Shown here: one piece after another, positions 1 through 64,000 of the stretch
Numbering within the stretch: position 1 is the stretch's first letter
Layout: the number at the start of each line of letters is the position of its first letter
Virus record (IMG/VR): IMGVR_UViG_3300045988_160639
Reading direction: 5' to 3' (one strand)
DNA length: 64,000 bases
Source: a virus
Translations under genes and position numbers: made by a program
The notes under the pieces: generated by a model
Told to the model about the DNA's origin: nothing
Seen by the model: the letters and a program-made list of their open reading frames with translations, nothing else
Database searches by the model: none

Positions 1-621
1 ATTCTTGCCAAGACAGTTGATAAATGTATGAGTTGTCTTACCGTATGTATCAGAAGAGTTACCTACAGAAGCACCTTCCTTTTCATAATCATAAACTACT
101 TCAATTGTACCTGCATCGGTTACATCAGTAGGAAGAGAAAGTTTCTTTGCTTCAGCAGCATAAGAGAAATGTGTGCCATCAGCAGCAGAAGCCTGTTCAT
201 ACTTAGTTGTTGTATTATTAACTGTAATAAGAACACTAAGAATTTCAGAACCAGCAGTACCAACAGCAGTTTCAACTGTAGTTACTTCACCAGCATTTGC
301 TTCAAAAGAAATTACTTCTCTCTTTCTGAACTTAATCTTGCCCTCTACAGCATCAGAACCCGTCTGAAGTGACATAAGCGAACCAGAAATATAACCCGAA
401 GAACCAGAACCTTCAACAGCCTTACCCTTCTTGATTGTAAAGAGTGTAGCATCATTCTTACCAGTTACATCAGAACTGTTTTCTGTATTGGAAAGCTTTA
501 CATTCTTGATCTCATCGAGAATATTAATACAAGTATCGTCTGTACGAGAATAGTTTTCAATTGTCTCTACAGATGTAATAGTCCAGTCTTCAAGCATAGT
601 AATAATATTAGCCATAATCAT
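1..621 (-). CDS. Tail tube / major tail-like structural protein, partial (3' end beyond window edge)
   Basis: Minus-strand frame is open from ATG 621 (AAAGGA SD about 5 nt upstream) to position 1. It is missing from the ORF track because it is truncated. Translation is MIMANIITMLEDW...TLFTIKKGKAVEGSGSS..., rich in Thr/Gly/Val/Ser, and it lies downstream of the neck genes. Confidence 0.45.
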   Translation of the reverse strand, partial: MIMANIITMLEDWTITSVETIENYSRTDDTCINILDEIKNVKLSNTENSSDVTGKNDATLFTIKKGKAVEGSGSSGYISGSLMSLQTGSDAVEGKIKFRKREVISFEANAGEVTTVETAVGTAGSEILSVLITVNNTTTKYEQASAADGTHFSYAAEAKKLSLPTDVTDAGTIEVVYDYEKEGASVGNSSDTYGKTTHTFINCLGKN

Positions 622-635
622 CGTATCCTTTCTTT

Positions 636-1421
636 TTATAAAATTATTCTTTTTAACTTAGAGTCTGAAATCTTAGACAAATCAACGTTACCATACCAGT
701 AACCCGTCATAAGACCATCAATCTCTTGGTTTTTATTTATCTGCTTAAATGAAGCATATAAATCATAAATACTCAATTCTTTTACTGTTTCAAAATTATA
801 TTTAAAGGCATTATTATTGACTAAAAATAAAATAACTCCATCTAAAGCGGAAGATGAGGTTGTTTCTCTTTTATTATTTAATCTTTCTAAACGCCTTTTT
901 CGTTTTAATCTTGCACGTTCAAGAATATATTTGCGAGTATCTATTTCTGGAACTTTTGCATATTCTCGATTTTTTGTTGTCAATAAAACAGCACAAAGCA
1001 AATCGGATATATAATTATATATTTGTTTATTAAATATAACATCTCCATTTGAATTTACAAAAACAAAATTATTTTCTGCGTCATCTGCTTTTAAGACAAT
1101 ATCTTTATAATCTAAATTGAGAAATAATGAGTTCCATTTGACGGGAAAATCGGGATTATTTATGTCAGACAAAAATGAACTCATTAGAATAATAAATAAA
1201 CTATACTCATCAACTTCAGTCCAATCTAATCCCATGTCGTCAAGTTCAATCATCATATCTGTAGGTGTTTGAGTAAATAATGATACCATACTTAAATAAT
1301 ATTTTTCGTATCTTTCATACTTGCTATCATTATCCCATATATCTCCTACTTTTGGAATGTTGATTGTTATATTATCATTTACTTCATAAGTGAATTTGTG
1401 TAATAAGCTGAAATTATTCAT
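636..1421 (-). CDS. Hypothetical virion (neck/tail-associated) protein
   Basis: 261-aa ORF in the late operon. Its start overlaps the stop of the upstream gene. No recognised motif. Confidence 0.6.
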   Translation of the reverse strand: MNNFSLLHKFTYEVNDNITINIPKVGDIWDNDSKYERYEKYYLSMVSLFTQTPTDMMIELDDMGLDWTEVDEYSLFIILMSSFLSDINNPDFPVKWNSLFLNLDYKDIVLKADDAENNFVFVNSNGDVIFNKQIYNYISDLLCAVLLTTKNREYAKVPEIDTRKYILERARLKRKRRLERLNNKRETTSSSALDGVILFLVNNNAFKYNFETVKELSIYDLYASFKQINKNQEIDGLMTGYWYGNVDLSKISDSKLKRIIL

Positions 1422-1911
1422 TTTTTAATCGTACCTTGTCAGACCAATCCGTTACCCTAAAGGTTAATAAGCGACCAGTATATTTATTTGAGATATTATA
1501 TTGAATACGATTGGATACAAAATGAATATTTGCAAGACCAAGTAAATCCTTCTCTGAAAACATATTCTTTATTTCTCTGACCAAAATATCATTACAAAGT
1601 CTACCTTTGTAAATAGGAGACTTTCTATGTGTAAATACCCAAAAATAAATAGGCAATTCAATATAAGTTTTGTCTTGTCGAGAAATGATATTTTCATCTA
1701 CGTCATAAAGAATATATGAGCCTGTGTCAGTGATAGTATCGGGAACATACTGTTGAGGGATTATCCTATCCCAAAGCAAGCTATCAGCATCTTCGATACC
1801 AAGAGTATCTTTGCTCAAAAGTGAAATTATCGTTTCATTTGATAACAGCGTGTTTGTTATGACATTACGATAATCTTCAATTAGGTTATCATATTTACCC
1901 ATATCAAACAC
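1414..1911 (-). CDS. Hypothetical head-tail joining-sized protein
   Basis: 165-aa ORF with overlapping start/stop junctions to both neighbours in the late operon. Confidence 0.6.
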   Translation of the reverse strand: MFDMGKYDNLIEDYRNVITNTLLSNETIISLLSKDTLGIEDADSLLWDRIIPQQYVPDTITDTGSYILYDVDENIISRQDKTYIELPIYFWVFTHRKSPIYKGRLCNDILVREIKNMFSEKDLLGLANIHFVSNRIQYNISNKYTGRLLTFRVTDWSDKVRLKNE

Positions 1912-2920
1912 CTCCCGTTATAGTGATCTCAACCATTCCGATATTTTTATTTTTATCTGTGCAAGATAATGTAAATGTCTGATTTACAATATCCTCGTTG
2001 AAGACACATTTAATCTTACAAACATTACCGTTCAAAATAAGTGATATATTCCCATTAAAATCATTATCAACAGACCAAGTAACAGTTTCAGCAGTATTAG
2101 CAGTAAATGTTTTAGCAGACCCACCCACACGAATTATAGGATTACCTGTATATGTAATTTTAATGGACTGACTTGCTTTAGGCTTAAAATAATCACAAAG
2201 CCAATTTTCGATTGAATCAGTATCAGGATCATAAACATCTTCTGTAAATACAAGACAAATCACACGATTTTCACCATAGGATTCACTAACAGTATCTATT
2301 CTTGTAATTCTATACGGTAATGGATTTATGTCATTATAATCAATAAACATTCGTTTTGTACGATTAAGATATACTGTATTATCATCTAATGATGTATAAA
2401 CCAAAAGCTGATTATATCCAAGTGTAAGAATTTTATCTCCTTCTTCACCTGTATTATACTGAGAAGCATTTTCAACATGAAACGGCTGATAAATTATATT
2501 ACCATCGCCATCTTGCCATTTGGCTATGTAATTGCATAAATACAAAACAACTTTTTCATACACTTTGTTATTTGATGGCATAGTCATAATAAGCCAAATA
2601 TTCCATCGTTTATAATCTTCATCATATATCTTTACATATTTATAATCAGATATTGTTTTTAATCTCGTTAATAATTGACGTTGCCAACCTTTAGTTTGTG
2701 TTTCAGGAGACACTCCTTGCAGAATACCTTCTGTTTCGTATTCAAATTCAAATGATTTATCATCATTGTTAAATTTACCTTTGCAAAGAAAAATTTCACT
2801 CGATAGTGGTGTATCTGTTAAAAAATCATCTATACCTAAATCAGCGTTAAATCGGAAATCATTAGTTTCTGCACCTTCTGTGTAATGTGGTGAACTTATC
2901 AAATACCATTCTGCACTCAT
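1904..2920 (-). CDS. Structural protein with C-terminal Ig-like (Big_2-type) domain
   Basis: 338-aa ORF. The C-terminal ~85 aa (KITYTGNPIIRVGGSAKTFTANTAETVTWSVDND...VEITITGG) has the beta-sandwich pattern typical of phage Ig-like decoration domains. Confidence 0.55.
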   Translation of the reverse strand: MSAEWYLISSPHYTEGAETNDFRFNADLGIDDFLTDTPLSSEIFLCKGKFNNDDKSFEFEYETEGILQGVSPETQTKGWQRQLLTRLKTISDYKYVKIYDEDYKRWNIWLIMTMPSNNKVYEKVVLYLCNYIAKWQDGDGNIIYQPFHVENASQYNTGEEGDKILTLGYNQLLVYTSLDDNTVYLNRTKRMFIDYNDINPLPYRITRIDTVSESYGENRVICLVFTEDVYDPDTDSIENWLCDYFKPKASQSIKITYTGNPIIRVGGSAKTFTANTAETVTWSVDNDFNGNISLILNGNVCKIKCVFNEDIVNQTFTLSCTDKNKNIGMVEITITGGV

Positions 2921-2929
2921 AAACTCACC

Positions 2930-3355
2930 TCAATTATAAGCAGTGGGCAACAGCTTATCATAAAATTCTGCTATCTTTGTATCAACGTAATCCAATTCTT
3001 CTTTTGCGTGTGCTTTATCAGCACTGGTATTATTAAGCGTTAAATCTTTTCCAATTATATTAGTACGCTTTATTATCCTATCATACTGACGTTCACAATA
3101 ATAACGCTTTATTGTGTAACCAAGTATTTGTATGTATAAATAAGGAAGTGGAATAAGATTTTCATTTTTATCATAATACAAAAATGAATCCGTGCCTTTA
3201 TCAAATACAAGAGGTTCTATTTCCCTTGAAAATTCCTCCACTGCCATACTAAACCATTGAAATACAAGGTCTGAATTAAGTTGAAATTTTTCTTGAAATG
3301 TGGCTTCAAAAACATTAACCACATCTATATATGTAGTGCTTGCTATTCTCACCAC
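2930..3355 (-). CDS. Hypothetical head-tail connector-sized protein
   Basis: 141-aa ORF in the late operon, tightly packed with its neighbours. Confidence 0.55.
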   Translation of the reverse strand: MVRIASTTYIDVVNVFEATFQEKFQLNSDLVFQWFSMAVEEFSREIEPLVFDKGTDSFLYYDKNENLIPLPYLYIQILGYTIKRYYCERQYDRIIKRTNIIGKDLTLNNTSADKAHAKEELDYVDTKIAEFYDKLLPTAYN

Positions 3356-3365
3356 ATCCTTTCTT

Positions 3366-3902
3366 TTATACTGTCATTCCACAAAGAGCTTCACATTCTC
3401 TTATTTTATTGAAATCATTAAATCCACACTCTCTAATGAGTTTAATAAGAAGAACCTTTTCTGCCTGAGTAGTAAATGTTTTATATATTTCATTTCTAAA
3501 ATCATCAAGACCATTAATTGCAAAAATCTTCTTTACCTTATTCTTATCAATAAGTTCAGATGTGATGTCAAGATAATCTCTTGTTGCCTTATCGTCTATA
3601 TAAATAGTAGCGTGAGTACCATCACCATCACCACGCAGAAGCTTATTGCTGTTTTCATACTGAGAAATTACCTCTGCACGAGATACACGGACAGAACCGC
3701 CAGCATTAATATTTACTTCACCATTAGACTCAATCTTATTAAAGCCCACCATCCAATTAGCAAGATTTTTAAGTGTTATCTTTTCTTCCATACTAAGGGG
3801 CTTTGTTTCTGTAACTTCAACAGGGATTTCATTAGGAATTGTATTTTCAACAGTCTTTGCATTATTAGACGTTTTTGCCATATCTACAATATATCCTTTC
3901 AT
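3366..3902 (-). CDS. Hypothetical late protein
   Basis: 178-aa ORF. An alternative start is at 3881 (MAKTSNN). It is the first gene after the 0.4-kb non-coding gap that follows the capsid gene. Confidence 0.55.
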   Translation of the reverse strand: MKGYIVDMAKTSNNAKTVENTIPNEIPVEVTETKPLSMEEKITLKNLANWMVGFNKIESNGEVNINAGGSVRVSRAEVISQYENSNKLLRGDGDGTHATIYIDDKATRDYLDITSELIDKNKVKKIFAINGLDDFRNEIYKTFTTQAEKVLLIKLIRECGFNDFNKIRECEALCGMTV

Positions 3903-3911
3903 ATATACTAA

Positions 3912-3939
3912 TTAAGGGCTGTTGATTGACAGCCCTTAA
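3912..3939. terminator. Perfect 11-bp stem hairpin (TTAAGGGCTGT / ACAGCCCTTAA), no clear U-tract
   Basis: The inverted repeat was read directly. It lies at the 3' end (minus sense) of the intergenic structured region. It may act as a terminator or a processing/stability hairpin. Confidence 0.4.
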
Positions 3940-3940
3940 C

Positions 3941-4347
3941 AGCATTAAATTTTATAATTTATATTAAAGGTTTGTATCAGAAAGCATACCAATCTGGAAC
4001 TCTCTGCCCTTTGTAACATCAGTTGCACTATATTTTTATTCAACGAGGGACGCTAATCCTCGCCAGTTTTAAACTTCTTTATATTTCTATAAAGGATAGA
4101 CTATATCTTTACCCATTAAGGGCAAGCACCACTTCCATACGCTTGTATGTACTTCCTTACGGAATAGTCGTTGAACTTTACCTTTCGGTCTTAGCTGCTG
4201 ATTATCCATTGTTAAAGTGTTTAGGTTTTAACCTTGCACTATCTATTCAATTTTTTCTACTTTCGTAACATTCACGCTTATACCCTTTAAGGTATTACGT
4301 TGTAGTTTGAATAGTTTTAAGAGTTCCCAGCAATTCAATGCTTATTT
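3941..4347 (-). ncRNA. Candidate structured non-coding RNA downstream of the capsid gene
   Basis: About 400 nt with no credible ORF in an otherwise tightly packed late operon, and locally higher GC. On the minus strand there are several short hairpins capped by GNRA tetraloops (ACC-GAAA-GGT, TTCC-GUAA-GGAA) plus other stems (CGAGG...CCTCG, TACC...GGTA). Confidence 0.3.
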
Positions 4348-5442
4348 TTACGCACATTTTTCAATATACGGAGTCTGCAAAATGTTAAACTCAATATCCA
4401 TACGAGTGAGTACATGACCGGTTGTTATATCATTACCACTGAATGTAGTCAGTCCACCTCTTGTCCAAGACTTAATAGGAGAACCGTACTGACCACCAGT
4501 AGGAACAACAATGGCAAGACCTGCATCGAGCATAGTATCAAAATTATCGCCAGTAGCATTGAGAGAAGAATAATCATAAGGATTTGTCATCTCTGCAAGA
4601 ATAGTTCCGTTATATGCACCGAGAATACCCTTTGTGCGAATATCTCTAAGGTCTTCTGCGGAAATGCCCTGTGTATAACCATATCTGGAAGAATTATATA
4701 CAAATTCAGAGTTATAACCTGCCCAAGGAGTAAACTGCTGAAGAAGTGCATAATCACCAATTACGGTAGCACCTGTGCCAAGTCTTCTTACCTTCTTGAG
4801 AACATCATCAACACCAGCCTTAGTGAGACCTGCACCCTCAAAGAAATACTTTACAGGAGTAGCGTTCTTAACAGCATTGTAAGCATTAGTTACAATAGCC
4901 TTCTTCATCTTATTGATAATATCAATTCTTACCTGATTCTTGCCTTCGTTCTCCTTAGACATATCACCAAGCATAAGTCTGCGGTAATCGGTAGCCCAAC
5001 CGCCAGAAATAGTCTTTGTGCCTACTGCATACTTGTCACCCGTAATTGCAGGGAAAATTACATCAGCGTTAAGTGCCTGCTCACGAGACTTGTCACCAAT
5101 AAACTTCCAAGACTCTACCTCAATAGACTCGTCATATCCAAGAGCTTCAAAATCACCGAATACAGCAAGATTCTGAATTTCTGCGGTAAGAAGAGGCTCA
5201 ACAGAATACTTTCTAATAGTGTTAAGTTCTGCAAGAGACTTAGGATCACCATTAGCAATACCTGCACCAAGTTCCTTGAGTCTATTTACAACAGCGTCTG
5301 TCTTCTTACCGTATTTAGACGTGTCCTTACCATCTGTAAGGGCGGAGAAAATTTCTACAATAGGAGAATTAGGCTTAATCTCATTTGTAAGAGTGACATC
5401 AGAATCACGTCTTACGTTGTTCATTTCAAAAGTCATATCCAT
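4348..5442 (-). CDS. Major capsid protein (HK97-fold type inferred)
   Basis: 364-aa ORF in the canonical portal-scaffold-capsid order. Codon usage looks highly expressed. Confidence 0.6.
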   Translation of the reverse strand: MDMTFEMNNVRRDSDVTLTNEIKPNSPIVEIFSALTDGKDTSKYGKKTDAVVNRLKELGAGIANGDPKSLAELNTIRKYSVEPLLTAEIQNLAVFGDFEALGYDESIEVESWKFIGDKSREQALNADVIFPAITGDKYAVGTKTISGGWATDYRRLMLGDMSKENEGKNQVRIDIINKMKKAIVTNAYNAVKNATPVKYFFEGAGLTKAGVDDVLKKVRRLGTGATVIGDYALLQQFTPWAGYNSEFVYNSSRYGYTQGISAEDLRDIRTKGILGAYNGTILAEMTNPYDYSSLNATGDNFDTMLDAGLAIVVPTGGQYGSPIKSWTRGGLTTFSGNDITTGHVLTRMDIEFNILQTPYIEKCA

Positions 5443-5468
5443 AATTATTATTCATCCTTTCTTATATC

Positions 5469-5939
5469 TTACTTTACAACAACTTCAACAAGCACGCCGT
5501 TACCATCAAAGTTAATCTTCTTAGCAACCTTGAAATATACACCACCGGAAGAAATACCGGTATTATTCTCTACAATCTTGAGATTACCGTCTGTACCGGC
5601 AGCCATAAGAGTTGTGCCAGCAGTAATAGAAGCATAAGTCTCGGAAGAACCGTATGTAATACTATCAGGAGAAACCTGAAGGAACTTACCCTTCCAAGCA
5701 GATACGTCCCAAGCTGTAACAAGCTCACCAGCAGGAGTAATAAAGTCCTTATAAGCATCATCACCCCTACCATAATTAGCAATGAGCTTAATACCAAGAC
5801 CTGTTGTAGGGGCAGAAGCAACTACACCATTTGTAACAGTGCCAAGATAAAAGTTTTTTGTACCACCAGCAGCAGCCTTTACAGTGCCGTCACCGATACC
5901 AGTCTTTTCAATCTGAGAGATTTCATATACCTTAATCAT
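5469..5939 (-). CDS. Small Gly/Thr/Ala-rich head protein (decoration/cement-like)
   Basis: 156-aa ORF between the scaffold and capsid genes. Beta-rich, low-complexity composition. Confidence 0.4.
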   Translation of the reverse strand: MIKVYEISQIEKTGIGDGTVKAAAGGTKNFYLGTVTNGVVASAPTTGLGIKLIANYGRGDDAYKDFITPAGELVTAWDVSAWKGKFLQVSPDSITYGSSETYASITAGTTLMAAGTDGNLKIVENNTGISSGGVYFKVAKKINFDGNGVLVEVVVK

Positions 5940-5962
5940 TTAAAATTTCCACCTTTCTTAAA

Positions 5963-7144
5963 TTAGTAAATAGAACCATCATCGTTACCATTCGCAGAAG
6001 TGTCATCTACGTCAGCAAAAATGTCAATTTTCTTAGAGTTCTGTTCTGCAATAATCTTTGCCTTTTCAGCCTCAGAAGCAATAGTAGCCTTGCCAATACC
6101 CTCATAAATCTTAGCGGTAATAGAATTGATTTCGGACTTGATAGGGTCAGCATTAAATGCTTCGATTTCAGCCTTTGCGTACTCCTTCTGTTCATCTGTA
6201 AAATTAGCAAGAGCGGTATTCATTTCAGCAAGTCTCTTCTCTGCCTTCAATGTACCAAGTTCTCTTTCAAGAGCATCTCTTTCTGCATAGAAACCTTCTC
6301 TTTCAGTTTCCATATCCTGAATTGCCTTCTGAAGCTTCTCTATTTTATCAGACAGGTCATTATTTTCGTTTGTCTTGATTTCGAGAGCAGAATTAAGCTC
6401 AGTAATCTTTGACTCAAACTCCTCATTCTTACTATTACACTCAGAAATAGTAGCCTTAATGGAATCTGTAATCATACCAAGTGTTTTTTCGTCCATCGTT
6501 ATGATTTCCTCCTCATTTTTATTATTTTTATTATTCAATTCAAGCAGTGAAGCTGTATGATCTGATGGCTGAACACCACAGCCAAGGAGAGCATATCCAG
6601 AAAATTCAAATTCAGTTGGTATTCTACCAATATCTTTATACCCATACAAATAAACCAATGCAGGATTATTTTCTGTTCTTACAATTTCCACACTGCCGTA
6701 AATTGTTTCATTATTAGACAGCTTTTCAGATAAAAGGTCAATACAATCAGAATATCTCATATAGTCTAATGTACCTTCGCCTACAAAAACTTTTTTAGTT
6801 TCTCCGTCATCATCTGTAACTTCGTCCATATAAGCCTTATCAAAATGACCTATCGTAGTGGCATTACTAAGTAGGGGAACACCATCTTTATATTCTCCTG
6901 TTTCACCGTGACCAAGAATATCTGTTTTGCTATCATCTGTAAATTCAACAGTAACACTTGAACCGATAAGAGTATCCTTTACATTTTCAACATATTCATC
7001 TATCCAAGTGATACCATTATCATTATATTTTGTGCCTGTTTCATCAACAATACAGGATTTATCATAAATTTCAGCAAGAATAAGTTTAAATCTCTTATAA
7101 CCTGTCTTTTTTTCCTGTTTATTGTTAATTTCAAAAAGTTTCAT
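5963..7144 (-). CDS. Scaffolding protein (C-terminal coiled coil), possible N-terminal protease-like domain
   Basis: 393 aa. The C-terminal half is strongly heptad-like and charged (EEFESKITELNSALEIKTNENNDLSDKIEKLQKAIQDMETERE...). Located between portal and capsid. Confidence 0.5.
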   Translation of the reverse strand: MKLFEINNKQEKKTGYKRFKLILAEIYDKSCIVDETGTKYNDNGITWIDEYVENVKDTLIGSSVTVEFTDDSKTDILGHGETGEYKDGVPLLSNATTIGHFDKAYMDEVTDDDGETKKVFVGEGTLDYMRYSDCIDLLSEKLSNNETIYGSVEIVRTENNPALVYLYGYKDIGRIPTEFEFSGYALLGCGVQPSDHTASLLELNNKNNKNEEEIITMDEKTLGMITDSIKATISECNSKNEEFESKITELNSALEIKTNENNDLSDKIEKLQKAIQDMETEREGFYAERDALERELGTLKAEKRLAEMNTALANFTDEQKEYAKAEIEAFNADPIKSEINSITAKIYEGIGKATIASEAEKAKIIAEQNSKKIDIFADVDDTSANGNDDGSIY

Positions 7145-7164
7145 TATAAATCACCACCTTTCCA

Positions 7165-8736
7165 TCAACTTGTACTCGGTTTAGGCTGATTATTTGTATC
7201 ATTTCCTTGTGATATTAAAGTGTTATCATTGGTTACGTTTTCAACATTGGGTCTTCCACCCTTATCTTCTTCGTTTGAAATACCATCTCCTGATGAATTA
7301 TAAGATGTTGGATGAGGGGTGTACTTATCATCCCATTTTTCTGACTTTTCCATATCCATAAGTGATAGATAAGCATTTAAATCCCAGCCAACAGATGAAA
7401 TCCAAGCAGACTTGCTACCACTACCAGACATATAGAGTTCTTTATTCAAAGCAACAAATTTGTCTCTATTTACAAGACTTGTGGGTAAATAATAAATACT
7501 AATTTCATTATTTTTGTCTTTCACTATATTTTTGTTAATAACATAAGACAATTCATCTGCTATTTCAGTAACCCAAGTATAAATTTTGCTAAACAGAAGC
7601 TCAAGACTAAGCTGCTGAGATGAATAATTTCCACTTTCACCATCAAGAAGACCTAATGCAAAGCCTAAACCCATTGCAATATTTGAATTAAGTTTAGGTT
7701 CAATTTCTTCATTCAGAATATCAACACTTGTATCAACCGAATCAATCTTTGTACCAGCTGCAACCGTAAAGAATGATGTTCCTCCACGATTATTTTTTGT
7801 CATTACTGCACTTTTAACTGTATTATGCTGATTTTCCTGCTGGTCTTTTGTAAGACTGCATCTACCCTTTTCGCCCTCCGGCAACGTCTGATAAATAATT
7901 TTATTGTTCACTTCGCCAAGAACACTTCTTTTAGTAGTAGTAAGATAATCATTATAAAAAATATCAATTAAGGCAGAAATTGTTATAGGTCTTCCATAGG
8001 GTTCACGTTTATTACTTTTGATTTTATGTACAACTGTTTTATTATTATCTAAAACAATCCAATTACCAACAGTTTTACCATTATTCCATTTTTCATATCC
8101 ATTACGAATTTCAAAAGGATAACACTTTAACCTATTTGTCTTCTTCTTCTCATTAGTGAATTGATTGAAATAATCCAAATTAAAAGCAATAACAGGTCGA
8201 TTATTCTTATAACCTCTTATTTTTACATAGTCTACTGGAAGTGGAATCATAGCTACTGAAACATCAGAATTGTTCAGTTCCATAATGCTTGTAATTTCAT
8301 AATCTGAAACATATTTTGTATTATCAGGACTTTGTGCTTGAATATCAAAGTAATAATAGCAAGCTCCATCAAGACAATCCCTAAATAAAAAGTCTCGTAT
8401 GATATTCTTGTCGTGAATATCACATAAAATACTTTCTACCTTTTGCTTATTATCTTTGACTTTCTTTTTGCTTTTACCAGTTGAAGTAAGTATGTGTGAA
8501 AGGCAGGGGAGAGATACTATATAATCAACTGCATTTGACACAATAGGATTTGTATTATATACTCTACGACTAAGTTTTCTTATTTGCTCATTATTTGTAA
8601 TAGGATCGGATAGTATATCTTTGATTTGTTCAGGAGTATAACAAGAAAATAAATCGAAATTCATATTTGCATATACAATATTATTCCATTGTGAATTATA
8701 TTCATAAGAGGGTTCTTTGTTTTCTATATCACTCAT
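7165..8736 (-). CDS. Portal protein
   Basis: 523-aa ORF immediately downstream of the large terminase. Size and position are typical of a portal. Confidence 0.6.
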   Translation of the reverse strand: MSDIENKEPSYEYNSQWNNIVYANMNFDLFSCYTPEQIKDILSDPITNNEQIRKLSRRVYNTNPIVSNAVDYIVSLPCLSHILTSTGKSKKKVKDNKQKVESILCDIHDKNIIRDFLFRDCLDGACYYYFDIQAQSPDNTKYVSDYEITSIMELNNSDVSVAMIPLPVDYVKIRGYKNNRPVIAFNLDYFNQFTNEKKKTNRLKCYPFEIRNGYEKWNNGKTVGNWIVLDNNKTVVHKIKSNKREPYGRPITISALIDIFYNDYLTTTKRSVLGEVNNKIIYQTLPEGEKGRCSLTKDQQENQHNTVKSAVMTKNNRGGTSFFTVAAGTKIDSVDTSVDILNEEIEPKLNSNIAMGLGFALGLLDGESGNYSSQQLSLELLFSKIYTWVTEIADELSYVINKNIVKDKNNEISIYYLPTSLVNRDKFVALNKELYMSGSGSKSAWISSVGWDLNAYLSLMDMEKSEKWDDKYTPHPTSYNSSGDGISNEEDKGGRPNVENVTNDNTLISQGNDTNNQPKPSTS

Positions 8737-8768
8737 AATTTCACCGCCTTTCTATTATTTTTAGATAC

Positions 8769-10427
8769 TTAGTTTATGAAAGTTGCATAATCATAATCAG
8801 AATTATCTATCTCTTGAGCAAATTTGTTTATATACCATAACATATAAATCATAGCAGATACTCGGTCTTTATCTATTTTTTTTACAACCTTATCAATAGT
8901 AATTCCACCATTATTAAGGTGCTTCATTTTTAGATTAGCTGCTTCTTCTATAAAGGCATCAGTTTCCATAAACGGTCTGACATTATCGTCAAATTTATCC
9001 CATTCGCTATCTTCAAAATCACAATCCTGACGTTTTTCAAGAAGTTTTAATTTTCCACTATCTACCATATCTATAAATATTGTTACTATTTCACTCTGAC
9101 AACTTTGTGCTTTGAGGTTATATAATACTTTTGGAGAATTAGGTATTTCTGGTGTGTTATCATCGTTCATTGTATCCCAACAACCTATGCTTTCTTCTGT
9201 TATAGGGTCAAACGATTCCTTCGACAACTCATCAATTAAACCTGCACCAAGACCATTACCATCTACAACAACAGCTTTGGCATTGTACTTTTTGAATATC
9301 TGTTTTACTTTAATTGCTTGTGCTGTGAAGTTTAATATATTAGGAATTTTAATAATATTTACAACATCAATAGATACAATTCTACTTTTATCAGCACTTC
9401 TTCTCACTTTACCAACAACAACAGACGATTGGTTATTTGATGTTTTCTGACTTCGTGCTACGTCAACTCCAAGATAATATTCATCTGTTTCGTTCTTTGA
9501 TTCTATCACTGCTTCCGTAAGAGTACGACAATTCATCAATCTATTTATATTTACTAATGCTCCATCAGAGCAACCAACCCATTCTTGTTCATAGTTTTGT
9601 GCAAAAGCAACAACTGATGAATTTTTCTTTTTTGAAAGTATTTTACTTTTGTTACTACCTCTTCCATACCAACACGGAAGTTGCCAGTTACTTCCAAGAA
9701 CAATTTTCCCCTTCAAATTTTCCATATCATCAATCATAGTAATACTACGTTGATATTCGTCAGAACCTCTAAATCCTGCTGTTGTGAAAAAATGAATTTG
9801 CTGATTTAACTCCATAGGGTCAACGATTGCCAGTTTTCCAACTGTAAGTCTGGGAACTTCAACAACAGGTTCAAGTGCATCTTGAAATAATACATTATTC
9901 AATAAAGCTGACTCCTCTATCTTTAAACGTCTACGTCGTTGTCCTTTAGTAGACTGAGCGTTAGCAATAGCATCAATAGTTGAACCATTCTTAAATTCAA
10001 TAAATGCGTTACCTTTAGAAAACTTGGGGTCATCTTGAAGTTCATTTTTTAATAATGGATATAATTTTGATATTTCATTCCATTTTGCTTTAAGCAAATC
10101 AGCAGCGTTCTCTTTTGTCTGTGCCGACAATGCTAATTCAATGTTAGGGAAAAGCATAGCTACAACAACCATTGATAAAACCTCATCAAATGTTTTACCA
10201 TAACCACGAGAAAATACCCCATACATACTCATAAATCTTACATCACAACGCAAAAAAATTCGTTGATCTAAATGTAGATTTATACCGCCTGTTTCGGGCT
10301 TCATTAAGTCCAAAAGTAAATCAGGATAGAATTTTGCCCAACTTATAAAATTATAATAGTTATGAAGATTTTTACCAAAGATACTATCACTATTTTTTTC
10401 AAACTCTTTTATTCTCTGCTCATTCAT
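8769..10427 (-). CDS. terL: Terminase large subunit
   Basis: 552 aa with a Walker A-like GVFSRGYGKTF near the N-terminus and a C-terminal nuclease-sized domain. It sits upstream of the portal. Confidence 0.75.
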   Translation of the reverse strand: MNEQRIKEFEKNSDSIFGKNLHNYYNFISWAKFYPDLLLDLMKPETGGINLHLDQRIFLRCDVRFMSMYGVFSRGYGKTFDEVLSMVVVAMLFPNIELALSAQTKENAADLLKAKWNEISKLYPLLKNELQDDPKFSKGNAFIEFKNGSTIDAIANAQSTKGQRRRRLKIEESALLNNVLFQDALEPVVEVPRLTVGKLAIVDPMELNQQIHFFTTAGFRGSDEYQRSITMIDDMENLKGKIVLGSNWQLPCWYGRGSNKSKILSKKKNSSVVAFAQNYEQEWVGCSDGALVNINRLMNCRTLTEAVIESKNETDEYYLGVDVARSQKTSNNQSSVVVGKVRRSADKSRIVSIDVVNIIKIPNILNFTAQAIKVKQIFKKYNAKAVVVDGNGLGAGLIDELSKESFDPITEESIGCWDTMNDDNTPEIPNSPKVLYNLKAQSCQSEIVTIFIDMVDSGKLKLLEKRQDCDFEDSEWDKFDDNVRPFMETDAFIEEAANLKMKHLNNGGITIDKVVKKIDKDRVSAMIYMLWYINKFAQEIDNSDYDYATFIN

Positions 10428-11527
10428 TCGTCATCACCGTTTTTATAATCCTTTGGTAATTTTATAAATGTTTCAACAGAAGGTCTGTTTTTTTTAGAGG
10501 TATCATCCGTAAAAATCCCATAGGGGTCTCCATATTGAGATAAATAATCATCTTTCATCTTATCATAAAAAGCATATACGTCTTTATATTCGCACAATGG
10601 AAGCCCTTTAAGCCTACGGCAATAGTTAATATAACACCAAATAATAAAATCTGGTGCATCATTGGGCTGGTATCTAAATCTTGGTAAGATTTCAACAATA
10701 TCTACTGCTTGCTCACAAGCTTTGGATATTTCGGAGATACAAGTTACACCACCTTGTAAATCAGCTTGTGTGAGTTGTTTGGGTGTAAGTTTTGCTTTAT
10801 CGGCAGCTTCTTGTGCTGCTTTGTTCCATTTGTCCGCAGATCCTACGTCCCCTTGTGCAGTGGCTTCCTCTTCTTTTACTTTAAAACGTACATATGTAGC
10901 GAGTGCTTCTTCGTGCAAATTTGTTTGTATAGAATAATTTTCTTTGAGTTTGTTGAACTTTTTAACCATTTTTCTATACTGCGTTTTTGTATATCCATCA
11001 CCAAACAAATCTAAAACATCATCGGTTACTACAAAGTCATCGACTTGCTTTACATACACTTCCTCATTCTTATTAACGGTCTTACCGGTTGTTGTAACTG
11101 CCGAAGAAACAGTTTTACCTTGAGATAAAAGATTTATAGAATCGAGAAATCCCAATTTTGAGTATTGCGGTAAAGTTCCTATATTTTTAAAATAACACCC
11201 TATAATATCAGTTCTACCTTTTCCAAGTTCAACCGATTTTTGTACTTCTTTTATAGCAGAGTCCAAAGCTTCTGGAACATAAGGCTTATCCATCAACATT
11301 AACTTCTGTTTAAACATTTCAACGTTTATAGTTCCATCTGAATTGCAAGACCCTGTTTTAATACAATTTTTACAAATATCGTAAGTTTTACCATCGCTTG
11401 AAACAGATGATATTTTGGAGGGCGATGATGAACTCACAACGTAGAATTGTGATAAATTTTTTTCTTTTCCACATTCTCGACATACTTTTTTTCCAACAGG
11501 TGCTTTAGCTCGTTTTTTTTGTGGCAT
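10424..11527 (-). CDS. Zn-ribbon protein upstream of terL (possible small terminase / DNA-recognition subunit)
   Basis: Start reset to MPQKKRAK at 11527 (GGAGGTGGG SD). Has a CRECGKEK...CKNC zinc ribbon. Overlaps the terL start by 4 nt. Confidence 0.45.
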   Translation of the reverse strand: MPQKKRAKAPVGKKVCRECGKEKNLSQFYVVSSSSPSKISSVSSDGKTYDICKNCIKTGSCNSDGTINVEMFKQKLMLMDKPYVPEALDSAIKEVQKSVELGKGRTDIIGCYFKNIGTLPQYSKLGFLDSINLLSQGKTVSSAVTTTGKTVNKNEEVYVKQVDDFVVTDDVLDLFGDGYTKTQYRKMVKKFNKLKENYSIQTNLHEEALATYVRFKVKEEEATAQGDVGSADKWNKAAQEAADKAKLTPKQLTQADLQGGVTCISEISKACEQAVDIVEILPRFRYQPNDAPDFIIWCYINYCRRLKGLPLCEYKDVYAFYDKMKDDYLSQYGDPYGIFTDDTSKKNRPSVETFIKLPKDYKNGDDE

Positions 11528-11595
11528 TATCCCACCTCCAATTTTTATTAATTTGGTCATCCTTAATTCCTAACACGGAACTTCAGATATTAATA

Positions 11596-11625
11596 AAAGC
11601 ACCATTTTGTGATGAATGGTGCTTT
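11596..11625 (-). terminator. Hairpin terminator downstream of integrase
   Basis: 11-bp stem AAAGCACCATT / AATGGTGCTTT with A/T runs on both sides, so it could work in both directions. Confidence 0.5.
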
Positions 11626-11804
11626 GCGGATTTTAGACGGTTTCCGTAACCCCTATATAAAACTGCTTTAGGTGCAGTAACCTTTACGGTTTTTAGTAGT
11701 ATCCTTCTACAATGGAATAGGTTTATTGTCTCTATTCCGACATTTCGTTTTATATTGTGTGGGTAAACCACTATGTCTTTTAATGTGTCTGCTGTGAGAC
11801 GATG

Positions 11805-12820
11805 TCATCCTTCAAATCCAAACATATCATTTATGACATCTTCATCTTTGTTCTTTAAGTATCCTTGGGTTGTTCCCACGTCTGTATGATGTGCCACTAC
11901 TCGGACGTGATCTAAATCAAACACCTTATTAGTTCCATCTGGATTTTTAAGCCTTTCATCCTGACCGGTAGATAAGCACTCCAAACGAGAATGTCTTATA
12001 CTATGTGGAAATATATTAACTTCTTCACCACGAATTTCAGATAATATCTTTGAGCATTTTAATATACGGTTGTAAAGGGCATCTTTGGTCACTTCCACCT
12101 TATTCTTACCGTGTCCGTTAATCCAAAGGCTTTCAATATCATCATTTCCACGTTCTTCAAGATATTGACGTATTAACTCTTTAGTGTCGTTTAGATAAAC
12201 AAGAGGAAATGTCTTGCCACGCTTTCCTTTAACAATATTTGTCTTGTTTCCATCAAGTAATCCTGCTTTCTTAACTTGGTATATTTCATTTCTTCTACCA
12301 GCAGAATCATAACTTAAACTCCATAAAACTGCTGTCTGTAAATCACCCATTTCAACAAGTTTATCTCTAACTGCTATAAATTCTTTAAACGTAAAGAAAA
12401 ATCGTCATCATTAGTTTTAACTCGTTCCCTCGGAAGACCTTTTACCTTTTTAGCATAATTGACATCATAATTGTATTCATCGTCCTCTTCGCAGTAAGTA
12501 AGCATACTGTTTACGGTCGCTTTAAGCCTATTTACTCTATTTGCCGACATATTACAATCTTCAGAAAGCCAAATACTCATATTTCTGAAATCTTTCTTGC
12601 TCATTTCAAGAATAGATTTATTTTTATGATGAAGTAATACATAAATTAAAATAAACCTTCCATCTTGAAAATAAGCTTCAATCGTAGAATTAGCTTTCTT
12701 TTGCTGTCTATATTCAGCGAGAAAATCTTCAAGTATAGCTTTATTTTCGGGATTTACTTGCTCCCAAAGTTCAGGAGTATAAACCCTATTATAAACACCT
12801 CTACTACGAGCCAATTTCAT
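11805..12820 (-). pseudogene. Tyrosine recombinase/integrase split by a -1 frameshift at a T5 run
   Basis: ORF 12374-12820 is the SAM-like N-terminal domain. ORF 11805-12350 carries AGRRNEI (Arg), HSIRHSR (HxxR) and HHTDVGTTQGYL (His...Tyr). The -1 frame reads continuously (FTFKEFIAVRDKLVEMGDLQ) across the A5 run at 12397-12401 (plus strand). Confidence 0.65.
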
Positions 12821-12944
12821 CCCGTCCTTTCCAACTTTTAAATAATTATTTTCTCAGAACCATTATGGTAGGGTAGAGTTTAACGTCATTCCACCCTCGA
12901 CTGGACGTACCGTTTATTAAAAGAGTGTCGGTATTCACTTCATA

Positions 12945-13020
12945 TGGGTGCGGAAGTTGGCTCTGCCCCAACGACCTCTTGCCTATGAAACAAGCGAGAT
13001 TCTGACTTCTCCATTCCGCA
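12945..13020 (-). tRNA. tRNA with CAU anticodon (Met or Ile2-type), non-canonical T-loop
   Basis: Hand-folded cloverleaf: TGCGGAA TG GAGA AGTCAGAA TCTC G CTTGT TTCATAG GCAAG AGGTC GTTGG GGCAGAG CCAAC TTCCGCA C CCA. The acceptor stem is a perfect 7 bp and CCA is encoded. Confidence 0.7.
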
Positions 13021-13027
13021 ATAAAAA

Positions 13028-13057
13028 GACAGTGAGCTACTATTGCAACCCACCGTC
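13028..13057 (-). terminator. Rho-independent terminator after gene 13075-13461
   Basis: On the minus strand the GACGGTG...CACTGTC stem is followed by TTTTTAT. Confidence 0.55.
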
Positions 13058-13074
13058 TCAATGTTATTATTTAA

Positions 13075-13461
13075 TTATTCTTCAACAGAGAACACCGTTC
13101 CAAGACCATCAAGACACTTATACATATCTGTATTGACATCAGATGCTACATAATAGAAATCTGATTCACTGCCAAGATATCTCTTTGTTTCATCACTCCA
13201 AGCTTTCTCAACCCAGAGTTCAGGAATATTATCGTGCCAAGTGACACTTACATAATATTCGCCACCATAGTCAAAGTCATTATAATCAAGGAGCTGAATA
13301 TCTATATCATCGTCAATGTTCATCATTGCTTTGATAATAGGCTTTGCGATATCACCCTGTACTACTACAGATACATCAATCTTCTGCTTAACATCATCAA
13401 GTATATCACCAACTAACATTTCTGTTGTAGGATATGTATTATGGGACTTTACCTTTAACAT
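13075..13461 (-). CDS. Hypothetical acidic protein
   Basis: 128-aa ORF with an SD-like GGGGG upstream. Confidence 0.55.
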   Translation of the reverse strand: MLKVKSHNTYPTTEMLVGDILDDVKQKIDVSVVVQGDIAKPIIKAMMNIDDDIDIQLLDYNDFDYGGEYYVSVTWHDNIPELWVEKAWSDETKRYLGSESDFYYVASDVNTDMYKCLDGLGTVFSVEE

Positions 13462-13476
13462 ATAATTACCCCCGAA

Positions 13477-13758
13477 TTACTTACTTTCAGCAACTGTATC
13501 CTTGAACATCTTACCTGCCTTAAATGAAGGTACATTCTTCTCTGCTATTTCAATAGGCTTTCCGGTAGAGGGATTCACACCTGTTCTTGCAGTTCTCTTA
13601 TGCTTTTCAAAAGCACCAAAACCGACAAAATTTACTCTCTCACCAGCAGCAACACTATCAACAATAGTATCAAGAATCACTGTAAGCACCTCATCAATCT
13701 GTGCCTTAGAAAGCTCTGAGTTCTCTCTAACCTTTGTAATAAATTCAGCCTTTGTCAT
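13477..13758 (-). CDS. hup: HU/IHF-family DNA-binding protein
   Basis: 93 aa. The segment GFGAFEKHKRTARTGVNPSTGKPIEIAEKNVPSFKAGK matches the HU beta-arm signature. Confidence 0.85.
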   Translation of the reverse strand: MTKAEFITKVRENSELSKAQIDEVLTVILDTIVDSVAAGERVNFVGFGAFEKHKRTARTGVNPSTGKPIEIAEKNVPSFKAGKMFKDTVAESK

Positions 13759-13790
13759 ATATTTTAATTTCCTTTCAATATCAATAAATT

Positions 13791-14906
13791 TTAGTCTGCC
13801 ATCAGACTATAAATACACCTATCAGAACCGTCATAAACAATAAAGTTCTGACTTGGTTTTGTTATCTTACACAATGAAACGGCGTAATCGTCACTTCCAC
13901 ACAAATTACCATTAACAGTAACGAACACATCACAATCGTTTATATCCTTATAAGAATGTGTATGTCCAAGGTGAATTTCCTTTGGAAGTTTCTTATATAC
14001 ATTTGTAAAATCAGAAATTACAGTGGCAAGTTTATCATTCTGACCGTGTGCAACACAAATTAACTCACCATTGATTTCATATGATACAAAATCAAGACCG
14101 TGAGATGTAATGAGAGTTACACGCTTATCAAGTCTAAGCCTAAGAAATTCAGGAATAAGCATCTCGAAATTTTCAGATGTCGCACAAGCCTTCTTATCAG
14201 CGAAGCAACGACCATGATTGCCTAATGTGGTGACAACTTTAACATTCTCATAATATGGGATAAGCTTATTTATGACCTGTACAAGAAGTTCAGAAACACC
14301 TACTATCTGAGTGATAATATCAGCTTCTTCAACATTTCTTGACGATATATTTATAATACCGTCCAACATATCACCATTTATTTCAACAATAAGGTCTGTT
14401 ACACCGTGTTTCTTGCTCTTAGCAATAATCTTATCTACAATGATATTAGCACGTTCAACAGCAACATCTAAATCATAATAATTCCACTGATTATCTATTA
14501 GCTTGCCATAGTGCCAATCTGAAAACTGTGCAATACCATAAACTCTTTCTAATTTTATGCTTGACTTAAAATCATTCAACTTAATAGGTCTTAAATTCTT
14601 GATTTCTTCTTTGAGAACGTCTGTAAGTGTTTCAAATCTTGCTTCATCACGCAAAATTTTTCTCTTTTCTCTGAGAATGTCTGCATTTTTACAACGTTCT
14701 TTATATACTTCGTTTCTTAAAATTTCAAGACGTTCCTGTTCTTCAGTAGAACAACCCTCAGCAATCTTATTGACGAAATACTTATATACAGCATATCCAC
14801 CATAGCGACCGCCAGTAAATGATTTTCTAAGTACATCTGGATGAGTATTAGTGTTTAACTCATCAACCATATCCACCCAAGTTTTATTGTTCAGAGGATT
14901 ATCCAC
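13791..14906 (-). CDS. Calcineurin-like metallophosphoesterase
   Basis: Ordered motifs SDWHYG (DxH), NGDMLDG (GDxxDG), LGNHG (GNH) and LGHTHS (GHxH). Confidence 0.75.
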   Translation of the reverse strand: MDNPLNNKTWVDMVDELNTNTHPDVLRKSFTGGRYGGYAVYKYFVNKIAEGCSTEEQERLEILRNEVYKERCKNADILREKRKILRDEARFETLTDVLKEEIKNLRPIKLNDFKSSIKLERVYGIAQFSDWHYGKLIDNQWNYYDLDVAVERANIIVDKIIAKSKKHGVTDLIVEINGDMLDGIINISSRNVEEADIITQIVGVSELLVQVINKLIPYYENVKVVTTLGNHGRCFADKKACATSENFEMLIPEFLRLRLDKRVTLITSHGLDFVSYEINGELICVAHGQNDKLATVISDFTNVYKKLPKEIHLGHTHSYKDINDCDVFVTVNGNLCGSDDYAVSLCKITKPSQNFIVYDGSDRCIYSLMAD

Positions 14907-14968
14907 CTTGTCTACAAGGTATTCAAGCTCCTCTTCATATGTAGAAAAATTTATATTAAGCCCTCCCT

Positions 14969-15151
14969 TTACAGTTTCTCACCATAAGAAACTGAAATCT
15001 TAACATCGGGCTTACCTACAAAATCCTTAATAAAGTCAGCAAGCACAACAGGCTCTTCCATATCTTCTACCTCGATAGTAATTATACCGTCATCAGTAGA
15101 AATAAGACCCTTTACGTCGCAACTATATTTTCTGTTAATTTTTGAAGCCAT
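14969..15151 (-). CDS. Hypothetical small protein
   Basis: 60-aa ORF with an AAGGAG SD upstream. Confidence 0.5.
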   Translation of the reverse strand: MASKINRKYSCDVKGLISTDDGIITIEVEDMEEPVVLADFIKDFVGKPDVKISVSYGEKL

Positions 15152-15169
15152 TATAAATATCTCCTTGCA

Positions 15170-15871
15170 TTATTCTAATTCATCTGCATAGTTACTTATC
15201 CAACCACGATAATTATGCGTGAGCTGACACACAGCACACCTTTCATCTTTTGCAAAATGATTAAGATAACGTACAAACCCACTGTTCTGAGGGTTACTAT
15301 ATAAATCAATCTGTCCTGAATGACCTATAACAACCACCTTGCAATTATCGTGTATTCTTGTAAGCACCTTTTTCAATTCATCAGTGTAGTAATTCTGTGC
15401 CTCATCAACAATGACGATTTTATTTTCAAAATTACAACCACGCAAAAACGTGTGTGTCATACATTCTATATATGCAGTACCATTCTTTTCATTCATTATA
15501 TCTGAATACATAGCTGTATTTAGATTTACACCTATCTTTTCCAAAGCTTGATAAAAAGGCTCAAAATAGGGTTCACTTTTCTCTTCGATTGAGCCTTTAA
15601 GAAAACCCTGTTTCTGTTCTTGTGTAGGAGCAGCAATAAATACAATGCCATTATACCTTCCAAATTTAACAAGAAGGTCTGCTGTTGCAGTTGCTATTGT
15701 TGTTTTACCCGTTCCTGCTCTTGCATTACAAAATACTATAAGTTTATCTTTGTTCCAAATAGCATCTCTAAACGCCTTTTGCTCATCATCAAGTGTTAAT
15801 CCAAAGAAAGGATTGTCTTCTAATGTTTCCGGTGGATTATCATATGTAATAGAAATTGATTTTCTTCCCAT
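15170..15871 (-). CDS. phoH: PhoH-like ATPase
   Basis: Walker A NARAGTGKTT, Walker B IVDEAQN, and a GHSGQID-type C-terminal motif. Confidence 0.8.
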   Translation of the reverse strand: MGRKSISITYDNPPETLEDNPFFGLTLDDEQKAFRDAIWNKDKLIVFCNARAGTGKTTIATATADLLVKFGRYNGIVFIAAPTQEQKQGFLKGSIEEKSEPYFEPFYQALEKIGVNLNTAMYSDIMNEKNGTAYIECMTHTFLRGCNFENKIVIVDEAQNYYTDELKKVLTRIHDNCKVVVIGHSGQIDLYSNPQNSGFVRYLNHFAKDERCAVCQLTHNYRGWISNYADELE

Positions 15872-15872
15872 A

Positions 15873-16496
15873 TTAAAGCACCTCGTCCAAGGAACAATCT
15901 ACACCAATAATATAGTCAGTAAAACCATATTTCTTTGCTTCATCAGCATAAGTGTAAAATTCTACACGATAATTTTCGTCATATTCCTTTTCAGTAAGGT
16001 TACTGTGTTCAAGAACATATTCCTTAATTCTCTGCTCACGTTTTTCTTGAAATTTAAGCTGGTCTTTACACTTTGCAGAGCTATCCCACACAAAATTCTG
16101 TCCATCGTGAAGAAGAAAAGTTGCATTTGGCATAGCATAACGTTTATGTCCTGCAAGACCAATAAGAAATCCCATACTATACTGGTATGCAAGATTTATC
16201 GTATACACTGGAGTTTTACTATTTGTAATGACATCTATAATTCCAAACCCGTCTATAACAGACCCTCCAACAGACGTACAATACAGAAAAATAGGCTTTC
16301 TATCAGCTACATCAATATCCTTATCTTCAACATTGAATCTCAAAATTTCATAGATTACATCGTGAGCTGAAATAGCTTCAATTTCATCATTGAGATAGAT
16401 TTTTCTCTCCGAATGCGAACTCATATCAAACAAGTCCATATATTCACAATTTACAGTGAGATTTGCATTTTCCAGAGGCTTCTTAACGTCAATCAT
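15873..16496 (-). CDS. clpP: ClpP-family serine protease subunit
   Basis: IFLYCTSVGGSV, YQYSMGFLI (catalytic Ser context) and FLLHDG (His context) are collinear with ClpP. Confidence 0.7.
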   Translation of the reverse strand: MIDVKKPLENANLTVNCEYMDLFDMSSHSERKIYLNDEIEAISAHDVIYEILRFNVEDKDIDVADRKPIFLYCTSVGGSVIDGFGIIDVITNSKTPVYTINLAYQYSMGFLIGLAGHKRYAMPNATFLLHDGQNFVWDSSAKCKDQLKFQEKREQRIKEYVLEHSNLTEKEYDENYRVEFYTYADEAKKYGFTDYIIGVDCSLDEVL

Positions 16497-16572
16497 ATTA
16501 AAATTTTCCTTAAAAATAAGTTACTGTCACACGACAGCCCTATGTTTTACATAGGATATTTGATTTTTTGTT

Positions 16573-16709
16573 ACTGTCCCACAGCCGTACCTACTATAAG
16601 AAAAGGAGATAAAATATATTTTCAGGAGGTATATATTTATGAAAAGAGTTTGTAAAAGGAGATGAACCACAGTGGCTTGTGGATATAGTAGGTAGGGTTC
16701 TGGGACAGT
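16573..16709. repeat. 26-nt imperfect inverted repeat pair separated by about 85 nt
   Basis: ACTGTCCCACAGCCGTACCTACTATA (16573-16598) pairs with TATAGTAGGTAGGGTTCTGGGACAGT (16684-16709). A third GTTACTGTC copy with its own CTGTC-ACAC-GACAG hairpin lies near 16531. Confidence 0.6.
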
Positions 16710-16721
16710 AGGGATAGTTAG

Positions 16722-16916
16722 TTACTCAGTAATTGACCTAACATCAGTATTTCTGAGCTTCGCCAAAGCAATAAGATTTCTCTTTTCTTCAACAAGATAA
16801 TACTTTCCACGACCTGATTTAGTTCTGAGGGTCTTGTGGATTTCTACATTAGAAAGTATTTTTCTGAGTTCCTGCGCTTCGGCTTTTGAAATTGCGATCA
16901 AATTTTTAACCACCAT
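16722..16916 (-). CDS. Hypothetical small basic protein
   Basis: 64-aa ORF. Its ATG sits only a few nt downstream of a TTGACA...TATTAT-like element, so the mRNA may be leaderless. Confidence 0.45.
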   Translation of the reverse strand: MVVKNLIAISKAEAQELRKILSNVEIHKTLRTKSGRGKYYLVEEKRNLIALAKLRNTDVRSITE

Positions 16917-17026
16917 TCATAATAAATTTTTGTTTAATTTGTCAATTTACATTTGACTTATTGTGTGATATAGTATATACTAGGGGGCTTATTTAAAACT
17001 ATATCATATCATATATTAACAATAAT

Positions 17027-17072
17027 AGAAATCACCCACAAACCACATAGATACGTCATTTGTGGGTGATTT
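17027..17072. terminator. 15-bp stem hairpin terminator
   Basis: GAAATCACCCACAAA / TTTGTGGGTGATTTC, located just downstream of minus-strand gene 17097-17999. Confidence 0.6.
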
Positions 17073-17096
17073 CTATATTAAATAAAAATACGGAAA

Positions 17097-17999
17097 TTAC
17101 TTCTTTTTTCTCTTTCTATCGTATTCCTTCACATATTTATCTTGACATTCATTACACCTCTTCTTATTTTTTACTATACCGACAACTTCAAACTCAGTAC
17201 CACAATCACAACAAACAATGGTTTTTATATTCTTTTTCTCATATCCTTGACATTTATCACAATATATCTGATGATTAGATTTCTTATAAAACACATTGCC
17301 ACACTTATTGCATTTTCTAATTTTCTTATTACCGTTATACCATTCAAACCAATATCCAATATTATTATAATTAATTATTTCAAACGCAACCTCGCCAAAA
17401 TCACCATTATAATCAATCTGCTCCATAAAGTTCATTCTGATACAACCGCGATTGTAAAGCTGTAAATAACCCCTCTTAGCAAGTTTTGAAATGAGGTCTA
17501 TATTTATATCTACCTTACTCGAAATATTACTTATTTTCTTCAGGTTAGAATATCTTGATGTTCCACCTTTAAAATAAATGTTATCATAAGGTTCATCTGG
17601 TTTCTTGATTTCAAAGTATTCTTTATTAAGTTTATAGACTATAAGCAATGTAAACAACAGTTTCTTTTCATCAAGAGTCAGTTCTGCACTATTGAAATAA
17701 TTAATCTCACACTTTAGAACAGGAACACTTTCTATTGTTATTAATTGATTTTTCTTACAAGTAGAATAATCTATCGCCTTATTAACCACCTTGTAGTATC
17801 TCATTCTGTGATAATCTTTGATATATTTCTTACAAATATTATGTAGTTCATTCTTTCTATCTTCCTTTTTTCTTATATCAAGAATATCACGAAGATAAAG
17901 TGCCACAAGTTTAATTTCTGTGTTAAAATACTTTTTAGAAAATCCGTGTTTAATTATATTTTCAGCATAATCTAAGTCTTTATATTTAAACTCATTCAT
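17097..17999 (-). CDS. Hypothetical protein with C-terminal double zinc ribbon, translationally coupled to the RNAP-like gene
   Basis: 300 aa. Motifs CNKCGN...CDKC and CCDCGT...CNEC. Has a 4-nt overlap with the upstream 931-aa gene. Confidence 0.55.
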   Translation of the reverse strand: MNEFKYKDLDYAENIIKHGFSKKYFNTEIKLVALYLRDILDIRKKEDRKNELHNICKKYIKDYHRMRYYKVVNKAIDYSTCKKNQLITIESVPVLKCEINYFNSAELTLDEKKLLFTLLIVYKLNKEYFEIKKPDEPYDNIYFKGGTSRYSNLKKISNISSKVDINIDLISKLAKRGYLQLYNRGCIRMNFMEQIDYNGDFGEVAFEIINYNNIGYWFEWYNGNKKIRKCNKCGNVFYKKSNHQIYCDKCQGYEKKNIKTIVCCDCGTEFEVVGIVKNKKRCNECQDKYVKEYDRKRKKK

Positions 18000-20791
18000 A
18001 CTTCAACCTCCTGCACAGAATAGTTTTCACCCAAATATGTAACATTGCCGTTTTTATCAGGCATCGGAAACATCACTGTAGTTTTGTTCATTCTAAGTTT
18101 TTCATAAATATATCTACCTATTAACTCCCACATAACATCTTTACTTTTTTGAGGATTATTTATGTAAAAATAGTCAATTACATAATTAAACGCACAACAT
18201 ACGCTTCCGACAGAAGCTATAATATCATATGTATACTTTGAAAAATCAAATATGCCACGTTTATCCTTTTCTTTTTCTGCATTCTCAAACTGTAACTCTC
18301 TATAAAAAAGTAAACATTCATCAATAATTCCTGATACTTTTTTATAATCAGAATTATCATATTCAATATCGTATTTTAAATCTAATACAGCTTTATCAGA
18401 ACTTTCTTCTTTAATCTTTTTTGAAATTTCAAAGTTAATACCCTCTATGTATTTACAAAGCAAATTCATTGAACTATCGCTCATTGTAACAGGCATATAC
18501 TTATAATAATTATCTAAGAAAGTCATTTGTTCTGGGGTCTTTTGACTTAAATCAATTAAAGACTTTAAGGAAATACCAAAACGCTGTTTGCAAGCTGTTT
18601 CATTGCTATCAACATATTTATCATACTTCTTCTTACAATCAGGGTATCTGTATCTAAAGAAATATGGATATTTGTCAAGAAGAATACTATTATAAAACCT
18701 TATTTTCTCTATATCCTCTGGCGTATAGCTGTTCTTTTCAGCCGTTTTATCATCAGTTTTTCGATATTCAACCCATAATTTTGGAATACCCTTAACCTCT
18801 CGTCCCAGTTTAGTCTTATCAATCTGACAGCTCTGTGCTTTACAGCACTGGATTAACCTTGAATATGTAATTCTCCACATATCATTATCTTTGCCATATT
18901 TATCTTCAATTTCTTTAAGTAAAGCGTAAGCATTACTACTCTTATTTGTTATTTGACCAATAATTGAACCAAAACCAAACTTGTCGGCATTCTGAATATC
19001 TTCTTTTGTAAAAATTTTCTTTTCAGGCTTTGGAGCATCATACGTCATTGTTAATTCATTTCTGTAAACACCCTTAATAATTGTGGGGTCAGACGTTGTT
19101 GCTAAAATATCAAGATCAAAATCTGCACCCCCGAAATTCTGCACTGTATGACCAAACCAATTTATTATAATGCCAGTTTTGCAATACCTGTACCATTTCT
19201 CAGTTTCAGCATTCTTTTTTAAATTCATAACAACGTGTTCCGATCTGAAAGTGAGGGGAGACCTCATACCGTCTACCTGTGTTACGTTGCGCTCATTCCA
19301 ATAGTTTGAATAAAATTCATCTTTATCAAGTAATCCAGTTGGTTCAATACCACAAACGTGTTGCATATAAGCATATGGGTCAGATACTAAAGTCTGAAAA
19401 TTACCCTTGACATAAATATCACCCATGCAACCCTTTTTTATTTTATTCTTTATCAAATCCCTTATTTTTGTACGAATAAACTTATCATTCTTCAAATCGG
19501 GATTTACCACAAGTGACTTTAACCAATAATTATCACTACTTCTCAAAAAATTGTTTATGCTTTCTTCTGTATTATTTGCTCCAAGCAAAAACAGCAACAT
19601 ATATTCAAAGTTATCATATGAAACACCCGTTATCCAATCAACAAAAGGCTTGCATAGTTCCTTTATGTCAGTTTCGTTCAAGTTCAAAGTCTGTAAGAAC
19701 TGGTAATTCATCTTTAGAATGTTTTTACACTCTTTAGGTGCATACTGGGGAATACCCCATTTCAAACCGTTTTTGTGGCATTTTTCAAGGTAATCATCGA
19801 CACCATTATAACAATTCCAAAGCTTAAACTGCGATTCAGAAATAATAATGTCGTAATCTCGAAGATCAACTTTTATATAATTTCCACTTTCATCTTTATA
19901 AATCGTATCTACTATGTAATTGCCACCGTTTATTTCTTCACAAAATTCGTGAATGGGGAACGTACAAAGCATACCCTTTATAAAGCTTTGCCTTAATCCA
20001 AATTGTGAGGGTATATAATCTAATCCTAACTCATTAGCCCATTTCTTAGCCTGTCTTGGAGATATAAGTCCCATTCCGTCAGTTCTGTTAAAAGTCTGTG
20101 TAACGGTCTTATCTTCTACTAAATCATCGGTGTTTCCTGCTATCTCAGTTACAAAATGTACGTCAAAGGTATCGGTATTTTCAAAATCTTTAACTACAAT
20201 AAACTTTGGTTCACTTACAACCTGAGTTGCAGAACTGCTAAGTCCAAAATAGGCATTATATTTACTTGCAGCGAGAGGAATATTCTTGTTTCTGTCATTA
20301 TCAAGTCTGTGAATTACTTCATCAATAATATCATCTGGACAAACCACAATAGTTGATTTACGAGCTTGTCCAGCAGAACAACTCAACCTGTGATAAACCT
20401 TGCCGTTTATTTCAACGCCATTTTCACAAATATAATCATAATCTTTTGTGCTTTCCATAACGATAGTTACATAATCTTTTACATATAGCATATCGTCTAT
20501 TTCAGATTGTACTTTGTTTCTGTTAGCAACAATCTTTTCAATGTCATCTTTTCCAAGAGATTTTGAATTTGAAAGCTTTTTATCATAAATTTCTCTGTCT
20601 GTATATAATCCCTCAACCTTATCAAAATCAATAACCTGCCCACGGACTTCTCTTATTGTACGAAGCATCTGACTATCAGCCAATGCAATTACACATTTTA
20701 ATTTTTTAGCTTCATCAAATTCCATATTAATTTTATACCCAAATTCCTTCAGAAGCGAAGATTTAAATTTCAGTGTATATATCTGTCTCAT
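17996..20791 (-). CDS. Single-subunit two-barrel RNA polymerase homolog (YonO / cellular RdRP family)
   Basis: 931 aa. IPSQFGLRQSFIKGML resembles the RdRP-family PSxFQxRxxxxKG barrel motif. MRSPLTFRSEHVV...NFGGADFDLDIL resembles the R-x-P ... (N/G)ADFDGD metal-binding loop of the beta-prime/RdRP barrel. Confidence 0.65.
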   Translation of the reverse strand: MRQIYTLKFKSSLLKEFGYKINMEFDEAKKLKCVIALADSQMLRTIREVRGQVIDFDKVEGLYTDREIYDKKLSNSKSLGKDDIEKIVANRNKVQSEIDDMLYVKDYVTIVMESTKDYDYICENGVEINGKVYHRLSCSAGQARKSTIVVCPDDIIDEVIHRLDNDRNKNIPLAASKYNAYFGLSSSATQVVSEPKFIVVKDFENTDTFDVHFVTEIAGNTDDLVEDKTVTQTFNRTDGMGLISPRQAKKWANELGLDYIPSQFGLRQSFIKGMLCTFPIHEFCEEINGGNYIVDTIYKDESGNYIKVDLRDYDIIISESQFKLWNCYNGVDDYLEKCHKNGLKWGIPQYAPKECKNILKMNYQFLQTLNLNETDIKELCKPFVDWITGVSYDNFEYMLLFLLGANNTEESINNFLRSSDNYWLKSLVVNPDLKNDKFIRTKIRDLIKNKIKKGCMGDIYVKGNFQTLVSDPYAYMQHVCGIEPTGLLDKDEFYSNYWNERNVTQVDGMRSPLTFRSEHVVMNLKKNAETEKWYRYCKTGIIINWFGHTVQNFGGADFDLDILATTSDPTIIKGVYRNELTMTYDAPKPEKKIFTKEDIQNADKFGFGSIIGQITNKSSNAYALLKEIEDKYGKDNDMWRITYSRLIQCCKAQSCQIDKTKLGREVKGIPKLWVEYRKTDDKTAEKNSYTPEDIEKIRFYNSILLDKYPYFFRYRYPDCKKKYDKYVDSNETACKQRFGISLKSLIDLSQKTPEQMTFLDNYYKYMPVTMSDSSMNLLCKYIEGINFEISKKIKEESSDKAVLDLKYDIEYDNSDYKKVSGIIDECLLFYRELQFENAEKEKDKRGIFDFSKYTYDIIASVGSVCCAFNYVIDYFYINNPQKSKDVMWELIGRYIYEKLRMNKTTVMFPMPDKNGNVTYLGENYSVQEVEV

Positions 20792-20828
20792 ATGTTATCG
20801 TCTCCTCAAATTTAATAAAAATCTGTTT

Positions 20829-21578
20829 TCATACATTTGTATTCTTAATTCTTTCTTTAGCAATCTCAAAATATGTATTATCTAATTTAATCCCGATAAA
20901 TTTACGATTAAGATTCTTACAAGCTACTCCCGTTGAACCTGAACCCATTGTAAAATCCAATATAATGTCACTCTTATTGCTAAATGTCTTTATTAACTCT
21001 TCCAATAATGCAACTGGCTTTTGAGTTGGATGAAAATTAGATTTTAAACAATCTCTCTGAAACTTCCACACCTGAGTAGGATATCTCCACCCAGTATCTA
21101 TGTATTCTGTAACCTTATGTTCTTTATTGTCCGACAACTTACCGATAACACCATCTTTTACTTTGTTTGAGCGTGGCTTACCCTCATATTTAATCATCTG
21201 TGGATTATATGTAGGTTGTTTTTCATAAAATATAGATATAGTTTCTACCGTTTTACCAATTCTTCTTTTAACCTGCTGAATATTAGTTAATCTTTCCTTT
21301 TCCCAATAAATATCATATTTATAATCTTTTAGATTAGACATTCTCAACTCAGAGGCAAAAGGCTCTTGCCCAAATAATATAATCGGACTTGTGGATTTGG
21401 CTATTCTTTTCAGCTGCTTCCACATATTATCAAAAGGAATTATAATATCCCAAGAACAGGACGTAGAACCATAAGGCAAATCAGTAATTACACAATCAAT
21501 GCTTTTATTAGGGATATTCTTCATAAGTTCAAGACAGTCACCACACCAAAGAGTAACATCATTCATACTTGTCACCAT
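20829..21578 (-). CDS. DNA methyltransferase (beta-class N6-adenine/N4-cytosine type)
   Basis: DLPYG catalytic motif at the N-terminus, then HPTQKP and FTMGSGSTG (AdoMet motif I) toward the C-terminus. This is the beta-class motif order. Confidence 0.8.
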   Translation of the reverse strand: MVTSMNDVTLWCGDCLELMKNIPNKSIDCVITDLPYGSTSCSWDIIIPFDNMWKQLKRIAKSTSPIILFGQEPFASELRMSNLKDYKYDIYWEKERLTNIQQVKRRIGKTVETISIFYEKQPTYNPQMIKYEGKPRSNKVKDGVIGKLSDNKEHKVTEYIDTGWRYPTQVWKFQRDCLKSNFHPTQKPVALLEELIKTFSNKSDIILDFTMGSGSTGVACKNLNRKFIGIKLDNTYFEIAKERIKNTNV

Positions 21579-21888
21579 CCTTACTACTCTGTATCAGTTT
21601 CCACAAATCCTCCAACGTTTCAGAAGGTACAACATTATTATTTACATCAGTAACTTCCATATCTTCCTTAGTTCCCCATTCTTTTTCGTATATGTACCAT
21701 TCTATCCAACTTTCATCGTCACCGATAATGTCAGAAATAGTCTTTATAATAGGAAACAATGATGTGTTGCCAATAAATTTATCACCAACATCTCCAAATA
21801 ACTCGTTGAATTTGTCGTATATACTTTCCAACGAGTAGTATCTTTCCTTTACAACTGTCATAAGTTTTATAAATTGTTCTTTAGTCAT
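21559..21888 (-). CDS. Hypothetical protein
   Basis: 109-aa ORF overlapping both neighbours by a few codons. Confidence 0.5.
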   Translation of the reverse strand: MTKEQFIKLMTVVKERYYSLESIYDKFNELFGDVGDKFIGNTSLFPIIKTISDIIGDDESWIEWYIYEKEWGTKEDMEVTDVNNNVVPSETLEDLWKLIQSSKDGDKYE

Positions 21889-22310
21889 TTATTATCTTCC
21901 TTTCTTAACCTAACAGCAAAATTACCGCCCACAATATCATATGTAAAATCAATATTCTCAAATTTCATAACTTCCTGTATCTGTGACAGATGAAATAAAT
22001 AAGCTGTCTTACCTTTTCTAATCTCAGATAGTGTATCGTTTATCATTCCAACATAATACTTGTCCAAAGTGTCACCGTCACAAGTCATCTTATGTCTGTC
22101 ATCAACAGGTCTTCTTATAAGTCTCTTATCATGTGATTTACCAGTATTCATACGAAGATTGAACGAAATGCTATCCATAATTTTGCTCATATTCTTAGGG
22201 AAATAGTTGTCACAACAATAGGGAAGACCTCGGCTTGAACAGTTTCTAAATCCGCAAGTAGAACAATCGTAATGCAACCCTACAGAAGCAAATTCCTTGG
22301 CAAAGTTCAT
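21885..22310 (-). CDS. Hypothetical Cys-rich protein
   Basis: 141-aa ORF containing CSTCGFRNCSS...YCCDNY. Confidence 0.5.
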   Translation of the reverse strand: MNFAKEFASVGLHYDCSTCGFRNCSSRGLPYCCDNYFPKNMSKIMDSISFNLRMNTGKSHDKRLIRRPVDDRHKMTCDGDTLDKYYVGMINDTLSEIRKGKTAYLFHLSQIQEVMKFENIDFTYDIVGGNFAVRLRKEDNK

Positions 22311-23365
22311 ACTATACCACCTGCTTCCATAGTGCCAGTTTCCACAAGTTGATTTACAGCCTTGGTAAAATCACGTCTAATATCATCAAACTTGGTTACA
22401 AGGTTCTTCTTACTCTTACAATGTCTGCGTGTCATCAGAGCCTTCCAACTTCTATCGGAACGCATAACCTTATAAACTCTTCTATATGTATAGGCGTTGT
22501 TTACAGATGTGTCGTGATACAGATCAACAAGTGGTTTTATAATTTCTTCTACTGTAAGAGTAGAATAGTCTATGATTGAATTTGTCGTGTTAATGTTATT
22601 ATTTACTTCTGATTTTACAATCGAAGTATCTGAGGTAGTAGTATTCATTTCCAAGAGTTTATTAGCACTATCCATAAACATTCTTATATACTCATCAACA
22701 TCTGCCACAGCATCAATAGTTGAAACACTATCTACCTTATACTTATTACAAAATCTATTCATAGCATAAGACTGATTGAAACCTCTCAGAACCATATCAT
22801 CATAAATTACTTTATATGTATCAGCTATCGGCAGACCAAGAATATTAGATATTGTTTTTATAAGAGGTGTTGCAATGCTGTTCTTCCACAGGTAATAATT
22901 GCACTGTGTGGGAGTAACTAAAGATTTTATCTCCGCAACCTCCTGTCTGAGACTGGTTATCTCAGCAAATAACTCTGCGTTATTATTTGTAACACCATAA
23001 CCACCAGTTTTACGAATAGAGGGAAGAATTTCAGATGTTACCCAGTGTTTAAATTCTTTAGCTCTTGGAAGTTTGCTTGACAAGATAAGACTATAAAGAC
23101 CTGACTCATTGATAATGATGGTTTCCTTATCCTGATTACCATCAAAGATCATAACCTTATGTCTGTCCTCTTCATCTACATGACGGTTAATATCTCGACT
23201 ACCGTTTTGGTACCCGAGCTTGTTAGCCACGTCCTTCCCCACAAACCAAGGTTCTTCATCAATCATCATTGTTCTAATCTGACCAAAATTGGGGTTATTG
23301 AATAATACTATTTCTGTAGTATTTGAGCCTGCTGTATTTACTGTTACTACTGAATTTTCAGTCAT
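22307..23365 (-). CDS. Bro-N domain protein (antirepressor-like)
   Basis: Start reset to MTENSVV at 23365 (AAAAGGAG SD). The segment FGQIRTMMIDEEPWFVGKDVANKLGY matches Bro-N. Confidence 0.7.
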   Translation of the reverse strand: MTENSVVTVNTAGSNTTEIVLFNNPNFGQIRTMMIDEEPWFVGKDVANKLGYQNGSRDINRHVDEEDRHKVMIFDGNQDKETIIINESGLYSLILSSKLPRAKEFKHWVTSEILPSIRKTGGYGVTNNNAELFAEITSLRQEVAEIKSLVTPTQCNYYLWKNSIATPLIKTISNILGLPIADTYKVIYDDMVLRGFNQSYAMNRFCNKYKVDSVSTIDAVADVDEYIRMFMDSANKLLEMNTTTSDTSIVKSEVNNNINTTNSIIDYSTLTVEEIIKPLVDLYHDTSVNNAYTYRRVYKVMRSDRSWKALMTRRHCKSKKNLVTKFDDIRRDFTKAVNQLVETGTMEAGGIV

Positions 23366-23629
23366 TTTTATTATCTCCTTTTTCACATTACATATAGTAT
23401 CGCCACTTAACTCATTACATCTCACTCAGAACCACATCGTCCATATCCTCTGAGCCAAGCCCCGTTTCAATAAATATGTTTCGAGCTGTCAGCAGAATAT
23501 AAGCATATAATTCTGAACTAATCTGAACTGATTTCAGCCACTTTAACTTTAATAGTATAATTTCACTTATAAAGGCGCAAAGTATCTGTATCGTGTGCAG
23601 AGTTGAGTATTTTAGTATCGAGTATCGTA

Positions 23630-23941
23630 TTAATAATTTTCTATTTTAGATAGAATTTCATCAAGCCTATTATTGATGTTATTCATATAACCAACAATAT
23701 CATCAATAGTGTCAAGACTACCATCGGACACCTTTTCTCTGATCATAATCTTACGACAACCTCTGATAAGAGCTTCAATAGAAGAATAGTAACCAATAAT
23801 ATCCTCATAGTCTATTATCTCACCAGTAGGCTTCCTTGTTTTACGGTCAATCTTTTCACGCTTACCACACTCTATAAGAATATACTGATCTGAATCAGCC
23901 GTAAAATAGAAATTATCTGTAATTTTAATTTTATTTGCCAT
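23630..23941 (-). CDS. Hypothetical protein
   Basis: Start reset to MANKIK (the GGAGATGTTAAAAATG context also occurs at 48.15 and 48.57 kb). Confidence 0.55.
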   Translation of the reverse strand: MANKIKITDNFYFTADSDQYILIECGKREKIDRKTRKPTGEIIDYEDIIGYYSSIEALIRGCRKIMIREKVSDGSLDTIDDIVGYMNNINNRLDEILSKIENY

Positions 23942-24000
23942 TTTTAACATCTCCTTTAATATGTGTATTTTAATTTTGAGCCTTCTCTGCTCCTAAGTAT

Positions 24001-24029
24001 AGTATATACTGAAAATTTTAGTCTGTCAA
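24001..24029 (-). promoter_or_regulatory. Sigma-A-type promoter (TTGACA-17-TATACT) reading leftward
   Basis: The reverse complement reads TTGACA gactaaaattttcagta TATACT, upstream of gene 23630-23941. Confidence 0.6.
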
Positions 24030-24062
24030 GTAATTTTCACAATAAATCTTATTATTTGCTTA

Positions 24063-24260
24063 TTATTTAGCAGGAGCAATTACAGAGGCAAACTCTTCAA
24101 CTCCGTATCTCTGTTTAAGTTCTTCCAGCAAAGCCTTAATGTTATTCTCAGCTTGGTCATTGGGAAGTACATATATATTAGGGACATTCCTTGGTTCACC
24201 GTCTATGTAACAACTGCCTGTAGTATATTTGATGAATAGGTTATTCAGCACTTTTATCAT
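24063..24260 (-). CDS. Hypothetical small protein
   Basis: 65-aa ORF overlapping the stop of the upstream gene. Confidence 0.5.
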   Translation of the reverse strand: MIKVLNNLFIKYTTGSCYIDGEPRNVPNIYVLPNDQAENNIKALLEELKQRYGVEEFASVIAPAK

Positions 24261-25446
24261 CGTTCTTCTTAGGGTTTACCTCTAATTCCTCAAAACGAAT
24301 ATTCAAAAGATAATCAGTTAATGCTATTTGAATCTCCACGTAATCAGACTTATACATAAATGGTTCTCTCTCAAAAGGATTATATTTACCCCATTCACCG
24401 TTTTCTTCTGCTTCAGCCTTATCACACTCATATTCAAAGAACCTTGCCTCAGCTTCTTTATATTTCTTTTCTGCCTGTGTATTAAGACATTTAATTATCT
24501 CTTCATTGAGCCGAGTTCTTTTGTCTTCAATAGAAAGCTTTTTTATCTCTTCTTCTTTAAGTGGTATTTGTTTAGCAATATCATCAATGTAAACAACTCT
24601 GAGCTGGGGATAACACTTTTCCCACCCATACTCTTCCTTGACATATTTATTAAACTTTTCATAAAAATCGTCACATTTATAACGGAGCATTATCTCTGTC
24701 ATATTATCATATCCCATTTCCTTGATGATTTTATTTTTTGCTTCAAGTATTATCTTATCTTCATAAGCATTTGACTCTCTATAATTAAGATACTGAGAAT
24801 CTTCATCATCGTCATACTCAGCTATAATATTGACTTTCTTATAATCAATAAGGAATCTATTTTTCATACTCCTAAGAGCTGAATAAAGTATCCTGTTGAG
24901 TTTCTGTTCTGCTCTGAAATAAAAGTTGTTTATATCAAAATTAGAAATCTTGGGACTATTTGTAAAAGCAAATTTATCCTCATTATTCATAATAGTCTGT
25001 CTTAATATCTCATTTGCCTTAGCAGAACCCATTCTGTTTCTAATATCATAACGGTCATTAGTCATACCGAGAATACGATACATTTCTTTGTTACCTAATG
25101 TTACTTTATAATCAACCTGTTTTGAAAGAAACTCTAAAAGCAGCAACTCTATGTACTTTACATAAAGACCTTCTCTGCGTTTACGAGCATCATCGGTAGG
25201 AAATGGTTCATCGTATATCTCATCAATAAAAAATTTCTGTCCTTCCTTATGAAACTCAAAATATCTTTTCCAACGATTAACCTGTGCTTTTTTTGAATTT
25301 CCTGTACACTCTTCTTCTCCAATGAGTTGACACATAATTTTATAATTCTTTATAGTATTATCTTCTTTTTCTTCTACATTGTTTTTTATATATTCTTTGA
25401 ATTTAGTAATATCCAAAGTATTCTTATTATAATCTGTATATACCAT
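24241..25446 (-). CDS. Hypothetical protein, first gene of the leftward operon
   Basis: 401-aa ORF. No motif recognised. Confidence 0.6.
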   Translation of the reverse strand: MVYTDYNKNTLDITKFKEYIKNNVEEKEDNTIKNYKIMCQLIGEEECTGNSKKAQVNRWKRYFEFHKEGQKFFIDEIYDEPFPTDDARKRREGLYVKYIELLLLEFLSKQVDYKVTLGNKEMYRILGMTNDRYDIRNRMGSAKANEILRQTIMNNEDKFAFTNSPKISNFDINNFYFRAEQKLNRILYSALRSMKNRFLIDYKKVNIIAEYDDDEDSQYLNYRESNAYEDKIILEAKNKIIKEMGYDNMTEIMLRYKCDDFYEKFNKYVKEEYGWEKCYPQLRVVYIDDIAKQIPLKEEEIKKLSIEDKRTRLNEEIIKCLNTQAEKKYKEAEARFFEYECDKAEAEENGEWGKYNPFEREPFMYKSDYVEIQIALTDYLLNIRFEELEVNPKKNDDKSAE

Positions 25447-25665
25447 TTTATATCTACCTCACTTTTGTCTGTTAAATTTGTACAAACCCGTTAATCCATA
25501 CTTAACTTATTACTTCGTGAAACTTATAAGTATAAAAATTGTCCAATTATATGTTTTATATATACTATAATATACTATTATCTTAAATTTGGACAATTTT
25601 TATTATTCGTTTTTATCATCTCCTTTATTATTAGTAAAAGTTATAATTCGCCCTTTTTTCTTTTG

Positions 25666-25779
25666 CTACTTTTCTTTTTTGGGCGATAGTCGGCTATTTC
25701 ACATAGTTTTATGAGGCTTTGCGTAGCAAAGACCATAAAACGTGAAATGGACGAGTTTGTCAGCAAAAAAGAAAAGTAG
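25666..25779 (-). promoter_or_regulatory. 114-nt imperfect long hairpin in the 5' leader of the leftward operon
   Basis: Basal stem of 16 perfect bp (CTACTTTTCTTTTTTG / CAAAAAAGAAAAGTAG), internal stems TTTCAC/GTGAAA and TTTTATG/CATAAAA, and apical CTTTGC-GTA-GCAAAG. Lies between the promoter at 25823-25850 and the ATG at 25446. Confidence 0.6.
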
Positions 25780-25822
25780 ATTTTCAAATCTTATTACTTA
25801 CTTATAATATATCCACAATACT

Positions 25823-25850
25823 ATTATATCATATTTCATAAAAATGTCAA
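25823..25850 (-). promoter_or_regulatory. Sigma-A-type promoter (TTGACA-16-TATAAT) reading leftward
   Basis: The reverse complement reads TTGACA tttttatgaaatatga TATAAT. Confidence 0.6.
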
Positions 25851-26040
25851 GCGCTTTTTTGTTTGATTGAATTTTATCTTTTACTTAAATATCTTAAATA
25901 TGATGCGTACAATGACCTGTAGCTTATAAAAGTTTATAAATTTTTCATAAAAACACAAGAAAACAATCTGTAATTTTTATAACCTTCGATTTATTTCTAT
26001 GAATTTATGATGTTTACTTGATTTGAGATACTTCTGATAT

Positions 26041-26575
26041 ATTAAATATAGGTTTGATCTTTGATACTTTTGATTGATTTTTATAGTATTCGGAGAAAAT
26101 TTAGAATTTATCGGTGTTTGAGCGATTTAGATTTTGTGTTAATTTTTGAAGTGTTTGACATGTGATTTGAAGTGAATAGGTTGTATTTTGGGTTTAGAGT
26201 TGAGTGCAAATGAAGTATTGTGTATTATTCTTGAGATACTTGTATTAGGCTCTGTGATTAGATTTGAGAGGCATTTGTGTGGGTAGGATAATTTGTTGTT
26301 TGAAATGGTAAAGTGAGTGTAGAGTGTTCTGTGGTTTGTCTGAGAGTGCAGTGTGAGTATGGATTTTGAGTTCTTGAGATAGATATGTTTTGAGGTTGTT
26401 ATTGTTGGTCTGTAAGTGAGATAAATAGGGGAGTCAGCCGAAGAATAGTATCGAATGATTTTTGAGATATTTTTGGAATATTTTTTTGGATTATGAGAAT
26501 GGATCATGAGAAAAAGAAATTATGGATGAGTGTCAATTTGGATTTTTAGACGTGTGAGTTGAGTGGAACTACTAT
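26041..26575. other. C-depleted (G/T/A) arm of the non-coding hub
   Basis: A manual count gives roughly 20 C in about 530 nt of the plus strand, with abundant G. TGAG and TTGAGATA recur many times. A possible plus promoter is TTGATA-17-TAGTAT at 26061-26089. Confidence 0.7.
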
Positions 26576-26778
26576 ACTCTTCTAAGCAAATATTAACAAA
26601 CTTTTAAATGTAAACACACCCCCCCTGTACTGCCGATTCTATGTTATTTTTGTCCCAAAAGCAACATAGACAGTAATATTTTAGAAATATTTCTACTAAC
26701 ATTTCTTAATGAATTTTAAAGCTAATTTTATTAACATTTCTTGAATTTTTTATATAAATATTGTTGCCGGTAGCATTG

Positions 26779-26829
26779 AAAATAATGACTAACGGTCACT
26801 TTTTCAAATAATGACTAATGGTTACTTTT
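26779..26829. repeat. Two tandem ~25-bp direct repeats (AAATAATGACTAAYGGTYACTTTT)
   Basis: Read directly. The first copy contains the palindrome TGAC-N5-GTCA. Confidence 0.7.
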
Positions 26830-26900
26830 AGTGGTTCGCTAACGTTGTTAATTTATTTAACACTGTTAAATAATTAAAACCAAATTAAAGCATAATAAAG

Positions 26901-26930
26901 AAAACAAGAGAAAATAAGAGAAAACAAAAG
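26901..26930. repeat. 3 x 10-bp tandem repeat (AAAACAAGAG / AAAATAAGAG / AAAACAAAAG)
   Basis: Read directly. The period is one helical turn. Confidence 0.7.
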
Positions 26931-26940
26931 CTTACAAGAG

Positions 26941-27350
26941 ATATTTTAAAAAATACATCATAATACATCATAATATATCATAATACATAAGCCTATTTCT
27001 CTAATCGCCAATCCATAACAGCATTAAACTATACCACATTACTATAAATTACACCACATAACCATATATAACCACACCTAAACAGTACATAAATAACCAT
27101 CTTCAAATCTGCTCTGCTCTTCAGGTAAGCTCAACCTCTTCCGCTCAGGCACTTTCATATTTTGCAAAATAGCCAAATTTCACGTCCCAAAACTATGCAA
27201 TGTCACAACATAAATATATCTAACAAATCACATAATTATTACTAAATTATAAACGTCAATTATTGATTATCAATAACAAAATATCAATTCGCAATAAAAT
27301 TATATCAAATAACAATAAATCACGCACACGCCATTTTAACGCACCTGTTA
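26941..27350. other. G-depleted (A/C/T) arm of the non-coding hub
   Basis: A manual count gives only a few G per 60-nt line on the plus strand. Contains ACCACA-type repeats and the palindrome TTATTGAT-T-ATCAATAA at 27260-27276. Confidence 0.7.
26952..26991. repeat. 4 x 10-bp tandem repeat (AATACATCAT), iteron-like
   Basis: AATACATCAT AATACATCAT AATATATCAT AATACATAAG, read directly. Confidence 0.75.
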
Positions 27351-27565
27351 GGGTAATTATACCACTATAAACAAAACGTCATACAGCGCATTGTAGCAGC
27401 ATTTACGACGATTTTATCCGCTTCCAGTCTGATTATACAATATGCACAATACACTGCCGTTATATTTATATATTATACCTATTGACATTTCAATATTGCA
27501 CGTTCTAATTGCATTTGGCTATTAGCTCCGACGCTTATACAAATACTTTATTGCGTTAAAATATA

Positions 27566-27748
27566 TCAATTAAGTATATTATTATCAATACAGTATGTTA
27601 TCATCGTTTCAATAGCTTCTTTTTTTGTAATATCATTTTGTTTACAGTAGTTAATAAATAATTCATATATTTCATTACTTATTGTAATGTTTAATTGTTT
27701 GTTTTTATTATAATAATTTGTTAATGCTTTTTTCACACTTTCTTTCAT
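27566..27748 (-). CDS. Ribbon-helix-helix (CopG/Arc-like) regulator
   Basis: Start reset to MKESVKK (GAGGGGGG SD). LNITISNEIYELFINYCKQNDITKKEAIETMI fits the beta-strand/helix/helix pattern. Confidence 0.55.
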   Translation of the reverse strand: MKESVKKALTNYYNKNKQLNITISNEIYELFINYCKQNDITKKEAIETMITYCIDNNILN

Positions 27749-27826
27749 ATCTAAATCAGCCCCCCTCAATTATAATATTTGTGCATTATTATATGCTATT
27801 TTTCAAAATTTGTGATTGTATTTCCT

Positions 27827-27947
27827 CAATTTGTGCAATATCACAACAAATATACACTATATACAGTATATTCAACTATTTATACGCTGTTTAATACTCA
27901 TATTTCATTGTCATTTTGCACAAATTCCGTTATATTGCACAAATTGA
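27827..27947. promoter_or_regulatory. Operator-like repeats AATTTGTGCAAT / ATTGCACAAATT
   Basis: An exact 12-bp sequence at 27827-27838 and its reverse complement at 27936-27947. Partial copies lie near 27777, 27809 and 27913. Confidence 0.5.
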
Positions 27948-28033
27948 CTCGCTTTACATATTGCTAGGTATATGTTATAATATAATCAAGATAAGGGAAG
28001 GGAAAACAAAAGAAAACAAAATTCCCAACCTAA

Positions 28034-28062
28034 ATAATATCATAAACCAACAAAAATGTCAA
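28034..28062 (-). promoter_or_regulatory. Sigma-A-type promoter (TTGACA-17-TATTAT) reading leftward toward the RHH gene
   Basis: The reverse complement reads TTGACA tttttgttggtttatga TATTAT. Confidence 0.55.
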
Positions 28063-28076
28063 GCATATTTTTCAAC

Positions 28077-28105
28077 TTGACAAAATCGAAAGGAAGTTAT
28101 AAAAT
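28077..28105 (+). promoter_or_regulatory. Sigma-A-type promoter (TTGACA-17-TAAAAT) for the rightward early operon
   Basis: TTGACA aaatcgaaaggaagtta TAAAAT, back-to-back with the leftward promoter. Confidence 0.55.
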
Positions 28106-28333
28106 GACTACAATAAAAGCAACGTTCATTCAAGTGCTCTGTTTTAGGCTTTCCGAATTTTTCAGAAGGTCGCACAAAAAGCAGGTTACAAGAGCCTGCA
28201 CAATGGAATCAATTTAAAAGTAACGGCTTCAACGGCTGAACCAATAAATCAGCCGTCAATATCACGACAAAAAGGTAAATCCCTTCAAGCCGTGCCAAAG
28301 ATAAGCAAATAATAATTATGGAGGTTAAAACAT

Positions 28334-28708
28334 ATGAAAAGTTATATGGAAATAATGCAGACTCTTAAAAGTCAAAAAGCCCATTCAGCTTGGGAAAAGG
28401 GAGTAATAAACACAGCTATTGACCTTCTTGAAAACATTTCAGATTATGAAGTCAATGAAATTTCCAATTCTTCACTTCTTAAAAAGGCACTTTTGAACGG
28501 TGCTTCAAATTGGAGTGAATACAGTTGGGGAGGCTGTTATTTAATTTACAATAGCGATATTGCTGAAATGTTCTGTACACCTTCAGAGTTGAAGAAAACA
28601 CATAACGGTGAACGCAAGCCAAATAAAAATGAAGAATGGCTTGACGTTCAGGCAAGAGCATTAAATCAAGCTGCAAAAATGATTATAACAATAGCTTTTG
28701 AAGGATAA
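28334..28708 (+). CDS. Hypothetical early protein
   Basis: 124-aa ORF with SD GGAGGTTAAAACATATG. Confidence 0.65.
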   Translation: MKSYMEIMQTLKSQKAHSAWEKGVINTAIDLLENISDYEVNEISNSSLLKKALLNGASNWSEYSWGGCYLIYNSDIAEMFCTPSELKKTHNGERKPNKNEEWLDVQARALNQAAKMIITIAFEG

Positions 28709-28717
28709 ACATTTTTC

Positions 28718-28761
28718 AAGCTGTCAAACACAAGTAAATAATAAAATCTGTTTGACAGTTT
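28718..28761 (+). terminator. 13-bp stem hairpin, member of a repeated intergenic module
   Basis: TTTTTC-AAGCTGTCAAACA...TGTTTGACAGTT-TCATAAAGTGC. The flanks are the same as the hairpin at 29734-29773 but the stem sequence differs. Confidence 0.55.
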
Positions 28762-29028
28762 CATAAAGTGCTTTATCTGCACAAATTAAAAAAATTTTGG
28801 GAGGTTAAAACAATTTTGAATTTGGTGCGTATGCGGTAGCAGAACATTAAACACGTCAGGGCGTGTATAAAAAGGCATTTAGGCTCTGAGCGTTTACGGG
28901 GATTTTTCCCCGTAAGGTATGCACAATAAGCATAACAGCACGGTTAAACGGCTGTAAGCCGTTAGTCTCTCGCAATAGTGGGAGACAGCTAAATAAATAA
29001 AACGTGTATTTGATAGGAGGGTTTTAAA

Positions 29029-29322
29029 ATGGATATAACCGTAAAATATAACCGCAAAAATTTTTTCAACTTAGAAGATTATACAGAGGATATAAAGAAA
29101 AATGCAGATTTTAATGATCTGAAAAAAGCGTTTTCAGCACTTAAAAAAGACCGTAATTTTGCAATTCAGATTGATAATTACTGCCTAATCTGGGATACAA
29201 TAGCAGACTTTGAACACGGTTCATTGACTTGCTATGAATACGAAGCTGCCAACAGTCGTAAAGAATATTTGTGGAGTTTTGAGAGCTGTAAAAAGCACTT
29301 TTATTCAATGTTTAAAGATTAA
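29029..29322 (+). CDS. Hypothetical early protein
   Basis: 97-aa ORF with SD TAGGAGGG. Confidence 0.65.
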   Translation: MDITVKYNRKNFFNLEDYTEDIKKNADFNDLKKAFSALKKDRNFAIQIDNYCLIWDTIADFEHGSLTCYEYEAANSRKEYLWSFESCKKHFYSMFKD

Positions 29323-29428
29323 TTGCAGAGCATTGCAGGCGGTGCAATTCCGCTTGTAATAATGCAGCTTAACGGAAACGTTAAAAGGTTGCAAGCCCTT
29401 AAAAATTGAATTGATGGAGGTTTTAAAT

Positions 29429-29710
29429 ATGGGAAATGTGGAAAAAGTAACATATAAAGAATTTTATTGCAGATTAATACCTGTGTTGATATGGGATGAA
29501 CAATTACAAACAGCAAAATCAAAAACCGCTGTTGATTTTTGCAGAATTAAGATAAATAATTCATTGGAGGAAAATAATATTGTAAATTTGCGCACAATGA
29601 ACGGGAAATATTTTCCCCAAAAATTAACGGAGATTATGAAGAAAGTCTATTGTAACGAAGAGTGTTGGGAAACACTTGAAACTATTGCTAAAAAATATAA
29701 TATTGATTAA
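29429..29710 (+). CDS. Hypothetical early protein
   Basis: Start reset to MGNVEK (SD GATGGAGG). Confidence 0.6.
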   Translation: MGNVEKVTYKEFYCRLIPVLIWDEQLQTAKSKTAVDFCRIKINNSLEENNIVNLRTMNGKYFPQKLTEIMKKVYCNEECWETLETIAKKYNID

Positions 29711-29733
29711 TATTATATTTTCAAATGTTTTTC

Positions 29734-29773
29734 AAGCTGCTGAAAGCTAAAGAGCGGATAATTTCAGCAGCTT
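29734..29773 (+). terminator. 12-bp stem hairpin, second copy of the repeated intergenic module
   Basis: TTTTTC-AAGCTGCTGAAA...TTTCAGCAGCTT-CATAAAGCAC. Confidence 0.55.
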
Positions 29774-29978
29774 CATAAAGCACTTGAACTATATAACAGC
29801 ATATAGCAATGCAGAAATTGAATTTATACCCAAACGCATTATATGGTAATTCAACCATATTAATATCAGCGTGAAGAATAACCGCTTCCGCTGGAATATC
29901 TCCCGATCATCTGCATGAGGGTATGAGGGAGAGCCAAACGCCACAAGCGGAATAATACATATTATGGAGGTTTAAGCT

Positions 29979-30476
29979 ATGGATAATAACATTTTATCGG
30001 TATTTAAAACAAACGTGCAAACACACGCTGAGGAAATCAGAACGGCGCAAAAAGCCTATATCACAGCAAAAGCAGCCGAGGAAGCTATAAAGGGAATTGC
30101 TGAGGATATACAGCGGAAAATTCTTGCTGAAAATGTTTACATTATATCACCTGAATTTCAGAACAAAAGGGGTATTGGTGAACGTGTCACAGAACCTAAA
30201 CACACGTATTTAATGGACGAAGAAATATTCATCAATGACTTTCTTGAAAAGTGCTATGCAGAATATCAGAAGGCAGGGATAGCAGACAGCCGAGGAAAAG
30301 AGTATGTTCCTGAAGCCGTTGCAAGAGACACAAGACTTGAAGCGGAAAAAGCATTGATACAGCTTGCTGTTAACATACTGCCTGACATTCCCGAAAAGGA
30401 AACGTTAAAGAAAGCAACAACACATTGGAAATACAGAGACCAAATTCTTGATTTAATTTTGAGACTTGATGCTTGA
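29979..30476 (+). CDS. Hypothetical early protein
   Basis: 165-aa ORF with SD ATGGAGG. Confidence 0.65.
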   Translation: MDNNILSVFKTNVQTHAEEIRTAQKAYITAKAAEEAIKGIAEDIQRKILAENVYIISPEFQNKRGIGERVTEPKHTYLMDEEIFINDFLEKCYAEYQKAGIADSRGKEYVPEAVARDTRLEAEKALIQLAVNILPDIPEKETLKKATTHWKYRDQILDLILRLDA

Positions 30477-30490
30477 GGAGGATTAAATAA

Positions 30491-31006
30491 ATGAATAAAA
30501 CACAGATAAAAGAGCTTCAAAGAGCTATTGCACAAATGAATGCAACAGACAAAACAAAAAGCACATTTACTATTGAGGATAATTTTGTTTACTTTACACC
30601 AGAAGGTCATAGGGCATATAAAATAAATGTTAATGTTTTGTCGGAGACTGTAGAGGAAATTCCCAAAAGCAATTACAGCCGTTTAATTTCTGATGTATTC
30701 AATACAATAGCTACTTACGGAATAAATCAGATAAATATAAATCAGTCTGATTTATTGCAGCTTGCAAGGCAGCACAAAAAGGAAAATTCAAAAACACCGT
30801 TTATATTTGAATATCACGGTAAAAATTATGGCTTCCAGTCCAGATATATAATTGATGCTTTGAAAACTTTAGGCGCAAAAAGCAGGATATACATCAGCAA
30901 TGAAAAATATTCAAAGCTATACATAGAATCAGAGATAGGAGCTATAATTATATTGCCTATGAGGTTAAACGCAAACAGCACTATAAAAGCCGATTATACG
31001 GAATAA
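30491..31006 (+). CDS. Hypothetical early protein
   Basis: 171-aa ORF with SD TGAGGAGG. Confidence 0.65.
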   Translation: MNKTQIKELQRAIAQMNATDKTKSTFTIEDNFVYFTPEGHRAYKINVNVLSETVEEIPKSNYSRLISDVFNTIATYGINQININQSDLLQLARQHKKENSKTPFIFEYHGKNYGFQSRYIIDALKTLGAKSRIYISNEKYSKLYIESEIGAIIILPMRLNANSTIKADYTE

Positions 31007-31035
31007 AATAATTGTTTGATGAGGAGGATACAATA

Positions 31036-31191
31036 ATGAGCAAAGCGGAAAAAGCAATAGAAAAAGCCTATAAGGCTAAATGTAAACTCGCAACAGCATA
31101 CAACGTTGAAATAACTTCTATAGTCTGGATGGGTGACAACAAGTTTATTATTGTTGATAATGGAAAAGAAATTGAAGTCAATGCGGAATAA
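31036..31191 (+). CDS. Hypothetical 51-aa protein (below the ORF-track cutoff)
   Basis: MSKAEKAIEKAYKAKCKLATAYNVEITSIVWMGDNKFIIVDNGKEIEVNAE with SD GAGGAGGA. Confidence 0.5.
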   Translation: MSKAEKAIEKAYKAKCKLATAYNVEITSIVWMGDNKFIIVDNGKEIEVNAE

Positions 31192-31232
31192 AACAATACT
31201 TTGATGACTTTGATAAAAGGAGGAAAAATTCA

Positions 31233-31307
31233 ATGTTCATAATAGTTTTAATGCTCTATCTTTTCGCAGGCGTATGTGAAGATATATGGCTTCAGATCAA
31301 AAAATAA
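31233..31307 (+). CDS. 24-aa hydrophobic micropeptide
   Basis: MFIIVLMLYLFAGVCEDIWLQIKK with SD AAAGGAGGA. Confidence 0.35.
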   Translation: MFIIVLMLYLFAGVCEDIWLQIKK

Positions 31308-31325
31308 TACGGAGGAAAAAATAAA

Positions 31326-31508
31326 ATGAGAACAAAAGTAAGAACAACAAAACGGAATATAAATATTATAAACCTTGTAAGCACTGTAATATTATTGTAT
31401 ATCCTCGGAAGTTTTTTCGAGGTTAATATACATAATAAACTTGATGCTGATCCATTGGAAAATCCATATAACGCTTTTAGCCTGTTAAGTCAGGCTATGA
31501 GCGAATAA
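31326..31508 (+). CDS. Small membrane protein
   Basis: 60 aa with one TM segment (LVSTVILLYILGSFF). SD CGGAGGA. Confidence 0.55.
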   Translation: MRTKVRTTKRNINIINLVSTVILLYILGSFFEVNIHNKLDADPLENPYNAFSLLSQAMSE

Positions 31509-31537
31509 ACAAGTTAAACAAGTTGGAGGAAATTACT

Positions 31538-31816
31538 ATGAAAAATTACACTGTTGAAGTAAAGGTTAACAAGAATTTTTATAATGAACCGGATTATAAC
31601 ATTTGGGATTCTGATGCCTACCCTGAAGTGGATGCAGATACTGCGGAAGAAGCCATTTCAATGGCTATTGATAATTATCAGGATTCAATGATTTCTGATG
31701 ACACTGTGGAAGATGTGGAAGATATTGACTGCGAGAATGATACAGTATATTATACTGAAAATGGGATTCCTTGTAGAGTGATGTTTAGAGCTATAGAAAG
31801 GGAAAAGGTGGTTTGA
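31538..31816 (+). CDS. Hypothetical acidic protein
   Basis: Start reset to MKNYTVEV (SD TTGGAGGA). Confidence 0.6.
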   Translation: MKNYTVEVKVNKNFYNEPDYNIWDSDAYPEVDADTAEEAISMAIDNYQDSMISDDTVEDVEDIDCENDTVYYTENGIPCRVMFRAIEREKVV

Positions 31817-31817
31817 T

Positions 31818-32015
31818 ATGATTAACACATCGGAATTTTCAACTATTCTTACTGGATTATTCAGTGGGAATAGAGGAGAGGCACAACAAGCTGCGGAGAT
31901 CATCCGATATGACAATACATTTAGTCTAGAAGAATACGACAGAAGAAAACAGGATCGTTTAAATTATGAGGCGATGAAATTCAGCAAAAGCCTTGATTAT
32001 CACTTTATAAAGTGA
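31818..32015 (+). CDS. Hypothetical small protein
   Basis: 65-aa ORF with SD AAAGGTGG. Confidence 0.5.
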   Translation: MINTSEFSTILTGLFSGNRGEAQQAAEIIRYDNTFSLEEYDRRKQDRLNYEAMKFSKSLDYHFIK

Positions 32016-32071
32016 TATAATTAAATGTAGTAGTGTATGGATAAAATCACGATTTTGTAGGAGGAATAGCA

Positions 32072-32170
32072 ATGGAAATTCTTGAGGGCTTACAGCGTTT
32101 ACAGGTAATAAAAGACTTTAAGCGGGATAAATTTGCAATAAACAATAACGCTAAAGACATCAATAAGTAA
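32072..32170 (+). CDS. 32-aa micro-ORF matching the DGxQR core of the DUF262/ParB-like paralogs
   Basis: MEILEGLQRLQVIKDFKRDKFAINNNAKDINK, with strong SD GTAGGAGGA. It aligns to LVDGLQRTTTLVDFYHDKFAL of ORF 39453-40811. Confidence 0.45.
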   Translation: MEILEGLQRLQVIKDFKRDKFAINNNAKDINK

Positions 32171-32198
32171 ACGAAAATACATTGTAGGAGGAAATATT

Positions 32199-32393
32199 GT
32201 GAATAAATCAGAAATGGAAAAGAAGCTTGTGGAATATTTAGACGAAAGATATTCTTTAACGCTTGATATCAATGAGTCTATGTCTGTAAGAAGTGCAAAT
32301 ATGATATTTTACAACGGAGCGTGTACTGCCATTGCTCAAATCGGCAGCTGGGAACGCAAAGAAAACGGAAAACACATTGTAAAACTGAATTGA
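32199..32393 (+). CDS. Hypothetical small protein (GTG start)
   Basis: 64-aa ORF with SD AGGAGGA 7 nt before the GTG. Confidence 0.55.
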   Translation: MNKSEMEKKLVEYLDERYSLTLDINESMSVRSANMIFYNGACTAIAQIGSWERKENGKHIVKLN

Positions 32394-32425
32394 GATAAAG
32401 ATACATTTTATAGGAGGAATTTATT

Positions 32426-32620
32426 ATGACTATACAGGACTTTATGGAATTGCTTATTGACGGAGATTCACAACACTTCAATGTCTATGACAACGAAAAG
32501 GAGGAAATTATATTTGACGGATCTGGAAGTGAAATACCCGATGAATTTCTGGATGAGGAAGTTTCTTCTATGGATAATGTTTATGGTGATAACGATATTA
32601 TTACGTTAAACATCAATTAA
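32426..32620 (+). CDS. Hypothetical acidic small protein
   Basis: 64-aa ORF with SD TAGGAGGA. Confidence 0.6.
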   Translation: MTIQDFMELLIDGDSQHFNVYDNEKEEIIFDGSGSEIPDEFLDEEVSSMDNVYGDNDIITLNIN

Positions 32621-32788
32621 ACTTGGAGCGTTTGACATGGAGAAATTAATGTAAAGAGTATGAAATAAGCTATTCCGCAAGCGGAAGCACACAACTTCCG
32701 CATATGCTCCAAAGTCTGCATGATGACAGAGAAGCAACCAAACAATACATAAACACAAAACCGAAGGCACTAACAGGAGGAATTTATT

Positions 32789-32996
32789 ATGAAAACAAAA
32801 CAGGAACTTTTACAGATGCTTTTTTTCAAAGCTGGCTGAACTTCAAGACTTGAACAAAAAAGGGTTTACCACTAAAACGGTTTGGGAAACAGCAAATCTT
32901 ACTGCTAAACTTCAGGCAGAAATTACTTTACTTTATGACATTCTCGGTGAGGACGTTCCCGAAGAATACTGGGAGCAGATAGAAGAAGTGATCTAA
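32789..32996 (+). CDS. Small ORF needing a +1 shift at a T7 run (or a homopolymer error)
   Basis: ATG 32789 (SD CAGGAGGA) reads MKTKQELLQMLF and stops soon after the T7 run at 32820-32826. The +1 frame continues SKLAELQDLNKKGFTTKTVWETANLTAKLQAEITLLYDILGEDVPEEYWEQIEEVI. Confidence 0.35.
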
Positions 32997-33110
32997 AAAG
33001 TTGTCCGAGCAGCTATAAACAGTCCATTAAGCTCGGAGCGTTTGGCAGTCTGAGTAAGGCTGTCAAGGTTGGAAAAATCAAAGTAGGAAAGAATATGGAG
33101 GAAATAAATT

Positions 33111-33251
33111 ATGTACAGGGTACTATATAAAGGTTTTAATGGAAACTTTTCAATGTCAGACGAAATGTCATTAGAAAAAGCACAAGAGTACAAACAGAAA
33201 CTCATTAACGCACATTATCCAGTCGTTTATATAATTCAGATTGTAGAATAA
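33111..33251 (+). CDS. Hypothetical 46-aa protein
   Basis: MYRVLYKGFNGNFSMSDEMSLEKAQEYKQKLINAHYPVVYIIQIVE with SD ATGGAGGA. Confidence 0.45.
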   Translation: MYRVLYKGFNGNFSMSDEMSLEKAQEYKQKLINAHYPVVYIIQIVE

Positions 33252-33273
33252 TTTGAAAGTGAGGAAAATAATA

Positions 33274-33441
33274 ATGACTAACGAAGAATTTGTAAAGCTG
33301 TACAACATGAAATTACAGGAACTTAAAGAGGAATGCAAAGAGCAGGTAAAAGATGGAGAACTTACGGAAGAGGAAGCTGCATTTCGTTATGAAATGGTAA
33401 AGGATGAAATTTTATGGACGATGCCTGACCCTGTAGAATGA
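33274..33441 (+). CDS. Hypothetical small protein
   Basis: Start reset to MTNEEF (SD GTGAGGA). Confidence 0.55.
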   Translation: MTNEEFVKLYNMKLQELKEECKEQVKDGELTEEEAAFRYEMVKDEILWTMPDPVE

Positions 33442-33476
33442 AAACTTCGTTTTATCGGAAGAAAGGACGTGTAGGA

Positions 33477-33638
33477 ATGGAAGGACTAGAGAAACTTACT
33501 GGTAAACAGATCATTGATTATTTTACAAATAAAATAGCAGAAGAAAGAGGTATTCCAAAGCTGTTAGCACGGAAAATAGTTGTCATCGTTATGGCTAATG
33601 AAATTAATAAACGGCTCGGACTTTTTCACGGAATATAA
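33477..33638 (+). CDS. Hypothetical small protein
   Basis: Start reset to MEGLEKL. The SD is weak (TAGGAATGG). Confidence 0.4.
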   Translation: MEGLEKLTGKQIIDYFTNKIAEERGIPKLLARKIVVIVMANEINKRLGLFHGI

Positions 33639-33683
33639 AGGTGATGTGGAAATGAAATAGTTTAATGAAAGGCGTAAATAATT

Positions 33684-34181
33684 ATGGAAATAAAAGATTA
33701 TATTAATTTAAAAAGTCGTTTGAATCATAATTTAACAAATGACGGAATTAACAATCGTGACTGGCACAAGAATGATGATGCTGTTTTATTTTTTGGACTT
33801 AAATGTTCAAAGTGCGGACATACAGAAAAATTACAGTATCAAAACACTAAATCTAATGAAAATTTTGAAAAGGATTTTTCAGAACTTAAATATAAGGTTT
33901 CTTTATGGCTTTGTAGTGATGATGGAAAATTCCTTTGTCCTAAATGCTATAATGATTTTATGTTTAAAAAATCAGAAGAAAAAAGAAAACATTGTTGCTT
34001 ATGGTGCGAATATAGTTGGATTGAAGAAGATATTTTAAAGTGTTATCTGCATCAAAAACAAGTTTCGTGTAGTGAATGCTGCGATGACTATATTAAAGCA
34101 CATAGAGACAGAGATCCTGTAAAACAAGAAGAATTAAGAGAAAATTTTTATAAAGAATATTGTAATAAATCAGGTGAATGA
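33684..34181 (+). CDS. Cys-rich multi-zinc-finger protein
   Basis: 165 aa with CSKCGH, CPKC, CCLWC and CSECC clusters. Confidence 0.6.
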   Translation: MEIKDYINLKSRLNHNLTNDGINNRDWHKNDDAVLFFGLKCSKCGHTEKLQYQNTKSNENFEKDFSELKYKVSLWLCSDDGKFLCPKCYNDFMFKKSEEKRKHCCLWCEYSWIEEDILKCYLHQKQVSCSECCDDYIKAHRDRDPVKQEELRENFYKEYCNKSGE

Positions 34182-34241
34182 GGAACTATAATGGTAACTA
34201 TCGTATTTATTAAATATAGGGGATATTAAGGAGATGTTAAG

Positions 34242-34808
34242 ATGAACGAATATGAAACGTTACATATAGAATTTCATGCAGCTGGAGAATGTGATTCTTT
34301 AAATATCAATTTTAAAAATTTAGGTTGGTTTTATGATACAAAAACTGGCATCGCAATATATAAGAAATATATTGAAGCTGATTTAAAGGTAGGTACAATA
34401 TATGATTTTACATATGAAAACGAGGATGATTTAGTTATATACACTTATGTGGTTGTAAAGAAGGAAAATAATATCTATTATTTGGCTGAATATTATCATA
34501 ATAAATTTTATAAACCACAAGAAAATCATTTAGGAGAAAAGTGGATTAAGTGTGATGTAGAAAAGAAATTTGATATTAATTTAGAGAATTTTGTTGTAGA
34601 AGTTACAGAAAAAGCACTTGATGGCGTGGAAATAACAGGTTATAATAAAGGAAAAATTGACGGAATAAAAGAACTTGTAAAAGAATTAAAACAACATTCT
34701 TGTTTTTATGATTTTATAAATTATATAAGTTTTGAAGCTGTTGACATAGAAGCTATAGACGAAATAGCAGAAACGATGATAAAGAAAATTCGAGGTGAAA
34801 ACAAATGA
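34242..34808 (+). CDS. Hypothetical protein
   Basis: 188-aa ORF with SD TAAGGAG. Confidence 0.65.
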   Translation: MNEYETLHIEFHAAGECDSLNINFKNLGWFYDTKTGIAIYKKYIEADLKVGTIYDFTYENEDDLVIYTYVVVKKENNIYYLAEYYHNKFYKPQENHLGEKWIKCDVEKKFDINLENFVVEVTEKALDGVEITGYNKGKIDGIKELVKELKQHSCFYDFINYISFEAVDIEAIDEIAETMIKKIRGENK

Positions 34809-35338
34809 CTGGAATAAAAAGATTTAGCGATATACCACAATTCACAAGAGACGGAGCGTGGGAATGCAACTTTGATATAGAAGGCATTGCCCGTTGGATA
34901 AAGCAAGAGCAGGAAGAATTAGGCTTACAGCTTAATCCTAAATTTCAGAGAGGACACGTCTGGACAGAACAACAGCAAATAGCATTTCTCGAATATTTCT
35001 TTCGTGGTGGAAAATCAGGGTTGGTATGCTATTTCAATAAACCCGATTGGAATATTCACGTTCCCGATGAAGCATATAATGAGTATGTTTGCGTTGACGG
35101 ATTACAACGAATTACAGCTTGTCTGAGGTTTGTCAATAACGAAATCCCTATCTTTGGACGTTATTATAAAGACTTCGAGGATAAACCAAGAATGAGACAT
35201 ACATTAAGGTTCAATGTCAATGATCTAAAAAACGAAAAGGAAGTTTTGCAATGGTATATTGATATGAACGCAGGTGGAACATCTCATACATCGGAAGAAA
35301 TTGAACGTGTAAAAAAGATGATTGAGGAACTGGAATAA
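34805..35338 (+). CDS. Short DUF262/ParB-like (Srx-fold) protein, paralog 1
   Basis: KFQRGHVWTEQQQ, CVDGLQRITACLRF and DMNAGGTSHTSEE, in the order typical of DUF262. Confidence 0.7.
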   Translation: MTGIKRFSDIPQFTRDGAWECNFDIEGIARWIKQEQEELGLQLNPKFQRGHVWTEQQQIAFLEYFFRGGKSGLVCYFNKPDWNIHVPDEAYNEYVCVDGLQRITACLRFVNNEIPIFGRYYKDFEDKPRMRHTLRFNVNDLKNEKEVLQWYIDMNAGGTSHTSEEIERVKKMIEELE

Positions 35339-35361
35339 TTTAATGAAAGGTGGGTTTTATT

Positions 35362-35805
35362 ATGTCAAATGAAAATAGAGTATATCAAATATCGTGTCCA
35401 AATTGCCATCACGAGTGGAGTTATAGCGGAAACTATTATTCTCAGAAAATAAAACAATTAGGACATGACATTGAAGAAATAAATAATCAAATTTCAAAAA
35501 ATAAAAAGCTTCCAGAATGCAAAAGAAATAAGGAGTGGGAAAAAAGTGCTATTGAAGCAAAAAATATAAAACTTAAACAGTTAAAAGAACTTAAAGATAT
35601 AAAATCTCAATATAATATTGAAATGAATATGAATATCTATGAATGGTTCAAACAGCTTGTTAAGGATGAAATTGGAGAAAAACGTTATAAAGAACTTATT
35701 GAACAAGCTGATAAAGAAGCAAGAGCATATAGTATAAATACTATTGCAAGAACAACATATTCAAGAAAGGACGGAAAGAATATTATTTCAGTAACTAAGA
35801 TATAA
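35362..35805 (+). CDS. Zn-ribbon plus coiled-coil protein
   Basis: CPNCHH zinc ribbon followed by a Lys/Glu-rich helical region. Start reset to MSNENR. Confidence 0.55.
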   Translation: MSNENRVYQISCPNCHHEWSYSGNYYSQKIKQLGHDIEEINNQISKNKKLPECKRNKEWEKSAIEAKNIKLKQLKELKDIKSQYNIEMNMNIYEWFKQLVKDEIGEKRYKELIEQADKEARAYSINTIARTTYSRKDGKNIISVTKI

Positions 35806-35926
35806 TAAAACGCAAGTTCTATGAATTTGCAAGTGAATAATAAAATAGAACTTTCCTCTTGACAAATTGGGAAAAGCGTGATAATATTAAATTATCATTA
35901 CTTTTAATTTTGTCAGGAGGATTTTT

Positions 35927-36940
35927 ATGGATAAATTTAAAATGTACCAAAAAGGTATCAGCATTAAATCCCTTTACAATATGTACTATGAAGATGTTCC
36001 CGAGGTTGACTTCACGGACGATATGCAGCGTGGAGAGGTGTGGAGTAATACCCGAAAATCTCTCTATATTCATTCAATCTTACTGAAGATTACCGATGCA
36101 CAGTCCCCATTTATTGCAGGTGTAAGGGAACTTCCTAACGGAAATACTCTCCTGAAAATCTTTGACGGAAAGCAAAGAGGAACAACCATAATCCATTATA
36201 TAGACGGAGATTTTGCCCTCACGGGACTGACAAACGAGCCTGATATATACCTCAACGGAGAACCCGTTAAGCTTCAGGGCAAGCGTTTTAAGCAGCTTCC
36301 TCCCAAACTCCAAAGCTGGATACTTGATACAACTCTGAACGTTTCTATAATAGAAAATGCTACACCCGAGCAGGAATCCCTTATTTTTCGCAGACTTAAT
36401 AACGGAAAAACGGTTAGTAAGTTCGATATCGCCCGTTCCTATAAGCAGGGAATGGAAGATATCAAGGAGCTTACCAGCCACGAGCTGTTTAATGTAATGC
36501 TCACCTCAACGGAAAGAAAAGCCCTTAAACAGCAGGAAATCATAATCAGATCGTGGATAGCTCTCTTTGAGGAAGAACCAAACCTCACTCCAGCTCATGT
36601 CAACGAGGTTATGAAAGTCCTCAGTATTGATGCAGACGAAAGGGAACAGCTTAAGTCTTCATATGATTTTATATTTGAAGCATATAAGCTTATGGCAATA
36701 GAGAAGGAAAATTCAGATATCATCAAACTGATGTTTAAACCAACTCATCTTATAGGATATCTGCCTTATCTGGAAAAATTTGATACCCCAGATCAGTTTG
36801 CAAAATGGACTGGAAAATTCTTTGGTAATATGCCCGAAGAATATGCTTCTCTCGTCAGAGAACATACCACAAGCCCCACAAGCATAAAAGCAAGAAGAAA
36901 TATTATAGAAAAATCTATCAATGAATTTCTTGGAAAATAA
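35927..36940 (+). CDS. DUF262/ParB-like protein, paralog 2
   Basis: DMQRGEVWSNTRK, IFDGKQRGTTIIHY and FRRLNNGKTVSKFD. Confidence 0.75.
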   Translation: MDKFKMYQKGISIKSLYNMYYEDVPEVDFTDDMQRGEVWSNTRKSLYIHSILLKITDAQSPFIAGVRELPNGNTLLKIFDGKQRGTTIIHYIDGDFALTGLTNEPDIYLNGEPVKLQGKRFKQLPPKLQSWILDTTLNVSIIENATPEQESLIFRRLNNGKTVSKFDIARSYKQGMEDIKELTSHELFNVMLTSTERKALKQQEIIIRSWIALFEEEPNLTPAHVNEVMKVLSIDADEREQLKSSYDFIFEAYKLMAIEKENSDIIKLMFKPTHLIGYLPYLEKFDTPDQFAKWTGKFFGNMPEEYASLVREHTTSPTSIKARRNIIEKSINEFLGK

Positions 36941-36969
36941 TTTTTCACAATAATAAAACCGTCACTCAA

Positions 36970-37518
36970 TTAAGGGTGACGGTTATTTTTTATAAATTCG
37001 GAAAATTGGTTTAAGACCGTTTGTTCATAAGAGGATGTGAAGAAATCATTCCGGTGATATAGTAATTCAAGTCGTCTGGAACGAATTTTAGCTGCCCTTT
37101 CAGGAATGTGACACATATTTATGAGGTCTTCTATTTGATGAATATTACAAGCCCATAAAACGCACGCAGGAGCGAGAATATTTATTCCAAAATAATCTGC
37201 CTCGGTTTCATCTAAAGTTGGAATAATTATATGCCCAAACTCGTGAGCAATAATGAATCTTTGTTGATAAAACGGTTCAGAATCATCAACAATAATATAG
37301 TTTTTACTGGATTTGTTTAGGGTTGTAAAAGATTTCCCCAACTCTAAAGGCTTTAGCTTGGCAAAATTATTGCTTGGAATATTGGAATTTTTTATAATGT
37401 CGGTGTTATAATTTACACATAAGGGTATAAAATCTAAAGGTAAAGTTTTTATTTTGCAATCAATGAGGCATTGACAAGCTCTGTCTCTTGCACGTACATA
37501 ATCTTTATACGGAGAAAT
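36970..37518 (-). CDS. ImmA/IrrE-family zinc metallopeptidase, with no canonical start for its N-terminal domain
   Basis: HEFGH motif. The frame stays open and ImmA-like (ARDRACQCLIDCKIKTLPLDFIPL...) up to 37545, but the only ATG/GTG/TTG is the TTG at 37341. A candidate ATT start at 37518 follows AAGGGTGA. Confidence 0.6.
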   Translation of the reverse strand: MSPYKDYVRARDRACQCLIDCKIKTLPLDFIPLCVNYNTDIIKNSNIPSNNFAKLKPLELGKSFTTLNKSSKNYIIVDDSEPFYQQRFIIAHEFGHIIIPTLDETEADYFGINILAPACVLWACNIHQIEDLINMCHIPERAAKIRSRRLELLYHRNDFFTSSYEQTVLNQFSEFIKNNRHP

Positions 37519-37522
37519 AAAA

Positions 37523-37555
37523 TCACCCTTAGTTAGAATTTGTAACTAAGGGTGA
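37523..37555 (-). terminator. Rho-independent terminator after the LexA-like gene
   Basis: Perfect 13-bp stem TCACCCTTAGTTA / TAACTAAGGGTGA, followed on the minus strand by TTTTATTT. Confidence 0.65.
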
Positions 37556-37572
37556 AATATGTTTGGAAATAA

Positions 37573-38295
37573 TTATTTAGAAAAATCATTATTGGAAATA
37601 GGAAGAGAACTTAAAGACTGAATGTCATTTGATGTAATCTTTCCAATAGTATTGTCAGGTGTCTTTGCAGCTTCCTGAATGATCTCATCAGAATTTTCAT
37701 CATATGAGCCAACAACTTTTCCAAATACGGAAAATTTATCGGTATCGTAAACTTTAATAACTGGATAATCTGAATTTATTGAGTGTAAGCCATCATGTTC
37801 ATATATTTTGAAATAAGGACTACCATTTAAAACAGCAATAACTTCATCACCATATTTGACCTCAGTAGTTTGTTTTACCCAAACGATGCTTCCGTGTGGA
37901 TAATCTGGAGACATTGAATCGCCGTTAATACGTATTCCGCAGTCAGCGTTTGACGGAATAATATCGTCTGGAAATTCTATTTCTTCAAAAGCATTATTTA
38001 AATAAAAATTAGTTGATATTCCTGCTCCAGCTGCAACTATAGCAATAGGAAATAATTTTTTATTACAAGATGTGCAAGTTATTTTGGAAATATCAGGGAT
38101 ATAACTGAGAATGTCTGATATATCACATTTAAAATAATCGCACAACTTATTCAAGTTTTCAACAGAATAAGTTTTAGATTTGCCAGTTTCCATATCAGAA
38201 ATCGTTTGTTTTCTAATTTTAATGCTTTTGGATAATTCTTCTTGAGATAATTCATTATGGTTAAATCTCAGTGTTTTTAAATTACATTTAATCAT
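37573..38295 (-). CDS. LexA/CI-like repressor (XRE HTH plus S24 peptidase domain)
   Basis: N-terminal HTH (LSQEELSKSIKIRKQTISDMETGK). C-terminal GDSMSP motif and a downstream Lys region typical of S24 autopeptidases. Confidence 0.8.
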   Translation of the reverse strand: MIKCNLKTLRFNHNELSQEELSKSIKIRKQTISDMETGKSKTYSVENLNKLCDYFKCDISDILSYIPDISKITCTSCNKKLFPIAIVAAGAGISTNFYLNNAFEEIEFPDDIIPSNADCGIRINGDSMSPDYPHGSIVWVKQTTEVKYGDEVIAVLNGSPYFKIYEHDGLHSINSDYPVIKVYDTDKFSVFGKVVGSYDENSDEIIQEAAKTPDNTIGKITSNDIQSLSSLPISNNDFSK

Positions 38296-38365
38296 AGTGT
38301 TACACCTCTTGTATAAAATGGATAAATTGTTATGGATAACTTTATATATTATTTATCCCAAAATA

Positions 38366-38407
38366 CACGAAATTCGTATTGACATTATGCGAATTTCGTG
38401 ATATACT
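38366..38407 (+). promoter_or_regulatory. Rightward promoter TTGACA-17-TATACT bracketed by an 11-bp inverted-repeat operator
   Basis: CACGAAATTCG (38366-38376) and CGAATTTCGTG (38390-38400) flank the -35 and cover the spacer. -35 is at 38379-38384 and -10 at 38402-38407. Confidence 0.6.
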
Positions 38408-38452
38408 TAATACATACCAAAGAGATGCAGAGATGCAAATCCTTAGTATTAC

Positions 38453-38481
38453 ATAATAACATATTTCAATAAAAAAGTCAA
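38453..38481 (-). promoter_or_regulatory. Leftward promoter TTGACT-17-TATTAT (TG-extended) for the LexA-like gene
   Basis: The reverse complement reads TTGACT tttttattgaaatatgt TATTAT. It faces the rightward promoter about 45 bp away. Confidence 0.6.
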
Positions 38482-38668
38482 GTAGTAAGAAAGGAAGACA
38501 ACGATGTGATATTATAATTTACATAATAATAGGAAATCGCACTAAATCGACTTGATTTATTATCTGCATTGCAGTATAATAGATATAGTAGGTAATCTGA
38601 TACATAATCAAAAGCAAAAGCTCCCACTACCCATAACGTGAGAGCCACCCATACTAACGCTCTGGGTG

Positions 38669-38827
38669 TTAATCTATCGGTCTAATATCGACCTTGAATC
38701 CATTCTTTCCGAGACGAATGGAGAAACGATGTTTCTTGTCATTCAGGCACATTTTCACGATAATTACGAGCGTTATTGGAATAACGATTGTGCCGAGTAT
38801 GGACAGCAACGCAATCAAAACCTCTAT
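38669..38827 (-). CDS. Type-I-toxin-like small membrane protein (about 52 aa, non-AUG start inferred)
   Basis: IEVLIALLSILGTIVIPITLVIIVKMCLNDKKHRFSIRLGKNGFKVDIRPID. GAGGAGGGG SD lies 8 nt before an ATA codon (alternative TTG at 38818). An upstream CCCCTTTCCCC tract could pair with the SD. Confidence 0.4.
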   Translation of the reverse strand: MEVLIALLSILGTIVIPITLVIIVKMCLNDKKHRFSIRLGKNGFKVDIRPID

Positions 38828-38909
38828 ACAAATCCCCTCCTCTGTAGGTAGTCAAACTGCCGTAAGTAATACGGGGAAAAGGGGTATATGGGTCTTCCAA
38901 CTACTTTTG

Positions 38910-38938
38910 ATTATACCAGATTATCTACAAAAAAGCAA
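38910..38938 (-). promoter_or_regulatory. Leftward promoter TTGCTT-17-TATAAT with TG extension, upstream of the small membrane ORF
   Basis: The reverse complement reads TTGCTT ttttgtagataatctgg TATAAT. Confidence 0.5.
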
Positions 38939-38941
38939 GAA

Positions 38942-38985
38942 AATAGTGCGGTTTGATAGAAAAATTGTCAGACCGCACTATTTTT
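38942..38985. terminator. Bidirectional rho-independent terminator
   Basis: 11-bp stem AATAGTGCGGT / ACCGCACTATT, with an A-run upstream and a T-run downstream. Confidence 0.65.
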
Positions 38986-38991
38986 ATTGTA

Positions 38992-39222
38992 TTATTTGTT
39001 AATTTTGTCAAGATTTGATTTATCAGGTATATACTCCATTAAATCCGAGGGCTGGCAATTAAATAAAGCACACAACTTGTTTATGGTCTTAGCATCTAAA
39101 CCTTTTGTTCCATTCTTTAATCCATAATAAGTTGCTTGTCCAATAAGACCTGTTTCTCGAATTTTTGTTGCCGTATAACCATGTTCTGTTAAAAGTTTAA
39201 AAAGTTTATCATAATTAAGCAT
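38992..39222 (-). CDS. Cro/CI-type HTH regulator
   Basis: 76 aa. GQATYYGLKNGTKGLDAKTINKLCALFNCQPSDLMEY is typical of XRE-family HTH proteins. Confidence 0.75.
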   Translation of the reverse strand: MLNYDKLFKLLTEHGYTATKIRETGLIGQATYYGLKNGTKGLDAKTINKLCALFNCQPSDLMEYIPDKSNLDKINK

Positions 39223-39237
39223 TTAATACACCTCACT

Positions 39238-39320
39238 CAAATGAGTGAAAAATCACCATAAAAATTCACTTAATTTTGTGAAATGTGTGTATTGAAATTC
39301 ACTTAATTAAGTGATATACT
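39238..39320 (+). promoter_or_regulatory. Three operator-like palindromes plus rightward promoter TTGAAA-17-TATACT
   Basis: AATGAGTGAAAAATCACC, TTCACTTAATTTTGTGAA, and the perfect palindrome TCACTTAATTAAGTGA overlapping the spacer. -35 is at 39292-39297 and -10 at 39315-39320. Confidence 0.6.
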
Positions 39321-39360
39321 TATATCAAGGTCAAATCATAAAGGATTCAAACCTTAGTCT

Positions 39361-39421
39361 TATATAATAACATATGTTCTGAGATTTGTCAAGCACCTTT
39401 CAGAAAATATGTTATTATATA
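39361..39421 (-). promoter_or_regulatory. Leftward promoter TTGACA-17-TATTAT embedded in a perfect 15-bp inverted repeat
   Basis: The arms are TATATAATAACATAT (39361-39375) and ATATGTTATTATATA (39407-39421). The minus-strand -35 is at 39387-39392 and the -10 at 39364-39369. Confidence 0.6.
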
Positions 39422-39452
39422 AGTAAGTAAAAATTCAAAGGAGGATATACAT

Positions 39453-40811
39453 ATGGCAAAGACAGCAAAGAAAAAAGATTACAATTCTATTGAAATCAAT
39501 GGAACTGCTTATACCATTGCAGAGCGTGTGAGAGAAGAATCTGATGTGCGGATGATTCCTTATTCAGTAAAAATGTATGTTGAAGAAGTTGACGATGGAG
39601 AGATTTGTCGTGATCCACTTATACAGAGAACGGATGACCAGTGGACAAAAAAGCAGAAGTCTAAGTTGATTGAAGCTGTTTTACATAATAGACCTATCGG
39701 AAGTATGGCACTTGCCAAGGGTAGAGCTGAGAGTAAAAGTTATTCAATCACATCTCTCGTAGATGGATTGCAGAGAACCACAACACTTGTAGACTTTTAT
39801 CACGATAAATTTGCTTTGGATAAAAGAGCATTACCTGTTGTGTGTAGATGTGTTGACGAAAATGGCAATGAACAAAAAGTTGAAATTGATATTGCAGGGA
39901 AAAAATATTCTCAGCTTTCTGATGCGATAAAGACATTCTTTAATAAATATAGTCTTACCACATATATGCACGAGGGCTTTTCTGATGAAGAATTGGACGA
40001 CATTGTATTCTGTATGAATAACGGAAAGTCTCCAAATGCTTATCAGAAAATACGTTTTGCTCTCGGTTCAACAATTATGCGTTCTTTGCAGCCAATTTGT
40101 GATAGCACACTTTGGGAAGATGTTAATGGTTGCAAGGCAAAAAATGACAGTATCCTTTGTTGTATAGTAAGAACTCTTATGATGATGACATTTTACAATT
40201 ATAATAATCTTGGCTCTGCAACGATGACTAAGTTTGTAGATGATTTTGATGATTATGTAAAAGCATCGGATATCGCTAATCTATCTATACTCGTAGAGGA
40301 ACTTGCGGAAATTAAGATGAATCTGTCGGAAGAAGAATCTACAAGATTAGATTCTGTGACTATTCCACATTATATAATGAGTCTTAATTCGTTTAAGAGA
40401 AAGAACAAAACAGCCACTGATTACAGAAACTTTCTCAATAAATTCTGGAGCAGTGATAATTTTGAACTGCTTACATCAAGCTGTGAATCTAATGGTAGCG
40501 GAAGTTCTCTGTATTCTGCTGAAATGGTAGAAGACAGACAGTATGCTATAGATGATTATATGGACGAATATCTTGATGAGAATGAGGGTGAAATAAATGG
40601 CGAAGAAAACGGCACTGACGAAAGCGGAGCAACAGGAAATACTAACAACGGAGATAATGGAACTGAAACAGACATTATCTCAGACGTGTTTGACACTGAA
40701 ATTGTGTCAGAGGATAGTGGAACTGGCAACTCGTCAAGTGGAATTGAATCCGAAGTCAATGAAGATGGAAACGTCCTACAGGGAAGTGGGCAAAGCTTTA
40801 GGTCAGCCTGA
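39453..40811 (+). CDS. DUF262/ParB-like protein, paralog 3, with a long acidic low-complexity tail
   Basis: LIQRTDDQWTKKQK, LVDGLQRTTTLVDF and MNNGKSPNAYQ. The C-terminal ~90 aa is rich in D/E/G/N/S/T. Confidence 0.75.
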   Translation: MAKTAKKKDYNSIEINGTAYTIAERVREESDVRMIPYSVKMYVEEVDDGEICRDPLIQRTDDQWTKKQKSKLIEAVLHNRPIGSMALAKGRAESKSYSITSLVDGLQRTTTLVDFYHDKFALDKRALPVVCRCVDENGNEQKVEIDIAGKKYSQLSDAIKTFFNKYSLTTYMHEGFSDEELDDIVFCMNNGKSPNAYQKIRFALGSTIMRSLQPICDSTLWEDVNGCKAKNDSILCCIVRTLMMMTFYNYNNLGSATMTKFVDDFDDYVKASDIANLSILVEELAEIKMNLSEEESTRLDSVTIPHYIMSLNSFKRKNKTATDYRNFLNKFWSSDNFELLTSSCESNGSGSSLYSAEMVEDRQYAIDDYMDEYLDENEGEINGEENGTDESGATGNTNNGDNGTETDIISDVFDTEIVSEDSGTGNSSSGIESEVNEDGNVLQGSGQSFRSA

Positions 40812-41328
40812 CAGAACTGCAAGAGATTGTAAATGTGTCTTATCTTGTTATGATAAGCTTATCAAAAGTGAAATAAATGACAAGTGCGTCAATAAAGTTT
40901 TATCGGAAAATTCAACATCTCAAGCTACAAAAGTAATTTCCGCTTTAAATTATTGCAGTGACGAAGATAAAACACTTTATCTCGACAACGAAATAAGTTC
41001 AACGGGACTTTATAAACGCAAAGGGAATGTTGTTATTGTCGGTACTAAAGCAACAGATACAATGTTGGATAGAGCCAAGCGAATGAAGGACGATTCAGAA
41101 GAATCCCTTACGTTTGCAATGATAACAAGTATGTTCAAATCAGAAACTAAAAATTACATCGAATCTCTTAAAGATTATATTGAAATGGTGGATAGAGTTT
41201 CTGATAAGCAATATACCAAAAAAGAAGCCATAGCTGATATAACACTTACATTAAGTACAGTGGTAAATACAATAACTTCCTTAAAAGAAGCAATTATAGA
41301 AAAGTCTAATATAATAATGGAGGAATAA
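40597..41328 (+). CDS. HTH-like protein whose first ~215 nt overlap the previous gene out of frame
   Basis: ATG is preceded by GAGGGTGA. The N-terminus MAKKTALTKAEQQEIL...SYREVGKALGQPDRTARDC looks protein-like with an HTH. Confidence 0.5.
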   Translation: MAKKTALTKAEQQEILTTEIMELKQTLSQTCLTLKLCQRIVELATRQVELNPKSMKMETSYREVGKALGQPDRTARDCKCVLSCYDKLIKSEINDKCVNKVLSENSTSQATKVISALNYCSDEDKTLYLDNEISSTGLYKRKGNVVIVGTKATDTMLDRAKRMKDDSEESLTFAMITSMFKSETKNYIESLKDYIEMVDRVSDKQYTKKEAIADITLTLSTVVNTITSLKEAIIEKSNIIMEE

Positions 41329-41332
41329 AATT

Positions 41333-42115
41333 ATGGAATTTTCAGCACAGCCCAGTTGGACAACAAGAACGATCAACTCATCTCAGCTTAAAAGCAAACA
41401 GCCATATTAGCGTAAAATTGATATGAAATTTATTGCTAAATGTGTTAAAGATTTCAATCTTAATAAGGTTGACCCTGTTCACGTTTCTTATCGAGACGGA
41501 AAGTATTACGTAATTGATGGACAGCATACAGTCATTATTCTCGAAGCTGTTAACGAAAATAAGCCTGTGGATATTCAGTGTATTGTACATAAGGGAATGA
41601 CCTATACTGATGAAGCTGATTATTATGTTGACCAGTATGAAAAGAAACATCGACATACATTTAATGAAATGACACTTGCTTCTTATGAAGCCGGCAGAGA
41701 ACTTCCTTGTGAGCTTGCATTAAAAGTTTCTCGTGTTGGTGGTAGATTACCTTATGATAAAAAGACCACTACCGGAATGAGAATCAATGCAGTTAAAAAG
41801 GTGGAAATGCTATATAAGAAGGATTCTGATGATACTATTCTTGCCATAAAGTGTCTTGTTGAAGCGTATAACGGAAGAGAATCCAGTTTGCAGGGCGATA
41901 TCATAGCAGGAACAACAGAGTTTCTCAAACTTTACGGAAATAATATCGTCACATCAAGACTTGTCAATGCACTTGCAAAATACACTCCTCAGATGCTCAC
42001 AAATACAGCCAAGAACCTCAAGATGTCCTATCCTATTAACTGGACGGAAACTCTTAGAGACAAGTATAACGAGGTATCCAAGCGTGGTAAGATAAAGCCG
42101 ATATACGGAATTTGA
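41333..42115 (+). CDS. ParB-like (DGQH-type) protein, paralog 4, with an in-frame TAG at codon 26
   Basis: ATG 41333 has a strong SD (ATGGAGGAA). The same frame continues through the TAG at 41408-41410 into the tracked ORF (41423-42115), which has no SD of its own. VIDGQHTVIILEA motif. Confidence 0.55.
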
Positions 42116-42155
42116 TTATATAAATATAATACTTCTAAATGAAAGGATAATCACT

Positions 42156-42998
42156 ATGAACGCAGCTATAGCTTATAATTCAACAACAGCTAATATCATT
42201 GATATGTCGGGCAGAAAAAGCAGACGTAAGATATCTCAGAGACAAGTTGTTGTTACTGAGGTGGAAGCTCCTACTAATCATTCTGCCGATGCGTTTATGT
42301 GCGAAAATGATATCAACGCTGTTATTCGTCAGTGTTTCAAAGAAAGAGCATATCATAAAATGGTAATGTTCATCTTCGGAATAAACACAGGCTATCGCTG
42401 TGGTGATATTCTTTCGTTTAAAGTAAAAGATGTAACAGATGAAAACGGAAACATTCTTGATGTTAAGTATATTTCTGAGCAGAAAACAGGCAAGGCAAGA
42501 CCTGTGTATTTTAATAGGGCTGTAAAAACGGCTCTTAAATATCTTATTGATCGTAAGGGATTAACTTCTAAAAATTATCTTTTTAGAGGTGATGGAAACC
42601 GTAGAGCATATTTCGATAAATTTATCTATGATAAATGCGGAGAAATTACAGATGTAATTACGACAGGGGAGAGGTACGATGAAAATGGCAATGAAAGAGA
42701 AATTGCTCCTATGACCGTATCGTCAGTGAGCAGATGGCTTAAAACAATAACACAAAAACTTAACATAGTGGGACATTATAGTTCTCACGCTATGCGAAAA
42801 ACTTTCTGTGAGTTTATCTCACGGAATTGGAATGATAATAGGAATGTAATGGTTGCTTGTGTGGCTGTAGCTCACGCCGATGTTGATACAACAATGAATC
42901 ATTATATGACGGTAAATCCATTGAAACTTCGTCAAAAATGGCTTGACCTTAATCTTGGACTGGAAGAATTTGAAAAGCTGTCTGGATATAAAATTTGA
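42156..42998 (+). CDS. Tyrosine recombinase
   Basis: NTGYRCGDIL (Arg), HYSSHAMRKTF (HxxR) and AHADVDTTMNHY (His...Tyr). Confidence 0.75.
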   Translation: MNAAIAYNSTTANIIDMSGRKSRRKISQRQVVVTEVEAPTNHSADAFMCENDINAVIRQCFKERAYHKMVMFIFGINTGYRCGDILSFKVKDVTDENGNILDVKYISEQKTGKARPVYFNRAVKTALKYLIDRKGLTSKNYLFRGDGNRRAYFDKFIYDKCGEITDVITTGERYDENGNEREIAPMTVSSVSRWLKTITQKLNIVGHYSSHAMRKTFCEFISRNWNDNRNVMVACVAVAHADVDTTMNHYMTVNPLKLRQKWLDLNLGLEEFEKLSGYKI

Positions 42999-43012
42999 AA
43001 GGAATGATATAA

Positions 43013-43567
43013 ATGACCGTTAAAGAATTTAGAGCATTGGCTCGGAAAAGTGGAAAAATAAGAAAGATACCGGTATCAATGATAAGAATGATAGAGAAGG
43101 TTCATTATAATAGCGACCTCTCCCAGATACCTAGTCTTAACAAAGACAAAAATAAACTGTTGATAATATTACATGATAATAAGGACTGTACTTATAACCT
43201 TATCACGGGTTGGAAAGACTATACTATTGCAATCAGAGATGGCATAAAGACTATAAATGCTGTTTTGGTAGATTCTGTCACCAGAGATAAATTTTATGCT
43301 GAATTGTCGGATAGTACGGAATGGGTAACTCTTCCTGAAATAATAATTCCGTCCTCATTTAAGAAAAGTCCACCAAAAGAAGAAAAGTTACATAACACAA
43401 TTATGAATATGAAAGAAGCATTGAGAACTAATACTATTTCAGAATATCTTGATACAAAGCCAATAACGATATCCAAAAATAACACACTTGTAGATGGATA
43501 TACAAGATATTTGGCTCTCAAATTTATAAGATATCAGGGTAAATTTCCAGTAATAAGAAAGGATTGA
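43013..43567 (+). CDS. ParB N-terminal-domain-like protein, paralog 5 (two tandem halves)
   Basis: YNLITGWKDYTIAIRDGIKTINAVLV, then a second half ITISKNNTLVDGYTRYLALKFIRYQGKFPVI. Confidence 0.55.
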   Translation: MTVKEFRALARKSGKIRKIPVSMIRMIEKVHYNSDLSQIPSLNKDKNKLLIILHDNKDCTYNLITGWKDYTIAIRDGIKTINAVLVDSVTRDKFYAELSDSTEWVTLPEIIIPSSFKKSPPKEEKLHNTIMNMKEALRTNTISEYLDTKPITISKNNTLVDGYTRYLALKFIRYQGKFPVIRKD

Positions 43568-43569
43568 TA

Positions 43570-43824
43570 ATGGTGTTGCAGATAGGTAAATACAAGGTCA
43601 GCGATGACCTCAAGACAAAGCAGAAAGAAAATCCCATACTTGCAAAAGATGTTGCGACAGCTTTATATGCTCATATAACTGGAATGTGGGCTGAAAATGC
43701 AGCCGGACATTATGAGCAGGCGAAGAACGGTGAGAGAGTAACAGCTATATTTCCTACTGTCTGCGGAAATATCGTCATTGATACCCTTGCAGATCGTACA
43801 CAAACAACAATTTCAATGGAATAG
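43570..43824 (+). CDS. Hypothetical small protein
   Basis: ATG at 43570 lies 7 nt after AAAGGA. Confidence 0.5.
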   Translation: MVLQIGKYKVSDDLKTKQKENPILAKDVATALYAHITGMWAENAAGHYEQAKNGERVTAIFPTVCGNIVIDTLADRTQTTISME

Positions 43825-43834
43825 GGATGTATGT

Positions 43835-44266
43835 ATGGAAATTGTAATAGGTATTATTATTGGTACTGTTTTAAACAGCATCATAAATGTTATAGTGCTG
43901 AAGAATGAGGAAGATTTATTGTTTCAAATTTTTGCTTTTGTAATATTTTTTATTTACGATGCAATTCGTACAGTCATGTACAAAATTAAGAAAATCTTTA
44001 CCTCTCCTTTGTATTGCTATTTGCGATATGATAGGATAAATAAGACTACTTATTATGTCCCATATTTAAAGATAAAAAGATTTGATAAAAAATATAGGGA
44101 TAAATACACTGTTATTGAAAACGATAAAGTCTTGAATAGAAAACTTGAAGAATTTTGGGGTCACGCACTTACGGCGTATGATGTAGAAAGAATAAGGACT
44201 GCAAGGTTTAAAATAAAAGAGGTTGAACAATGCGGTATAAAAATTGCACCAGAATTATTAAAATAA
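43835..44266 (+). CDS. Membrane protein (two N-terminal TM segments)
   Basis: Start reset to MEIVIGIIIGTVLNSIINVIVL...FAFVIFFIYDAI. Confidence 0.5.
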   Translation: MEIVIGIIIGTVLNSIINVIVLKNEEDLLFQIFAFVIFFIYDAIRTVMYKIKKIFTSPLYCYLRYDRINKTTYYVPYLKIKRFDKKYRDKYTVIENDKVLNRKLEEFWGHALTAYDVERIRTARFKIKEVEQCGIKIAPELLK

Positions 44267-44280
44267 TGGAGGAAAATCAA

Positions 44281-44661
44281 ATGAATATGTATGATGAAAT
44301 ACTCAACAAATACGCTCAGTTTCTCGGATATGATGGGAAGGTAAAAGCAGACGAAAAGTATCTGCTCAGTGAGAGAGATAAGCTCGAAAGACTTATTAGG
44401 CTTAATGATGAACTTGACTCGATAGATAAACATAGCAAGGCAAAGAATTATGGCAGGACAATTTTGGCTTGTTATGAAAGTAACTTTGCATATAAATCCG
44501 AAGGTGAACCTGCTTGTCAAGAACCAGACCCTGAAATGATAATTTTTAAGATTTGTTATGCTAAAAAAGTTCCTTGTATTTGTTTTGAAATTGATGTCAG
44601 GGGCAATACATATAGAGAAATAACCTTTAAAGAAGTAACAGATATTCTGCATCTGAGGTAA
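44281..44661 (+). CDS. Hypothetical protein upstream of hicA
   Basis: Start reset to MNMYDEIL (SD ATGGAGGA). Confidence 0.5.
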   Translation: MNMYDEILNKYAQFLGYDGKVKADEKYLLSERDKLERLIRLNDELDSIDKHSKAKNYGRTILACYESNFAYKSEGEPACQEPDPEMIIFKICYAKKVPCICFEIDVRGNTYREITFKEVTDILHLR

Positions 44662-44665
44662 TACT

Positions 44666-44842
44666 ATGGATATAAGGAAGTTTCTTACAATGCTAACGGA
44701 TAATGGCTTCACATTTCTCCGAAACGGCAGCGGAAGTCATCAAATATGGATAAATGCCAATGGGAATGTTTTCTCGTTCCTATACGGCAAGTCCGTATAT
44801 AAGGGAATTGTGTGGCAATTCAGACGAAGATTTTGTAAATGA
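44666..44842 (+). CDS. hicA: HicA-like mRNA interferase toxin (58 aa, below the ORF-track cutoff)
   Basis: MDIRKFLTMLTDNGFTFLRNGSGSHQIWINANGNVFSFLYGKSVYKGIVWQFRRRFCK. The GSH plus basic-tail pattern matches HicA/YcfA. Confidence 0.6.
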   Translation: MDIRKFLTMLTDNGFTFLRNGSGSHQIWINANGNVFSFLYGKSVYKGIVWQFRRRFCK

Positions 44843-44855
44843 CACGAAAGGATTG

Positions 44856-45281
44856 ATGAAAATGAGTATAGAAGGTATAAAAAATCAGTTGTCCCAATGT
44901 TTTAAAAACGGAAAAATCGAATTTCTCACATTTATAGATGGTAGTAAAGTCAAACGCATATACACAAATATAAAAGATATTGATACCGACACCAGCGAAG
45001 AAACTCATCTCAATATCACACCTCACAAAGAGAAGGTGGAATTTGAATTGATGAAAGGTAATAATATAGTATATATTATAGAAGATACATATGATAATAT
45101 CCTTGGAATAGCCTTTACACAGTGGTTCAAGCCAATTTTAAGAAATATTGTCAAAGATAAATACGAACTGGAAGGGAAGATAAGATCCGATGAATTAACA
45201 GGAACAGATTATTGTCAGATCAGAGAAGACGGAATATTGCTTTTTAACAATCTCTCTGAAATAATAGAATTTGCAATTTAG
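44856..45281 (+). CDS. Hypothetical protein downstream of hicA (not recognisably HicB)
   Basis: Start reset to MKMSIEGIK (AAAGGA upstream). Confidence 0.5.
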   Translation: MKMSIEGIKNQLSQCFKNGKIEFLTFIDGSKVKRIYTNIKDIDTDTSEETHLNITPHKEKVEFELMKGNNIVYIIEDTYDNILGIAFTQWFKPILRNIVKDKYELEGKIRSDELTGTDYCQIREDGILLFNNLSEIIEFAI

Positions 45282-45386
45282 ACACAAAATATAGTATAAA
45301 TAAAAATATGTAAATGATAAAATATAGATAATAAAACGTAGAACAACGGATTTACTGCTAATCTGAATGAAAGGAGAAAATAAAAA

Positions 45387-45812
45387 ATGATTGCTAATAG
45401 CTCAACTGATTTTAGACATTATGATAATAAGTATCATTCAACTGTGATGGAATATCACCGTGGCGATATTGTCTGGGTCGATTTTGGAAATACGGTCGGC
45501 TCAGAACAAGGTGATATCCGTCCAGCCGTAATAATACAAAATGAAGTAGGAAATAAACACTCACCATGCCTTATAGTGGCTATCATGACCAGTAAGGAGA
45601 AAAAGCCAATGGTAACGCACGTAAGTATAAATCCATCTGTAGAGACCGGATTAACAAAGCCTACTACTGTAATGACAGAACAGATAAGAACTATTGATAA
45701 GAGCCGAGTTCTGAGCTGGGCAGGAAAGCTTGGTGAAAGAATGATGACTTGTATTGATAGAGCCATCGCTGCAAGCTTTGGTCTGGAAAATAATTCTGCG
45801 TATTCTGTATAA
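45387..45812 (+). CDS. mazF: MazF/PemK-family endoribonuclease toxin
   Basis: GDIVWVDFGNTVGSEQGDIRPAVIIQNEVGNKHSPCLIVAIMTS...TVMTEQIRTIDKSR. Confidence 0.8.
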   Translation: MIANSSTDFRHYDNKYHSTVMEYHRGDIVWVDFGNTVGSEQGDIRPAVIIQNEVGNKHSPCLIVAIMTSKEKKPMVTHVSINPSVETGLTKPTTVMTEQIRTIDKSRVLSWAGKLGERMMTCIDRAIAASFGLENNSAYSV

Positions 45813-45877
45813 TTTATCTTGACAAATCAGAAAGAAGATGATAAAATTGATTTAGTGAATATAGAAAGGACGATTAT

Positions 45878-46849
45878 ATGGTACCATACTTTGAAGAATA
45901 TTGTCAGCATATTATTGAAAAGAATCCCAGTTTTGGTAATTACGCACTGAGGATATCGTGTTTAAACAAAGTAGAGAAAAATATATTTGATATGTCAGCC
46001 GAGGAAATTGCTGATGCTGTAGAAGCTGATAAAAAGAAAATTACTACTTTAAATGCTTTATACGGCGTTTTGTGTGACTATTACAGATGGGTAAATAAGA
46101 CTTATGATTTATCCATAAAGGATAGTTTTTACGAAATCAATAGACTTAAAAGTATAGTATCCGATATAAAAACCGAAAGCGGTAAAGATGAATACTTTAC
46201 TACTTTTTCAGAATTGAAACAGGCTTTAACTCAGGCAGAAGAGGATTATCTTATTCTGCAAGAATCTGAATTATCCGAAAAAATGTATGAAAGTTTAGTT
46301 GTGCGACAAAAGAAATTCAATGTATTTAATGTATTTCTTTGGGAGCAACTTACAACAGATGATATGATTTCTATTACATTGTCTGATGCAAGGAATATAA
46401 TCAGTACCAAACAGCTGACCGTCAACGGAAAGTCTATTGAACTTTCAGATGAGGAAATTCAGTTTATTGATGACCTGTATTCGGAAATATTAGAATTGCA
46501 AGCACAGGATGAGCAAAATAGCGTAAAAAGACAGTATAAAAGAAAAACAAAGAATTGGACATATGATAATTTATTTAATTCCGAAAAGAAATCAAGTTTC
46601 GTAAATTTAAAGTGGAACGCAATGGGGGCATTTATACAGGATGTGCGACTGGAAGCTCCCAATGTTAAAAAAGCAGGTATGTTCAATAAAATGTATCAGT
46701 ATGAAAGAAAAAATGATTATGTCTTTTCTGGAGACATGAATAGTGCAGAAACATATGCTCGGACATTCAATACTTCAGTGACCAAAGCATATCGTATGGT
46801 GAGCGAATACAATAAGTTCAGACAGAGTATTGAGAATGCAGAAAATTAA
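45878..46849 (+). CDS. Hypothetical protein
   Basis: 323-aa ORF with SD GAAAGGA. No catalytic motif recognised. Confidence 0.6.
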   Translation: MVPYFEEYCQHIIEKNPSFGNYALRISCLNKVEKNIFDMSAEEIADAVEADKKKITTLNALYGVLCDYYRWVNKTYDLSIKDSFYEINRLKSIVSDIKTESGKDEYFTTFSELKQALTQAEEDYLILQESELSEKMYESLVVRQKKFNVFNVFLWEQLTTDDMISITLSDARNIISTKQLTVNGKSIELSDEEIQFIDDLYSEILELQAQDEQNSVKRQYKRKTKNWTYDNLFNSEKKSSFVNLKWNAMGAFIQDVRLEAPNVKKAGMFNKMYQYERKNDYVFSGDMNSAETYARTFNTSVTKAYRMVSEYNKFRQSIENAEN

Positions 46850-47005
46850 GAGAAATATGGAAGTGAAAATCACTTCCAATACATAAAGCAAAGCAAATAA
46901 TAAAATATTTGCAAAAGCACTTGACAAGTGCAGGGTTATCGAGTATAATATATATGTAGTCAAATGATAAGCAAGTAATAAGATTTAGTATCAAAATAAA
47001 TATAT

Positions 47006-47080
47006 TTGGGATTAGTATAATGAGAAGTACATCAGCCTTTGACACTGATAGTTTCGGGGCAGAGCCGAAATCCCAAACCA
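47006..47080 (+). tRNA. tRNA-Gln (anticodon UUG), non-canonical T-loop
   Basis: TTGGGAT TA GTAT AATGAGAA GTAC A TCAGC CTTTGAC ACTGA TAGT TTCGG GGCAGAG CCGAA ATCCCAA A CCA. Confidence 0.65.
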
Positions 47081-47150
47081 AATGTTAGTTTTATTCTGGC
47101 ATAGCCTCCCTACGGTTTCTCTGACTTCCGTATAAAAAAGTCAGGAATAA

Positions 47151-47224
47151 GCACCATTAGTTCAATAGTAGAACAAACGACTTTTAATCGTTAAACATCG
47201 GGGCAGAACCGATATGGTGTACCA
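47151..47224 (+). tRNA. tRNA-Lys (anticodon UUU), non-canonical T-loop
   Basis: GCACCAT TA GTTC AATAGTA GAAC A AACGA CTTTTAA TCGTT AAAC ATCGG GGCAGAA CCGAT ATGGTGT A CCA. Confidence 0.7.
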
Positions 47225-47474
47225 TTGGTGGTTGATTGATACTGTCAAGGTATCTTCAATCTAATACATATTTTGTCTGATGCTCTGCAAAGCTCAGACA
47301 TACTTATAAAAGATATCGCAATATTTTTTATAAGTATTTCATTAAAATATGTGTTAAGTGTCTAAACAGCAATAACAAGTCGTATTCTGTTGGCACTAAA
47401 AATCGAATATGAGGTTTCATATTAACAAATAGCGACTTTGAACGGATGAAAAACCTGCTAAGTGGTTTAAATAT

Positions 47475-47551
47475 CTCCCAATAGTCCAATCGGCAGAGAC
47501 ACAGAACTTAAAATTCTGACAGTGTGGATTCGAGTTCCACTTGGGAGACCA
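47475..47551 (+). tRNA. tRNA with anticodon UAA (Leu codon UUA) but a short variable arm
   Basis: CTCCCAA TA GTC CAATCGGCAGA GAC A CAGAA CTTAAAA TTCTG ACAGT GTGGA TTCGAGT TCCAC TTGGGAG A CCA. The T-loop is canonical. Confidence 0.65.
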
Positions 47552-47709
47552 AATCTGAAATTGGAAAAAACAGCAACATTAGGGTTGTTTGTAGAACAAG
47601 AGTAGGCGAGTAGTTCACGAAACGAATAGCAACTTTGTGGTTTTAGCGGATGAGGATAACTTTAGAATGAACCGCCCAAAAGCCTGTGAGGATAATCAGG
47701 CACTCATCT

Positions 47710-47794
47710 GCTCCTATGGTGGAATTGCAAGACACGCTTGACTCAAAATCAAGTACCGAAAGGTGTGACGGTTGGAATCCGTCTGGGAGTACCA
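47710..47794 (+). tRNA. tRNA-Leu (anticodon CAA), type II with a long variable arm
   Basis: GCTCCTA TG GTG GAATTGCAAGA CAC G CTTGA CTCAAAA TCAAG TACCGAAAGGTGT GACGG TTGGAAT CCGTC TGGGAGT A CCA. Confidence 0.65.
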
Positions 47795-47834
47795 AAACAG
47801 ATAAGACAAACAAAATAGTTTTATTATAGTTATG

Positions 47835-48080
47835 TTATTTTTCATTGTAACTCTTATCAATAGTTATAGCACCTGCATCATATAATCCTCTTATAGCTGT
47901 TCCAACATTACTTTCGTCCATGCCAAGATTATCAGCTATTGTTTCATACGTTACATTTGTGTTATTCTGAAGATTTCTTATCAGACACAAGTAAACTAAG
48001 TATTCTGTTGAGGATATTATTTTATTTATCGTCTTATCTGTTATTTTTGCGGAACGCCTGATGCTAAAGTTGAGATTACA
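47835..48080 (-). CDS. Winged-helix-like small ORF with no canonical start for its N-terminal helix (possibly decaying)
   Basis: The open frame reads ...STEYLVYLCLIRNLQNNTNVTYETIADNLGMDESNVGTAIRGLYDAGAITIDKSYNEK. The only canonical start is the TTG at 47990, inside helix 1. Confidence 0.3.
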   Translation of the reverse strand, partial: CNLNFSIRRSAKITDKTINKIISSTEYLVYLCLIRNLQNNTNVTYETIADNLGMDESNVGTAIRGLYDAGAITIDKSYNEK

Positions 48081-48091
48081 TCAAAACTTAT

Positions 48092-48397
48092 GTGGTTCAT
48101 CACCACACTTCCGCTCCAACTAAACTTAAATTTTATTGTGTATCAAAGGAGATGTTAAAAACGGAAGTGAAAGTGAAATATAAATTCTATGTCAGTAGAA
48201 TAGATAATTCTCCTATTCTTAAATTTTCTTTTACATATTATGGTCATTGGTTTTATAGAAATATGAATTTAAGATGGGATGAAGAATGGGAAGAATATTT
48301 ATTTAAGAAGTTTAACAATGACCAAGTAGGAATTGAAGAAAAGGATTTTTTAAAATCAATAAAATATAAAAATGGGATTATATGGCTTGTCAATTGA
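48092..48397 (+). CDS. Hypothetical protein (start uncertain)
   Basis: ORF-track entry. The GGAGATGTTAAAA context suggests a start around 48152-48170. Confidence 0.45.
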   Translation: MVHHHTSAPTKLKFYCVSKEMLKTEVKVKYKFYVSRIDNSPILKFSFTYYGHWFYRNMNLRWDEEWEEYLFKKFNNDQVGIEEKDFLKSIKYKNGIIWLVN

Positions 48398-48587
48398 AGA
48401 TATAATTTTTGTTTTTGATAGACTAAACTTAGAAACAATAATAAGGGATTTGGTCATTGGCATAATTGAATCTTACAATGAAAAACATCAATCAAAAATA
48501 AAGCATAAAAAAGATATATTGCATCTGAAAAATTTAGCTACAAAAGATTATAAAATATTAAGTATTACCGAGGAGATGTTAAAATGA
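48372..48587 (+). CDS. Hypothetical small protein
   Basis: 71-aa ORF overlapping both neighbours. Confidence 0.45.
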   Translation: MGLYGLSIEDIIFVFDRLNLETIIRDLVIGIIESYNEKHQSKIKHKKDILHLKNLATKDYKILSITEEMLK

Positions 48588-48856
48588 ACGTTGTAGTTGT
48601 AATAGTTAAACACGAAAATTGTGGAGCAAAGTATGTATTTCTTGTTCCTGAAGACAAAACGCTCAAAACTGGGGATTTAGTCAAGGTAAATACAAAGCGT
48701 GGCGAAACACTTGCAACCTGTCTGTGTGATAGTTTTACAATAGATACAACAGATAAGGAAAAGATGAAGAGTATTTTCAATGCTTTTGGTGTAGATGAAC
48801 CGACTGCTTATGTTTTTGGTAAATTTACATATGACGAATGGAAAAGAATAGAATAA
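48584..48856 (+). CDS. Hypothetical small protein
   Basis: 90-aa ORF with SD GAGGAG. Confidence 0.6.
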   Translation: MNVVVVIVKHENCGAKYVFLVPEDKTLKTGDLVKVNTKRGETLATCLCDSFTIDTTDKEKMKSIFNAFGVDEPTAYVFGKFTYDEWKRIE

Positions 48857-48886
48857 AATTCTGATTTTGTGAAAGGAAATATACAT

Positions 48887-49003
48887 ATGTTTTGGATAGG
48901 AATTGCAATAGGATTTATAATCGGAATAATCACACTCACGGCAATATCTTGTGTAATAGCATCTGGTGAGGTAGAAAAGAATGAGAATAAGACAGATTAT
49001 TGA
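48887..49003 (+). CDS. 38-aa single-TM micropeptide
   Basis: MFWIGIAIGFIIGIITLTAISCVIASGEVEKNENKTDY with SD GAAAGGA. Confidence 0.4.
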   Translation: MFWIGIAIGFIIGIITLTAISCVIASGEVEKNENKTDY

Positions 49004-49145
49004 TAGAATAACGTTTATTCCTTGGTGTTGGTTTGAGGTTACTATATTGCATAATAACATCAACATAGATAGATGTTATAAATACGGTTATTGTTCTAAA
49101 TTGCAGTATAAGTTATGTAAATTTATGATAAGAAGGTGATGAAAT

Positions 49146-49349
49146 ATGGGACAGCATAAACATAATCCAATAGCAATTAAAGTCAAAAATGGTGAAATTA
49201 AGCCTAAAGAAAAAGGTATGAGTGAAGCTGAGTCTTGGAGAAGAGTACAAGATGCTTGTCGTTCATATTTTAAAGAAACTTTTCCAATATATACACCAGC
49301 TTATTATGATGCTTATGATGATGAATTTTGGAAATTACTTGGAGGATAA
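49146..49349 (+). CDS. Hypothetical small protein
   Basis: 67-aa ORF with SD AGAAGGTGA. Confidence 0.55.
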   Translation: MGQHKHNPIAIKVKNGEIKPKEKGMSEAESWRRVQDACRSYFKETFPIYTPAYYDAYDDEFWKLLGG

Positions 49350-49354
49350 AGATA

Positions 49355-49669
49355 ATGGAACTTAATTCTAATGGTGTAAACAAAGTTACTAAAGCACAAA
49401 TCAAGAGTAAGATACATAAAGTTTGCGTGAATAGATTTCCCGTGTATGACAGTGACGGAAGAGTTCAACTTTATAGACGACCAGACCTGTCTGAATGGGC
49501 AGCGAAAGCAGCTGCTGATGGTGAAAGATACTTCTATATTGAGGCTATAAACCCCAATATCAATGGCGGTAAGCTTAGATTATGCTGTCCTAAATACGAG
49601 TACAGAGTTGATAGTCTCACGCAGGAAGAATATAATGCCCTGAAAGAATTATTAAATGGAGATGATTAA
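49355..49669 (+). CDS. Hypothetical protein
   Basis: Start reset to MELNSNG (SD TTGGAGGA). Confidence 0.6.
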   Translation: MELNSNGVNKVTKAQIKSKIHKVCVNRFPVYDSDGRVQLYRRPDLSEWAAKAAADGERYFYIEAINPNINGGKLRLCCPKYEYRVDSLTQEEYNALKELLNGDD

Positions 49670-49671
49670 TT

Positions 49672-50181
49672 ATGACAACAGAAGAAAAAATCGCAGAACT
49701 TGAAACCAGCTGTAAGGCAATGACAGAGAAAATCGAAAGACTCAAAGCTGAACTTGTTGAGAAAAATGAAACAGTGTGGCTGCCTAAAAGCGGAGATGGT
49801 TATTCTTGTATCCAAGGTGATGGCAATATTTTGATTGGCCTTTATAGATCAATTAGTTCCTATGATTTGGGATTAATTAATATGAACGCTGCGTTTAAAC
49901 CAGACACTGAAACTCAAAGACATCTTCGGTGGTATCGTGACAACGTTCTCCGTGTTCAGAATAAGCTGATGCAGCTTCACGAGTTGCTGTGTCCTGATTA
50001 TTTTCCTGATTGGGAAGATGATGAACGCAAATGTTATATTTATTATCATTATAAAAAGAATGAGTGGTGTTGCGATAATATACAAAGTATGAAAGAATTT
50101 ATTGTTTATTTCAATGCGAAAGCAGCAAAAAAGGCTTGCGAAATTCTCAACAGAGAAAAGTTTATGATGGAAAGTATATAA
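49672..50181 (+). CDS. Hypothetical protein
   Basis: 169-aa ORF with SD AATGGAGA. Confidence 0.6.
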   Translation: MTTEEKIAELETSCKAMTEKIERLKAELVEKNETVWLPKSGDGYSCIQGDGNILIGLYRSISSYDLGLINMNAAFKPDTETQRHLRWYRDNVLRVQNKLMQLHELLCPDYFPDWEDDERKCYIYYHYKKNEWCCDNIQSMKEFIVYFNAKAAKKACEILNREKFMMESI

Positions 50182-50312
50182 TATAATAAAAGAAATGTTT
50201 TGTGGTGGATTTATATAAACGAAAAGCGACCACCATTGTAATAAACAGTGATCGCTACATAGCTGATTCCTCGGTATTAGACATTGGGATTCGTCCCTTC
50301 TCTATTAATTTG

Positions 50313-50615
50313 TTACCTAATAAGACCTATAAAATACACCAGCACGCTTACCGAAATGATCATTATTCCGAATGATACGCCTATAGAAATAATAATTTTC
50401 GCAAAAGCCTTCAGCTGTGGAGGAGAAAAGTTTGACACAACATTGACTTTGGGGTTTCCACTTTTTACAATAGAGTTTTTTGTAGGTCTATACTGATCAC
50501 CTTTAAGCTTCTTGCTTTTTTGTTTCTTGCAGGTTGTCTGAGATTTTGATTTTTCCTGAGTATTTACGTTGGTGTTTAACTGTGGTCTTATGCCGAGATG
50601 CCCTCCTGATTCCAT
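50313..50615 (-). CDS. Basic tail-anchored membrane protein
   Basis: 100 aa. Lys/Gln/Ser-rich N-terminus and a C-terminal TM segment (IIISIGVSFGIMIISVSVLVYFIGLI). SD AAGGAGG. It is the lone minus-strand gene here. Confidence 0.6.
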   Translation of the reverse strand: MESGGHLGIRPQLNTNVNTQEKSKSQTTCKKQKSKKLKGDQYRPTKNSIVKSGNPKVNVVSNFSPPQLKAFAKIIISIGVSFGIMIISVSVLVYFIGLIR

Positions 50616-50703
50616 TTGATAGACCTCCTTATATTTAATAATTTTCTAAGGCGTCTCGGACTATTTTTCGCACAATTAATTACTAATTGTGAACGCATCC
50701 TAT

Positions 50704-50732
50704 AATATAACATGTTTTAATGTAAAAGTCAA
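50704..50732 (-). promoter_or_regulatory. Leftward promoter TTGACT-17-TATATT
   Basis: The reverse complement reads TTGACT tttacattaaaacatgt TATATT, upstream of 50313-50615. Confidence 0.55.
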
Positions 50733-50913
50733 GTACCAATTTGCATAATTATTGAGCATATATTGTGTGTAAATATCACAAAAAGGAAAATAATGTCACG
50801 AAATGTATAAAAAACAATCAATCAGCTCTAAGCTGTTTATATAGATTTTACCTTAATTCCGTCCGAAAGGACGTTTATATAGATATTCTTATTTTGTAAA
50901 AGGAGTGGTTGAA

Positions 50914-51237
50914 ATGGCTAAGACAAAGCCGATTAAGGTATTTATTTCTCAGGTAATGAGAGATAAGACAGAGGAAGAAATTCTTACAGAAAGAAATCTT
51001 GCTATTGATAAGGTCAAGAAGATTTTCCCTGACAGAGAAGTTGAGGTTATTGATAGTTATTTTGAGGACTATAACCCAACGGGTGGAAGTGTTCCTCTAA
51101 AGTATCTTTCCAAGGCTATTGAACTTCTTGCAGATGCTGACATTGCTTATTTTTGCTTTGGTTGGGATACGGCAAGAGGTTGTAAGATAGAACACCAGTG
51201 TACTGTTGAATATGGAATAAATAGAATTTATGGGTAA
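50914..51237 (+). CDS. DUF4406 / nucleoside 2-deoxyribosyltransferase-like protein
   Basis: KVFISQVMRD...LADADIAYFCFGWDTARGCKIEHQ resembles the Rossmann-like NDT/DUF4406 pattern. Confidence 0.45.
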   Translation: MAKTKPIKVFISQVMRDKTEEEILTERNLAIDKVKKIFPDREVEVIDSYFEDYNPTGGSVPLKYLSKAIELLADADIAYFCFGWDTARGCKIEHQCTVEYGINRIYG

Positions 51238-51434
51238 TGCTAAAGAACTGAGGAACGATTGAATCAAATCAGTCTGAAAAAGAATATAATAACGGCATTT
51301 GTTCTGAATGTGGCGGTCATTATAAATTTGTAAGCTCTTCTCACATTAGGAATAGTAGTGATGAATATTATTACTCTTGCGAAGATTGTGGCTATACAAT
51401 AATGACACACATATTTTATCGAGGAGGGAATTGA
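51237..51434 (+). CDS. Zn-ribbon small protein with an in-frame TGA at codon 5 (or an ATT start at 51258)
   Basis: The ATG overlaps the upstream stop (TAATG) and reads MLKN-TGA-GTIESNQSEKEYNNGICSECGGHYKFV...SCEDCGYTIMTHIFYRGGN. No canonical start follows the TGA. Confidence 0.4.
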
Positions 51435-51563
51435 GCTGTGGGTTATAGGGCGAGAGACAGAACACGACTAAACCAAGATTTTATTGGATTTTAAAAATGT
51501 AAGTAAATAATAATATAAGCGTTAAAATTATTAAATTATACATATTGAAAGGATTTTGAATTT

Positions 51564-52532
51564 ATGAGTATGAAGAAGTTTGAAAACACAATTACAATGG
51601 CTGGTATTCTTGTTAAGCATACACTTGAAGAAGCTACATACGGAACTAACAATGATATTGAGTGTATTCGTGGTGAAGTAATTATCAGAACAGCCGATGA
51701 AGGCGAACACTCGGTTAGATTCTTTGCTAATAAGTATAAGAAGGATGCGAATGGTAACTTTACATCGGAAGAAAATAAGATTTATAAGTCGCTCAGTACA
51801 GTTATGAATGAGTACAGAACTCTGGAAGAATATCCTGATGACCCTGATTATGTCGAGATTACATCTGCTTCATTTGGTGTAATGGACTATGTGTCTAAGA
51901 ATACAAATGAGCTTGTAACGATCAATACTATTTCTTCTAACTTCATCAACAGAATTACTAAGGAAAAGTATGAAGCATCTTCTCCTACAGCGACATTTGA
52001 GGTTGCCGGTGTAATAGCAAGTATTAAGGATGAAATTATTAAGGAAACTCCTACTGGAAATCTGATTGTTATTATGAATGTAATCAATCAGATTAAGAAG
52101 GGCAACGGTAAGGATGCTACATTTGACGTTAAGGATATGTTTCCTCTTAGACTGACTATTCCTGCCGATCTTGCAGACACTTTTAGAAGTATGTATTCTG
52201 AGGGTGTATTTACTAAGGTTTGTGGAGATGTAATTAATAGAACAGAAACCACAACAAAGACTGAAAAGGCAGCTTTCGGTAAGGATATTGTAAAGACATT
52301 CACAAATACAGTAAGAAAGAATGAAGTAACGAGTGGCGTAGAGCCTGTAGATATTTATTCCGTTGGTCTCACCGATGAAATTTGTTCTCAGCTCATTTCG
52401 AGAAGAAATGCAACTATTGCAGAAGTAAAGAATGGCAAGAAGAATAGTTCATCGTCAAACACAACAACTGAAAACACAGTGTCAGCTTCTACATCTAATC
52501 CTTTTGCTTCAAAGAACCCTTTTGCTAAGTAA
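51564..52532 (+). CDS. Single-stranded DNA-binding-like protein
   Basis: 322 aa, first large gene of the replication module. Has a Ser/Thr/Asn linker and a terminal NPFASKNPFAK tail reminiscent of SSB C-terminal tips. Confidence 0.45.
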   Translation: MSMKKFENTITMAGILVKHTLEEATYGTNNDIECIRGEVIIRTADEGEHSVRFFANKYKKDANGNFTSEENKIYKSLSTVMNEYRTLEEYPDDPDYVEITSASFGVMDYVSKNTNELVTINTISSNFINRITKEKYEASSPTATFEVAGVIASIKDEIIKETPTGNLIVIMNVINQIKKGNGKDATFDVKDMFPLRLTIPADLADTFRSMYSEGVFTKVCGDVINRTETTTKTEKAAFGKDIVKTFTNTVRKNEVTSGVEPVDIYSVGLTDEICSQLISRRNATIAEVKNGKKNSSSSNTTTENTVSASTSNPFASKNPFAK

Positions 52533-52594
52533 TTGTATATAAATAACTGTCTATTTAAATTTGTAATTGTGATATTGAAAGGAAATAATAATAT

Positions 52595-53593
52595 ATGATT
52601 AACCTTATGACACTTGAAGAAAATAAGATTAGTACAGATTTTAGTGGTTATCCTGTTGTATTTATGGGTGAGACAGGAGACGGAAAGACAGATTCACTCA
52701 ATCGTTTCCTCCGCTCTGTTGCTCCTGAAGGCAAAGTTCCTCTGTTTGTAATGTTTGAGGATAGATATAAAACTATTCAGAACATTATGGCTGTCAGAGT
52801 ACATTCTATTCCTGATGTACTTGCTGTTGCTTCCCAGCTCAAGAATCCAAAGACAAGAGAACGTTTCTCTTGTGTAGTTTTTGATACAGCCGATAAGTTT
52901 GAGGAAATGGCAAGTAGATATATAGCTTCAAATAAGGAAACGGAGATTATTGAAGATATTGGTTTTGCTCGTGGTAAGAAGTATCTTTCGTCTGTAATGG
53001 GTATTGTAGGCGAAATCAGAAATCTCGGACTTCCTGTCCATTTTGCAGTGCAGTCCTATAAGATAACTGATTTCAAGACAGGCGCAATTACATACAAGTG
53101 TAAGCTGAATGAGGCTACTAAGAATCAGATTTTCCACGATGCTTTCCTTGTCGGAATGGTTTCTATTGACCCAAAGGCAAAGGGTAATGTAAATGCAGAC
53201 AGACTTATTACATTTAAGAAGACTTCCGAATATATTGAACTCAAGGATACTTGGGGACTGCCTGACAAGATGTATGTATCTGAAATTAAGAGCAATCTTG
53301 AAAAGCTGTTTAATGCCAAGTATGATAGGACTGAGCTTGTAGATGTTCCTGCACTGGAAGAAATCAAGGACGAGGTTTCTTTTGATGAAGTAAAGTCAAG
53401 AGGTATGGAACTTGGTTCAATTCTTGCTGAAAATGGTTATCTTAATGAAGCAATGAATGTACTCAAGACTACAATAGGTCAGAATGAGGACGGTTCTGCT
53501 AAGATGTTTGATGATATTCTTCCTACTCAGATTGACCTTGCGCAGGTAGTAGTTATGAAGCTTGAAGAACTCAAGACATCTAAGGGTATCTGA
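52595..53593 (+). CDS. AAA/RecA-like ATPase (Sak4/AAA_24-like)
   Basis: Walker A GETGDGKTD and Walker B-like VVFDTADK. Confidence 0.6.
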   Translation: MINLMTLEENKISTDFSGYPVVFMGETGDGKTDSLNRFLRSVAPEGKVPLFVMFEDRYKTIQNIMAVRVHSIPDVLAVASQLKNPKTRERFSCVVFDTADKFEEMASRYIASNKETEIIEDIGFARGKKYLSSVMGIVGEIRNLGLPVHFAVQSYKITDFKTGAITYKCKLNEATKNQIFHDAFLVGMVSIDPKAKGNVNADRLITFKKTSEYIELKDTWGLPDKMYVSEIKSNLEKLFNAKYDRTELVDVPALEEIKDEVSFDEVKSRGMELGSILAENGYLNEAMNVLKTTIGQNEDGSAKMFDDILPTQIDLAQVVVMKLEELKTSKGI

Positions 53594-53673
53594 TAATACA
53601 ATTAAACAGATAACAAAAAAGGGCGGTGGGTGGATAGCCTACCGTCTGTTTTGTCTATTCAGGAAGTGATTAT

Positions 53674-54147
53674 ATAAGCAGACCTGCACACTGCAAATGT
53701 TGCAATAAAGAAATCCGAGGAGAAGAAATATTCAAACATAATAACAAGTCATATTGCAAGCAATGTTATGAAATAATACACTCTGAAAGTGAAGATTATA
53801 AAACGCTTATATCTATGATTTGTGAGTATTTTGAATGTGATGAACCCACCGGAATGATAATGACACAGATAAAAAATTACAAAAAAGACTATGATTTAAG
53901 TTACGCTGCTATTGGATATACACTTTGGTATATCAAAAACATTATCGGAGATAAATTCAATATAAAATACGGCATCTTTCAAGTTAAAAATGAATATAAA
54001 AACGCTGAAAAATATTTTAAGGAACAGCAGTTGATCAGTGAAAAGGCTTATAATTTCGAAGAAAAAGAACGGATAGTAAAATTAAAGCCTAAATCAAAGA
54101 AAAATAATTACCTTATAGATTTAGATAAATTTGTAGAAGGGGAGTGA
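53674..54147 (+). CDS. Zn-ribbon replication-associated protein, probable ATA start
   Basis: The tracked ORF starts at 53815, but the frame is open from 53638 and encodes CKCCNKE...YCKQCYE upstream. The only start-like codon with an SD (AGGAAGTGA) is the ATA at 53674. Confidence 0.5.
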   Translation: MSRPAHCKCCNKEIRGEEIFKHNNKSYCKQCYEIIHSESEDYKTLISMICEYFECDEPTGMIMTQIKNYKKDYDLSYAAIGYTLWYIKNIIGDKFNIKYGIFQVKNEYKNAEKYFKEQQLISEKAYNFEEKERIVKLKPKSKKNNYLIDLDKFVEGE

Positions 54148-55769
54148 CTACTGAGTTGGACGTTAAAGGTCTTGTTGATAAAAGAAATATATTCCTGCTT
54201 TTAGGTTGTTATTGCAATAATCCTAAAATGATATTTGATGAAAAGTATGAAACAAACGCTTATGATTATTCAGAAACGTTTCATAAAACAATTTGGGGAG
54301 CTATTGTTAATATCGCTAAAAAGGGAAATATACAAAAAATTTCACCTGTTGAAATAGAAAATGAAATTGCTCAGTTCCCAAGTGCGACTACTGTTTGGAA
54401 GAATAATGACGGTTGGAATTACATAGATAAGGCTATTGCAGAATCCGCAGATAAGCTTTTAAACGCTGGATTTTACAGAGATACAGTGCGTAAATATTCA
54501 ATTATTAGAAATGCGATTGAATCTTTAAAGTTGGACATATCATTTTTGTATGATGAAGAGGACGAGGTTAAGCTTGATAAATTCAATAGTATGACAAGTA
54601 CAGACGTGCTTAATGAAATATGCTGTAAATTCAGTGATTTTAAAAATCTTTGGAAAAGTGCTTTTGGAGATAATTATTCTTTTCACGCAGGCGATGATAT
54701 TAAAAATCGAATATCTGAATATAAAAATCAGACAAATACATATGGCTATCCCTTTCAAAGCGGTTATCTCACTACAGTATATCGTGGAATGAGAAGCAAA
54801 AAGATGATTATTCGCAGTTCCATCTCAGGCGGTGGTAAATCTCGTTCAAGTATGGCTGATGCTGTAAATATAGCTTGTGATAAGATTTATGACTGGCAAA
54901 AGAAAGAGTGGATAGCAACAGGTGAAAAAAGACCGGTGTTATTCATATCAACAGAGCTAACAAAGGAAGAAATTCAAGACTGTTTGCTTGCACATATCAG
55001 TGGAATTGAACAGGACAGACTTGAAGAATGGAAAGATATAACTCCTGAAGAAGAAAAAGTTCTCGATAAATCCGCTGAAATTGTAGAAGAATCACTGCTA
55101 TATGGAGAATATCAACCCGACTTTACCATTGATACTATCTGCGAAACCATAGAACAATACATAATAAATCAGAAAATAGAATATGTTTTCTTTGATTATA
55201 TCAATGACAGTCCTTCTCTTTATGCTTATTACTTTGAAAAAACCAAAACACGACTTAGAACAGACCAGATTTTGTTCCTGTTTAGTGCAGCTTTAAAATC
55301 AGCTTGTAATAAGTACGATGTTTTCTTAGGAACATCTACTCAGCTAAATGATACATATAAAGATGATATAAATAAGGATTCGGGAGCATTGAAAGGTTCA
55401 AAGAGTATTATTGAAAAAGCTGACGGTGGTATGCTTGCATTACCTGTTACAACTAAAGACCTTAAAAAGCTTAAGCCAATACTTGAAGCACGAGGAAACT
55501 TTAATCCTACTGTTCCCAATATGGCATATTGGATATTCAAAAATCGTGGAGGAAAGTGGAAAGCTATCGTTATCTGGACTAAAATCAATCTTGGTACAAT
55601 GCGAGAGATGGATTGTTTTGTCACTGATTATAATTATGAGCTTATAGATGATATTGAAAAAACGATTATTGAATTTGAATTTGACGATGTTGGTAACGCC
55701 GAAATGCTTGATACAACAGTAGATGTTGATGCTGTGAAGGTCATTGATAACATTCTGAATCCAAATTAA
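54144..55769 (+). CDS. DnaB-like replicative helicase
   Basis: 541 aa. Walker A SISGGGKSRS and Walker B-like VFFDYIND. Sits upstream of the primase. Confidence 0.7.
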   Translation: MTTELDVKGLVDKRNIFLLLGCYCNNPKMIFDEKYETNAYDYSETFHKTIWGAIVNIAKKGNIQKISPVEIENEIAQFPSATTVWKNNDGWNYIDKAIAESADKLLNAGFYRDTVRKYSIIRNAIESLKLDISFLYDEEDEVKLDKFNSMTSTDVLNEICCKFSDFKNLWKSAFGDNYSFHAGDDIKNRISEYKNQTNTYGYPFQSGYLTTVYRGMRSKKMIIRSSISGGGKSRSSMADAVNIACDKIYDWQKKEWIATGEKRPVLFISTELTKEEIQDCLLAHISGIEQDRLEEWKDITPEEEKVLDKSAEIVEESLLYGEYQPDFTIDTICETIEQYIINQKIEYVFFDYINDSPSLYAYYFEKTKTRLRTDQILFLFSAALKSACNKYDVFLGTSTQLNDTYKDDINKDSGALKGSKSIIEKADGGMLALPVTTKDLKKLKPILEARGNFNPTVPNMAYWIFKNRGGKWKAIVIWTKINLGTMREMDCFVTDYNYELIDDIEKTIIEFEFDDVGNAEMLDTTVDVDAVKVIDNILNPN

Positions 55770-55781
55770 GGCGGTGAATAA

Positions 55782-56846
55782 ATGACTGCCGAAGAACTCA
55801 AATCAGCTTTAACTACTGAAAATATAAAGACTTTGATGGAAATTCTCGGTGGAACAGTATATACAGATAATGATGATTATATGATATATGATACTATTTG
55901 CCATTGCGGTACAAGTCATAAACTTTATTACTACAAATCATCTAAATCTTTTTACTGTTATACCGAATGTGGAAGTCTTGATATTATTGAAATAGTGAAA
56001 AGACTGAAAAAATATAATCTTCCAGAAGCTATTACTTGGATTTCAAATCAGTGCCATATTGATGAAAGACGAGGCTTCGGAAACAGTTATATCTCCGATT
56101 GGTCTTTTATAAAGGATTACGATAAATCCAAATCAAAGCAAACGATCATCAAAGACCTTGATAGTTATGACAGTAAAATTCTAAATGTTTTTCAGAACAA
56201 ATACTATCAAGGTTGGATTGATGAGGGCATTTCCATAGAAAGTATGCAGAAATATAACATTAAGTATTCTCCTTACTTACGCCAGATAATTATTCCTCAT
56301 TATGATATAACAAATCGTTTAGTTGGAATACGAGGACGAATGATGACAGAGGAAGATGAAGAACGCTATGGAAAATATTCTCCCATTAAAGTAGGAGATA
56401 TAATGTACAAGCATTGCCTTTCTTATAACTTTTACGGCATCAATCAAAACCTAAACACAATAAAAAACAAACACAAAGTTATGCTTGTAGAAGCTGAGAA
56501 ATCAGTTCTGCAAGCAGACACACTGTTTGGAGAGAATAATTTCACGTTGGCTGTTTGCGGAAGTGCATTTCATTCTTATCAGCGAGATATGTTGATTATG
56601 CTCGGAGTAAAAGAAGTGATAATTGCACTTGATAAACAGTATGAAACAGCCGATTCACAAGAAGCTATGGATTGGCAAAATCATATAATAAAGCAGTTTA
56701 TAAAGCCTTTGTCTCCATATTTTGCGGTTTATGTACTTTGGGATACAGAAAATTTGCTTGATTATAAGCAATCTCCTACCGATAAAGGTAAAGAAACGTT
56801 GTTAAAGCTTATGAAAAATAAAATTTATGTTCCGTCTTATGATTAA
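55782..56846 (+). CDS. DnaG-type primase (zinc finger plus TOPRIM)
   Basis: CHCGTSHK...CYTECG zinc finger, VEAEKSV (TOPRIM Glu) and ALDKQ. Confidence 0.7.
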   Translation: MTAEELKSALTTENIKTLMEILGGTVYTDNDDYMIYDTICHCGTSHKLYYYKSSKSFYCYTECGSLDIIEIVKRLKKYNLPEAITWISNQCHIDERRGFGNSYISDWSFIKDYDKSKSKQTIIKDLDSYDSKILNVFQNKYYQGWIDEGISIESMQKYNIKYSPYLRQIIIPHYDITNRLVGIRGRMMTEEDEERYGKYSPIKVGDIMYKHCLSYNFYGINQNLNTIKNKHKVMLVEAEKSVLQADTLFGENNFTLAVCGSAFHSYQRDMLIMLGVKEVIIALDKQYETADSQEAMDWQNHIIKQFIKPLSPYFAVYVLWDTENLLDYKQSPTDKGKETLLKLMKNKIYVPSYD

Positions 56847-56860
56847 ACGAGGTGAATTAA

Positions 56861-58636
56861 GTGACTTTTGAATATCAAACACGAGGAAGTATTGGAATAG
56901 GTAATCCTGTTACAAAAATTCTTGAAAATCGGGGAATAAAAAATGTTCCTATGTTTTTAAATCCTACAAAATCCTGTTTAGAGGATAATCACCTGTTAGA
57001 TAATATTGATTTGTCAGTTGATATTTTTCTTAAACATATGAATAATAACAGTAAAGTTGTAGTGTTGCAGGATTGTGACTGTGACGGTGTGACTTCCGCA
57101 GCTTTAATGATACAGTATATAAATGATAATTTTCCGTCAATTTCAGTGGATTATATTATACACGACAATAAAGAACACGGTCTTGATAATAAATCTATGC
57201 TTGAGATTGAACCGAAAAAGCCTGATTTGCTTATTATTCCAGATGCCGGAAGTAATGATTTGAGACAGTTGAAAACATTAAAATCTGTCGGTATTGATGT
57301 CATTGTTCTCGATCATCACGATGAATCGGAAAAGGTTACACGATTAAAGTCTATATATAGGCTTAATAATCTTAATGATTTCGCAGTGATAGTAAATAAT
57401 CAGATGTCATCAAAAGTAAATGACAAGTCAATGACAGGCGTAGGAATAGTCTATAAGTTTTGTTCTGTTGTTGATGAAAGACTAAAGCGTGATACAGTTA
57501 ATAAATATCTTGATTTGGTAGCCCTCGGAATGATAGCTGATTCGTGTGATTTGTCACAGTTGCAGACACGATATTTAGTTCTCGAAGGCATTAAACAGAT
57601 ACAAAACGAGACAAATCATAATAAATTCATTTCGGAATTAGTCAAGTCTCAGGCTTATTCATTACATAGTAAAGCAACCATTTTAGGTATAAGCTTTTAT
57701 ATTGCACCTCTTGTAAATGCTCTGATCCGACTTGGTACAAAAGACGGCAAAGAAATAATGCTTAAAGCATTTCTCAATTCATCGGAAAAAGCGATTGTTA
57801 AAATTCGTGGTAAAGGTGAAATTGAGGTTTCAATTCAGGAACAAGCGAGAAGATTATGCGAAAGTTATAAACGCAAACAGCAGAAAATAACAAGTGATTA
57901 CACAGAAGTCCTTAAAGAGCAAATAAATGAATTTGGATTGAACGAATATCCTGTAATCTGTTGTAAAGCCGATAAGTCATTTGAAAAAACATTTACAGGT
58001 CTGATTGCAAATAAACTTACATCTATGTATAATAAGCCGTGTCTGCTTCTGAGAGATTATAATGATATTCTTATGGGAAGTGCAAGGGGATTCGATAAAT
58101 CTCATATTAAAGACATTAAGGATTTCTGCTTGCAGACAAAATTGTTTGATTTGGCAGAGGGACATCCTAACGCTTGCGGTGTAACTATTAAAAAGGATAA
58201 TATTTCAAAGTTTTACGATTATCTTTCTCAGCAAAATTTTGATAATACTTTAAATTATACCGTGGATGCAGTTTTTGACGAAAAATCACTCACCGCAGAG
58301 GTAATTCAGTCAATTTTTGCACTTTCTGACGTTTGGGGAACAAATATTGAAGAACCTCTATTTTTATTAAAATTGAAATGCCCTACTGATGGGGGTTTCA
58401 CGGTGCTTGGAAATGAAAAAAACACAATAAAATTGACATTTCATAATATTGAGATTATTAAGTTTCGTTCCTCTGAAAATGAGTACAATGAGATAAAAAC
58501 TCTTGGTAAAATGGTTGAATTTACAATAGTGGGCAAGTTTTCAGTCAATGAATATAACGGAAAGAAAACTCCACAGGTCATAGTGGAAAACTGGATGTAT
58601 AAACCTTGTACCGAAAAGCCTAAATTCAGATTTTAA
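56861..58636 (+). CDS. RecJ-like DHH-family phosphoesterase/exonuclease
   Basis: DCDCDGVTSAA (DHH motifs I/II) and VLDHHDE (DHH motif). Confidence 0.75.
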   Translation: MTFEYQTRGSIGIGNPVTKILENRGIKNVPMFLNPTKSCLEDNHLLDNIDLSVDIFLKHMNNNSKVVVLQDCDCDGVTSAALMIQYINDNFPSISVDYIIHDNKEHGLDNKSMLEIEPKKPDLLIIPDAGSNDLRQLKTLKSVGIDVIVLDHHDESEKVTRLKSIYRLNNLNDFAVIVNNQMSSKVNDKSMTGVGIVYKFCSVVDERLKRDTVNKYLDLVALGMIADSCDLSQLQTRYLVLEGIKQIQNETNHNKFISELVKSQAYSLHSKATILGISFYIAPLVNALIRLGTKDGKEIMLKAFLNSSEKAIVKIRGKGEIEVSIQEQARRLCESYKRKQQKITSDYTEVLKEQINEFGLNEYPVICCKADKSFEKTFTGLIANKLTSMYNKPCLLLRDYNDILMGSARGFDKSHIKDIKDFCLQTKLFDLAEGHPNACGVTIKKDNISKFYDYLSQQNFDNTLNYTVDAVFDEKSLTAEVIQSIFALSDVWGTNIEEPLFLLKLKCPTDGGFTVLGNEKNTIKLTFHNIEIIKFRSSENEYNEIKTLGKMVEFTIVGKFSVNEYNGKKTPQVIVENWMYKPCTEKPKFRF

Positions 58637-58648
58637 GGAAGTGATAAA

Positions 58649-61198
58649 GTGGATTACAATATCTTTGGTTACGATTTTGAAGTTTTTAAGTACGATTGGC
58701 TTGTTGTATTTGTTAATAAGAATACATCTGAAAGAACAGTAATCGTTAATGACAGACAAGCTTTAAAGGATTTTTATAATACGAATAAAGACGCTATTTT
58801 TGTAGGATATAATTCAAGAAATTACGACCAGTTCGTTTTTAAAGGCATCTCGTGTAATATGAATCCAGCAATTATCAATGAAGAATTGATTGTTAAAGGG
58901 AAATCGGGCTATCAGATTGTGAAAAAAGCAAAGGACATTCCTTTTAATAATTATGATGTTTCGGATATTCAGCATAGTTTAAAGCAGCTTGAAGCTTTTA
59001 TGGGTCACGATATTAAAGAGTCGGAGGTTGATTTTACAATAGATAGACCTCTGACACAAGCCGAAATCGAAGAAACAATTAAGTATTGTACTCACGATGT
59101 AACGGAGTGTTTGGCTGTTCTCGATTATAAAATCGGTGATTTCGATGCTCAATTTAGTCTAATTGAAGCATTTGATTTACCTTTTGAGATGTTTAATAAG
59201 ACTAAAGCACAGCTTTCAGCTCATATTCTCGGTGCAGTAAAACAGCACACAATGGACGATGAATTTGAATTTACAATTCCTCCGACTTTAAAATTGGGCA
59301 AAAAGTATCAGTTTGTAGTCGATTGGTTTAAAAATCCTGTGAATAAAGCTTATAAGACGGCAACTTATTCATATGAAAATCAGCACAAACGTGAATTAGA
59401 TTGTATGATAGCAGGTGTTCCTCATATTTTTGCTTATGGTGGAGTACATGGTGCTATCCCTAACTATCACGCAAAAGGAATAATATTGTGCCTGGATGTT
59501 GCCAGCCTTTATCCGTCAATTATGATTGAATATGGTTATCTCAGCCGTAAACTCAAGAATCCTCAAAAGTACAAAGAGATTCGAGACGAAAGACTTAGAC
59601 TTAAAAAGTTAAAGGATAAACGTCAGCAACCTATGAAAATCGTACTTAATTCCACATATGGAATACTCAAAGATAAAAATAATCCACTTTATGACCCTCT
59701 TATGAGCAATAACGTTTGTGTTACAGGTCAACTTTTGCTTCTTGATTTGATTGAAAAGGTAGAGCCGTATTGTCAGTTGATTCAAAGTAATACAGATGGT
59801 ATCTATATGCTTGTTAAAGATATGGAGACAGTAAAAATAATTGAAGATATTGCTCACGAATGGGAGACAAGAACAAGGCTCTCGCTCGAATTTGATATTT
59901 ACAATGAGATTTATCAAAAAGATGTAAATAACTATATCATCATCTCCGAAGACGGACATTATAAATCAAAAGGAGCTTATCTTAAAAAACTAAGTCCCAT
60001 TGATAATGACTTGCCTATAATCAATACTGCTTTGATTGAATATTTTGTACATCAAACTCCTATTGCAGATACAATAAATAAATCGAATAAGTTGATTGAT
60101 TTTCAAAAGGTTGTCAAGCTCACAAGTCTTTATAAGGGTGTTGTTTATGGAGAATGTGTTACAGAAACAATAGATGGTAAGTCAAAAGTTGTTGTTAAAA
60201 ATGGAGAACATCTCAGAGAAAAAGTGCATAGAGTATTTGCCTCAACCAATCCTCACGCAAAAGCGCTGTATAAAACTAAAACAGAAAAGGGGGAACAGGT
60301 TTATGAAAAGATAGCTTATACTCCTGACCATTGTTTTATCAATAACGATAATATCTTAGATGTTCCTGTCCCCGAAGAACTTGACCGTCAATATTATATC
60401 AATATGGCAACTGATAGATTGAATCAGTTTCTTGAAGTCACTGAGGAAAAACACGATGTCATTCCAGAAATTTTGTATGATAATATGCTCAAAACAAATA
60501 ATTTTTATGAATTTCTGGAATTATGCACACAGACCTTGCCTATTAAAATCAGCAATAAGATATTTACTAATTACATAATTGCTGATTGCTGTTTTAAATA
60601 CGGTAAAACAAAGCATTTACTTGATTTTATCAAATGGTTTGACTTATTGTATGGAAAAGACAAATTAACAGTAAAACAGGCAGAAACTAAATTTGATAAT
60701 GTTAAATCTATAATTGATAAATATTCAGAACTAAGTGCAACAGGTAAAACTCTTATTATAGACAGCAAGAAAATCTTAATTGAACTATTTGATAATATTC
60801 CAGATGAAGATTTATATTTACCTGAAATATTGGAGATGCAGATAAAACTATTTGAAAATTTAAGATATGTAAATTCAGAAATGAATGAAAATTACTATTA
60901 TGTTCTCAATACCAGAAATGAAATAAAGCCCAATTTAATAATTTATCAGCTTAGTACGGGTAATATTCTTAATGTTAAAGTTGATAAACAGATGTTTGAT
61001 ATTCTCTTTATACAAGATGGTGACATCGTTCAAGTCAATAAATCTGAGTATAGATATGGAGTTAAAATCATCGGTAAAGACGAAGACGGAGTAAACATCA
61101 CCGATGCAGATTATAATAAGCAGTATTTATACTTGCTTGGATATGATATTCTGTACAGAGATTACTCAAAGTCCAATAAATCATTGGTGGAGGAATAA
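58649..61198 (+). CDS. Family B DNA polymerase
   Basis: Exo I FGYDFEVF, motif A LDVASLYPSIM and motif C QSNTDGIYM. Confidence 0.85.
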   Translation: MDYNIFGYDFEVFKYDWLVVFVNKNTSERTVIVNDRQALKDFYNTNKDAIFVGYNSRNYDQFVFKGISCNMNPAIINEELIVKGKSGYQIVKKAKDIPFNNYDVSDIQHSLKQLEAFMGHDIKESEVDFTIDRPLTQAEIEETIKYCTHDVTECLAVLDYKIGDFDAQFSLIEAFDLPFEMFNKTKAQLSAHILGAVKQHTMDDEFEFTIPPTLKLGKKYQFVVDWFKNPVNKAYKTATYSYENQHKRELDCMIAGVPHIFAYGGVHGAIPNYHAKGIILCLDVASLYPSIMIEYGYLSRKLKNPQKYKEIRDERLRLKKLKDKRQQPMKIVLNSTYGILKDKNNPLYDPLMSNNVCVTGQLLLLDLIEKVEPYCQLIQSNTDGIYMLVKDMETVKIIEDIAHEWETRTRLSLEFDIYNEIYQKDVNNYIIISEDGHYKSKGAYLKKLSPIDNDLPIINTALIEYFVHQTPIADTINKSNKLIDFQKVVKLTSLYKGVVYGECVTETIDGKSKVVVKNGEHLREKVHRVFASTNPHAKALYKTKTEKGEQVYEKIAYTPDHCFINNDNILDVPVPEELDRQYYINMATDRLNQFLEVTEEKHDVIPEILYDNMLKTNNFYEFLELCTQTLPIKISNKIFTNYIIADCCFKYGKTKHLLDFIKWFDLLYGKDKLTVKQAETKFDNVKSIIDKYSELSATGKTLIIDSKKILIELFDNIPDEDLYLPEILEMQIKLFENLRYVNSEMNENYYYVLNTRNEIKPNLIIYQLSTGNILNVKVDKQMFDILFIQDGDIVQVNKSEYRYGVKIIGKDEDGVNITDADYNKQYLYLLGYDILYRDYSKSNKSLVEE

Positions 61199-61202
61199 TA
61201 TA

Positions 61203-63557
61203 ATGTTTGAAAATGACGAGTCAATCATAAAATGCGAAATAAAATTAAGCAGAATATTTTATCCTAAGAATGTGAAATCTGTAGAAACAGGGGAATATGC
61301 AATATTTGCAGGCACAGTAGTTGTTCCTATTGAGAACTGCTACTTAGATGATGTCATCAAATTCAAGGGTAATGTTCCTGTTCTTGAATATGGAACATCA
61401 TATAAGGTCACAGCTTCTCTCGCCGATCATCACGAAATTTATGGTGATACTTATGAAATTCTCTATATGAGTAAGAAAATAAATATCTCAAATAAAGAAA
61501 GTCAAAAGGAATTATTAAGTACAATTTTACCTGAAAAGACAGTAGAAAATTTGTTTAATACCTATGATGACATTGTTTCATTACTTGAAAAGAGAAATAC
61601 AGAAGCACTGTGTAAAGTTAAAGGCATTACGGAATCCAATGTTGATAGACTGTACAGAGCTTATGACGATACAAAAGATTATAGTCAAATTTTTGTAGAA
61701 CTTAGTAGGTCTGGACTGTCAGGAAATCTCATTAAGAAAATAACTGATTATTATAAATCTCCCGAAAAGGCATTAGACGTAATCAGAAAAACACCATATA
61801 AACTTGTAACAGTTGATGGTATTGGTTTTAAAAAAGCAGATGAAATTGCTCTTAAAATGGGAGTAGATAAATTTGATTGTCAGAGAATTAAGGGATATTT
61901 AATTCACGTTTTGCTTGAACAAGCAGAATTAGGCAGAAGTTATCTTCATTATTCTGAGCTTATGAAAATGTTATATGATACCTTGGGTTTTGTGCCTGAA
62001 GAAATAGTCAATAAGACAGCTCAGATAATGATAGATGATGGAAAAATACATATATCTGAAAATGGTGAAAACATAGGTCTTACAAGATATTATAATCTTG
62101 AAAAAGATATTTGCAATGAAATTGTGAGACTTATGATTGGTTCATCTAAAGACAATGTTGATACTGATAAAAATTCTGTTCCTAAATATATTCCCAAAGA
62201 TTTTAATATCTTTAATCCTGAAAATGTAATAGCGAAAGTTGAAGATGAACAAGGCTTTGAATTTACAGACGAACAGAAAAGTGCGATATATACTTGCTTA
62301 AACAACAGGGTTATTGCTATTACAGGTGGTGCAGGCGTTGGAAAGACTTCAACAGCAAACGGCATTTGTAAAATGTTTAATGGTTATTCAGTTTATGCAG
62401 TGGCACTTTCCGGTAAAGCAGCTTTGAGAATAACAGAAGCAACAGGACTTCCGGCAAGTACAATACATAAAGCGTTAGGGTGGTTCAAGGGACATTTTAT
62501 TCATTGTAAGGAAAATCCTCTCGAAGCTGATATTGTCCTTATAGACGAAGCAACTATGATAAATGGCTCATTATTTAGAGATTTGCTTGAAGCCATTCCA
62601 ACAGGGGCGAAAGTAATAATAATGGGCGATGTACAGCAGTTGACACCAATAGGAAGTTGTCAGGTGTTTGCTGATATGTTAAACAGTGGTGTAGTTCCAA
62701 CAGTGAGACTGACTAAACTTCATAGACAAGCTTTGAATAGTGGTATCATTCCTACATCTATTAAGGTAACAAACCAAGAACAGTTGTTTTCAAACACATA
62801 TCAGGGTTCAGAAATCATTGGTGAATTGCAAGATATGGAGTTAAATATTACTACTGAAAAATGTAATTTATCTGATTATGTAGTTGAAAAGTTTAAGCAA
62901 GAATATGAAAAATTCAAAGATATAAATGAAGTTCAGGTTGTATCAGCTATGAAAACAAGAGGCGATCTGAGTTGTTATAACTTAAATACCAAAATTCAAG
63001 AAGTATATAATCCCATTTCAGAGGACGATATTTTCATTGAAATTAAGCTTTCTGAAAAGAAGGGTAAGACAACAGATATATCTTCTGTCAAGAAATACAG
63101 GATTAAGGTTGGTGATAAAGTAATCAATACTAAGAATAACTACACCTGTACTGATTTAGATGGTAATGTTTGCCCTGTATTTAACGGTAATATAGGTACA
63201 GTCACCAATGTAACACAAAACGGTATCACTATTGATTTCATCGGTATTGGAGAAGTGTGGTTTGGCAGAGACAAATTCAAAAATCTTGAATTAGGATATT
63301 GTATTACAACTCATAAATCACAAGGCTCGGGTTTTAAATCGACTATAATAGCTTTAGATGGTAGTAGCTATATAATGAATAATGCAGAATTGCTCTATAC
63401 AGCTATCACAAGAGCAAAGAAATATTGTATCCTTGTGGCAACAAATTCTGCTGTCAGAAGTGCTATAAGTCATAAGGAAGTTAATAACAAACAAACATAT
63501 CTCAAGGATATGCTTATTAATAATGAAGACCTGAAAGGAGACTTTACAAATGAATGA
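61203..63557 (+). CDS. RecD/Dda-like SF1 DNA helicase
   Basis: Start reset to MFENDES (SD GGTGGAGGA). Walker A ITGGAGVGKTS, Walker B LIDEATM and motif VI TTHKSQGSGF. Confidence 0.8.
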   Translation: MFENDESIIKCEIKLSRIFYPKNVKSVETGEYAIFAGTVVVPIENCYLDDVIKFKGNVPVLEYGTSYKVTASLADHHEIYGDTYEILYMSKKINISNKESQKELLSTILPEKTVENLFNTYDDIVSLLEKRNTEALCKVKGITESNVDRLYRAYDDTKDYSQIFVELSRSGLSGNLIKKITDYYKSPEKALDVIRKTPYKLVTVDGIGFKKADEIALKMGVDKFDCQRIKGYLIHVLLEQAELGRSYLHYSELMKMLYDTLGFVPEEIVNKTAQIMIDDGKIHISENGENIGLTRYYNLEKDICNEIVRLMIGSSKDNVDTDKNSVPKYIPKDFNIFNPENVIAKVEDEQGFEFTDEQKSAIYTCLNNRVIAITGGAGVGKTSTANGICKMFNGYSVYAVALSGKAALRITEATGLPASTIHKALGWFKGHFIHCKENPLEADIVLIDEATMINGSLFRDLLEAIPTGAKVIIMGDVQQLTPIGSCQVFADMLNSGVVPTVRLTKLHRQALNSGIIPTSIKVTNQEQLFSNTYQGSEIIGELQDMELNITTEKCNLSDYVVEKFKQEYEKFKDINEVQVVSAMKTRGDLSCYNLNTKIQEVYNPISEDDIFIEIKLSEKKGKTTDISSVKKYRIKVGDKVINTKNNYTCTDLDGNVCPVFNGNIGTVTNVTQNGITIDFIGIGEVWFGRDKFKNLELGYCITTHKSQGSGFKSTIIALDGSSYIMNNAELLYTAITRAKKYCILVATNSAVRSAISHKEVNNKQTYLKDMLINNEDLKGDFTNE

Positions 63558-63558
63558 G

Positions 63559-63663
63559 ATGACTAACGTATTCAAGATATTCAATCAGCTCCAGTCAACA
63601 AGCAAAAAATTTGAAAAGATTGAAATTCTGAAAGCTAATGAAAGAAACATTTTATCGTTTTAA
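63559..63663 (+). pseudogene. 34-codon fragment resembling the N-terminus of T4-type ATP-dependent DNA ligase
   Basis: MTNVFKIFNQLQSTSKKFEKIEILKANERNILSF-stop is collinear with the T4 ligase start (MILKILNEIASIGSTKQKQAILEKNKDNELL, quoted from memory). Confidence 0.45.
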
Positions 63664-63679
63664 AAGAGGAGAACTGCAA

Positions 63680-64000
63680 ATGAATAACAATACTTCAACT
63701 ACGAATTTACCACAAATGTTATGTATAAAAACAGATAAAGGTTGTTTTATATCTGATTGTCTTACTGTAAATGGTTACGATTATGAGTATCATAGAACTG
63801 AAATTGATAATCTTCTGTTTGATGGTAAAAAAGCTGTAGGAGCGCATTGTAAGAATTGGTATTACATTGATAAATATCCAACACTTATCCAAAGAAAAGA
63901 ATCAGGAGAGAGTATCAATAGAAGATATGAGATTAAAAATGAATCTTTGATCTCAGATAGCCTACCAGCTGTTATTCCTTATGAAGAAGCCGAAAATTAT
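63680..64000 (+). CDS. Hypothetical protein, partial (runs off window)
   Basis: ATG preceded by AAGAGGAG. The frame is open to the window end. Confidence 0.5.
   Translation, partial: MNNNTSTTNLPQMLCIKTDKGCFISDCLTVNGYDYEYHRTEIDNLLFDGKKAVGAHCKNWYYIDKYPTLIQRKESGESINRRYEIKNESLISDSLPAVIPYEEAENY

Follow-up and report, generated by a model that had tools for sequence, protein, structure and literature searches.

A shared non-canonical elbow in phage tRNAs suggests compensated replacement of D-loop/T-loop contacts

Three tRNA genes in a 64,000-nucleotide stretch of phage DNA (IMG/VR record IMGVR_UViG_3300045988_160639; hereafter the window) share a non-canonical elbow, in which the D-loop and the T-loop have changed in a coordinated manner. 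The elbow is the corner of the L-shaped tRNA, where the D-loop is docked on the T-loop. Few nucleotides in biology are as conserved as U54, U55, C56, A58 and G18-G19; tRNA finders, modification maps and textbook structures all rest on them. The window variants carry G54-G55-C56-A57-G58 together with A18-G19, and from the consensus keep only C56, R57 and G19. The initial annotation had recognised the coordinated change, and had read it as the loss of both interaction partners. The partners are exchanged instead: G19-C56 is retained, G18.Psi55 becomes A18.G55 and T54.A58 becomes G54.G58, and the new nucleotides covary as replacements. Judged from their sequences, these are very likely real, charged and translating tRNAs with a compensated elbow. 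They are probably genuine phage genes for ordinary translation adaptors, with an elbow of the type seen in rRNA and riboswitches, the benefit of which may be independence from host factors.

Table 1. The five tRNA genes of the window and the features next to them (position 1 is the first nucleotide of the window; parses are given 5' to 3').
Feature	Position	Strand	Details	Parse
Split tyrosine-recombinase gene	12374-12820, 11805-12350		directly downstream of CAU tRNA	
tRNA, anticodon CAU	12945..13020	(-)	encoded CCA; T-loop GGCAGAG 12967-12961; A18 = 13003, G19 = 13002	13020->12945: UGCGGAA UG GAGA AGUCAGAA UCUC G CUUGU UUCAUAG GCAAG AGGUC GUUGG GGCAGAG CCAAC UUCCGCA C CCA
Hairpin	13026..13059	(-)	15 pairs, then U run; ends 5 nt before CAU nucleotide 1	
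Weak promoter-like site	13103-13074			
128-aa protein gene	13075-13461		upstream of CAU tRNA	
Promoter-like site TTGACA-17-TATAAT	46921..46949	(+)	12/12 consensus match; 57 nt upstream of Gln tRNA	
tRNA-Gln(UUG)	47006..47080	(+)	encoded CCA; T-loop GGCAGAG 47058-47064; A18 = 47023, G19 = 47024	47006-47080: UUGGGAU UA GUAU AAUGAGAA GUAC A UCAGC CUUUGAC ACUGA UAGU UUCGG GGCAGAG CCGAA AUCCCAA A CCA
tRNA-Lys(UUU)	47151..47224	(+)	encoded CCA; T-loop GGCAGAA 47202-47208; 7-nt D-loop AAUAGUA; A18 = 47167, G19 = 47168	47151-47224: GCACCAU UA GUUC AAUAGUA GAAC A AACGA CUUUUAA UCGUU AAAC AUCGG GGCAGAA CCGAU AUGGUGU A CCA
tRNA, anticodon UAA (Leu by anticodon)	47475..47551	(+)	canonical elbow: T-loop UUCGAGU, D-loop GG; 5-nt short variable region, A73, encoded CCA	
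tRNA-Leu(CAA)	47710..47794	(+)	long variable arm; T-loop UUGGAAU (G56), D-loop AAUUGCAAGA (G18-C19)	

The window contains 19 GGCAGAR heptamers on its two strands, and a perfect 5-bp stem closes exactly three of them, namely those of the CAU, Gln and Lys genes (Table 1). Each of the three, parsed by eye and confirmed by covariance-model alignment, has acceptor, D, anticodon and T stems of 7, 4, 5 and 5 bp, and an anticodon loop of 7 nt that carries U33 and R37. The Gln gene has a C31.A39 mismatch, which is U31.G39 in two relatives (L025 and L029), while a third (L015) is identical to the window. These genes had been placed correctly before, with their T-loops and encoded CCA, although the strand of the CAU gene (minus) had been left unstated. 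It is equally true that their D-loops (AGUCAGAA, AAUGAGAA and AAUAGUA) lack GG; each loop has AG at 18-19, however. The description of Leu-CAA, with G56 and a D-loop (AAUUGCAAGA) without GG, is also confirmed. The Leu-UAA gene was absent from the initial annotation; this fifth tRNA provides an internal canonical comparator within the Gln/Lys array.

Standard tools recover this set unevenly. The Rfam tRNA model (RF00005; gathering score 29) passes two of the three variants, Lys at 55.4 and Gln at 39.3 bits, next to Leu-UAA at 55.7 and Leu-CAA at 47.9 bits; for the CAU gene it gives no match, also when the limit is relaxed to E<=10. ARAGORN finds both Leu genes and misses all three variants with default and relaxed settings, the latter adding false positives only; its search rests on the T-loop consensus. 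A custom covariance model (R1), trained on two of the three window variants, gives 64.1 bits for the CAU gene, which is in the training set, and 55.9 bits for Gln. Several GGCAGAR CAU tRNAs elsewhere reach 42-55 bits with Rfam. The cloverleaf is the minimum-free-energy fold for Lys (z = -3.78) and for no other variant; since the canonical Leu-UAA also fails to fold as a cloverleaf, single-sequence folding is non-discriminating.

Evidence that the exchanged nucleotides are partners comes from covariation. Among the matches listed, AG occupies positions 18-19 in 81 of 81 distinct GGCAGAR tRNAs, and GG without a preceding A occurs in none of the 81. As MAFFT misplaces short D-loops, alignment-free D-loop counts and our own parsed segments took the place of pair counts over an alignment. 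A second set comprises 285 type-I phage tRNAs that a loop-agnostic covariance model had found. In this set, UUC.A loops go with GG (185/185), GGC.G loops with AG (40/40) and UGC.A loops with AG (17/17). UUU.A loops, which have U56, are without GG in 12 of 14 cases, and GA is present in all 14 D-loops as listed. Further pairings are UUG.A with GC, UUA with GU, GGU.G with AA and AGG.U with AC. A54.U58 and G54.G58 vary independently of 18.55. In Leu-CAA, the tertiary pair 19-56 is inverted from G-C to C-G, and in all three other phage tRNAs of the UUG.A class a ..GC.. D-loop likewise accompanies the T-loop UUGAAAU. That 18 covaries strongly with 55, and 19 with 56, across these 285 tRNAs argues for contacts between the D-loop and the T-loop.

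The new combination has counterparts outside tRNA. The general T-loop motif has five nucleotides, of which 1 and 5 form a closing, non-canonical pair. Position 2 is U or G and position 4 a purine, two bulged nucleotides follow, and a base from elsewhere is intercalated between positions 4 and 5. Non-tRNA T-loops are of the form YGNRA; their second position is G and the intercalating base is an adenosine in nearly all cases, and rRNA has a T-loop GGAAG (bioRxiv 10.1101/2022.12.26.521914). At the sequence level, GGCAG(AR) fits the rRNA type and UGCRA fits YGNRA, and the invariant A18 would be the intercalating adenosine. As in the FMN and cobalamin riboswitches (YGNRA) and in rRNA (GGAAG), the position-2 G corresponds to G55, and the adenosine between positions 4 and 5 to A18; the G at positions 1 and 5 of the rRNA loop matches G54.G58. 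The riboswitch and rRNA loops dock on internal receptors, whereas the phage variants would dock on their own D-loop, and it is by analogy of sequence that we infer the geometries of A18.G55 and G54.G58. Apart from U54, U55, A58 and G18, which are G54, G55, G58 and A18 in the variants, the features of canonical bacterial and phage tRNAs (RF00005) are shared: the 7/4/5/5-bp cloverleaf, U8, A14, A21, U33 and R37 in most members, G53-C61, G19-C56, encoded CCA, and identity elements that match the anticodon.

Sister phages (75-98% nucleotide identity in aligned flanks; L numbers denote relatives) carry either type of elbow at the same slots. In all ten relatives found via the neighbouring 128-aa protein gene, a CAU tRNA lies just downstream, at 58 nt in most and about 240 nt in two; because these orthologues fill the slot, the CAU gene is accepted without Rfam support. 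ARAGORN calls seven of the ten tRNA-Met; Rfam, run on three loci, supports two of these calls, with scores of 60 and 43 bits. The elbow in this slot is GGCAGAG in the window, L293, L294 and L295, UGCAAAU in L297 and L301, and canonical UUCAAGU in L296, L298, L299, L300 and L302. Between the window and L027, the anticodon stem of the CAU tRNA is fully rewritten, with compensatory changes at pairs 28-42 and 29-41, while the elbow is stable. The Gln slot holds an identical or near-identical variant in four phages (window, L015, L025 and L029) and a canonical Gln tRNA in L252. The Lys slot holds an identical variant in the window and L252; L015 and L029 each have a canonical Lys tRNA there, and these two differ from each other. 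A near-identical Leu-CAA gene is present in L029 and L252. For a given anticodon, then, either form can fill the slot, so that variant and canonical tRNAs are interchangeable.

The GGCAGAR class is widespread among phages. Two IMG/VR scans yielded at least 81 distinct GGCAGAR tRNAs with 22 anticodons, on phage contigs of very different G+C content. Our cloverleaf parser accepted 83 of 240 real pattern matches in phage contigs (among the matches listed), as against 14 of 23,000 controls with shuffled flanks, which excludes chance. Each of the 21 stem pairs is formed in 72-81 of the 81 sequences, with 4-6 pair types at variable positions, against shuffle means of 32-54 at most positions, although these figures are partly due to selection, because the parser itself demands most pairs. 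The class includes Ala, Gly, Pro, Val, Asn, Asp, Thr, Trp, His, Phe, Ser and other acceptors; Lys-UUU with this loop is, among the matches listed, confined to the present lineage. With this breadth, two earlier proposals do not hold, namely that the elbow is lineage-specific and that it is linked to the isoacceptors which anticodon nucleases attack. Tallied in large phage arrays, the GGC.G type accounts for only 1-3 of 8-23 tRNAs, and UGC.A, UUU.A, UUG.A, AGC.U, AUC.U and UCC.A alleles occur alongside.

In cells, the elbow is close to absent. A CAU-type pattern that returned 18 cloverleaf tRNAs among 19 matches in IMG/VR returned three among 51 matches in 596 Gb of cellular genomes (185,579 species genomes), in keeping with the initial view of a viral rather than a cellular trait. 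These three lie in dense tRNA arrays on short contigs (3.5-11.6 kb) of metagenome-assembled genomes (MAGs), and by PHROG annotation may be either phage or host DNA. Among the other cellular matches, 38 of the 51 are copies of a single unrelated repeat from one Planctomycetota MAG; roughly 10 are random. Megablast with the tRNA region gave no match to GenBank phages, and a search with concatenated 3' halves of variants, in which BLAST sees only identical T-stems, found no GGCAGAG tRNA in cultured phages. Matches in cultured phages are chance occurrences inside protein genes, apart from one in Erythrobacter phage XM05, which has a bare acceptor/T-arm minihelix with a GGCAGAG-type loop. No earlier description of phage tRNAs with G54-G55 and A18 was found in the open-access literature.

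Aminoacylation identity follows the anticodon. Among the matches listed, GGCAGAR tRNAs for Ala have G3.U70 and A73 (10/10), those for Gly U73 (6/6), those for Pro C1-G72 and A73 (4/4), and those for Asn G73 (4/4); His has C73, and Ser a long arm with G73. By established identity rules, the variants would be charged like their canonical counterparts. The decoy role entertained in the initial annotation is disfavoured by this fit and by the mutual replacement of variant and canonical isoacceptors in sister phages. The CAU gene is initiator-like in part: it shares G2-C71, C3-G70, A11-U24 and a weak first pair (U1-A72) with bacterial initiator tRNAs, which have a 1-72 mismatch or weak pair. It differs in having C73 instead of A73, and one G-C pair instead of three at 29-31/39-41. 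Codon use in the window includes AAA at 56 per 1000 and AUA at 27 per 1000, the latter exceeding AUG, so that the gene might equally well serve as Ile2 once lysidine-modified; its amino acid may be Met, fMet or Ile.

The genomic setting and the codon use make expression and use of the variants plausible. The promoter-like site upstream of the Gln gene, a candidate from its consensus match, is in position to drive the tRNA array, and its hexamers recur at the same place in L015 and L029. The hairpin next to the CAU gene probably serves the 128-aa protein gene upstream, in termination or processing; the CAU tRNA would then arise from read-through or from the weak promoter-like site. ROOL RNA directly adjoins the CAU-family tRNA in L293, L299, L027 and L040, and is lacking in the window; ROOL and GOLLD RNAs are found near tRNA islands (PMC12286853). 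When the neighbourhoods of 77 variant and 166 control loci are compared, enrichment is seen only for homing endonucleases of the HNH and GIY-YIG families, and no gene for tRNA modification, tRNA repair or a nuclease co-occurs with variants. Arrays with homing endonucleases and a promoter (in the window, a promoter-like site) are also found in T5. A phage MazF/PemK toxin beside the array was considered as a cutter of host tRNAs that the variants resist, and was rejected because its region persists in sister phages with either allele, and because the array's own Leu-UAA is canonical. The DNA polymerase is only about 49% identical to those of siphophages of Paenibacillus, Staphylococcus and Bacillus, and the host is therefore probably a Firmicute.

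Taken together, the preferred reading is that Lys-UUU, Gln-UUG and the CAU tRNA (Met, fMet or Ile2) are working adaptors whose elbow would have been rebuilt by coordinated substitutions, U54.A58 giving way to G54.G58, and U55 to G55 together with G18 to A18. The outer pair G19-C56 would have been kept throughout; it forms the flat stacking surface for RNase P, the ribosomal L1 stalk and T-box RNAs. The T-loop would thereby have left the tRNA-specific UUCRA type, in which a G intercalates, for the GGNAG/YGNRA type of rRNA and riboswitches, in which an adenosine does so. As a matter of chemistry, variants that lack U54, U55 and G18 cannot carry m5U54, Psi55 or Gm18, so the substrates of TrmA/TrmFO, TruB and TrmH are absent, as is the UU step for T-loop nucleases. 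The benefit may be that host factors reading the TPsiC/GG elbow are no longer needed, or no longer recognise these tRNAs, and cassette exchange driven by homing endonucleases may keep variant and canonical alleles in circulation. Spread among phages and near-absence from cells suggest that the variants may escape host enzymes reading the normal T-loop.

The most interesting candidate adversaries would be defence nucleases that cleave the T-loop. Bacterial tRNAs in general carry U54-U55, and the Burkholderia toxin CdiA-CT(E479) is a T-loop-cleaving tRNase acting at this step. The CRISPR-associated Schlafen protein Cash cuts 5' of U55, a single mutation of U54 or U55 abolishes cleavage, and whether phage tRNAs are targets is stated as open (PMC13462974). 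Both act exactly at the step that the variants lack, and are candidate adversaries rather than relatives; resistance of the variants to such nucleases is plausible by analogy. Phage tRNAs that escape tRNA-targeting defences are known from other systems (studies cited in PMC13462974): the T5 tRNA-Lys reportedly evades PARIS through a changed cleavage site, and similar escape is said to apply to a tRNA-Tyr facing retron-Eco7 PtuAB or Septu and to anticodon-loop variants of mycobacteriophages. Here as there, isoacceptors differ from the host at the site read by a nuclease, turn over rapidly and lie in arrays with homing endonucleases. The known cases concern the anticodon or variable loop of one isoacceptor, whereas here the elbow of many isoacceptors is altered and the nuclease partner is only a candidate. 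Nuclease escape as the selective driver is possible, if on the unlikely side. Only 1-3 tRNAs per array are variant, so that a broad T-loop nuclease would still destroy host and other phage tRNAs; the window keeps its canonical Leu-UAA; homing endonucleases are the only enriched neighbours found; and the polymorphism of variant and canonical alleles could stem from neutral turnover just as well as from an arms race. The stronger proposition that GGCAGAR/A18, with UGCRA/A18, is a virus-specific tRNA architecture selected to escape immunity that cuts or marks the universal TPsiC loop, for instance Schlafen/Cash-type or CDI-type nucleases, is unlikely.

The main rival is neutral, compensated drift, in which relaxed constraint and fast turnover would allow several near-isosteric elbow solutions without particular advantage, spread by recombination and homing-endonuclease cassettes. 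We regard this as rather unlikely. In its favour, many other elbow alleles occur in the same arrays, in which variants are a minority; sister phages with either allele show no other visible difference; mutational intermediates exist (UGC.A with A18, and GUC.G with GG); homing endonucleases are the sole enriched neighbours; and T5 has one A19-U56 tRNA. Against drift, the same four-substitution state recurs across 22 anticodons and very different G+C contents, and the elbow is stably inherited while an anticodon stem is rewritten with compensation. The combination is also almost absent from 596 Gb of cellular genomes though apparently functional, which suggests some disadvantage in cells or some advantage in phages.

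Quite improbable, by comparison, is that the variants are non-translational, tRNA-like RNAs, serving as decoys or sponges for defence proteins, or as RNase P/Z processing handles for neighbours such as ROOL. This would suit the adjacency to ROOL in four relatives, the odd discriminator C73, unusual anticodon loop (UUCAUAG) and missing Rfam match of the CAU gene, and the XM05 minihelix with the same loop. It sits poorly with U33 in 72 and R37 in 77 of the 81 GGCAGAR tRNAs (among the matches listed), with identity elements that track the anticodon across the class, and with canonical tRNAs of the same anticodon in the same slots; the window moreover keeps its CAU gene without ROOL, and has Lys and Gln in an ordinary array with a promoter-like site. 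Degenerate T-loops off the TPsiC/GG consensus do occur in metazoan mitochondrial tRNAs and staphylococcal cell-wall tRNA-Gly; there, the D/T interaction is eroded or lost, or the tRNA works off the ribosome, whereas in the phage variants the partners covary and the molecules look equipped for translation. A copied host trait, for instance a CAU gene that is an attP copy beside the recombinase, is very improbable. The split recombinase gene and the three GGCAGAG CAU tRNAs on contigs binned into bacterial MAGs would be expected of it, but those three are the only ones in 185,579 species genomes and all lie on 3.5-11.6 kb contigs, the Lys and Gln variants lie away from any integrase, and where sister phages share the recombinase, their CAU tRNA is canonical or of the UGC type. 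That hand-folding picked out chance stem-loops and no genes, as the silence of ARAGORN on all three and of Rfam on CAU might hint, is effectively refuted: Rfam passes two, only 0.06% of shuffled controls pass the parser, and the orthologues are conserved with compensatory changes.

Compensated elbows of this kind provide a natural covariation record for 18.55, 19-56 and 54.58, which ties the tRNA elbow to the rules for T-loops and their receptors in riboswitches and rRNA. They also indicate that phage tRNAs are under-counted by common tools, ARAGORN missing the GGCAGAR class entirely and Rfam in part. As compact scaffolds that would need no T-loop modification, they may be of use for orthogonal or therapeutic tRNAs. 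The variants are ready test substrates for the question, raised in 2026, of whether phage tRNAs escape immune nucleases that cleave the T-loop. If such escape holds true, they would be the first phage tRNAs to evade defence by a redesigned tertiary motif rather than through the anticodon loop, and the polymorphism of variant and canonical alleles in sister phages would be the footprint of an arms race. If the variation is neutral, it would still mark the real degree of freedom of the tRNA elbow.

The three tRNA genes that the initial annotation had folded by hand (CAU, Gln-UUG and Lys-UUU) are confirmed as clean cloverleaves with encoded CCA, the CAU gene lying on the minus strand. In all three the T-arm reads NNNGG-GGCAGAR-CCNNN; among the 19 GGCAGAR heptamers of the window, a 5-bp stem closes only these three. 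Detection tools recognise them in part. The Rfam tRNA covariance model accepts Lys (55.4 bits) and Gln (39.3 bits), but leaves the CAU gene unreported even at E ≤ 10, and ARAGORN calls Leu-CAA and Leu-UAA but misses all three GGCAGAR genes. Leu-UAA, a fifth tRNA overlooked earlier, has a canonical elbow and A73. It is Leu by anticodon. Its variable region is short (5 nt) and is not the long arm of bacterial tRNA-Leu; 'Leu' tRNAs lacking the long arm are also numerous in other phage arrays. A perfect TTGACA-17-TATAAT promoter match lies 57 nt upstream of the Gln gene, and these hexamers are also found in relatives. AAA (56 per 1000) is among the commonest codons of the window, and AUA (27 per 1000) exceeds AUG.

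The D-loops of the three variants (AGUCAGAA in the CAU gene, AAUGAGAA and AAUAGUA) are all without GG; A-G occupies the usual G18-G19 position. Since C56 is retained, G19 is still able to pair with it. The initial annotation had proposed a loss of both elbow partners; instead, AG replaces GG, G19 and C56 are kept, and two contacts have changed together (G18/U55 to A18/G55; U54/A58 to G54/G58). Judged from the sequence, the elbow is rewired rather than lost. In Leu-CAA (T-loop UUGGAAU, D-loop ..UUGCAAG..), G18-C19 faces G56, an inversion of the 19-56 pair.

For an unbiased view of the loops, a covariance model was built from 60 phage tRNAs, variant and canonical, and run on the 120 loci listed for the first of the two IMG/VR patterns described below and on three MAG contigs found in the cellular-genome search, giving 285 distinct, well-parsed type-I tRNAs. 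Named by positions 54-55-56. 58, the classes UUC.A, GGC.G and UGC.A carry GG in the D-loop (185/185), AG at 18-19 (40/40) and AG (17/17), respectively, and UUU.A, with U56, carries GA (12 of 14 without GG); as the loci were selected by pattern match, about one third through a variant tRNA, frequencies of the other variants are not population estimates. UUG.A goes with GC, UUA.A with GU, UGA.A with AU, GGU.G with AA and AGG.U with AC; AUC.U and GUC.G retain GG. It follows that each of three tertiary contacts covaries independently of the others, 18.55 by a change from G.U to A.G, 19-56 by Watson-Crick swaps, and 54.58 by a change from U.A to A.U or G.G. GGC.G loops outside the search constraint (GGCGGAG, GGCAGCA, GGCGGUA, GGCAGGA, GGCAGUA) define the core as G54-G55-C56-R57-G58. 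UGCRA with A18 and GGCAG with A18 would represent generic, non-tRNA T-loop solutions set into a tRNA. Both leave untouched the pair G19-C56, the outer face contacted by RNase P, the L1 stalk and T-box RNAs (PMC4810234 and established knowledge). In mitochondrial tRNAs the elbow erodes, whereas in the phage variants its partners covary precisely.

The class is widespread in phages, as a survey for the loop suggested earlier now shows. Two IMG/VR patterns, GGGGCAGAGCC-N11-CCA and its GAACC version, both forcing G52-G53 and CCA, gave at least 120 matches each; a full cloverleaf is found in 83 of 240 loci among the matches listed. Together with the window's own genes and its relatives, this yields at least 81 distinct GGCAGAR tRNAs, which are mutually related, so that counts are not independent events. 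They cover 22 anticodons, on contigs of widely differing G+C. The parser accepts 0.06% of shuffled-flank controls. AG is present in 81/81 D-loops, and GG not preceded by A in 0/81; at every position of the stems 72-81 of the 81 are paired, and the variable positions show four to six pair types. The narrower CAU-type pattern, CTCATAA-N12-13-GGGGCAGAGCC, matches 19 IMG/VR loci, 18 of them cloverleaf tRNAs, and 51 loci in cellular genomes (596 Gb, 185,579 species genomes), only three of them tRNAs, all on MAG contigs (3.5-11.6 kb) that carry dense tRNA arrays. A further 38 of the 51 are an unrelated, non-tRNA repeat in one Planctomycetota MAG, and about 10 are random. This repeat (VGYR01, L121-L170, 38 contigs) is multicopy, at least 95 nt long, lies within a few hundred bases of contig ends and matches by chance; it probably represents an insertion sequence or assembly-breaking repeat.

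No cultured phage with a GGCAGAR tRNA loop was found in the cultured-phage search, a blast design that detects identical T-stems. In phage T5, the sole elbow variant is tRNA-Ile1(GAU), with T-loop UUUAAAU and D-loop AGCGAUCUA, which gives the elbow pair A19-U56; the remaining T5 tRNAs are canonical. Erythrobacter phage XM05 (PV416404.1), whose GenBank record annotates no tRNA genes, has a promoter-like site and then a minihelix downstream of its tRNA cluster.

Among class members, identity elements track the anticodon: Ala has G3.U70 and A73 (10/10), Gly U73 and G1-C72 (6/6), Pro C1-G72 and A73 (4/4), Asn G73 (4/4), His C73, and Ser a long arm and G73. CAU members mostly combine a mismatched or weak 1-72 pair with C3-G70, an initiator-like pattern.

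Close relatives of the tRNA array (L015, L025, L029, L252; 75-97% nucleotide identity) carry the variant Gln gene, except L252, whose Gln is canonical. In the Lys slot, the window and L252 have the variant gene, and L015 and L029 hold two different canonical genes. The gene for a 128-aa protein beside the CAU tRNA retrieved ten further loci (L293-L302), whose aligned flanks share 85-98% identity with the window outside short stretches of 100%. A CAU tRNA lies just downstream in 10/10, in three states: T-loop GGCAGAG with the window's D-loop (L293-L295), intermediate UGCAAAU with AACAGGA (L297, L301) and canonical UUCAAGU with AAUGGUA (L296, L298-L300, L302). Slot by slot, therefore, isoacceptors of the variant and the canonical kind take each other's place. 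The CAU gene of an unrelated phage contig, L027, has acceptor, D-stem, variable and T-arm sequences in common with that of the window, but a different anticodon stem in which the changes are compensated. The hairpin CTGACTTCCGTATAAAAAAGTCAG before the Lys slot is conserved in all relatives despite the differing Lys genes behind it, and could be a processing site, promoter element or homing-endonuclease target.

Features in the window and in compared loci
Feature	Sequence	Position	Strand	Score or remark
tRNA CAU	window	13020-12945	-	variant elbow
tRNA-Gln(UUG)	window	47006-47080		variant elbow
tRNA-Lys(UUU)	window	47151-47224		variant elbow
tRNA-Leu(UAA)	window	47475-47551	+	canonical elbow
tRNA-Leu(CAA)	window	47710-47794		inverted 19-56
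Hairpin	window	47121-47144
Hairpin	L015	~6333-6355
Hairpin	L029	~2140-2118	-
HNH/AP2-type homing-endonuclease ORF	L029	~2925-2185	-	between Gln and Lys tRNA genes
ROOL RNA	L293	3703-4273		between CAU tRNA and recombinase gene
ROOL RNA	L299	3793-4365		between CAU tRNA and recombinase gene
ROOL RNA	L027	9117-9698
ROOL RNA	L040 (unrelated phage contig)	2870-3473		ends 28 nt before GGCAGAG CAU tRNA
tRNA-Ile1(GAU)	T5 (L303)	3214-3287	-
tRNA cluster	XM05 (L172)	20-1700		at least 11 tRNA genes
Minihelix	XM05 (L172)	1780-1815		acceptor/T-arm GGAG..GCGGG-GGCAGAG-CCCGC-CGGCUCC-ACCA; variant T-loop, without D or anticodon arm
Group I intron	window	4077-4397	-	Rfam 69.3 bits, full-length model match; late-gene module
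Split tyrosine recombinase (N-terminal SAM-like ORF, catalytic ORF)	window	11805-12350, 12374-12820	-	immediately downstream of CAU tRNA
Pistol ribozyme	window	28851-28922	+	67.5 bits
Twister-P5 ribozyme	window	29324-29400	+	39.6 bits
Pistol ribozyme	window	32999-33073	+	55.6 bits
GmrSD_N (DUF262-type) restriction-endonuclease N-terminal domain, two proteins	window	35927-36940, 39453-40811	+	early region
Integrase-family gene, second, intact	window	42156-42998	+
PemK/MazF-type endoribonuclease toxin gene	window	45387-45812	+	Pfam 103.9 bits; two genes upstream of tRNA array

The window is a phage genome segment of 33% G+C that encodes a terminase, a DnaB-type helicase and a family-A-like DNA polymerase. 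The polymerase shares about 49% identity with its counterparts in siphophages of Paenibacillus, Staphylococcus and Bacillus. Minus-strand late genes extend to ~25.5 kb and are followed by plus-strand early genes. The three self-cleaving ribozymes lie inside 4.3 kb, amid small early genes. No recognisable antitoxin was identified for the PemK/MazF toxin gene, whose region is kept in sister phages regardless of the tRNA alleles carried.

It is chemically certain that the variants are unable to carry m5U54, Psi55 or Gm18 and are without the U54-U55 step. Cash, a type III CRISPR-associated Schlafen nuclease, cleaves tRNAs 5' of U55, an activity lost on mutation of either U54 or U55 alone; targeting of phage tRNAs was left open by its authors (PMC13462974). 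Escape from enzymes of this type would therefore be a concrete, testable benefit. That nuclease evasion drove the variant elbow is nonetheless doubtful: arrays usually hold just 1-3 GGC.G tRNAs among 8-23, the window retains a canonical Leu-UAA, and enrichment near variant tRNAs is seen for homing-endonuclease genes alone, the HNH and GIY-YIG families foremost in other phages. In known defence-evading phage tRNAs the change differs; here it sits in the elbow and is common to many isoacceptors.

The main rival reading is neutral compensated drift, and the sister-phage polymorphism fits neutral cassette turnover just as well as evasion. A decoy or processing-handle role for the CAU family, which often adjoins ROOL RNA, is unlikely. 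Because the nuclease case is weak, evasion is kept as a tentative driver; the reading adopted is that class members are, very probably, functional tRNAs whose elbow is compensated and independent of modification.

ROOL RNA (RF03087, 315-327 bits), known near tRNA islands (PMC12286853), adjoins the CAU tRNA in sister and unrelated phages; it is absent from the window through a clean indel of ~590 nt at ~12842-12852. This recurrent module with an initiator-like CAU tRNA may merit attention. No description of the elbow variant, its literal sequence included, was found in the open-access literature. Its bearers depart from the consensus T-loop/D-loop feature and in part escape detection tools, but by architecture, identity elements and genomic role they are tRNAs.

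Follow-up and report, generated by a model that had tools for sequence, protein, structure and literature searches.

A 931-aa protein encoded by the DNA analysed here raises the question of which genes it transcribes, from which template, and whether the gene overlapping its 3′ end takes part in the reaction. The window, that is, the whole 64,000-nucleotide stretch, belongs to an SPbeta-like phage or prophage that is uncultivated, measures about 100–130 kb and stems from gut Clostridia. An earlier sequence-only reading had placed a YonO-type polymerase gene at 17996-20791 on the minus strand, and the open reading frame with an ATG start found in the window's ORF listing corresponds exactly to this claim. 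The gene and its motifs are as follows.

17996..20791, minus strand: polymerase gene, 931-aa YonO-like two-barrel RNA polymerase, long form without C-terminal zinc ribbon (ORF, Pfam, PHROG, YonO, structural model)
20078..20080, minus strand: codon of D238 in TDGMG, fourth of the catalytic Asp residues, located in barrel 1 (beta-like) (invariant in the alignment)
19967..20014, minus strand: IPSQFGLRQSFIKGML, residues 260-275, barrel 1 basic motif with R267, K272 and G273 (translation; invariant in the 96-sequence alignment)
19229..19267, minus strand: MRSPLTFRSEHVV, residues 509-521, barrel 2 R-x-P element with R510 and P512 (translation; invariant in the alignment)
19103-19138, minus strand: NFGGADFDLDIL, residues 552-563, triad-bearing stretch (translation)
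19109..19123, minus strand: DFDLD, metal-binding aspartate triad D557/D559/D561 within NFGGADFDLDIL (invariant in the alignment)
18809..18823, minus strand: IDKTK (I657, D658, K661), motif of the C-terminal helical domain (invariant in the alignment)

The protein matches the Pfam RdRP family PF05183 over residues 116-681 with 47.4 bits (E 1.6e-12; curated gathering cutoff, 23.8 bits) and PHROG 8308 at E 2.8e-142. Because the Pfam score lies above the gathering cutoff and the motif residues are invariant in an alignment of 96 sequences, which includes the experimentally characterized YonO clade, the resemblance is not attributable to chance. The proposed relationship to SPbeta YonO is direct, being detected by tblastn (E 2e-20) and by BLASTP (E 1e-26, 26% identity over polymerase residues 121-616), with the motifs aligned: GADFDLD pairs with QFDNDGD (DFDLD with DNDGD), MRSPLTFR with LRSPHLFR, and FGLRQSFIKGML with FMVRLPWVKGLL. 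The three motifs quoted in the sequence-only reading are all recovered by translating the corresponding sub-ranges, and the interval that it gave as about 250 aa between the barrel motifs measures 243 residues from R267 to R510.

All eight residues that are invariant in two-barrel RNA polymerases, as defined previously (PMC2919709), are present. D238 is equivalent to QDE-1 D709 and Rpb2 D837, R267 and K272 to QDE-1 R738 and K743, and R510 and P512 to QDE-1 R962 and P964; the 29 residues between D238 and R267 equal the spacing from D709 to R738 in QDE-1 (PMC2919709). In a profile alignment with RDR2, the D238 motif pairs with SDGIG and IPSQFGLRQSFIKGML with PSAFQIRYGGYKG. Conservation was counted in 150 diverse representatives drawn from 1372 clusters, each denominator being the representatives that cover the position. 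The triad, on whose conservation in homologs the initial proposal had been made to depend, shows zero substitutions (Asp in the 135, 129 and 128 covered representatives for D557, D559 and D561, respectively). D238 is likewise Asp in 143/143, K272 and G273 are kept in 145/145, R267 in 139/144, the R-x-P element in 146/146, D658 in 123/124, and K661 in 121/121. Mutation of the triad in YonO abolishes activity (PMC5467207). As a separate observation, the gene of Clostridium phage c-st and several other relatives are interrupted at the catalytic triad, where the window gene is intact, and the IDKTK region is a second site hit by mobile introns in relatives (insertions at 658/663 in the loci L044, L074 and L077).

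The AlphaFold model of the polymerase (pLDDT 90.9) agrees with the two-barrel fold predicted beforehand, matching the two-barrel polymerases QDE-1 and RDR2 over its whole length in Foldseek (E 8e-18 to 6e-13, ~900 columns). Matches to beta-prime-type subunits are weak (E 0.04-0.2) and stand lower in the match list, and no homology to the flap, clamp or trigger loop was detected in the polymerase. Judged by its residues, the protein has an intact catalytic apparatus and belongs to the YonO-like branch within the superfamily of two-barrel (double-psi beta-barrel) RNA polymerases. The YonO family itself was already known, whereas the zinc-ribbon partner gene that follows the polymerase is previously undescribed.

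17097..17999, minus strand: partner gene, 300 aa, candidate polymerase cofactor (adjacency, structural model, alignment)
17996..17999, minus strand: ATGA overlap of polymerase stop and partner start, consistent with translational coupling (sequence)
18007..18012, minus strand: AGGAGG Shine-Dalgarno sequence of the partner, in the coding part of the polymerase gene and 7 nt upstream of the partner's ATG
17250..17312, minus strand: partner zinc ribbon 1, C230/C233/C247/C250 (invariant across the partner family alignment)
17145..17213, minus strand: partner zinc ribbon 2, C263/C266/C282/C285, followed by a basic tail (partner family alignment)

The coupled arrangement and the double zinc ribbon suggested earlier are both found at this position. 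The partner consists of a helical N-terminal domain (~residues 1-195), an NIGYWFEWYN motif, two ribbons of the CxxC...CxxC form, the second of which is missing in some relatives, and a basic C-terminal helix. The suggestion that it may be a cofactor receives strong genomic support, as the partner lies directly downstream of the polymerase, on the same strand, in 72/75 diverse viral loci, down to 29-35% polymerase identity; the same holds in L010, L012 and the Bacillus phage BUCT082, while no partner was detectable in the remaining three of the 75 (L076, L086 and L087). Its start falls between -41 and +32 nt from the polymerase stop in 70/70 related loci, the -4 (ATGA) overlap being the commonest junction (25/70). 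A C-terminal zinc ribbon on the polymerase itself occurs in 0/60 members of the window's clade versus 34/35 members of the SPbeta-type YonO clade, and hhalign pairs partner residues 260-300 (ribbon 2 and the basic tail) with residues 796-834 at the YonO C-terminus (probability 84%, E 7e-6), a likeness of 39 columns confined to a generic zinc ribbon; the N-terminal 200 aa of the partner have no counterpart in YonO by hhalign. Zinc ribbons are common polymerase-docking modules, as in TFIIB, TFIIS and TFE. The partner may be the missing cofactor of the window polymerase.

The most serious alternative, possible but in our view doubtful, is that the 300-aa protein is an independent DNA-binding regulator or has some other operon function, the polymerase alone sufficing like the "single-peptide" YonO. 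Consistent with this, YonO by itself elongates efficiently in vitro (PMC5467207), the likeness to its C-terminus is of the generic kind described above, and the partner is absent from detection in three loci. The partner model (pLDDT 86.4) also finds no structural counterpart in the PDB (best E 0.7), no Pfam family lies above cutoff, and no sigma, TFIIB or other factor domain is recognizable by sequence or fold. However, the adjacency and tight start–stop coupling persist over deep divergence though the flanking genes vary, the ribbon distributions of the two clades are complementary, and the cassette moves as a unit, the yonO slot of BUCT082 being occupied by the partner and a polymerase 45.6% identical to that of the window. 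There is also one 1173-aa protein in which the polymerase is fused to a complete partner, although this single case could have arisen from a sequencing error of one base where the two genes join in the ATGA manner. Finally, the YonO study reconstituted elongation on scaffolds only and left open whether promoter-specific initiation needs a factor (PMC5467207).

What the enzyme transcribes is suggested by its surroundings.

25823..25850, minus strand: putative sigma-70-type promoter, TTGACA, 16-nt spacer, TGnTATAAT (consensus match only)
17028..17073, minus strand: terminator-like hairpin with 15-bp arms GAAATCACCCACAAA / TTTGTGGGTGATTTC, then a T-rich tail (RNA fold)
16497..16721, minus strand: highly structured non-coding spacer separating the cassette from the first genes of the late module (RNA fold -59.1 kcal/mol, z = -6.95)
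14969-15151, minus strand: YonK-like gene (versus BUCT082 YonK, E 3e-5)
13791-14906, minus strand: YonJ-like metallophosphoesterase gene (versus SPbeta YonJ, E 5e-14)
13477-13758, minus strand: HU gene (Pfam on identical contigs)
10424-11560, minus strand: YonG_N protein gene (Pfam on identical contigs)
8769-10427, minus strand: terminase-like gene (weak terminase large subunit match, E 7e-9)
7165-8736, minus strand: portal gene (PHROG portal, E 9e-54)

The promoter agrees with the consensus at 12/12 positions and carries the extended -10 TG; it is probably the host RNA polymerase promoter of an early operon ending with the polymerase and its partner. The hairpin at 17028..17073 (-35.3 kcal/mol, z = -8.2) probably marks the end of this operon, and its SPbeta counterpart is an annotated stem-loop immediately after yonO. 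The spacer, a long imperfect inverted repeat with two small hairpins, is conserved only in close relatives and may be a late leader or have a regulatory role; no Rfam family was found at E <= 0.1 between the cassette and the late genes, spacer included. The window gene order, polymerase, terminator, YonK, YonJ, HU, YonG, terminase and portal, mirrors that of SPbeta; the genes at 13477..15151 correspond to the first ones around the late operon that depends on YonO there, and the polymerase presumably acts on the morphogenesis genes at 7165..11560. With ClpP-like and PhoH genes intervening between the cassette and YonK, it is uncertain where the late unit begins, and a further strong terminator-like hairpin lies within the presumed unit (13059-13026). 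No late promoter motif was found in the window, and the SPbeta P_YonO sequence is absent from it. In Bacillus SPbeta-like phages, by comparison, the long-form polymerase and partner stand in place of yonO before a P_YonO region (by primer extension) that in BUCT082 is 95% identical to SPbeta, and the core of this region recurs in 11 long-form-plus-partner loci.

This gene order also bears on the template. It is quite improbable that the enzyme is an RNA-dependent RNA polymerase copying phage or host RNA into double-stranded or antisense RNA (e.g., for regulation or counter-defence), even though the sole curated family match is named "RNA dependent RNA polymerase", RDR2 and QDE-1, the nearest among solved structures, are RNA-silencing polymerases, and phage relatives from Enterocloster, Thomasclavelia and Psychrobacillus are annotated as RdRP. 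These annotations in the databases derive from the Pfam name, whereas YonO, the one phage member that has been characterized, is strictly a DNA-dependent RNA polymerase; it is essential for SPbeta, strongly prefers DNA templates with Mg2+ or Mn2+ alike, and transcribes late genes in vivo, of which 37, read from a start upstream of yonK, require it (PMC5467207). The window gene occupies YonO's genomic slot before the late module, and its BUCT082 relative takes the place of yonO before the nearly unchanged P_YonO region.

Still less credible is a polymerase packaged in the virion and injected for early genes, like N4 vRNAP, gp66 of crAss-like phages or the P23-45 polymerase that is fused to the tape measure. 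Among phages, other single-chain enzymes with two barrels are carried in the virion (PMC10770324), and the Foldseek matches include weak ones to crAss-like and phi14:2 proteins (E 0.007-0.05), but these are far weaker than the YonO-type matches; moreover, the gene is placed not among structural genes but in an operon of early type, preceded by a consensus promoter of the host type, its product of ~930 aa has no fused structural modules, and YonO, which is made after induction, has late genes as its targets (PMC5467207). Equally remote is a role in replication or packaging, with primers or other non-coding RNAs as products in place of mRNAs, since, despite two-barrel cores in replicative enzymes such as archaeal PolD (as reviewed), the strongly structured spacer after the cassette and the ~1.2-1.4 kb non-coding leader with which the SPbeta YonO transcript starts, loss of YonO silences protein-coding genes, the downstream window genes are same-strand morphogenesis genes, and nothing within the window ties the polymerase gene to replication functions.

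We thus regard as probable a YonO-type polymerase that is a product of the early operon and transcribes the downstream late module from DNA, with the zinc-ribbon partner as the likely supplier of a module that, in similar form, is fused at the C-terminus of SPbeta YonO. In the predicted mechanism, host RNA polymerase would read the early minus-strand operon, probably from the sigma-A-type promoter at 25850-25823, through its last two genes, the polymerase and the translationally coupled partner, to the hairpin at 17073-17028. D238 and D557/D559/D561 would hold two Mg2+ ions, and R267, K272 and R510 would bind the nucleotide. The phage polymerase would then most likely transcribe the co-oriented late module (ClpP-like, PhoH, YonK, YonJ, HU, YonG, terminase, portal and further genes) without the host enzyme, as YonO does in SPbeta; its DNA templating, rifampicin insensitivity and promoter identity we infer from YonO, and its late-gene specificity is to be understood in the same conditional sense. 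The partner most likely binds the polymerase, adjacency alone being no proof of contact, and most likely contributes a module of zinc ribbon and basic tail with which to engage DNA or the promoter, or to initiate.

The locus is worth comparing with known systems. SPbeta YonO (PMC5467207) shares with the window polymerase the eight catalytic residues, the invariant C-terminal-domain residues I657, D658, K661, P709, N776, W888 and G892, the genomic slot, with a hairpin followed by yonK/yonJ and late genes, and the lack of multisubunit polymerase domains beyond the barrels. It differs in its length (839 versus 931 aa), in its C-terminal CxxC...CxxC ribbon and basic tail, in having no overlapping 300-aa zinc-ribbon gene, and in the presence of P_YonO, and the window host lineage is gut Clostridia. 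Of the same length class and similar over their full lengths are UAW07825.1 of BUCT082, directly followed by the partner UAW07826.1 (32% identity to the window partner, E 6e-42), and BAE47877.1 of c-st (~30% identity), the latter previously listed as a YonO-like enzyme (PMC7824862); both long forms are annotated as hypothetical proteins, and the c-st gene, unlike that in the window, is interrupted as noted above. QDE-1 (2J7N, 7Y7P-T) and RDR2 (7ROZ, 7EU0, 7W82), the best structural matches, belong to the same Pfam family and carry the eight invariant residues at nearly equal spacing, but they are only 12-14% identical to the window polymerase and serve silencing pathways, in which they act on RNA or single-stranded DNA; QDE-1, the solved enzyme nearest in structure, accepts RNA as well as DNA templates and is a homodimer, RDR2 docks on Pol IV, and neither has a phage context or a zinc-ribbon partner. 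With the multisubunit beta/beta-prime enzymes the likeness is a functional analogy only, namely, a catalytic center between two double-psi beta-barrels with a DxDxD loop, both barrels being contained in one chain in the window polymerase. Likewise by functional analogy only, and although the partner has no homology to sigma or TFIIB by sequence or fold, a partner acting as cofactor would make this arrangement parallel to that of a core enzyme with a separate initiation factor.

The 931-residue product encoded from an ATG at 17996..20791 on the minus strand, an open reading frame that matches its earlier description exactly, is almost certainly an intact YonO-family two-barrel polymerase, as the sequence-only reading had proposed; Pfam, alignment with the YonO protein of SPbeta, the catalytic residues and the fold model all agree on this identity. 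Sub-range translation places the motifs on which the proposal was founded at residues 260–275 (IPSQFGLRQSFIKGML), 509–521 (MRSPLTFRSEHVV) and 552–563 (NFGGADFDLDIL). The Pfam family RdRP (PF05183) matches residues 116–681 with 47.4 bits (gathering cutoff 23.8; E 1.6e-12) over profile positions 56–560 of 582, the same precomputed match being present on most close homologs, and in PHROGs the protein is assigned to phrog_8308 (E 2.8e-142), for which the function is given as unknown. A tblastn search of 50,697 phage records matched 42. The best match, full-length at 45.6% identity, is to a protein without annotation in Bacillus phage BUCT082; Clostridium phage c-st and Enterocloster, Thomasclavelia and Psychrobacillus phages rank next, and SPbeta yonO and its relatives show 25–26% identity (E 2e-20). 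By BLASTP, YonO aligns with polymerase residues 121–616 (E 1e-26), pairing GADFDLD with QFDNDGD of YonO, MRSPLTFR with LRSPHLFR of YonO, and FGLRQSFIKGML with FMVRLPWVKGLL of YonO. The family is large: when 1.84 billion representatives were searched exhaustively with HMMER, 1372 homolog clusters passed E <= 1e-3, of which 376 reached E <= 1e-30. Since the PDB sequence search gave no match with the single polymerase sequence, and only marginal matches to RDR1 and RDR2 with the family profile, structure comparison was required.

Eight residues are invariant in the superfamily of polymerases with two double-psi beta-barrels (DPBB), namely four Asp residues (one of barrel 1 and the three of the DxDxD triad), an Arg and a Lys of barrel 1, and the R-x-P element of barrel 2; in QDE-1 they correspond to D709, R738, K743, R962, P964 and D1007/1009/1011 (Ruprich-Robert & Thuriaux 2010, PMC2919709). 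The window polymerase carries all eight, as D238, R267, K272, R510, P512 and D557/D559/D561, with barrel-1 spacings (29 residues from D238 to R267, 5 from R267 to K272) identical to those of D709-R738-K743 in QDE-1. Each is invariant in an alignment of 96 sequences, composed of the window polymerase, 59 proteins from its clade and 35 from that of YonO, in which 44 invariant columns are distributed along the whole length and also include G273. Conservation of the Asp triad, on which the proposal depended, was upheld among the best 150 of the 1372 representatives: Asp is found wherever position 557, 559 or 561 is covered, R510/P512, K272/G273 and D238/G239 are never substituted, and R267 is substituted in 5 of 144. 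The AlphaFold2 model (mean pLDDT 90.9, pTM 0.85) places the barrel motifs on beta-rich modules at about 190–320 and 460–570, and the predicted two-barrel fold was borne out at the whole-fold level by Foldseek, which aligned the model with QDE-1 and RDR2 over 757–960 columns at probability 1.0. All 21 PDB matches at E <= 0.001 are QDE-1 or RDR2 (E 7.6e-18 to 6e-13); no solved YonO-type structure appeared among the matches of the PDB sequence and fold searches.

The polymerase gene is uninterrupted in the window. In many relatives it is split by insertions of 270–1000 nt located exactly at the triad (559/561) and/or at the invariant D658/K661 (loci L046, L058, L061, L074, L077 and L044; records H2 (MT835481), H3 (c-st) and H6–H10 (Enterocloster phages)). 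The reading frame changes across most insertion junctions, which excludes inteins, and the L074 insertions encode a GIY-YIG-like ORF (7775–8449) and an HNH-like ORF (9043–9618). The insertions thus resemble mobile introns that home to catalytic sites, a call based on the frame changes and the endonuclease ORFs; an Rfam search of the insertions gave no intron model even at E <= 1. The splitting accounts for the separate PHROG families of the two polymerase halves and for the many "truncated" representatives ending in G[AS]D.

An identical polymerase occurs on at least 69 contigs, mostly of 20–200 kb and always with the same neighbours, and copies of 91–99% identity are found in IMG/VR on contigs of 100–133 kb. 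No cultured phage matched 20 kb of the window at the DNA level (megablast). Relatives of 50–60% identity were found in metagenome-assembled genomes of Lachnospiraceae, Clostridiales and Angelakisella, and these, as the sole guide, would suggest a host of similar affiliation. In the minus-strand block, a 401-aa ORF is followed by a Bro-N protein, small ORFs, a DNA methyltransferase, the polymerase as the penultimate gene, and a 300-aa partner gene, with the following features:

25850-25823, minus strand: perfect match to the promoter consensus TTGACA-16-TGnTATAAT, before the early block
17097..17999, minus strand: partner gene (300 aa), whose ATG overlaps the polymerase TGA (ATGA), 7 nt after AGGAGG
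17073-17028, minus strand: hairpin with 15-bp arms and a T-rich tail, 3' of the partner gene (fold z = -8.2)

A stem-loop is likewise annotated after yonO in SPbeta. A third conserved component 5' of the polymerase was sought and rejected, since the genes at that position in BUCT082 and locus L012 have no more in common than a weak CoiA-like motif (E 0.02) and the one in the window is the DNA methyltransferase. Downstream of the cassette formed by the polymerase and partner genes, a late module on the same strand contains, in order, a 64-aa ORF, a 225-nt spacer, and genes for ClpP-like, PhoH, YonK-like (E 3e-5 with BUCT082 YonK), YonJ-like metallophosphoesterase (E 5e-14 with SPbeta YonJ), HU, YonG_N, terminase-like and portal proteins.

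Several other elements were observed in the window. At 4077–4397 (-), in the late/structural region, Rfam finds a full-model group I intron (RF00028, 69 bits). It occupies most of a 445-nt gap between ORFs 4348–5442 and 3366–3902, possibly two exons of a single gene. Amid small plus-strand ORFs of the early region are three ribozymes that exceed the Rfam gathering scores: two of the pistol type, at 28851–28922 (+) and 32999–33073 (+) (67.5 and 55.6 bits), and a twister of type P5 at 29324–29400 (+) (39.6 bits). Four tRNA genes lie within 47006–47791 (+), at 47006–47077, 47151–47221, 47475–47548 and 47710–47791, and tRNAs are also present downstream of the cassette in many related loci. A tyrosine-recombinase-like gene at 11805–12820 (-) is split into ORFs of 148 and 181 aa, as it is in contigs L004, L005, L007 and L008 bearing the identical polymerase, and is a single 338-aa gene in L003 and L006, indicating a polymorphic disruption.

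The downstream 300-aa protein had been described as having a double zinc ribbon and as a possible cofactor; its frame and its two CxxC...CxxC tetrads agree with that description. It shows 32% identity (E 6e-42) to the product of the gene directly after the BUCT082 polymerase, equivalents also follow the polymerase in L012 and L010, and the family HMM detected a partner immediately after the polymerase, in the same orientation, in 72 of 75 IMG/VR loci with room for it (the exceptions being L076, L086 and L087), down to polymerase identities of 29–35%. In 70 loci, the predicted start lies between -41 and +32 nt of the polymerase stop, the ATGA overlap being the commonest arrangement (25/70), and the genes flanking the cassette vary. 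The family alignment shows an N-terminal helical domain (about 190 aa) that is conserved, a NIGYWFEWYN motif, an invariant ribbon 1 (C230, C233 and C247 invariant, C250 nearly so) and an optional ribbon 2, whose tetrad is conserved where present. The partner is thus predicted to be a zinc-ribbon protein with the CxxC...CxxC tetrads on beta-hairpins, the model (pLDDT 86.4) having short beta strands at residues 227–238 and 258–273.

Among YonO-clade polymerases, 34 of 35 carry a C-terminal ribbon, versus none of 60 in the clade of the window, and hhalign pairs ribbon 2 and the basic tail of the partner with YonO residues 796–834 (probability 84%, E 7e-6) and aligns nothing else. This pairing might be taken to mean that the partner is the split-off C-terminal half of YonO, an origin that we reject because only the last 39 columns match and the N-terminal 200 aa have no counterpart; the partner HMM found no match among YonO-clade proteins. 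An HNH homing endonuclease is likewise rejected: the sole match was a weak PHROG hit (E 7e-4) confined to the ribbon region, no HNH Pfam family matched, and the partner consistently neighbours the polymerase instead of occurring sporadically. Nor is it recognizable as a factor of the sigma-70 type, defined by regions 2 and 4, or of the TFIIB type, defined by a ribbon and cyclin folds, as no Pfam or NCBIfam family scored above cutoff, the fold comparison with the PDB gave nothing significant (best E 0.7), and the profile search of PDB sequences returned generic Cys patterns.

The overlapping partner gene in 72 of 75 loci, together with the missing C-terminal ribbon, suggests a candidate two-component enzyme rather than a "single-peptide" polymerase, the form that characterizes the YonO-like class. 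A fusion of the polymerase with an entire partner (HMM positions 6–251, E 8e-35) was found in one homolog representative of 1173 aa, P0305; such a fusion could alternatively originate from a one-base error at an ATGA junction. On balance, we lean slightly towards the partner being a polymerase cofactor; a specific action in initiation or promoter specificity, which takes up part of that likelihood, is a more tentative proposition. A search of open-access papers and bioRxiv turned up no mention of a partner gene, cofactor or promoter for YonO-like enzymes.

SPbeta YonO is a strictly DNA-dependent and highly processive polymerase, required for plaque formation and for 37 late genes, with a start site upstream of yonK (PMC5467207). 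DNA-dependent processive synthesis requiring the Asp triad has been established for YonO itself only, and that study left the promoter and the factor requirement open (PMC5467207). In BUCT082, classified as a Spbetavirus, the yonO slot between the yonP-like and HU genes holds a 515-aa ORF, a polymerase of the long form (that of the window clade, without the C-terminal ribbon) and a partner, and this is the only polymerase-like place in the genome. Between HU and yonK, BUCT082 has 1.5 kb of non-coding DNA with 94% identity to SPbeta. The published primers for primer extension at P_YonO, the late start region upstream of yonK, map to 8919 and about 9140–9165 of the SPbeta locus (L001); the forward primer matches BUCT082 exactly, and the primer-extension region is 95% identical. 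A core at L001 9025–9165 is 78–95% identical in 11 loci with the long form plus partner, where it lies 0.6–1.6 kb downstream of the partner. The same late leader downstream of both polymerase forms supports the functional equivalence of the long form plus partner to YonO, the promoter specificity being either common to both forms or supplied by something common to both.

The sequence TCATTTATGARGGT occurs twice in the SPbeta P_YonO region (L001 about 8885–8900 and 9045–9060), about 155 nt apart and identical at both places in BUCT082, and is a candidate YonO promoter element; neither this repeat nor any of the P_YonO region was found in the window. Orphan Rfam motifs were observed between the cassette or yonO and the first late gene in other lineages only: Bacillus phages have DUF3800-VIII, and L046 has both drum and DUF3800-XI (L001 10018–10083, BUCT082 locus L002 8632–8697, L029 12100–12166 and L046 12476–12629). 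In SPbeta, DUF3800-VIII sits about 260 nt upstream of yonK, with the mapped P_YonO region about 1 kb further upstream. This places it in the long leader of the transcript that depends on YonO, and the motif may belong to the "unannotated non-coding RNA" of the 2017 paper.

In the window, Rfam gave no match at E <= 0.1 from the cassette to the late genes, and no direct repeat is both intergenic and recurrent. Spacers 16917–17096 and 2921–3365 were rejected as a shared promoter, since their two-copy similarity is weak, AT-rich and fits host-type hexamers. The 225-nt spacer of the late module, 16497–16721 (-), is unusually C-rich and strongly structured (z = -6.95); beyond an imperfect inverted repeat of about 27 bp, which encloses about 85 nt, it has a pair of small hairpins that end in GACAGTAAC and a run of T. 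In the search of the window for promoters, GACAGTAAC hairpins were found just twice in exact form. The spacer has no Rfam match and is kept only in the relatives of 91–99% identity. Within the presumed late unit, after a 128-aa ORF, 13026–13059 (-) holds a strong hairpin of 15 pairs with a T-rich tail that resembles a terminator. Reading of the entire module by the phage polymerase would require disregard of this hairpin, or else a second promoter beyond it.

Judging from homology and synteny, the cassette would be expressed by the host polymerase, and the phage enzyme would then transcribe the late module independently of the host. We consider it quite probable that the polymerase is a DNA-dependent late-gene transcriptase, and infer that it would be rifampicin-insensitive, there being no beta-subunit homology beyond the barrel. 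More speculatively, and at present rather unlikely in its full form, the long-form polymerases, which make up most of the large family, might be obligate two-component enzymes consisting of a minimal two-barrel chain and a zinc-ribbon subunit of new fold for initiation or promoter specificity, analogous but unrelated to sigma and TFIIB, with the C-terminal ribbon of YonO as a fused, reduced counterpart. If true, a "core plus factor" design would exist in a lineage thought to have split from the cellular RNA polymerases before LUCA. Among the known relatives of cellular RNA polymerases, YonO-type enzymes are, to our knowledge, the smallest, and they serve as a model of the single-chain ancestor of those polymerases.

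The YonO-like branch, a prediction of 2003, was surveyed in 2010; its characterization followed in 2017, and the c-st and 0305phi8-36 homologs were listed in 2021. The polymerase alone is therefore an ordinary further member, and what is new is the conserved two-gene cassette: the family mostly has a previously undescribed zinc-ribbon partner, YonO, the sole studied enzyme, bears a related ribbon fused at its end, and both polymerase forms stand upstream of the same late promoter region in Bacillus phages. The cassette and this swap make promoter recognition and factor need of YonO testable in a tractable host, and the cassette further provides a compact orthogonal module, probably insensitive to rifampicin, for transcription in Firmicutes.

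The window polymerase is worth comparing with the other known classes. The crAss-like and N4-like polymerases are large, virion-packaged and encoded amid structural genes, whereas the window gene, as judged here from sequence alone, lies in an early-type operon, and in the viral structure library, where uncultured-phage "RdRP" proteins matched best, the matches to crAss-like and phi14:2 virion polymerases were faint (E 0.007–0.05). Multisubunit RNA polymerases are characterized by a clamp, a flap/SBHM, a bridge helix, a trigger loop and separate chains, an architecture that the window polymerase does not display; it has both barrels in one chain and no Pfam RNA_pol_Rpb1/Rpb2 match, and the beta-prime-type subunits of bacterial, poxviral and eukaryotic polymerases, which ranked next after QDE-1 and RDR2 in Foldseek, gave only E 0.04–0.2 with TM < 0.1. 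The T7-like single-subunit enzymes, with Pol I-type palm, fingers and thumb domains, are dismissed by the absence of a Pfam RNA_pol (PF00940) match and of any such structure among the Foldseek matches. The window polymerase shares with the YonO-like class both its homology to SPbeta YonO across the two barrels and a locus upstream of yonK/yonJ-type genes.

What the first reader, a model, noticed from the sequence alone, without database searches (positions are those of the whole stretch)
25447..28333. 2.9-kb ORF-free hub with mirrored strand composition (C-depleted arm, then G-depleted arm)
In a genome otherwise packed with genes, about 2.9 kb between the divergent leftward and rightward operons has no credible ORF.

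On the plus strand, about 26041-26575 is almost free of C (roughly 20 C in about 530 nt by manual count) while G is abundant. About 26941-27350 is almost free of G while C is abundant. The skew is opposite to that of the flanking coding arms.

The pattern fits two convergent, C-poor G/U/A-rich transcripts. One would be rightward from a TTGATA-17-TAGTAT element at 26061-26089. The other would be leftward read-through from the 28034-28062 promoter past the RHH gene. It also fits strand-specific C-to-T decay of exposed single strands.

RNAs nearly lacking C cannot form G-C pairs and would be largely unstructured, as expected of a protein sponge. The long minus-strand ORF 26139-26507 arises only because that strand has almost no G and so can form only TAA stops.
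Basis: seen in the sequence. Interest (0 to 1): 0.8.

Follow-up and report, generated by a model that had tools for sequence, protein, structure and literature searches.

The report
Strand-polarised arms flanking phage genome terminus
The odd region is real: in a large SPβ-like gut phage, a short core that in three related phages is where the packaged genome begins and ends is flanked by two arms where nearly all G sits on one strand and C on the other, a conserved and apparently undescribed layout.

Summary
Window 25998-26568 has 27 C in 571 nt (P=4e-18). Window 26941-27350 has 24 G in 410 nt (P=4e-11). G+C is unchanged; G and C are simply segregated between strands.

- The long ORF is spurious.
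- C-poor RNAs would fold normally (-101 kcal/mol, z=0). It is the G-poor complements that are structure-free.
- The arms are not a decayed palindrome, and no Rfam family matches.

The same mirrored pair sits at the same divergent hub in all relatives examined that carry it. These include phages with no detectable hub sequence similarity, one relative with 46% GC, and Bacillus phage SPβ.

In SPβ this hub is the mapped genome-opening (pac) region. In BUCT082 the linear record breaks at the arm edge. In Perkons the C-poor arm abuts the PhageTerm-defined 264-bp terminal repeat. The window's large terminase is orthologous to theirs (43-46%).

Best explanation: this is the packaging-terminus hub. 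The arms are subterminal flanks whose 3'-ending strand is C-poor and G-rich, so both strands are hairpin-free when single-stranded, which would aid end annealing or recombination.

Rivals are a Rho-dependent transcription sink, R-loop priming, and neutral deamination. The function is inferred, not shown.

The parts
25998..26568 (+). Left arm. The + strand is C-poor and G-rich (27 C, 153 G in 571 nt), so the G-rich strand runs 5'->3' toward the core.
   Evidence: for the counts. The composition is conserved in all relatives carrying the hub. Both strands are nearly hairpin-free as ssDNA (-2 to -8 kcal/mol per 300 nt against -23.8 +/- 6.2).
26023..26031 (+). TTGAGATAC motif, with a second copy at 26231-26239. 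It is shared with the C-poor arm of SPβ-L8.
   Evidence: Both copies in the 64-kb window lie in this arm. The same motif lies at the outer side of the SPβ arm.
26247..26270 (+). Conserved 24-nt island AGGCTCTGTGATTAGATTTGAGAG (each position identical in at least 11 of the 12 relatives), containing TGTGATTAG. This is a likely protein-binding site.
   Evidence: TGTGATTAG occurs once in the 64 kb and twice in the SPβ-L8 arm.
26542..26557 (+). Conserved island ATTTTTAGACGTGTGA. CGTGTGAG (26551-26558) is shared with L006, SPβ-L8 and BUCT082.
26139..26507 (-). Spurious 122-aa ORF on the G-poor strand.
   Evidence: There is no codon periodicity of substitutions. The ATG is lost and the frame is broken in relatives. 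Indels are not multiples of 3.
26569..26940 (.). Core. By homology, this is the predicted site of terminase cutting or a short terminal repeat. Composition is unskewed and the region is repeat-rich.
   Evidence: The edge at about 26568/26569 is sharp. In Perkons the C-poor arm abuts the 264-bp terminal repeat. The BUCT082 record breaks at the arm edge. The SPβ pac site maps to this hub.
26638..26670 (.). Inverted repeat TCTATGTTATTTTTG / CAAAAGCAACATAGA in the core. The GCAACATAGA arms are also present in the core of L010.
26780..26829 (+). Two 26-bp direct repeats, AAATAATGACTAAYGGTYACTTTT. The minus strand contains ACTAAAAGTAAC (26821-26832), identical to the repeat unit just inside the Perkons terminal repeat.
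26899..26988 (+). Two sets of 10-bp tandem repeats at the core/right-arm junction: AGAAAACAAG x2.9 and AATACATCAT x3.7.
26941..27350 (+). Right arm. The + strand is G-poor and C-rich (24 G, 95 C in 410 nt), so the G-rich strand (minus) runs 5'->3' toward the core.
   Evidence: The composition is conserved while the sequence is replaced in several relatives.
27566..27769 (-). Ribbon-helix-helix regulator gene (67 aa), transcribed toward the hub.
   Evidence: PF10723 E=1.3e-5; phrog_876.
27826..27947 (.). Operator-like inverted copies of TTGTGCAATAT between the RHH gene and its promoter.
   Evidence: I6, 95% complementary; I14.
28034..28062 (-). Sigma-A-type promoter firing leftward (TTGACA-17-TATTAT with TG). 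It shares AAAAATGTCAAGC with the promoter at 25850.
   Evidence: (D18).
28077..28105 (+). Promoter-like site for the rightward operon (TTGACA-17-TAAAAT).
25823..25850 (-). Consensus sigma-A-type promoter (TTGACA-16-TATAAT with an upstream TG; 12 of 12 hexamer positions) for the leftward operon that carries the RNA polymerase and late genes. It lies outside the arm.
   Evidence: Conserved blocks cover 25796-25810, 25815-25828 and 25840-25851.
25666..25779 (-). Long conserved stem-loop in the leader of the leftward operon.
   Evidence: -40.9 kcal/mol, z=-5.2. It is about 100% conserved in relatives that have it. Enterocloster phage hubs carry hairpins with a similar loop.

Best explanation
WHAT IT IS

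This is the packaging-terminus hub of an SPβ-like temperate phage of gut Clostridia. The phage carries a YonO-type single-subunit RNA polymerase and a YonF-type large terminase.

A core of about 370 bp (26569-26940) holds inverted and direct repeats. By homology, it is where terminase cuts and where a short terminal repeat probably lies.

Two arms flank the core: 25998-26568 and 26941-27350. In each, G and C are segregated between the strands while G+C stays unchanged. The G-rich, C-poor strand always runs 5'->3' toward the core.

HOW IT MOST LIKELY WORKS (inferred)

1. After cutting, each arm becomes subterminal.
2. The strand that ends 3' at the nearby genome end is then the C-poor one. This is the same polarity as at a telomere.
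3. 3' single-stranded tails arise in two ways: by 5'->3' resection, or by incomplete lagging-strand synthesis at linear ends.
4. Each arm is therefore exposed on one strand only, whereas the repeat itself is exposed on both. That would explain why the core is unskewed and the flanks are mirrored.
5. With G and C on different strands, neither strand can form G-C hairpins. The exposed strand also has almost no deaminable cytosine.
6. This should favour annealing or strand invasion through the terminal repeat, and so circularisation and concatemer formation.

The left arm also carries conserved motifs (TTGAGATAC, TGTGATTAG, CGTGTGAG). These are probably bound by a packaging or end-binding protein.

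SHOWN VERSUS INFERRED

Shown:
- the composition;
- its deep conservation without sequence conservation;
- the coincidence with termini in three relatives;
- terminase orthology;
- the hairpin-free property.

Inferred:
- that the window phage is cut in its core;
- that single-strand exposure is the selective or mutational cause.
For: Composition and its extremeness.

The same mirrored arms at the syntenic divergent hub:
- in all close relatives carrying the hub;
- in L010, whose hub has no blastn similarity;
- in L032, with RNAP 49% identical and genome GC 46%;
- in L031;
- in SPβ-L8, BUCT082, Perkons and Geobacillus E3.

Sequence is weakly constrained but composition is kept.
- 49% of arm columns vary, against 26% of four-fold sites in the flanking gene.
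- Changes that create C on the G-rich strand are under-represented: T>C 0.11 against A>G 0.23; A>C 0 against T>G 0.06. The other arm shows the mirror image.

Link to the terminus.
- The SPβ genome-opening point (pac) lies between yonR and yonP (10.1101/2021.11.22.469490 section 18; PMC8270828).
- The BUCT082 record ends with the C-poor arm and starts with the core.
- The PhageTerm-defined 264-bp terminal repeat of Perkons begins exactly where the C-poor arm ends. A G-poor stretch lies 400-700 nt inside the other end, and the repeat itself is unskewed.

Shared packaging machinery. The best GenBank hits of the window TerL are Perkons (45.5%) and BUCT082/SPβ-like phages (43.1%).

Shared motifs. 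The trio of motifs occurs in the same order as in the SPβ arm, and ACTAAAAGTAAC is shared with the repeats next to the Perkons terminal repeat.

Hairpin-free single strands. The arms give -2.3 to -13.5 kcal/mol per 300 nt (about -2 to -8 in three of the four arm windows), against a background of -23.8 +/- 6.2.

E3 has arms but gave no YonO hit, so the arms track the terminase/terminus module rather than the polymerase.
Against: - There is no end mapping for the window phage or its close relatives. The terminus is placed by homology only.
- SPβ c2 has lost most of one arm to the yonR insertion and is still viable.
- Brevibacillus Sundance has the same TerL family and a 323-bp terminal repeat but no clear arms.
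- Enterocloster, Thomasclavelia and c-st phages with YonO lack the arms.
- SPβ-like phages are described as headful packagers. That gives only one fixed end, so the need for two arms is unclear.
- Nothing shows that 3' tails reach 300-700 nt, or that hairpin-free tails matter.
- The SPβ transcript ncr1052 fits a transcription-based rival.
- No known system requires such arms.
Confidence: 0.4

Rival explanations
1. Bidirectional Rho-dependent transcription sink or insulator.

Any RNA leaving the core, or crossing the hub, becomes C-rich, G-poor, untranslated and structure-free in the far arm. That makes an ideal Rho loading site. Transcription starting in or passing through the packaging core is therefore terminated before it reaches the late (RNA polymerase) operon or the early operon. 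Inbound, G-rich RNAs are immune to Rho.
For: - Outward RNAs are the least structured in the window: -5.9 to -17.5 kcal/mol per 300 nt against -55.8 +/- 11.1, with the weakest background value at -23.1.
- The C:G ratio is 5.6 over 535 nt.
- The arms are untranslated.
- The hub has no intrinsic terminators; the only terminator-like hairpin lies at its right edge (28268-28252, minus strand). G-poor DNA cannot encode GC hairpins.
- Only the G/C asymmetry is conserved, not the A/T asymmetry, as expected for Rho loading sites.
- In SPβ lysogens the 183-nt transcript ncr1052 maps to hub positions of about 412-594. It starts in the core and ends about 65 nt into the G-poor arm, heading for yonP (PMC2965217; coordinates anchored with PMC4448311).
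- The main sigma-A promoters lie outside the arms, both in the window and in SPβ.
Against: - No Rho data exist for this region.
- The ncr1052 boundaries rest on few reads, and my coordinate mapping is indirect.
- Arms of 400-570 nt are far longer than a Rho loading site needs.
- This reading does not explain why the arms abut the physical terminus with symmetric spacing, or why the terminal repeat is unskewed.
- From general knowledge, Rho has a limited role in Firmicutes.
Confidence: 0.22
2. R-loop-prone convergent transcription.

Inward promoters (28062 through the RHH gene; a weak one near 26061) would make G-rich, C-poor RNAs. These RNAs escape Rho and form stable hybrids with the C-rich template on both sides of the core. 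The hybrids would prime bidirectional replication or open the DNA for terminase, analogous to ColE1 RNA II, T4 ori(uvsY) and the T7 end promoters.
For: - GC skew of +0.6 to +0.7 in the direction of inward transcription.
- A near-consensus leftward promoter at 28062-28034, with no terminator after the RHH gene.
- The RHH protein matches a replication-regulator family.
- The conserved block 26060-26071 covers the TTGATA -35-like box.
- The core is repeat-rich, which resembles iterons.
Against: - G clusters, which nucleate R-loops, are rare: 3 runs of GGG in 571 nt and 1 in 410 nt.
- G density is only 23-27%.
- TTGATA boxes are not consistently followed by -10 boxes in relatives.
- No inward promoter is evident in SPβ-L8.
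- The one mapped SPβ transcript runs outward.
- No initiator gene lies next to the hub.
Confidence: 0.13
3. Neutral mutational footprint.

The strand of each arm that is recurrently single-stranded suffers deamination of C to U and of A to hypoxanthine. Its composition then drifts toward G+T, as in the vertebrate mitochondrial heavy strand, with no function attached to the composition itself.
For: - In the window arms the shifts nearly balance: C -11.5 and T +9; A -6.5 and G +8.5 percentage points against the genome.
- A<->G toggling dominates on the G-rich strand in both arms: 122 A/G columns against 48 C/T columns.
- The polarity matches the 3' tails at the termini, and the terminal repeat is unskewed in Perkons.
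Against: - T enrichment is not general. The C-poor strand has 47-69% purine. In SPβ, BUCT082 and L032 the lost C is replaced by G and A rather than T.
- Transversions creating C are also missing: A>C 0 observed against about 7 expected from T>G.
- The measured T>C and C>T rates (0.11 and 0.17) would predict far more C than is seen.
- The edges are sharp, and the conserved islands indicate constraint.
- Prophages spend most generations double-stranded in the host chromosome.
Confidence: 0.15
4. Two unstructured, C-free non-coding RNAs acting as protein sponges.
For: Promoter-like sites point inward. TGAG-type words are enriched in the left arm: 18 in the left arm against 2 in the right.
Against: - The G/U/A-rich RNAs are not unstructured.
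- There is no evolved structure (z about 0) and no Rfam match.
- GGA is not enriched.
- Motifs are confined to one arm.
- Sequence turns over faster than synonymous sites.
Confidence: 0.04

Closest known systems
SPβ genome-opening (pac) region between yonR and yonP (Bacillus phage SPβ, phi3T, Goe11-14, BUCT082)
   Same: - It is the same divergent hub beside the YonO operon.
- It has the same mirrored C-poor/G-poor arms and the same motif trio.
- The terminase is orthologous.
- The main promoters lie outside the arms.
(10.1101/2021.11.22.469490; PMC8270828.)
   Different: - The arms are about 300 nt rather than 400-570 nt.
- The RNA polymerase operon lies on the other side of the motif-bearing arm.
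- SPβ c2 has lost most of one arm.
- None of the SPβ papers I read mentions the compositional asymmetry. One of them notes only that there is no similarity to the SPP1 pac site.
Short direct terminal repeat termini of Psychrobacillus phage Perkons
   Same: It has the closest TerL (45.5%). The C-poor arm abuts the 264-bp repeat, and a G-poor stretch lies inside the other end. The ACTAAAAGTAAC repeats are shared (PMC13245101).
   Different: The termini were defined experimentally there and only by inference here. The second arm is shorter and weaker.
Bipartite pac sites (P1 pac; SPP1 pacL-pacC-pacR)
   Same: Recognition arms flank a central cleavage zone. Repeated short motifs occur in at least one arm. 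(From general knowledge.)
   Different: Those sites are 100-270 bp and are defined by specific repeats, not by strand composition. They have no G/C segregation and no sequence similarity to this hub.
Telomere-like end polarity, and the Watson model of T7 concatemer formation through 3' tails
   Same: The strand running 5'->3' toward the end is G-rich. 3' tails over terminal repeats drive end joining. (From general knowledge.)
   Different: There are no tandem telomeric repeats and no telomerase. The G-rich stretch is subterminal, inside the terminal repeat. This is an analogy only.
Rho utilisation (rut) regions
   Same: The outward RNAs are C-rich, G-poor, unstructured and untranslated.
   Different: The arms are five- to seven-fold longer than typical rut sites. 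They are paired in mirror orientation around a DNA-processing site. Rho dependence is untested.
GC-skewed R-loop zones (ColE1 RNA II, immunoglobulin switch regions, CpG-island promoters), and the heavy/light strand asymmetry of vertebrate mtDNA
   Same: There is a strong, strand-specific G-over-C excess over hundreds of bases. In mtDNA this is linked to single-strand exposure.
   Different: G clusters are rare here. The A/T skew is not conserved. The two arms face each other.

Membership tests
Packaging-terminus region (pac site or terminal-repeat junction) of SPβ-like phages | The physical ends of virion DNA map to the region. | not testable with these tools
   This is shown only for relatives: SPβ-like phages, Perkons by PhageTerm and the BUCT082 record break.
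Packaging-terminus region (pac site or terminal-repeat junction) of SPβ-like phages | The large terminase is orthologous to those of phages with mapped termini. | tested here: met
   Perkons 45.5% over 98% of the query; BUCT082/SPβ-like phages 43.1% over 97%.
Packaging-terminus region (pac site or terminal-repeat junction) of SPβ-like phages | A syntenic position in the divergent ORF-poor hub beside the YonO-type RNA polymerase operon. | tested here: met
Packaging-terminus region (pac site or terminal-repeat junction) of SPβ-like phages | Sequence elements shared with the hubs of those phages. | tested here: met
   TTGAGATAC, TGTGATTAG and CGTGTGAG occur in the same order as in the SPβ-L8 arm. 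ACTAAAAGTAAC matches the Perkons repeats. Each motif is (nearly) unique to the hub within the 64 kb. K-mer sharing is only modestly above shuffles.
Rho-dependent terminator / rut region | A C-rich, G-poor, unstructured, untranslated RNA segment of at least about 80 nt. | tested here: met
   for RNAs leaving the core.
Rho-dependent terminator / rut region | The region is transcribed in that orientation, and termination depends on Rho. | not testable with these tools
   The only hint is the indirect SPβ transcript ncr1052. No Rho data were found.
R-loop-primed origin (ColE1 / T4 ori type) | A promoter directs a G-rich RNA into the region. | tested here: inconclusive
   The promoter at 28062-28034 fits the right arm. 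Only a weak 9-of-12 site exists for the left arm. The TTGATA boxes are not consistently followed by -10 boxes in relatives.
R-loop-primed origin (ColE1 / T4 ori type) | G clusters or high G density to nucleate the hybrid. | tested here: not met
   3 and 1 runs of GGG. G content is 23-27%.
Structured or sponge non-coding RNA | A conserved secondary structure, a known family, or an arrayed binding motif. | tested here: not met
   Rfam gave no match. Folding z-scores are 0.03 and +1.2. GGA is not enriched. TGAG words are enriched in one arm only.
Protein-coding gene on the G-poor strand | A conserved reading frame and codon-periodic substitution. | tested here: not met
   Open frames are longer than in mononucleotide shuffles, but they are not conserved.
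Degenerate large inverted repeat | The arms are reverse complements of each other. | tested here: not met
   local alignment score 23, against 26.6 +/- 3.3 for shuffles.

The most novel reading that the evidence does not exclude
A family of large temperate Firmicute phages (SPβ-like, Perkons, E3 and this gut Clostridia clade) carries a selected, telomere-like subterminal architecture. Flanking the terminal repeat or pac cut, G and C are sorted onto opposite strands at constant G+C, so that the 3'-ending strand at each genome end is C-free and neither strand can form hairpins.

This would be a composition-encoded, rather than sequence-encoded, DNA element. It would manage single-stranded ends for circularisation, concatemer formation and protection from deamination. 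It might also act as a two-way Rho-dependent transcription sink around the packaging site.
Probability: 0.3. Interest if true: 0.75.

Novelty: new variant of a known kind. Interest (0 to 1): 0.62.

Why it matters
Pac sites and terminal-repeat junctions are normally thought of as short sequence motifs. Here a property of base composition, strand segregation of G and C over 300-570 bp on each side, is conserved. It holds across phages whose hubs share no alignable sequence and whose genomic GC ranges from 28 to 46%.

The feature is present in SPβ, a genetically tractable model phage. In none of the SPβ papers I could read or search is the asymmetry mentioned.

If the composition is selected, it defines a new kind of cis-element at phage genome ends. 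It would be directly testable by recoding or inverting an arm in SPβ or phi3T.

It also offers a cheap computational marker for genome termini in metagenomic contigs of this phage family.

If the composition is a mutational scar, it would be a rare record of which strand is exposed at phage DNA ends, and over what length.

Tried and rejected
- Nucleotide searches of the hub and the flanking 8 kb against GenBank phages gave no match. Relatives had to be found through proteins.
- Degenerate inverted repeat between the arms: rejected.
- Known RNA families: none, at gathering threshold or at E<=1.
- Evolved RNA structure in the arms: none (z between 0.03 and +1.9).
- Coding on the G-poor strand: open frames are longer than in shuffles, but there is no periodicity or frame conservation.
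- CsrA-type GGA sponge: GGA observed 10 against 11.1 expected.
- B. subtilis Chi (AGCGG) on the 3'-ending strands of the SPβ and BUCT082 arms: absent.
- G-quadruplex or G-cluster models: GGG runs are rare.
- Avoidance of the Firmicute primase trinucleotide YTA on the lagging-strand template: TTA observed/expected is 0.89, the same as the control TAA. The primase preference is from my memory and was not checked.
- The shared ATTGATAT/TTGATA word as an inward promoter: its positions and -10 boxes are inconsistent.
- The 1.7-kb ORF-free gap in SPβ where YonO initiates has no such skew, so the arms are not a YonO promoter feature. E3 has arms without a YonO hit.
- Searches for literature on Rho, yonP or yonO termination gave nothing relevant.
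- One folding scan timed out and was repeated at lower density.

Full report
**1.

- In 26041-26575 the plus strand has A144 C26 G146 T219, a GC skew of +0.70. In 26941-27350 it has A171 C95 G24 T120, a skew of -0.60.
- The best-fitting limits are 25998-26568 (27 C in 571 nt, 94 expected, binomial P=4e-18) and 26941-27350 (24 G, 68 expected, P=4e-11).
- These are the most extreme 500-nt skew windows of the 64 kb.
- The left arm has no rival. The right arm's G-poverty is matched by one coding segment near 17001-17400.
- The inner edge of the left arm is abrupt: from about 26569 onward, C becomes common again.
- G is not merely spared. It is enriched to 23-27% against 16.6% for the genome, while G+C stays near 32%. 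The arms are therefore stretches in which G and C have been sorted onto opposite strands.
- The skew is opposite to that of the flanking coding arms.
- The region is non-coding apart from a 67-aa ribbon-helix-helix gene at 27566-27769(-).

**2. What the arms are not**

- They are not a decayed inverted repeat. The local alignment score is 23, against 26.6 +/- 3.3 for shuffles.
- No Rfam family matches, even at E<=1.
- The ORF 26139-26507(-) is spurious. Substitutions among eleven of the twelve aligned sequences show no codon periodicity (0.42/0.43/0.41 of sites variable at positions 1/2/3). The start codon and frame are lost in most relatives, and indels are not multiples of three.
  - The G/U/A-rich transcripts fold at -101.2 kcal/mol (535 nt, z=0.03) and -75.6 kcal/mol (410 nt, z=+1.2). 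This is ordinary and shows no evolved structure.
  - The G-poor complements are nearly structure-free, at -19.7 and -18.5 kcal/mol.
- In a window-wide scan of 300-nt segments:
  - Background RNA folding is -55.8 +/- 11.1 kcal/mol, with the weakest at -23.1. The G-poor strand RNAs of the arms give -5.9 to -17.5.
  - With DNA parameters both strands of the arms are almost hairpin-free: about -2 to -8 kcal/mol in three of the four arm windows and -11.6/-13.5 in the fourth. Background is -23.8 +/- 6.2, with the weakest at -9.3.

**3. What the element is**

- The window is part of a phage of about 100-135 kb, with portal, large terminase, a family-B DNA polymerase and a 931-aa two-barrel RNA polymerase of the YonO family.
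- Nucleotide searches of GenBank phages find nothing.
- The closest RNA polymerase is that of the SPβ-like Bacillus phage BUCT082 (45.6%). MAG hits point to Lachnospiraceae, Clostridiales and Angelakisella as hosts.

**4. Conservation**

- Using the flanking genes and the polymerase as anchors, I retrieved about 30 related loci.
- Every relative examined that carries the hub has the same pair of arms in the same place.
- Among close relatives the arms are 70-93% identical. They vary more than four-fold degenerate sites of the adjacent gene: 49% against 26% of sites variable in the same nine genomes.
- L010 shows no blastn similarity in the hub yet has the same composition. So do L032 (polymerase 49% identical, GC 46%) and L031 (GC 28%).
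- On the G-rich strand A<->G changes dominate: 122 columns against 48 C<->T in the left arm, with the mirror image in the right arm.
- Changes that would create C are under-represented. T>C is 0.11 per site against A>G 0.23. A>C was seen 0 times against 12 T>G changes.
- The A/T skew is not conserved. The C-poor strand has 47-69% purine, depending on the phage. That argues against a pure C-to-T plus A-to-G deamination drift and for constraint on the G/C asymmetry itself.
- A few islands are invariant, including AGGCTCTGTGATTAGATTTGAGAG and ATTTTTAGACGTGTGA.

**5. The key link: genome termini**

- SPβ-like phage L8 has the same mirrored arms in miniature. They lie in the divergent gap beside yonP-yonO: C = 8, 4, 1 per 100 nt, then G = 5, 8 per 100 nt.
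- That gap is where the SPβ genome-opening point (pac site) has been mapped, by restriction analysis and by read coverage (10.1101/2021.11.22.469490 section 18; PMC8270828).
- The linear record of BUCT082 ends with the C-poor arm and begins with the core.
- In Psychrobacillus phage Perkons the termini were defined with PhageTerm as a 264-bp direct terminal repeat (PMC13245101).
  - The C-poor arm (136099-136547) ends exactly where the repeat begins.
  - A G-poor stretch lies 400-700 nt inside the other end.
  - The repeat itself is unskewed.
- The window's large terminase has Perkons (45.5%) and BUCT082/SPβ-like phages (43.1%) as its best GenBank hits.
- The motif trio TTGAGATAC, TGTGATTAG and CGTGTGAG is essentially unique to the left arm within the 64 kb. 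It recurs in the same order in the SPβ arm.
- The window's 26-bp core repeat contains ACTAAAAGTAAC, the unit repeated just inside the Perkons terminal repeat. The core palindrome GCAACATAGA is shared with L010.
- Geobacillus E3 has this terminase family, gave no YonO hit, and shows the arms at its record ends. Sundance, the Enterocloster phages, Thomasclavelia TR-TP1 and c-st do not show them. The feature therefore tracks the terminus module of one clade and is not universal.

**6. Mechanism**

I commit to the following, at modest confidence.

- The core is the terminase cut site or short terminal repeat, and the arms are its subterminal flanks.
- After cutting, the strand that ends 3' at each genome end is the C-poor, G-rich one.
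- 3' tails arise from end resection or from incomplete lagging-strand synthesis. They expose each arm on one strand only but expose the repeat on both. This accounts for the mirrored flanks and the unskewed core.
- Sorting G and C onto different strands keeps duplex G+C. It also makes both single strands free of G-C hairpins, and the exposed strand nearly free of deaminable cytosine. That should favour annealing or strand invasion through the repeat.
- The motif-bearing arm probably also binds a packaging protein.
- Shown: composition, conservation, coincidence with termini in relatives, terminase orthology and the folding property.
- Inferred: the cut site in this phage, and the role of single-strand exposure.

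**7. Rivals**

- A Rho-dependent two-way transcription sink is the strongest alternative.
  - Outward RNAs are ideal Rho substrates.
  - The SPβ transcript ncr1052 maps to hub positions of about 412-594, starting in the core and ending just inside the G-poor arm. I anchored yonP at about 2,222,341 from a published table.
  - This mapping is indirect, and no Rho data exist.
- R-loop priming by convergent G-rich RNAs is possible. It is weakened by the rarity of G clusters and by inconsistent inward promoters.
- Neutral deamination fits the window's numbers but not those of the relatives.
- Sponge RNAs are unlikely.
- Chi sites, GGA motifs and avoidance of primase YTA sites were tested and rejected.

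**8. Verdict**

- The finding is a real, extreme and deeply conserved compositional architecture at what is very probably the packaging terminus of an SPβ-like phage.
The secondary idea (exposed single strands) survives in a new context.
- Nothing in the papers I could read or search describes the asymmetry.
- Because SPβ carries it, the function is directly testable.

Noticed in passing
window 28851-28922(+), 32999-33073(+), 29324-29400(+): Two Pistol ribozymes and a Twister-P5 ribozyme sit in intergenic gaps of the rightward operon just right of the hub. Several self-cleaving ribozymes in one phage operon suggest programmed mRNA processing.
   Followed up: no
window 4077-4397(-): A group I intron (69 bits, full-length model) lies in the leftward structural-gene arm, next to or overlapping the ORF 4348-5442(-).
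   Followed up: no
window 25666-25779(-): A long stem-loop (-40.9 kcal/mol, z=-5.2) lies in the leader between the consensus promoter at 25850 and the 401-aa gene. It is about 100% conserved in relatives that have it. Enterocloster phage hubs carry hairpins with a similar CTTTGC-N-GCAAAG top. Its function is unknown; it could be an attenuator, a processing site or a protein-binding site.
   Followed up: partly
window 17996-20791(-): A 931-aa YonO-type single-subunit two-barrel RNA polymerase (Pfam RdRP E=1.6e-12; 45.6% identical to BUCT082). It places this gut phage in the SPβ-like lineage.
   Followed up: partly
window 47006-47794(+): A tRNA cluster. Rfam calls four tRNAs and ARAGORN only two (Leu-TAA and Leu-CAA), so two may be atypical.
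   Followed up: no
window 39453-40811(+): A 452-aa protein with a GmrSD N-terminal domain, which belongs to a restriction endonuclease for modified DNA, encoded by the phage itself.
   Followed up: no
window 27826-27947 (also 27198-27212, 28257-28271): Several direct and inverted copies of TTGTGCAATAT / CAATATCACAAC surround the ribbon-helix-helix gene's upstream region. They look like operators (I6, I14, D7, D8).
   Followed up: no
L041 14665-16353 (SPβ-L8, between yonN and yonK): [quoted passage not shown] It shows no strong GC skew, so the skewed arms are not a general property of non-coding DNA in these phages.
   Followed up: partly
L050 7111-8062 (SPβ c2 hub): In the type strain SPβ c2 the arm distal to yonP is reduced to about 80 nt by the yonR insertion, while the arm next to yonP is intact. 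This is a natural partial deletion that could be exploited experimentally.
   Followed up: partly
window 17001-17400: The 3' half of the 300-aa gene 17097-17999(-) is almost as G-poor on the plus strand (6.25%) as the right arm. Its coding strand is unusually C-poor.
   Followed up: no
arms of 11 phages, G-poor strands: Open reading frames on the G-poor strands are longer than in mononucleotide shuffles in most arms, for example 126 codons against 65 +/- 18. They are not coding. Dinucleotide-level depletion of TAA (observed/expected 0.89) explains only part of this.
   Followed up: partly
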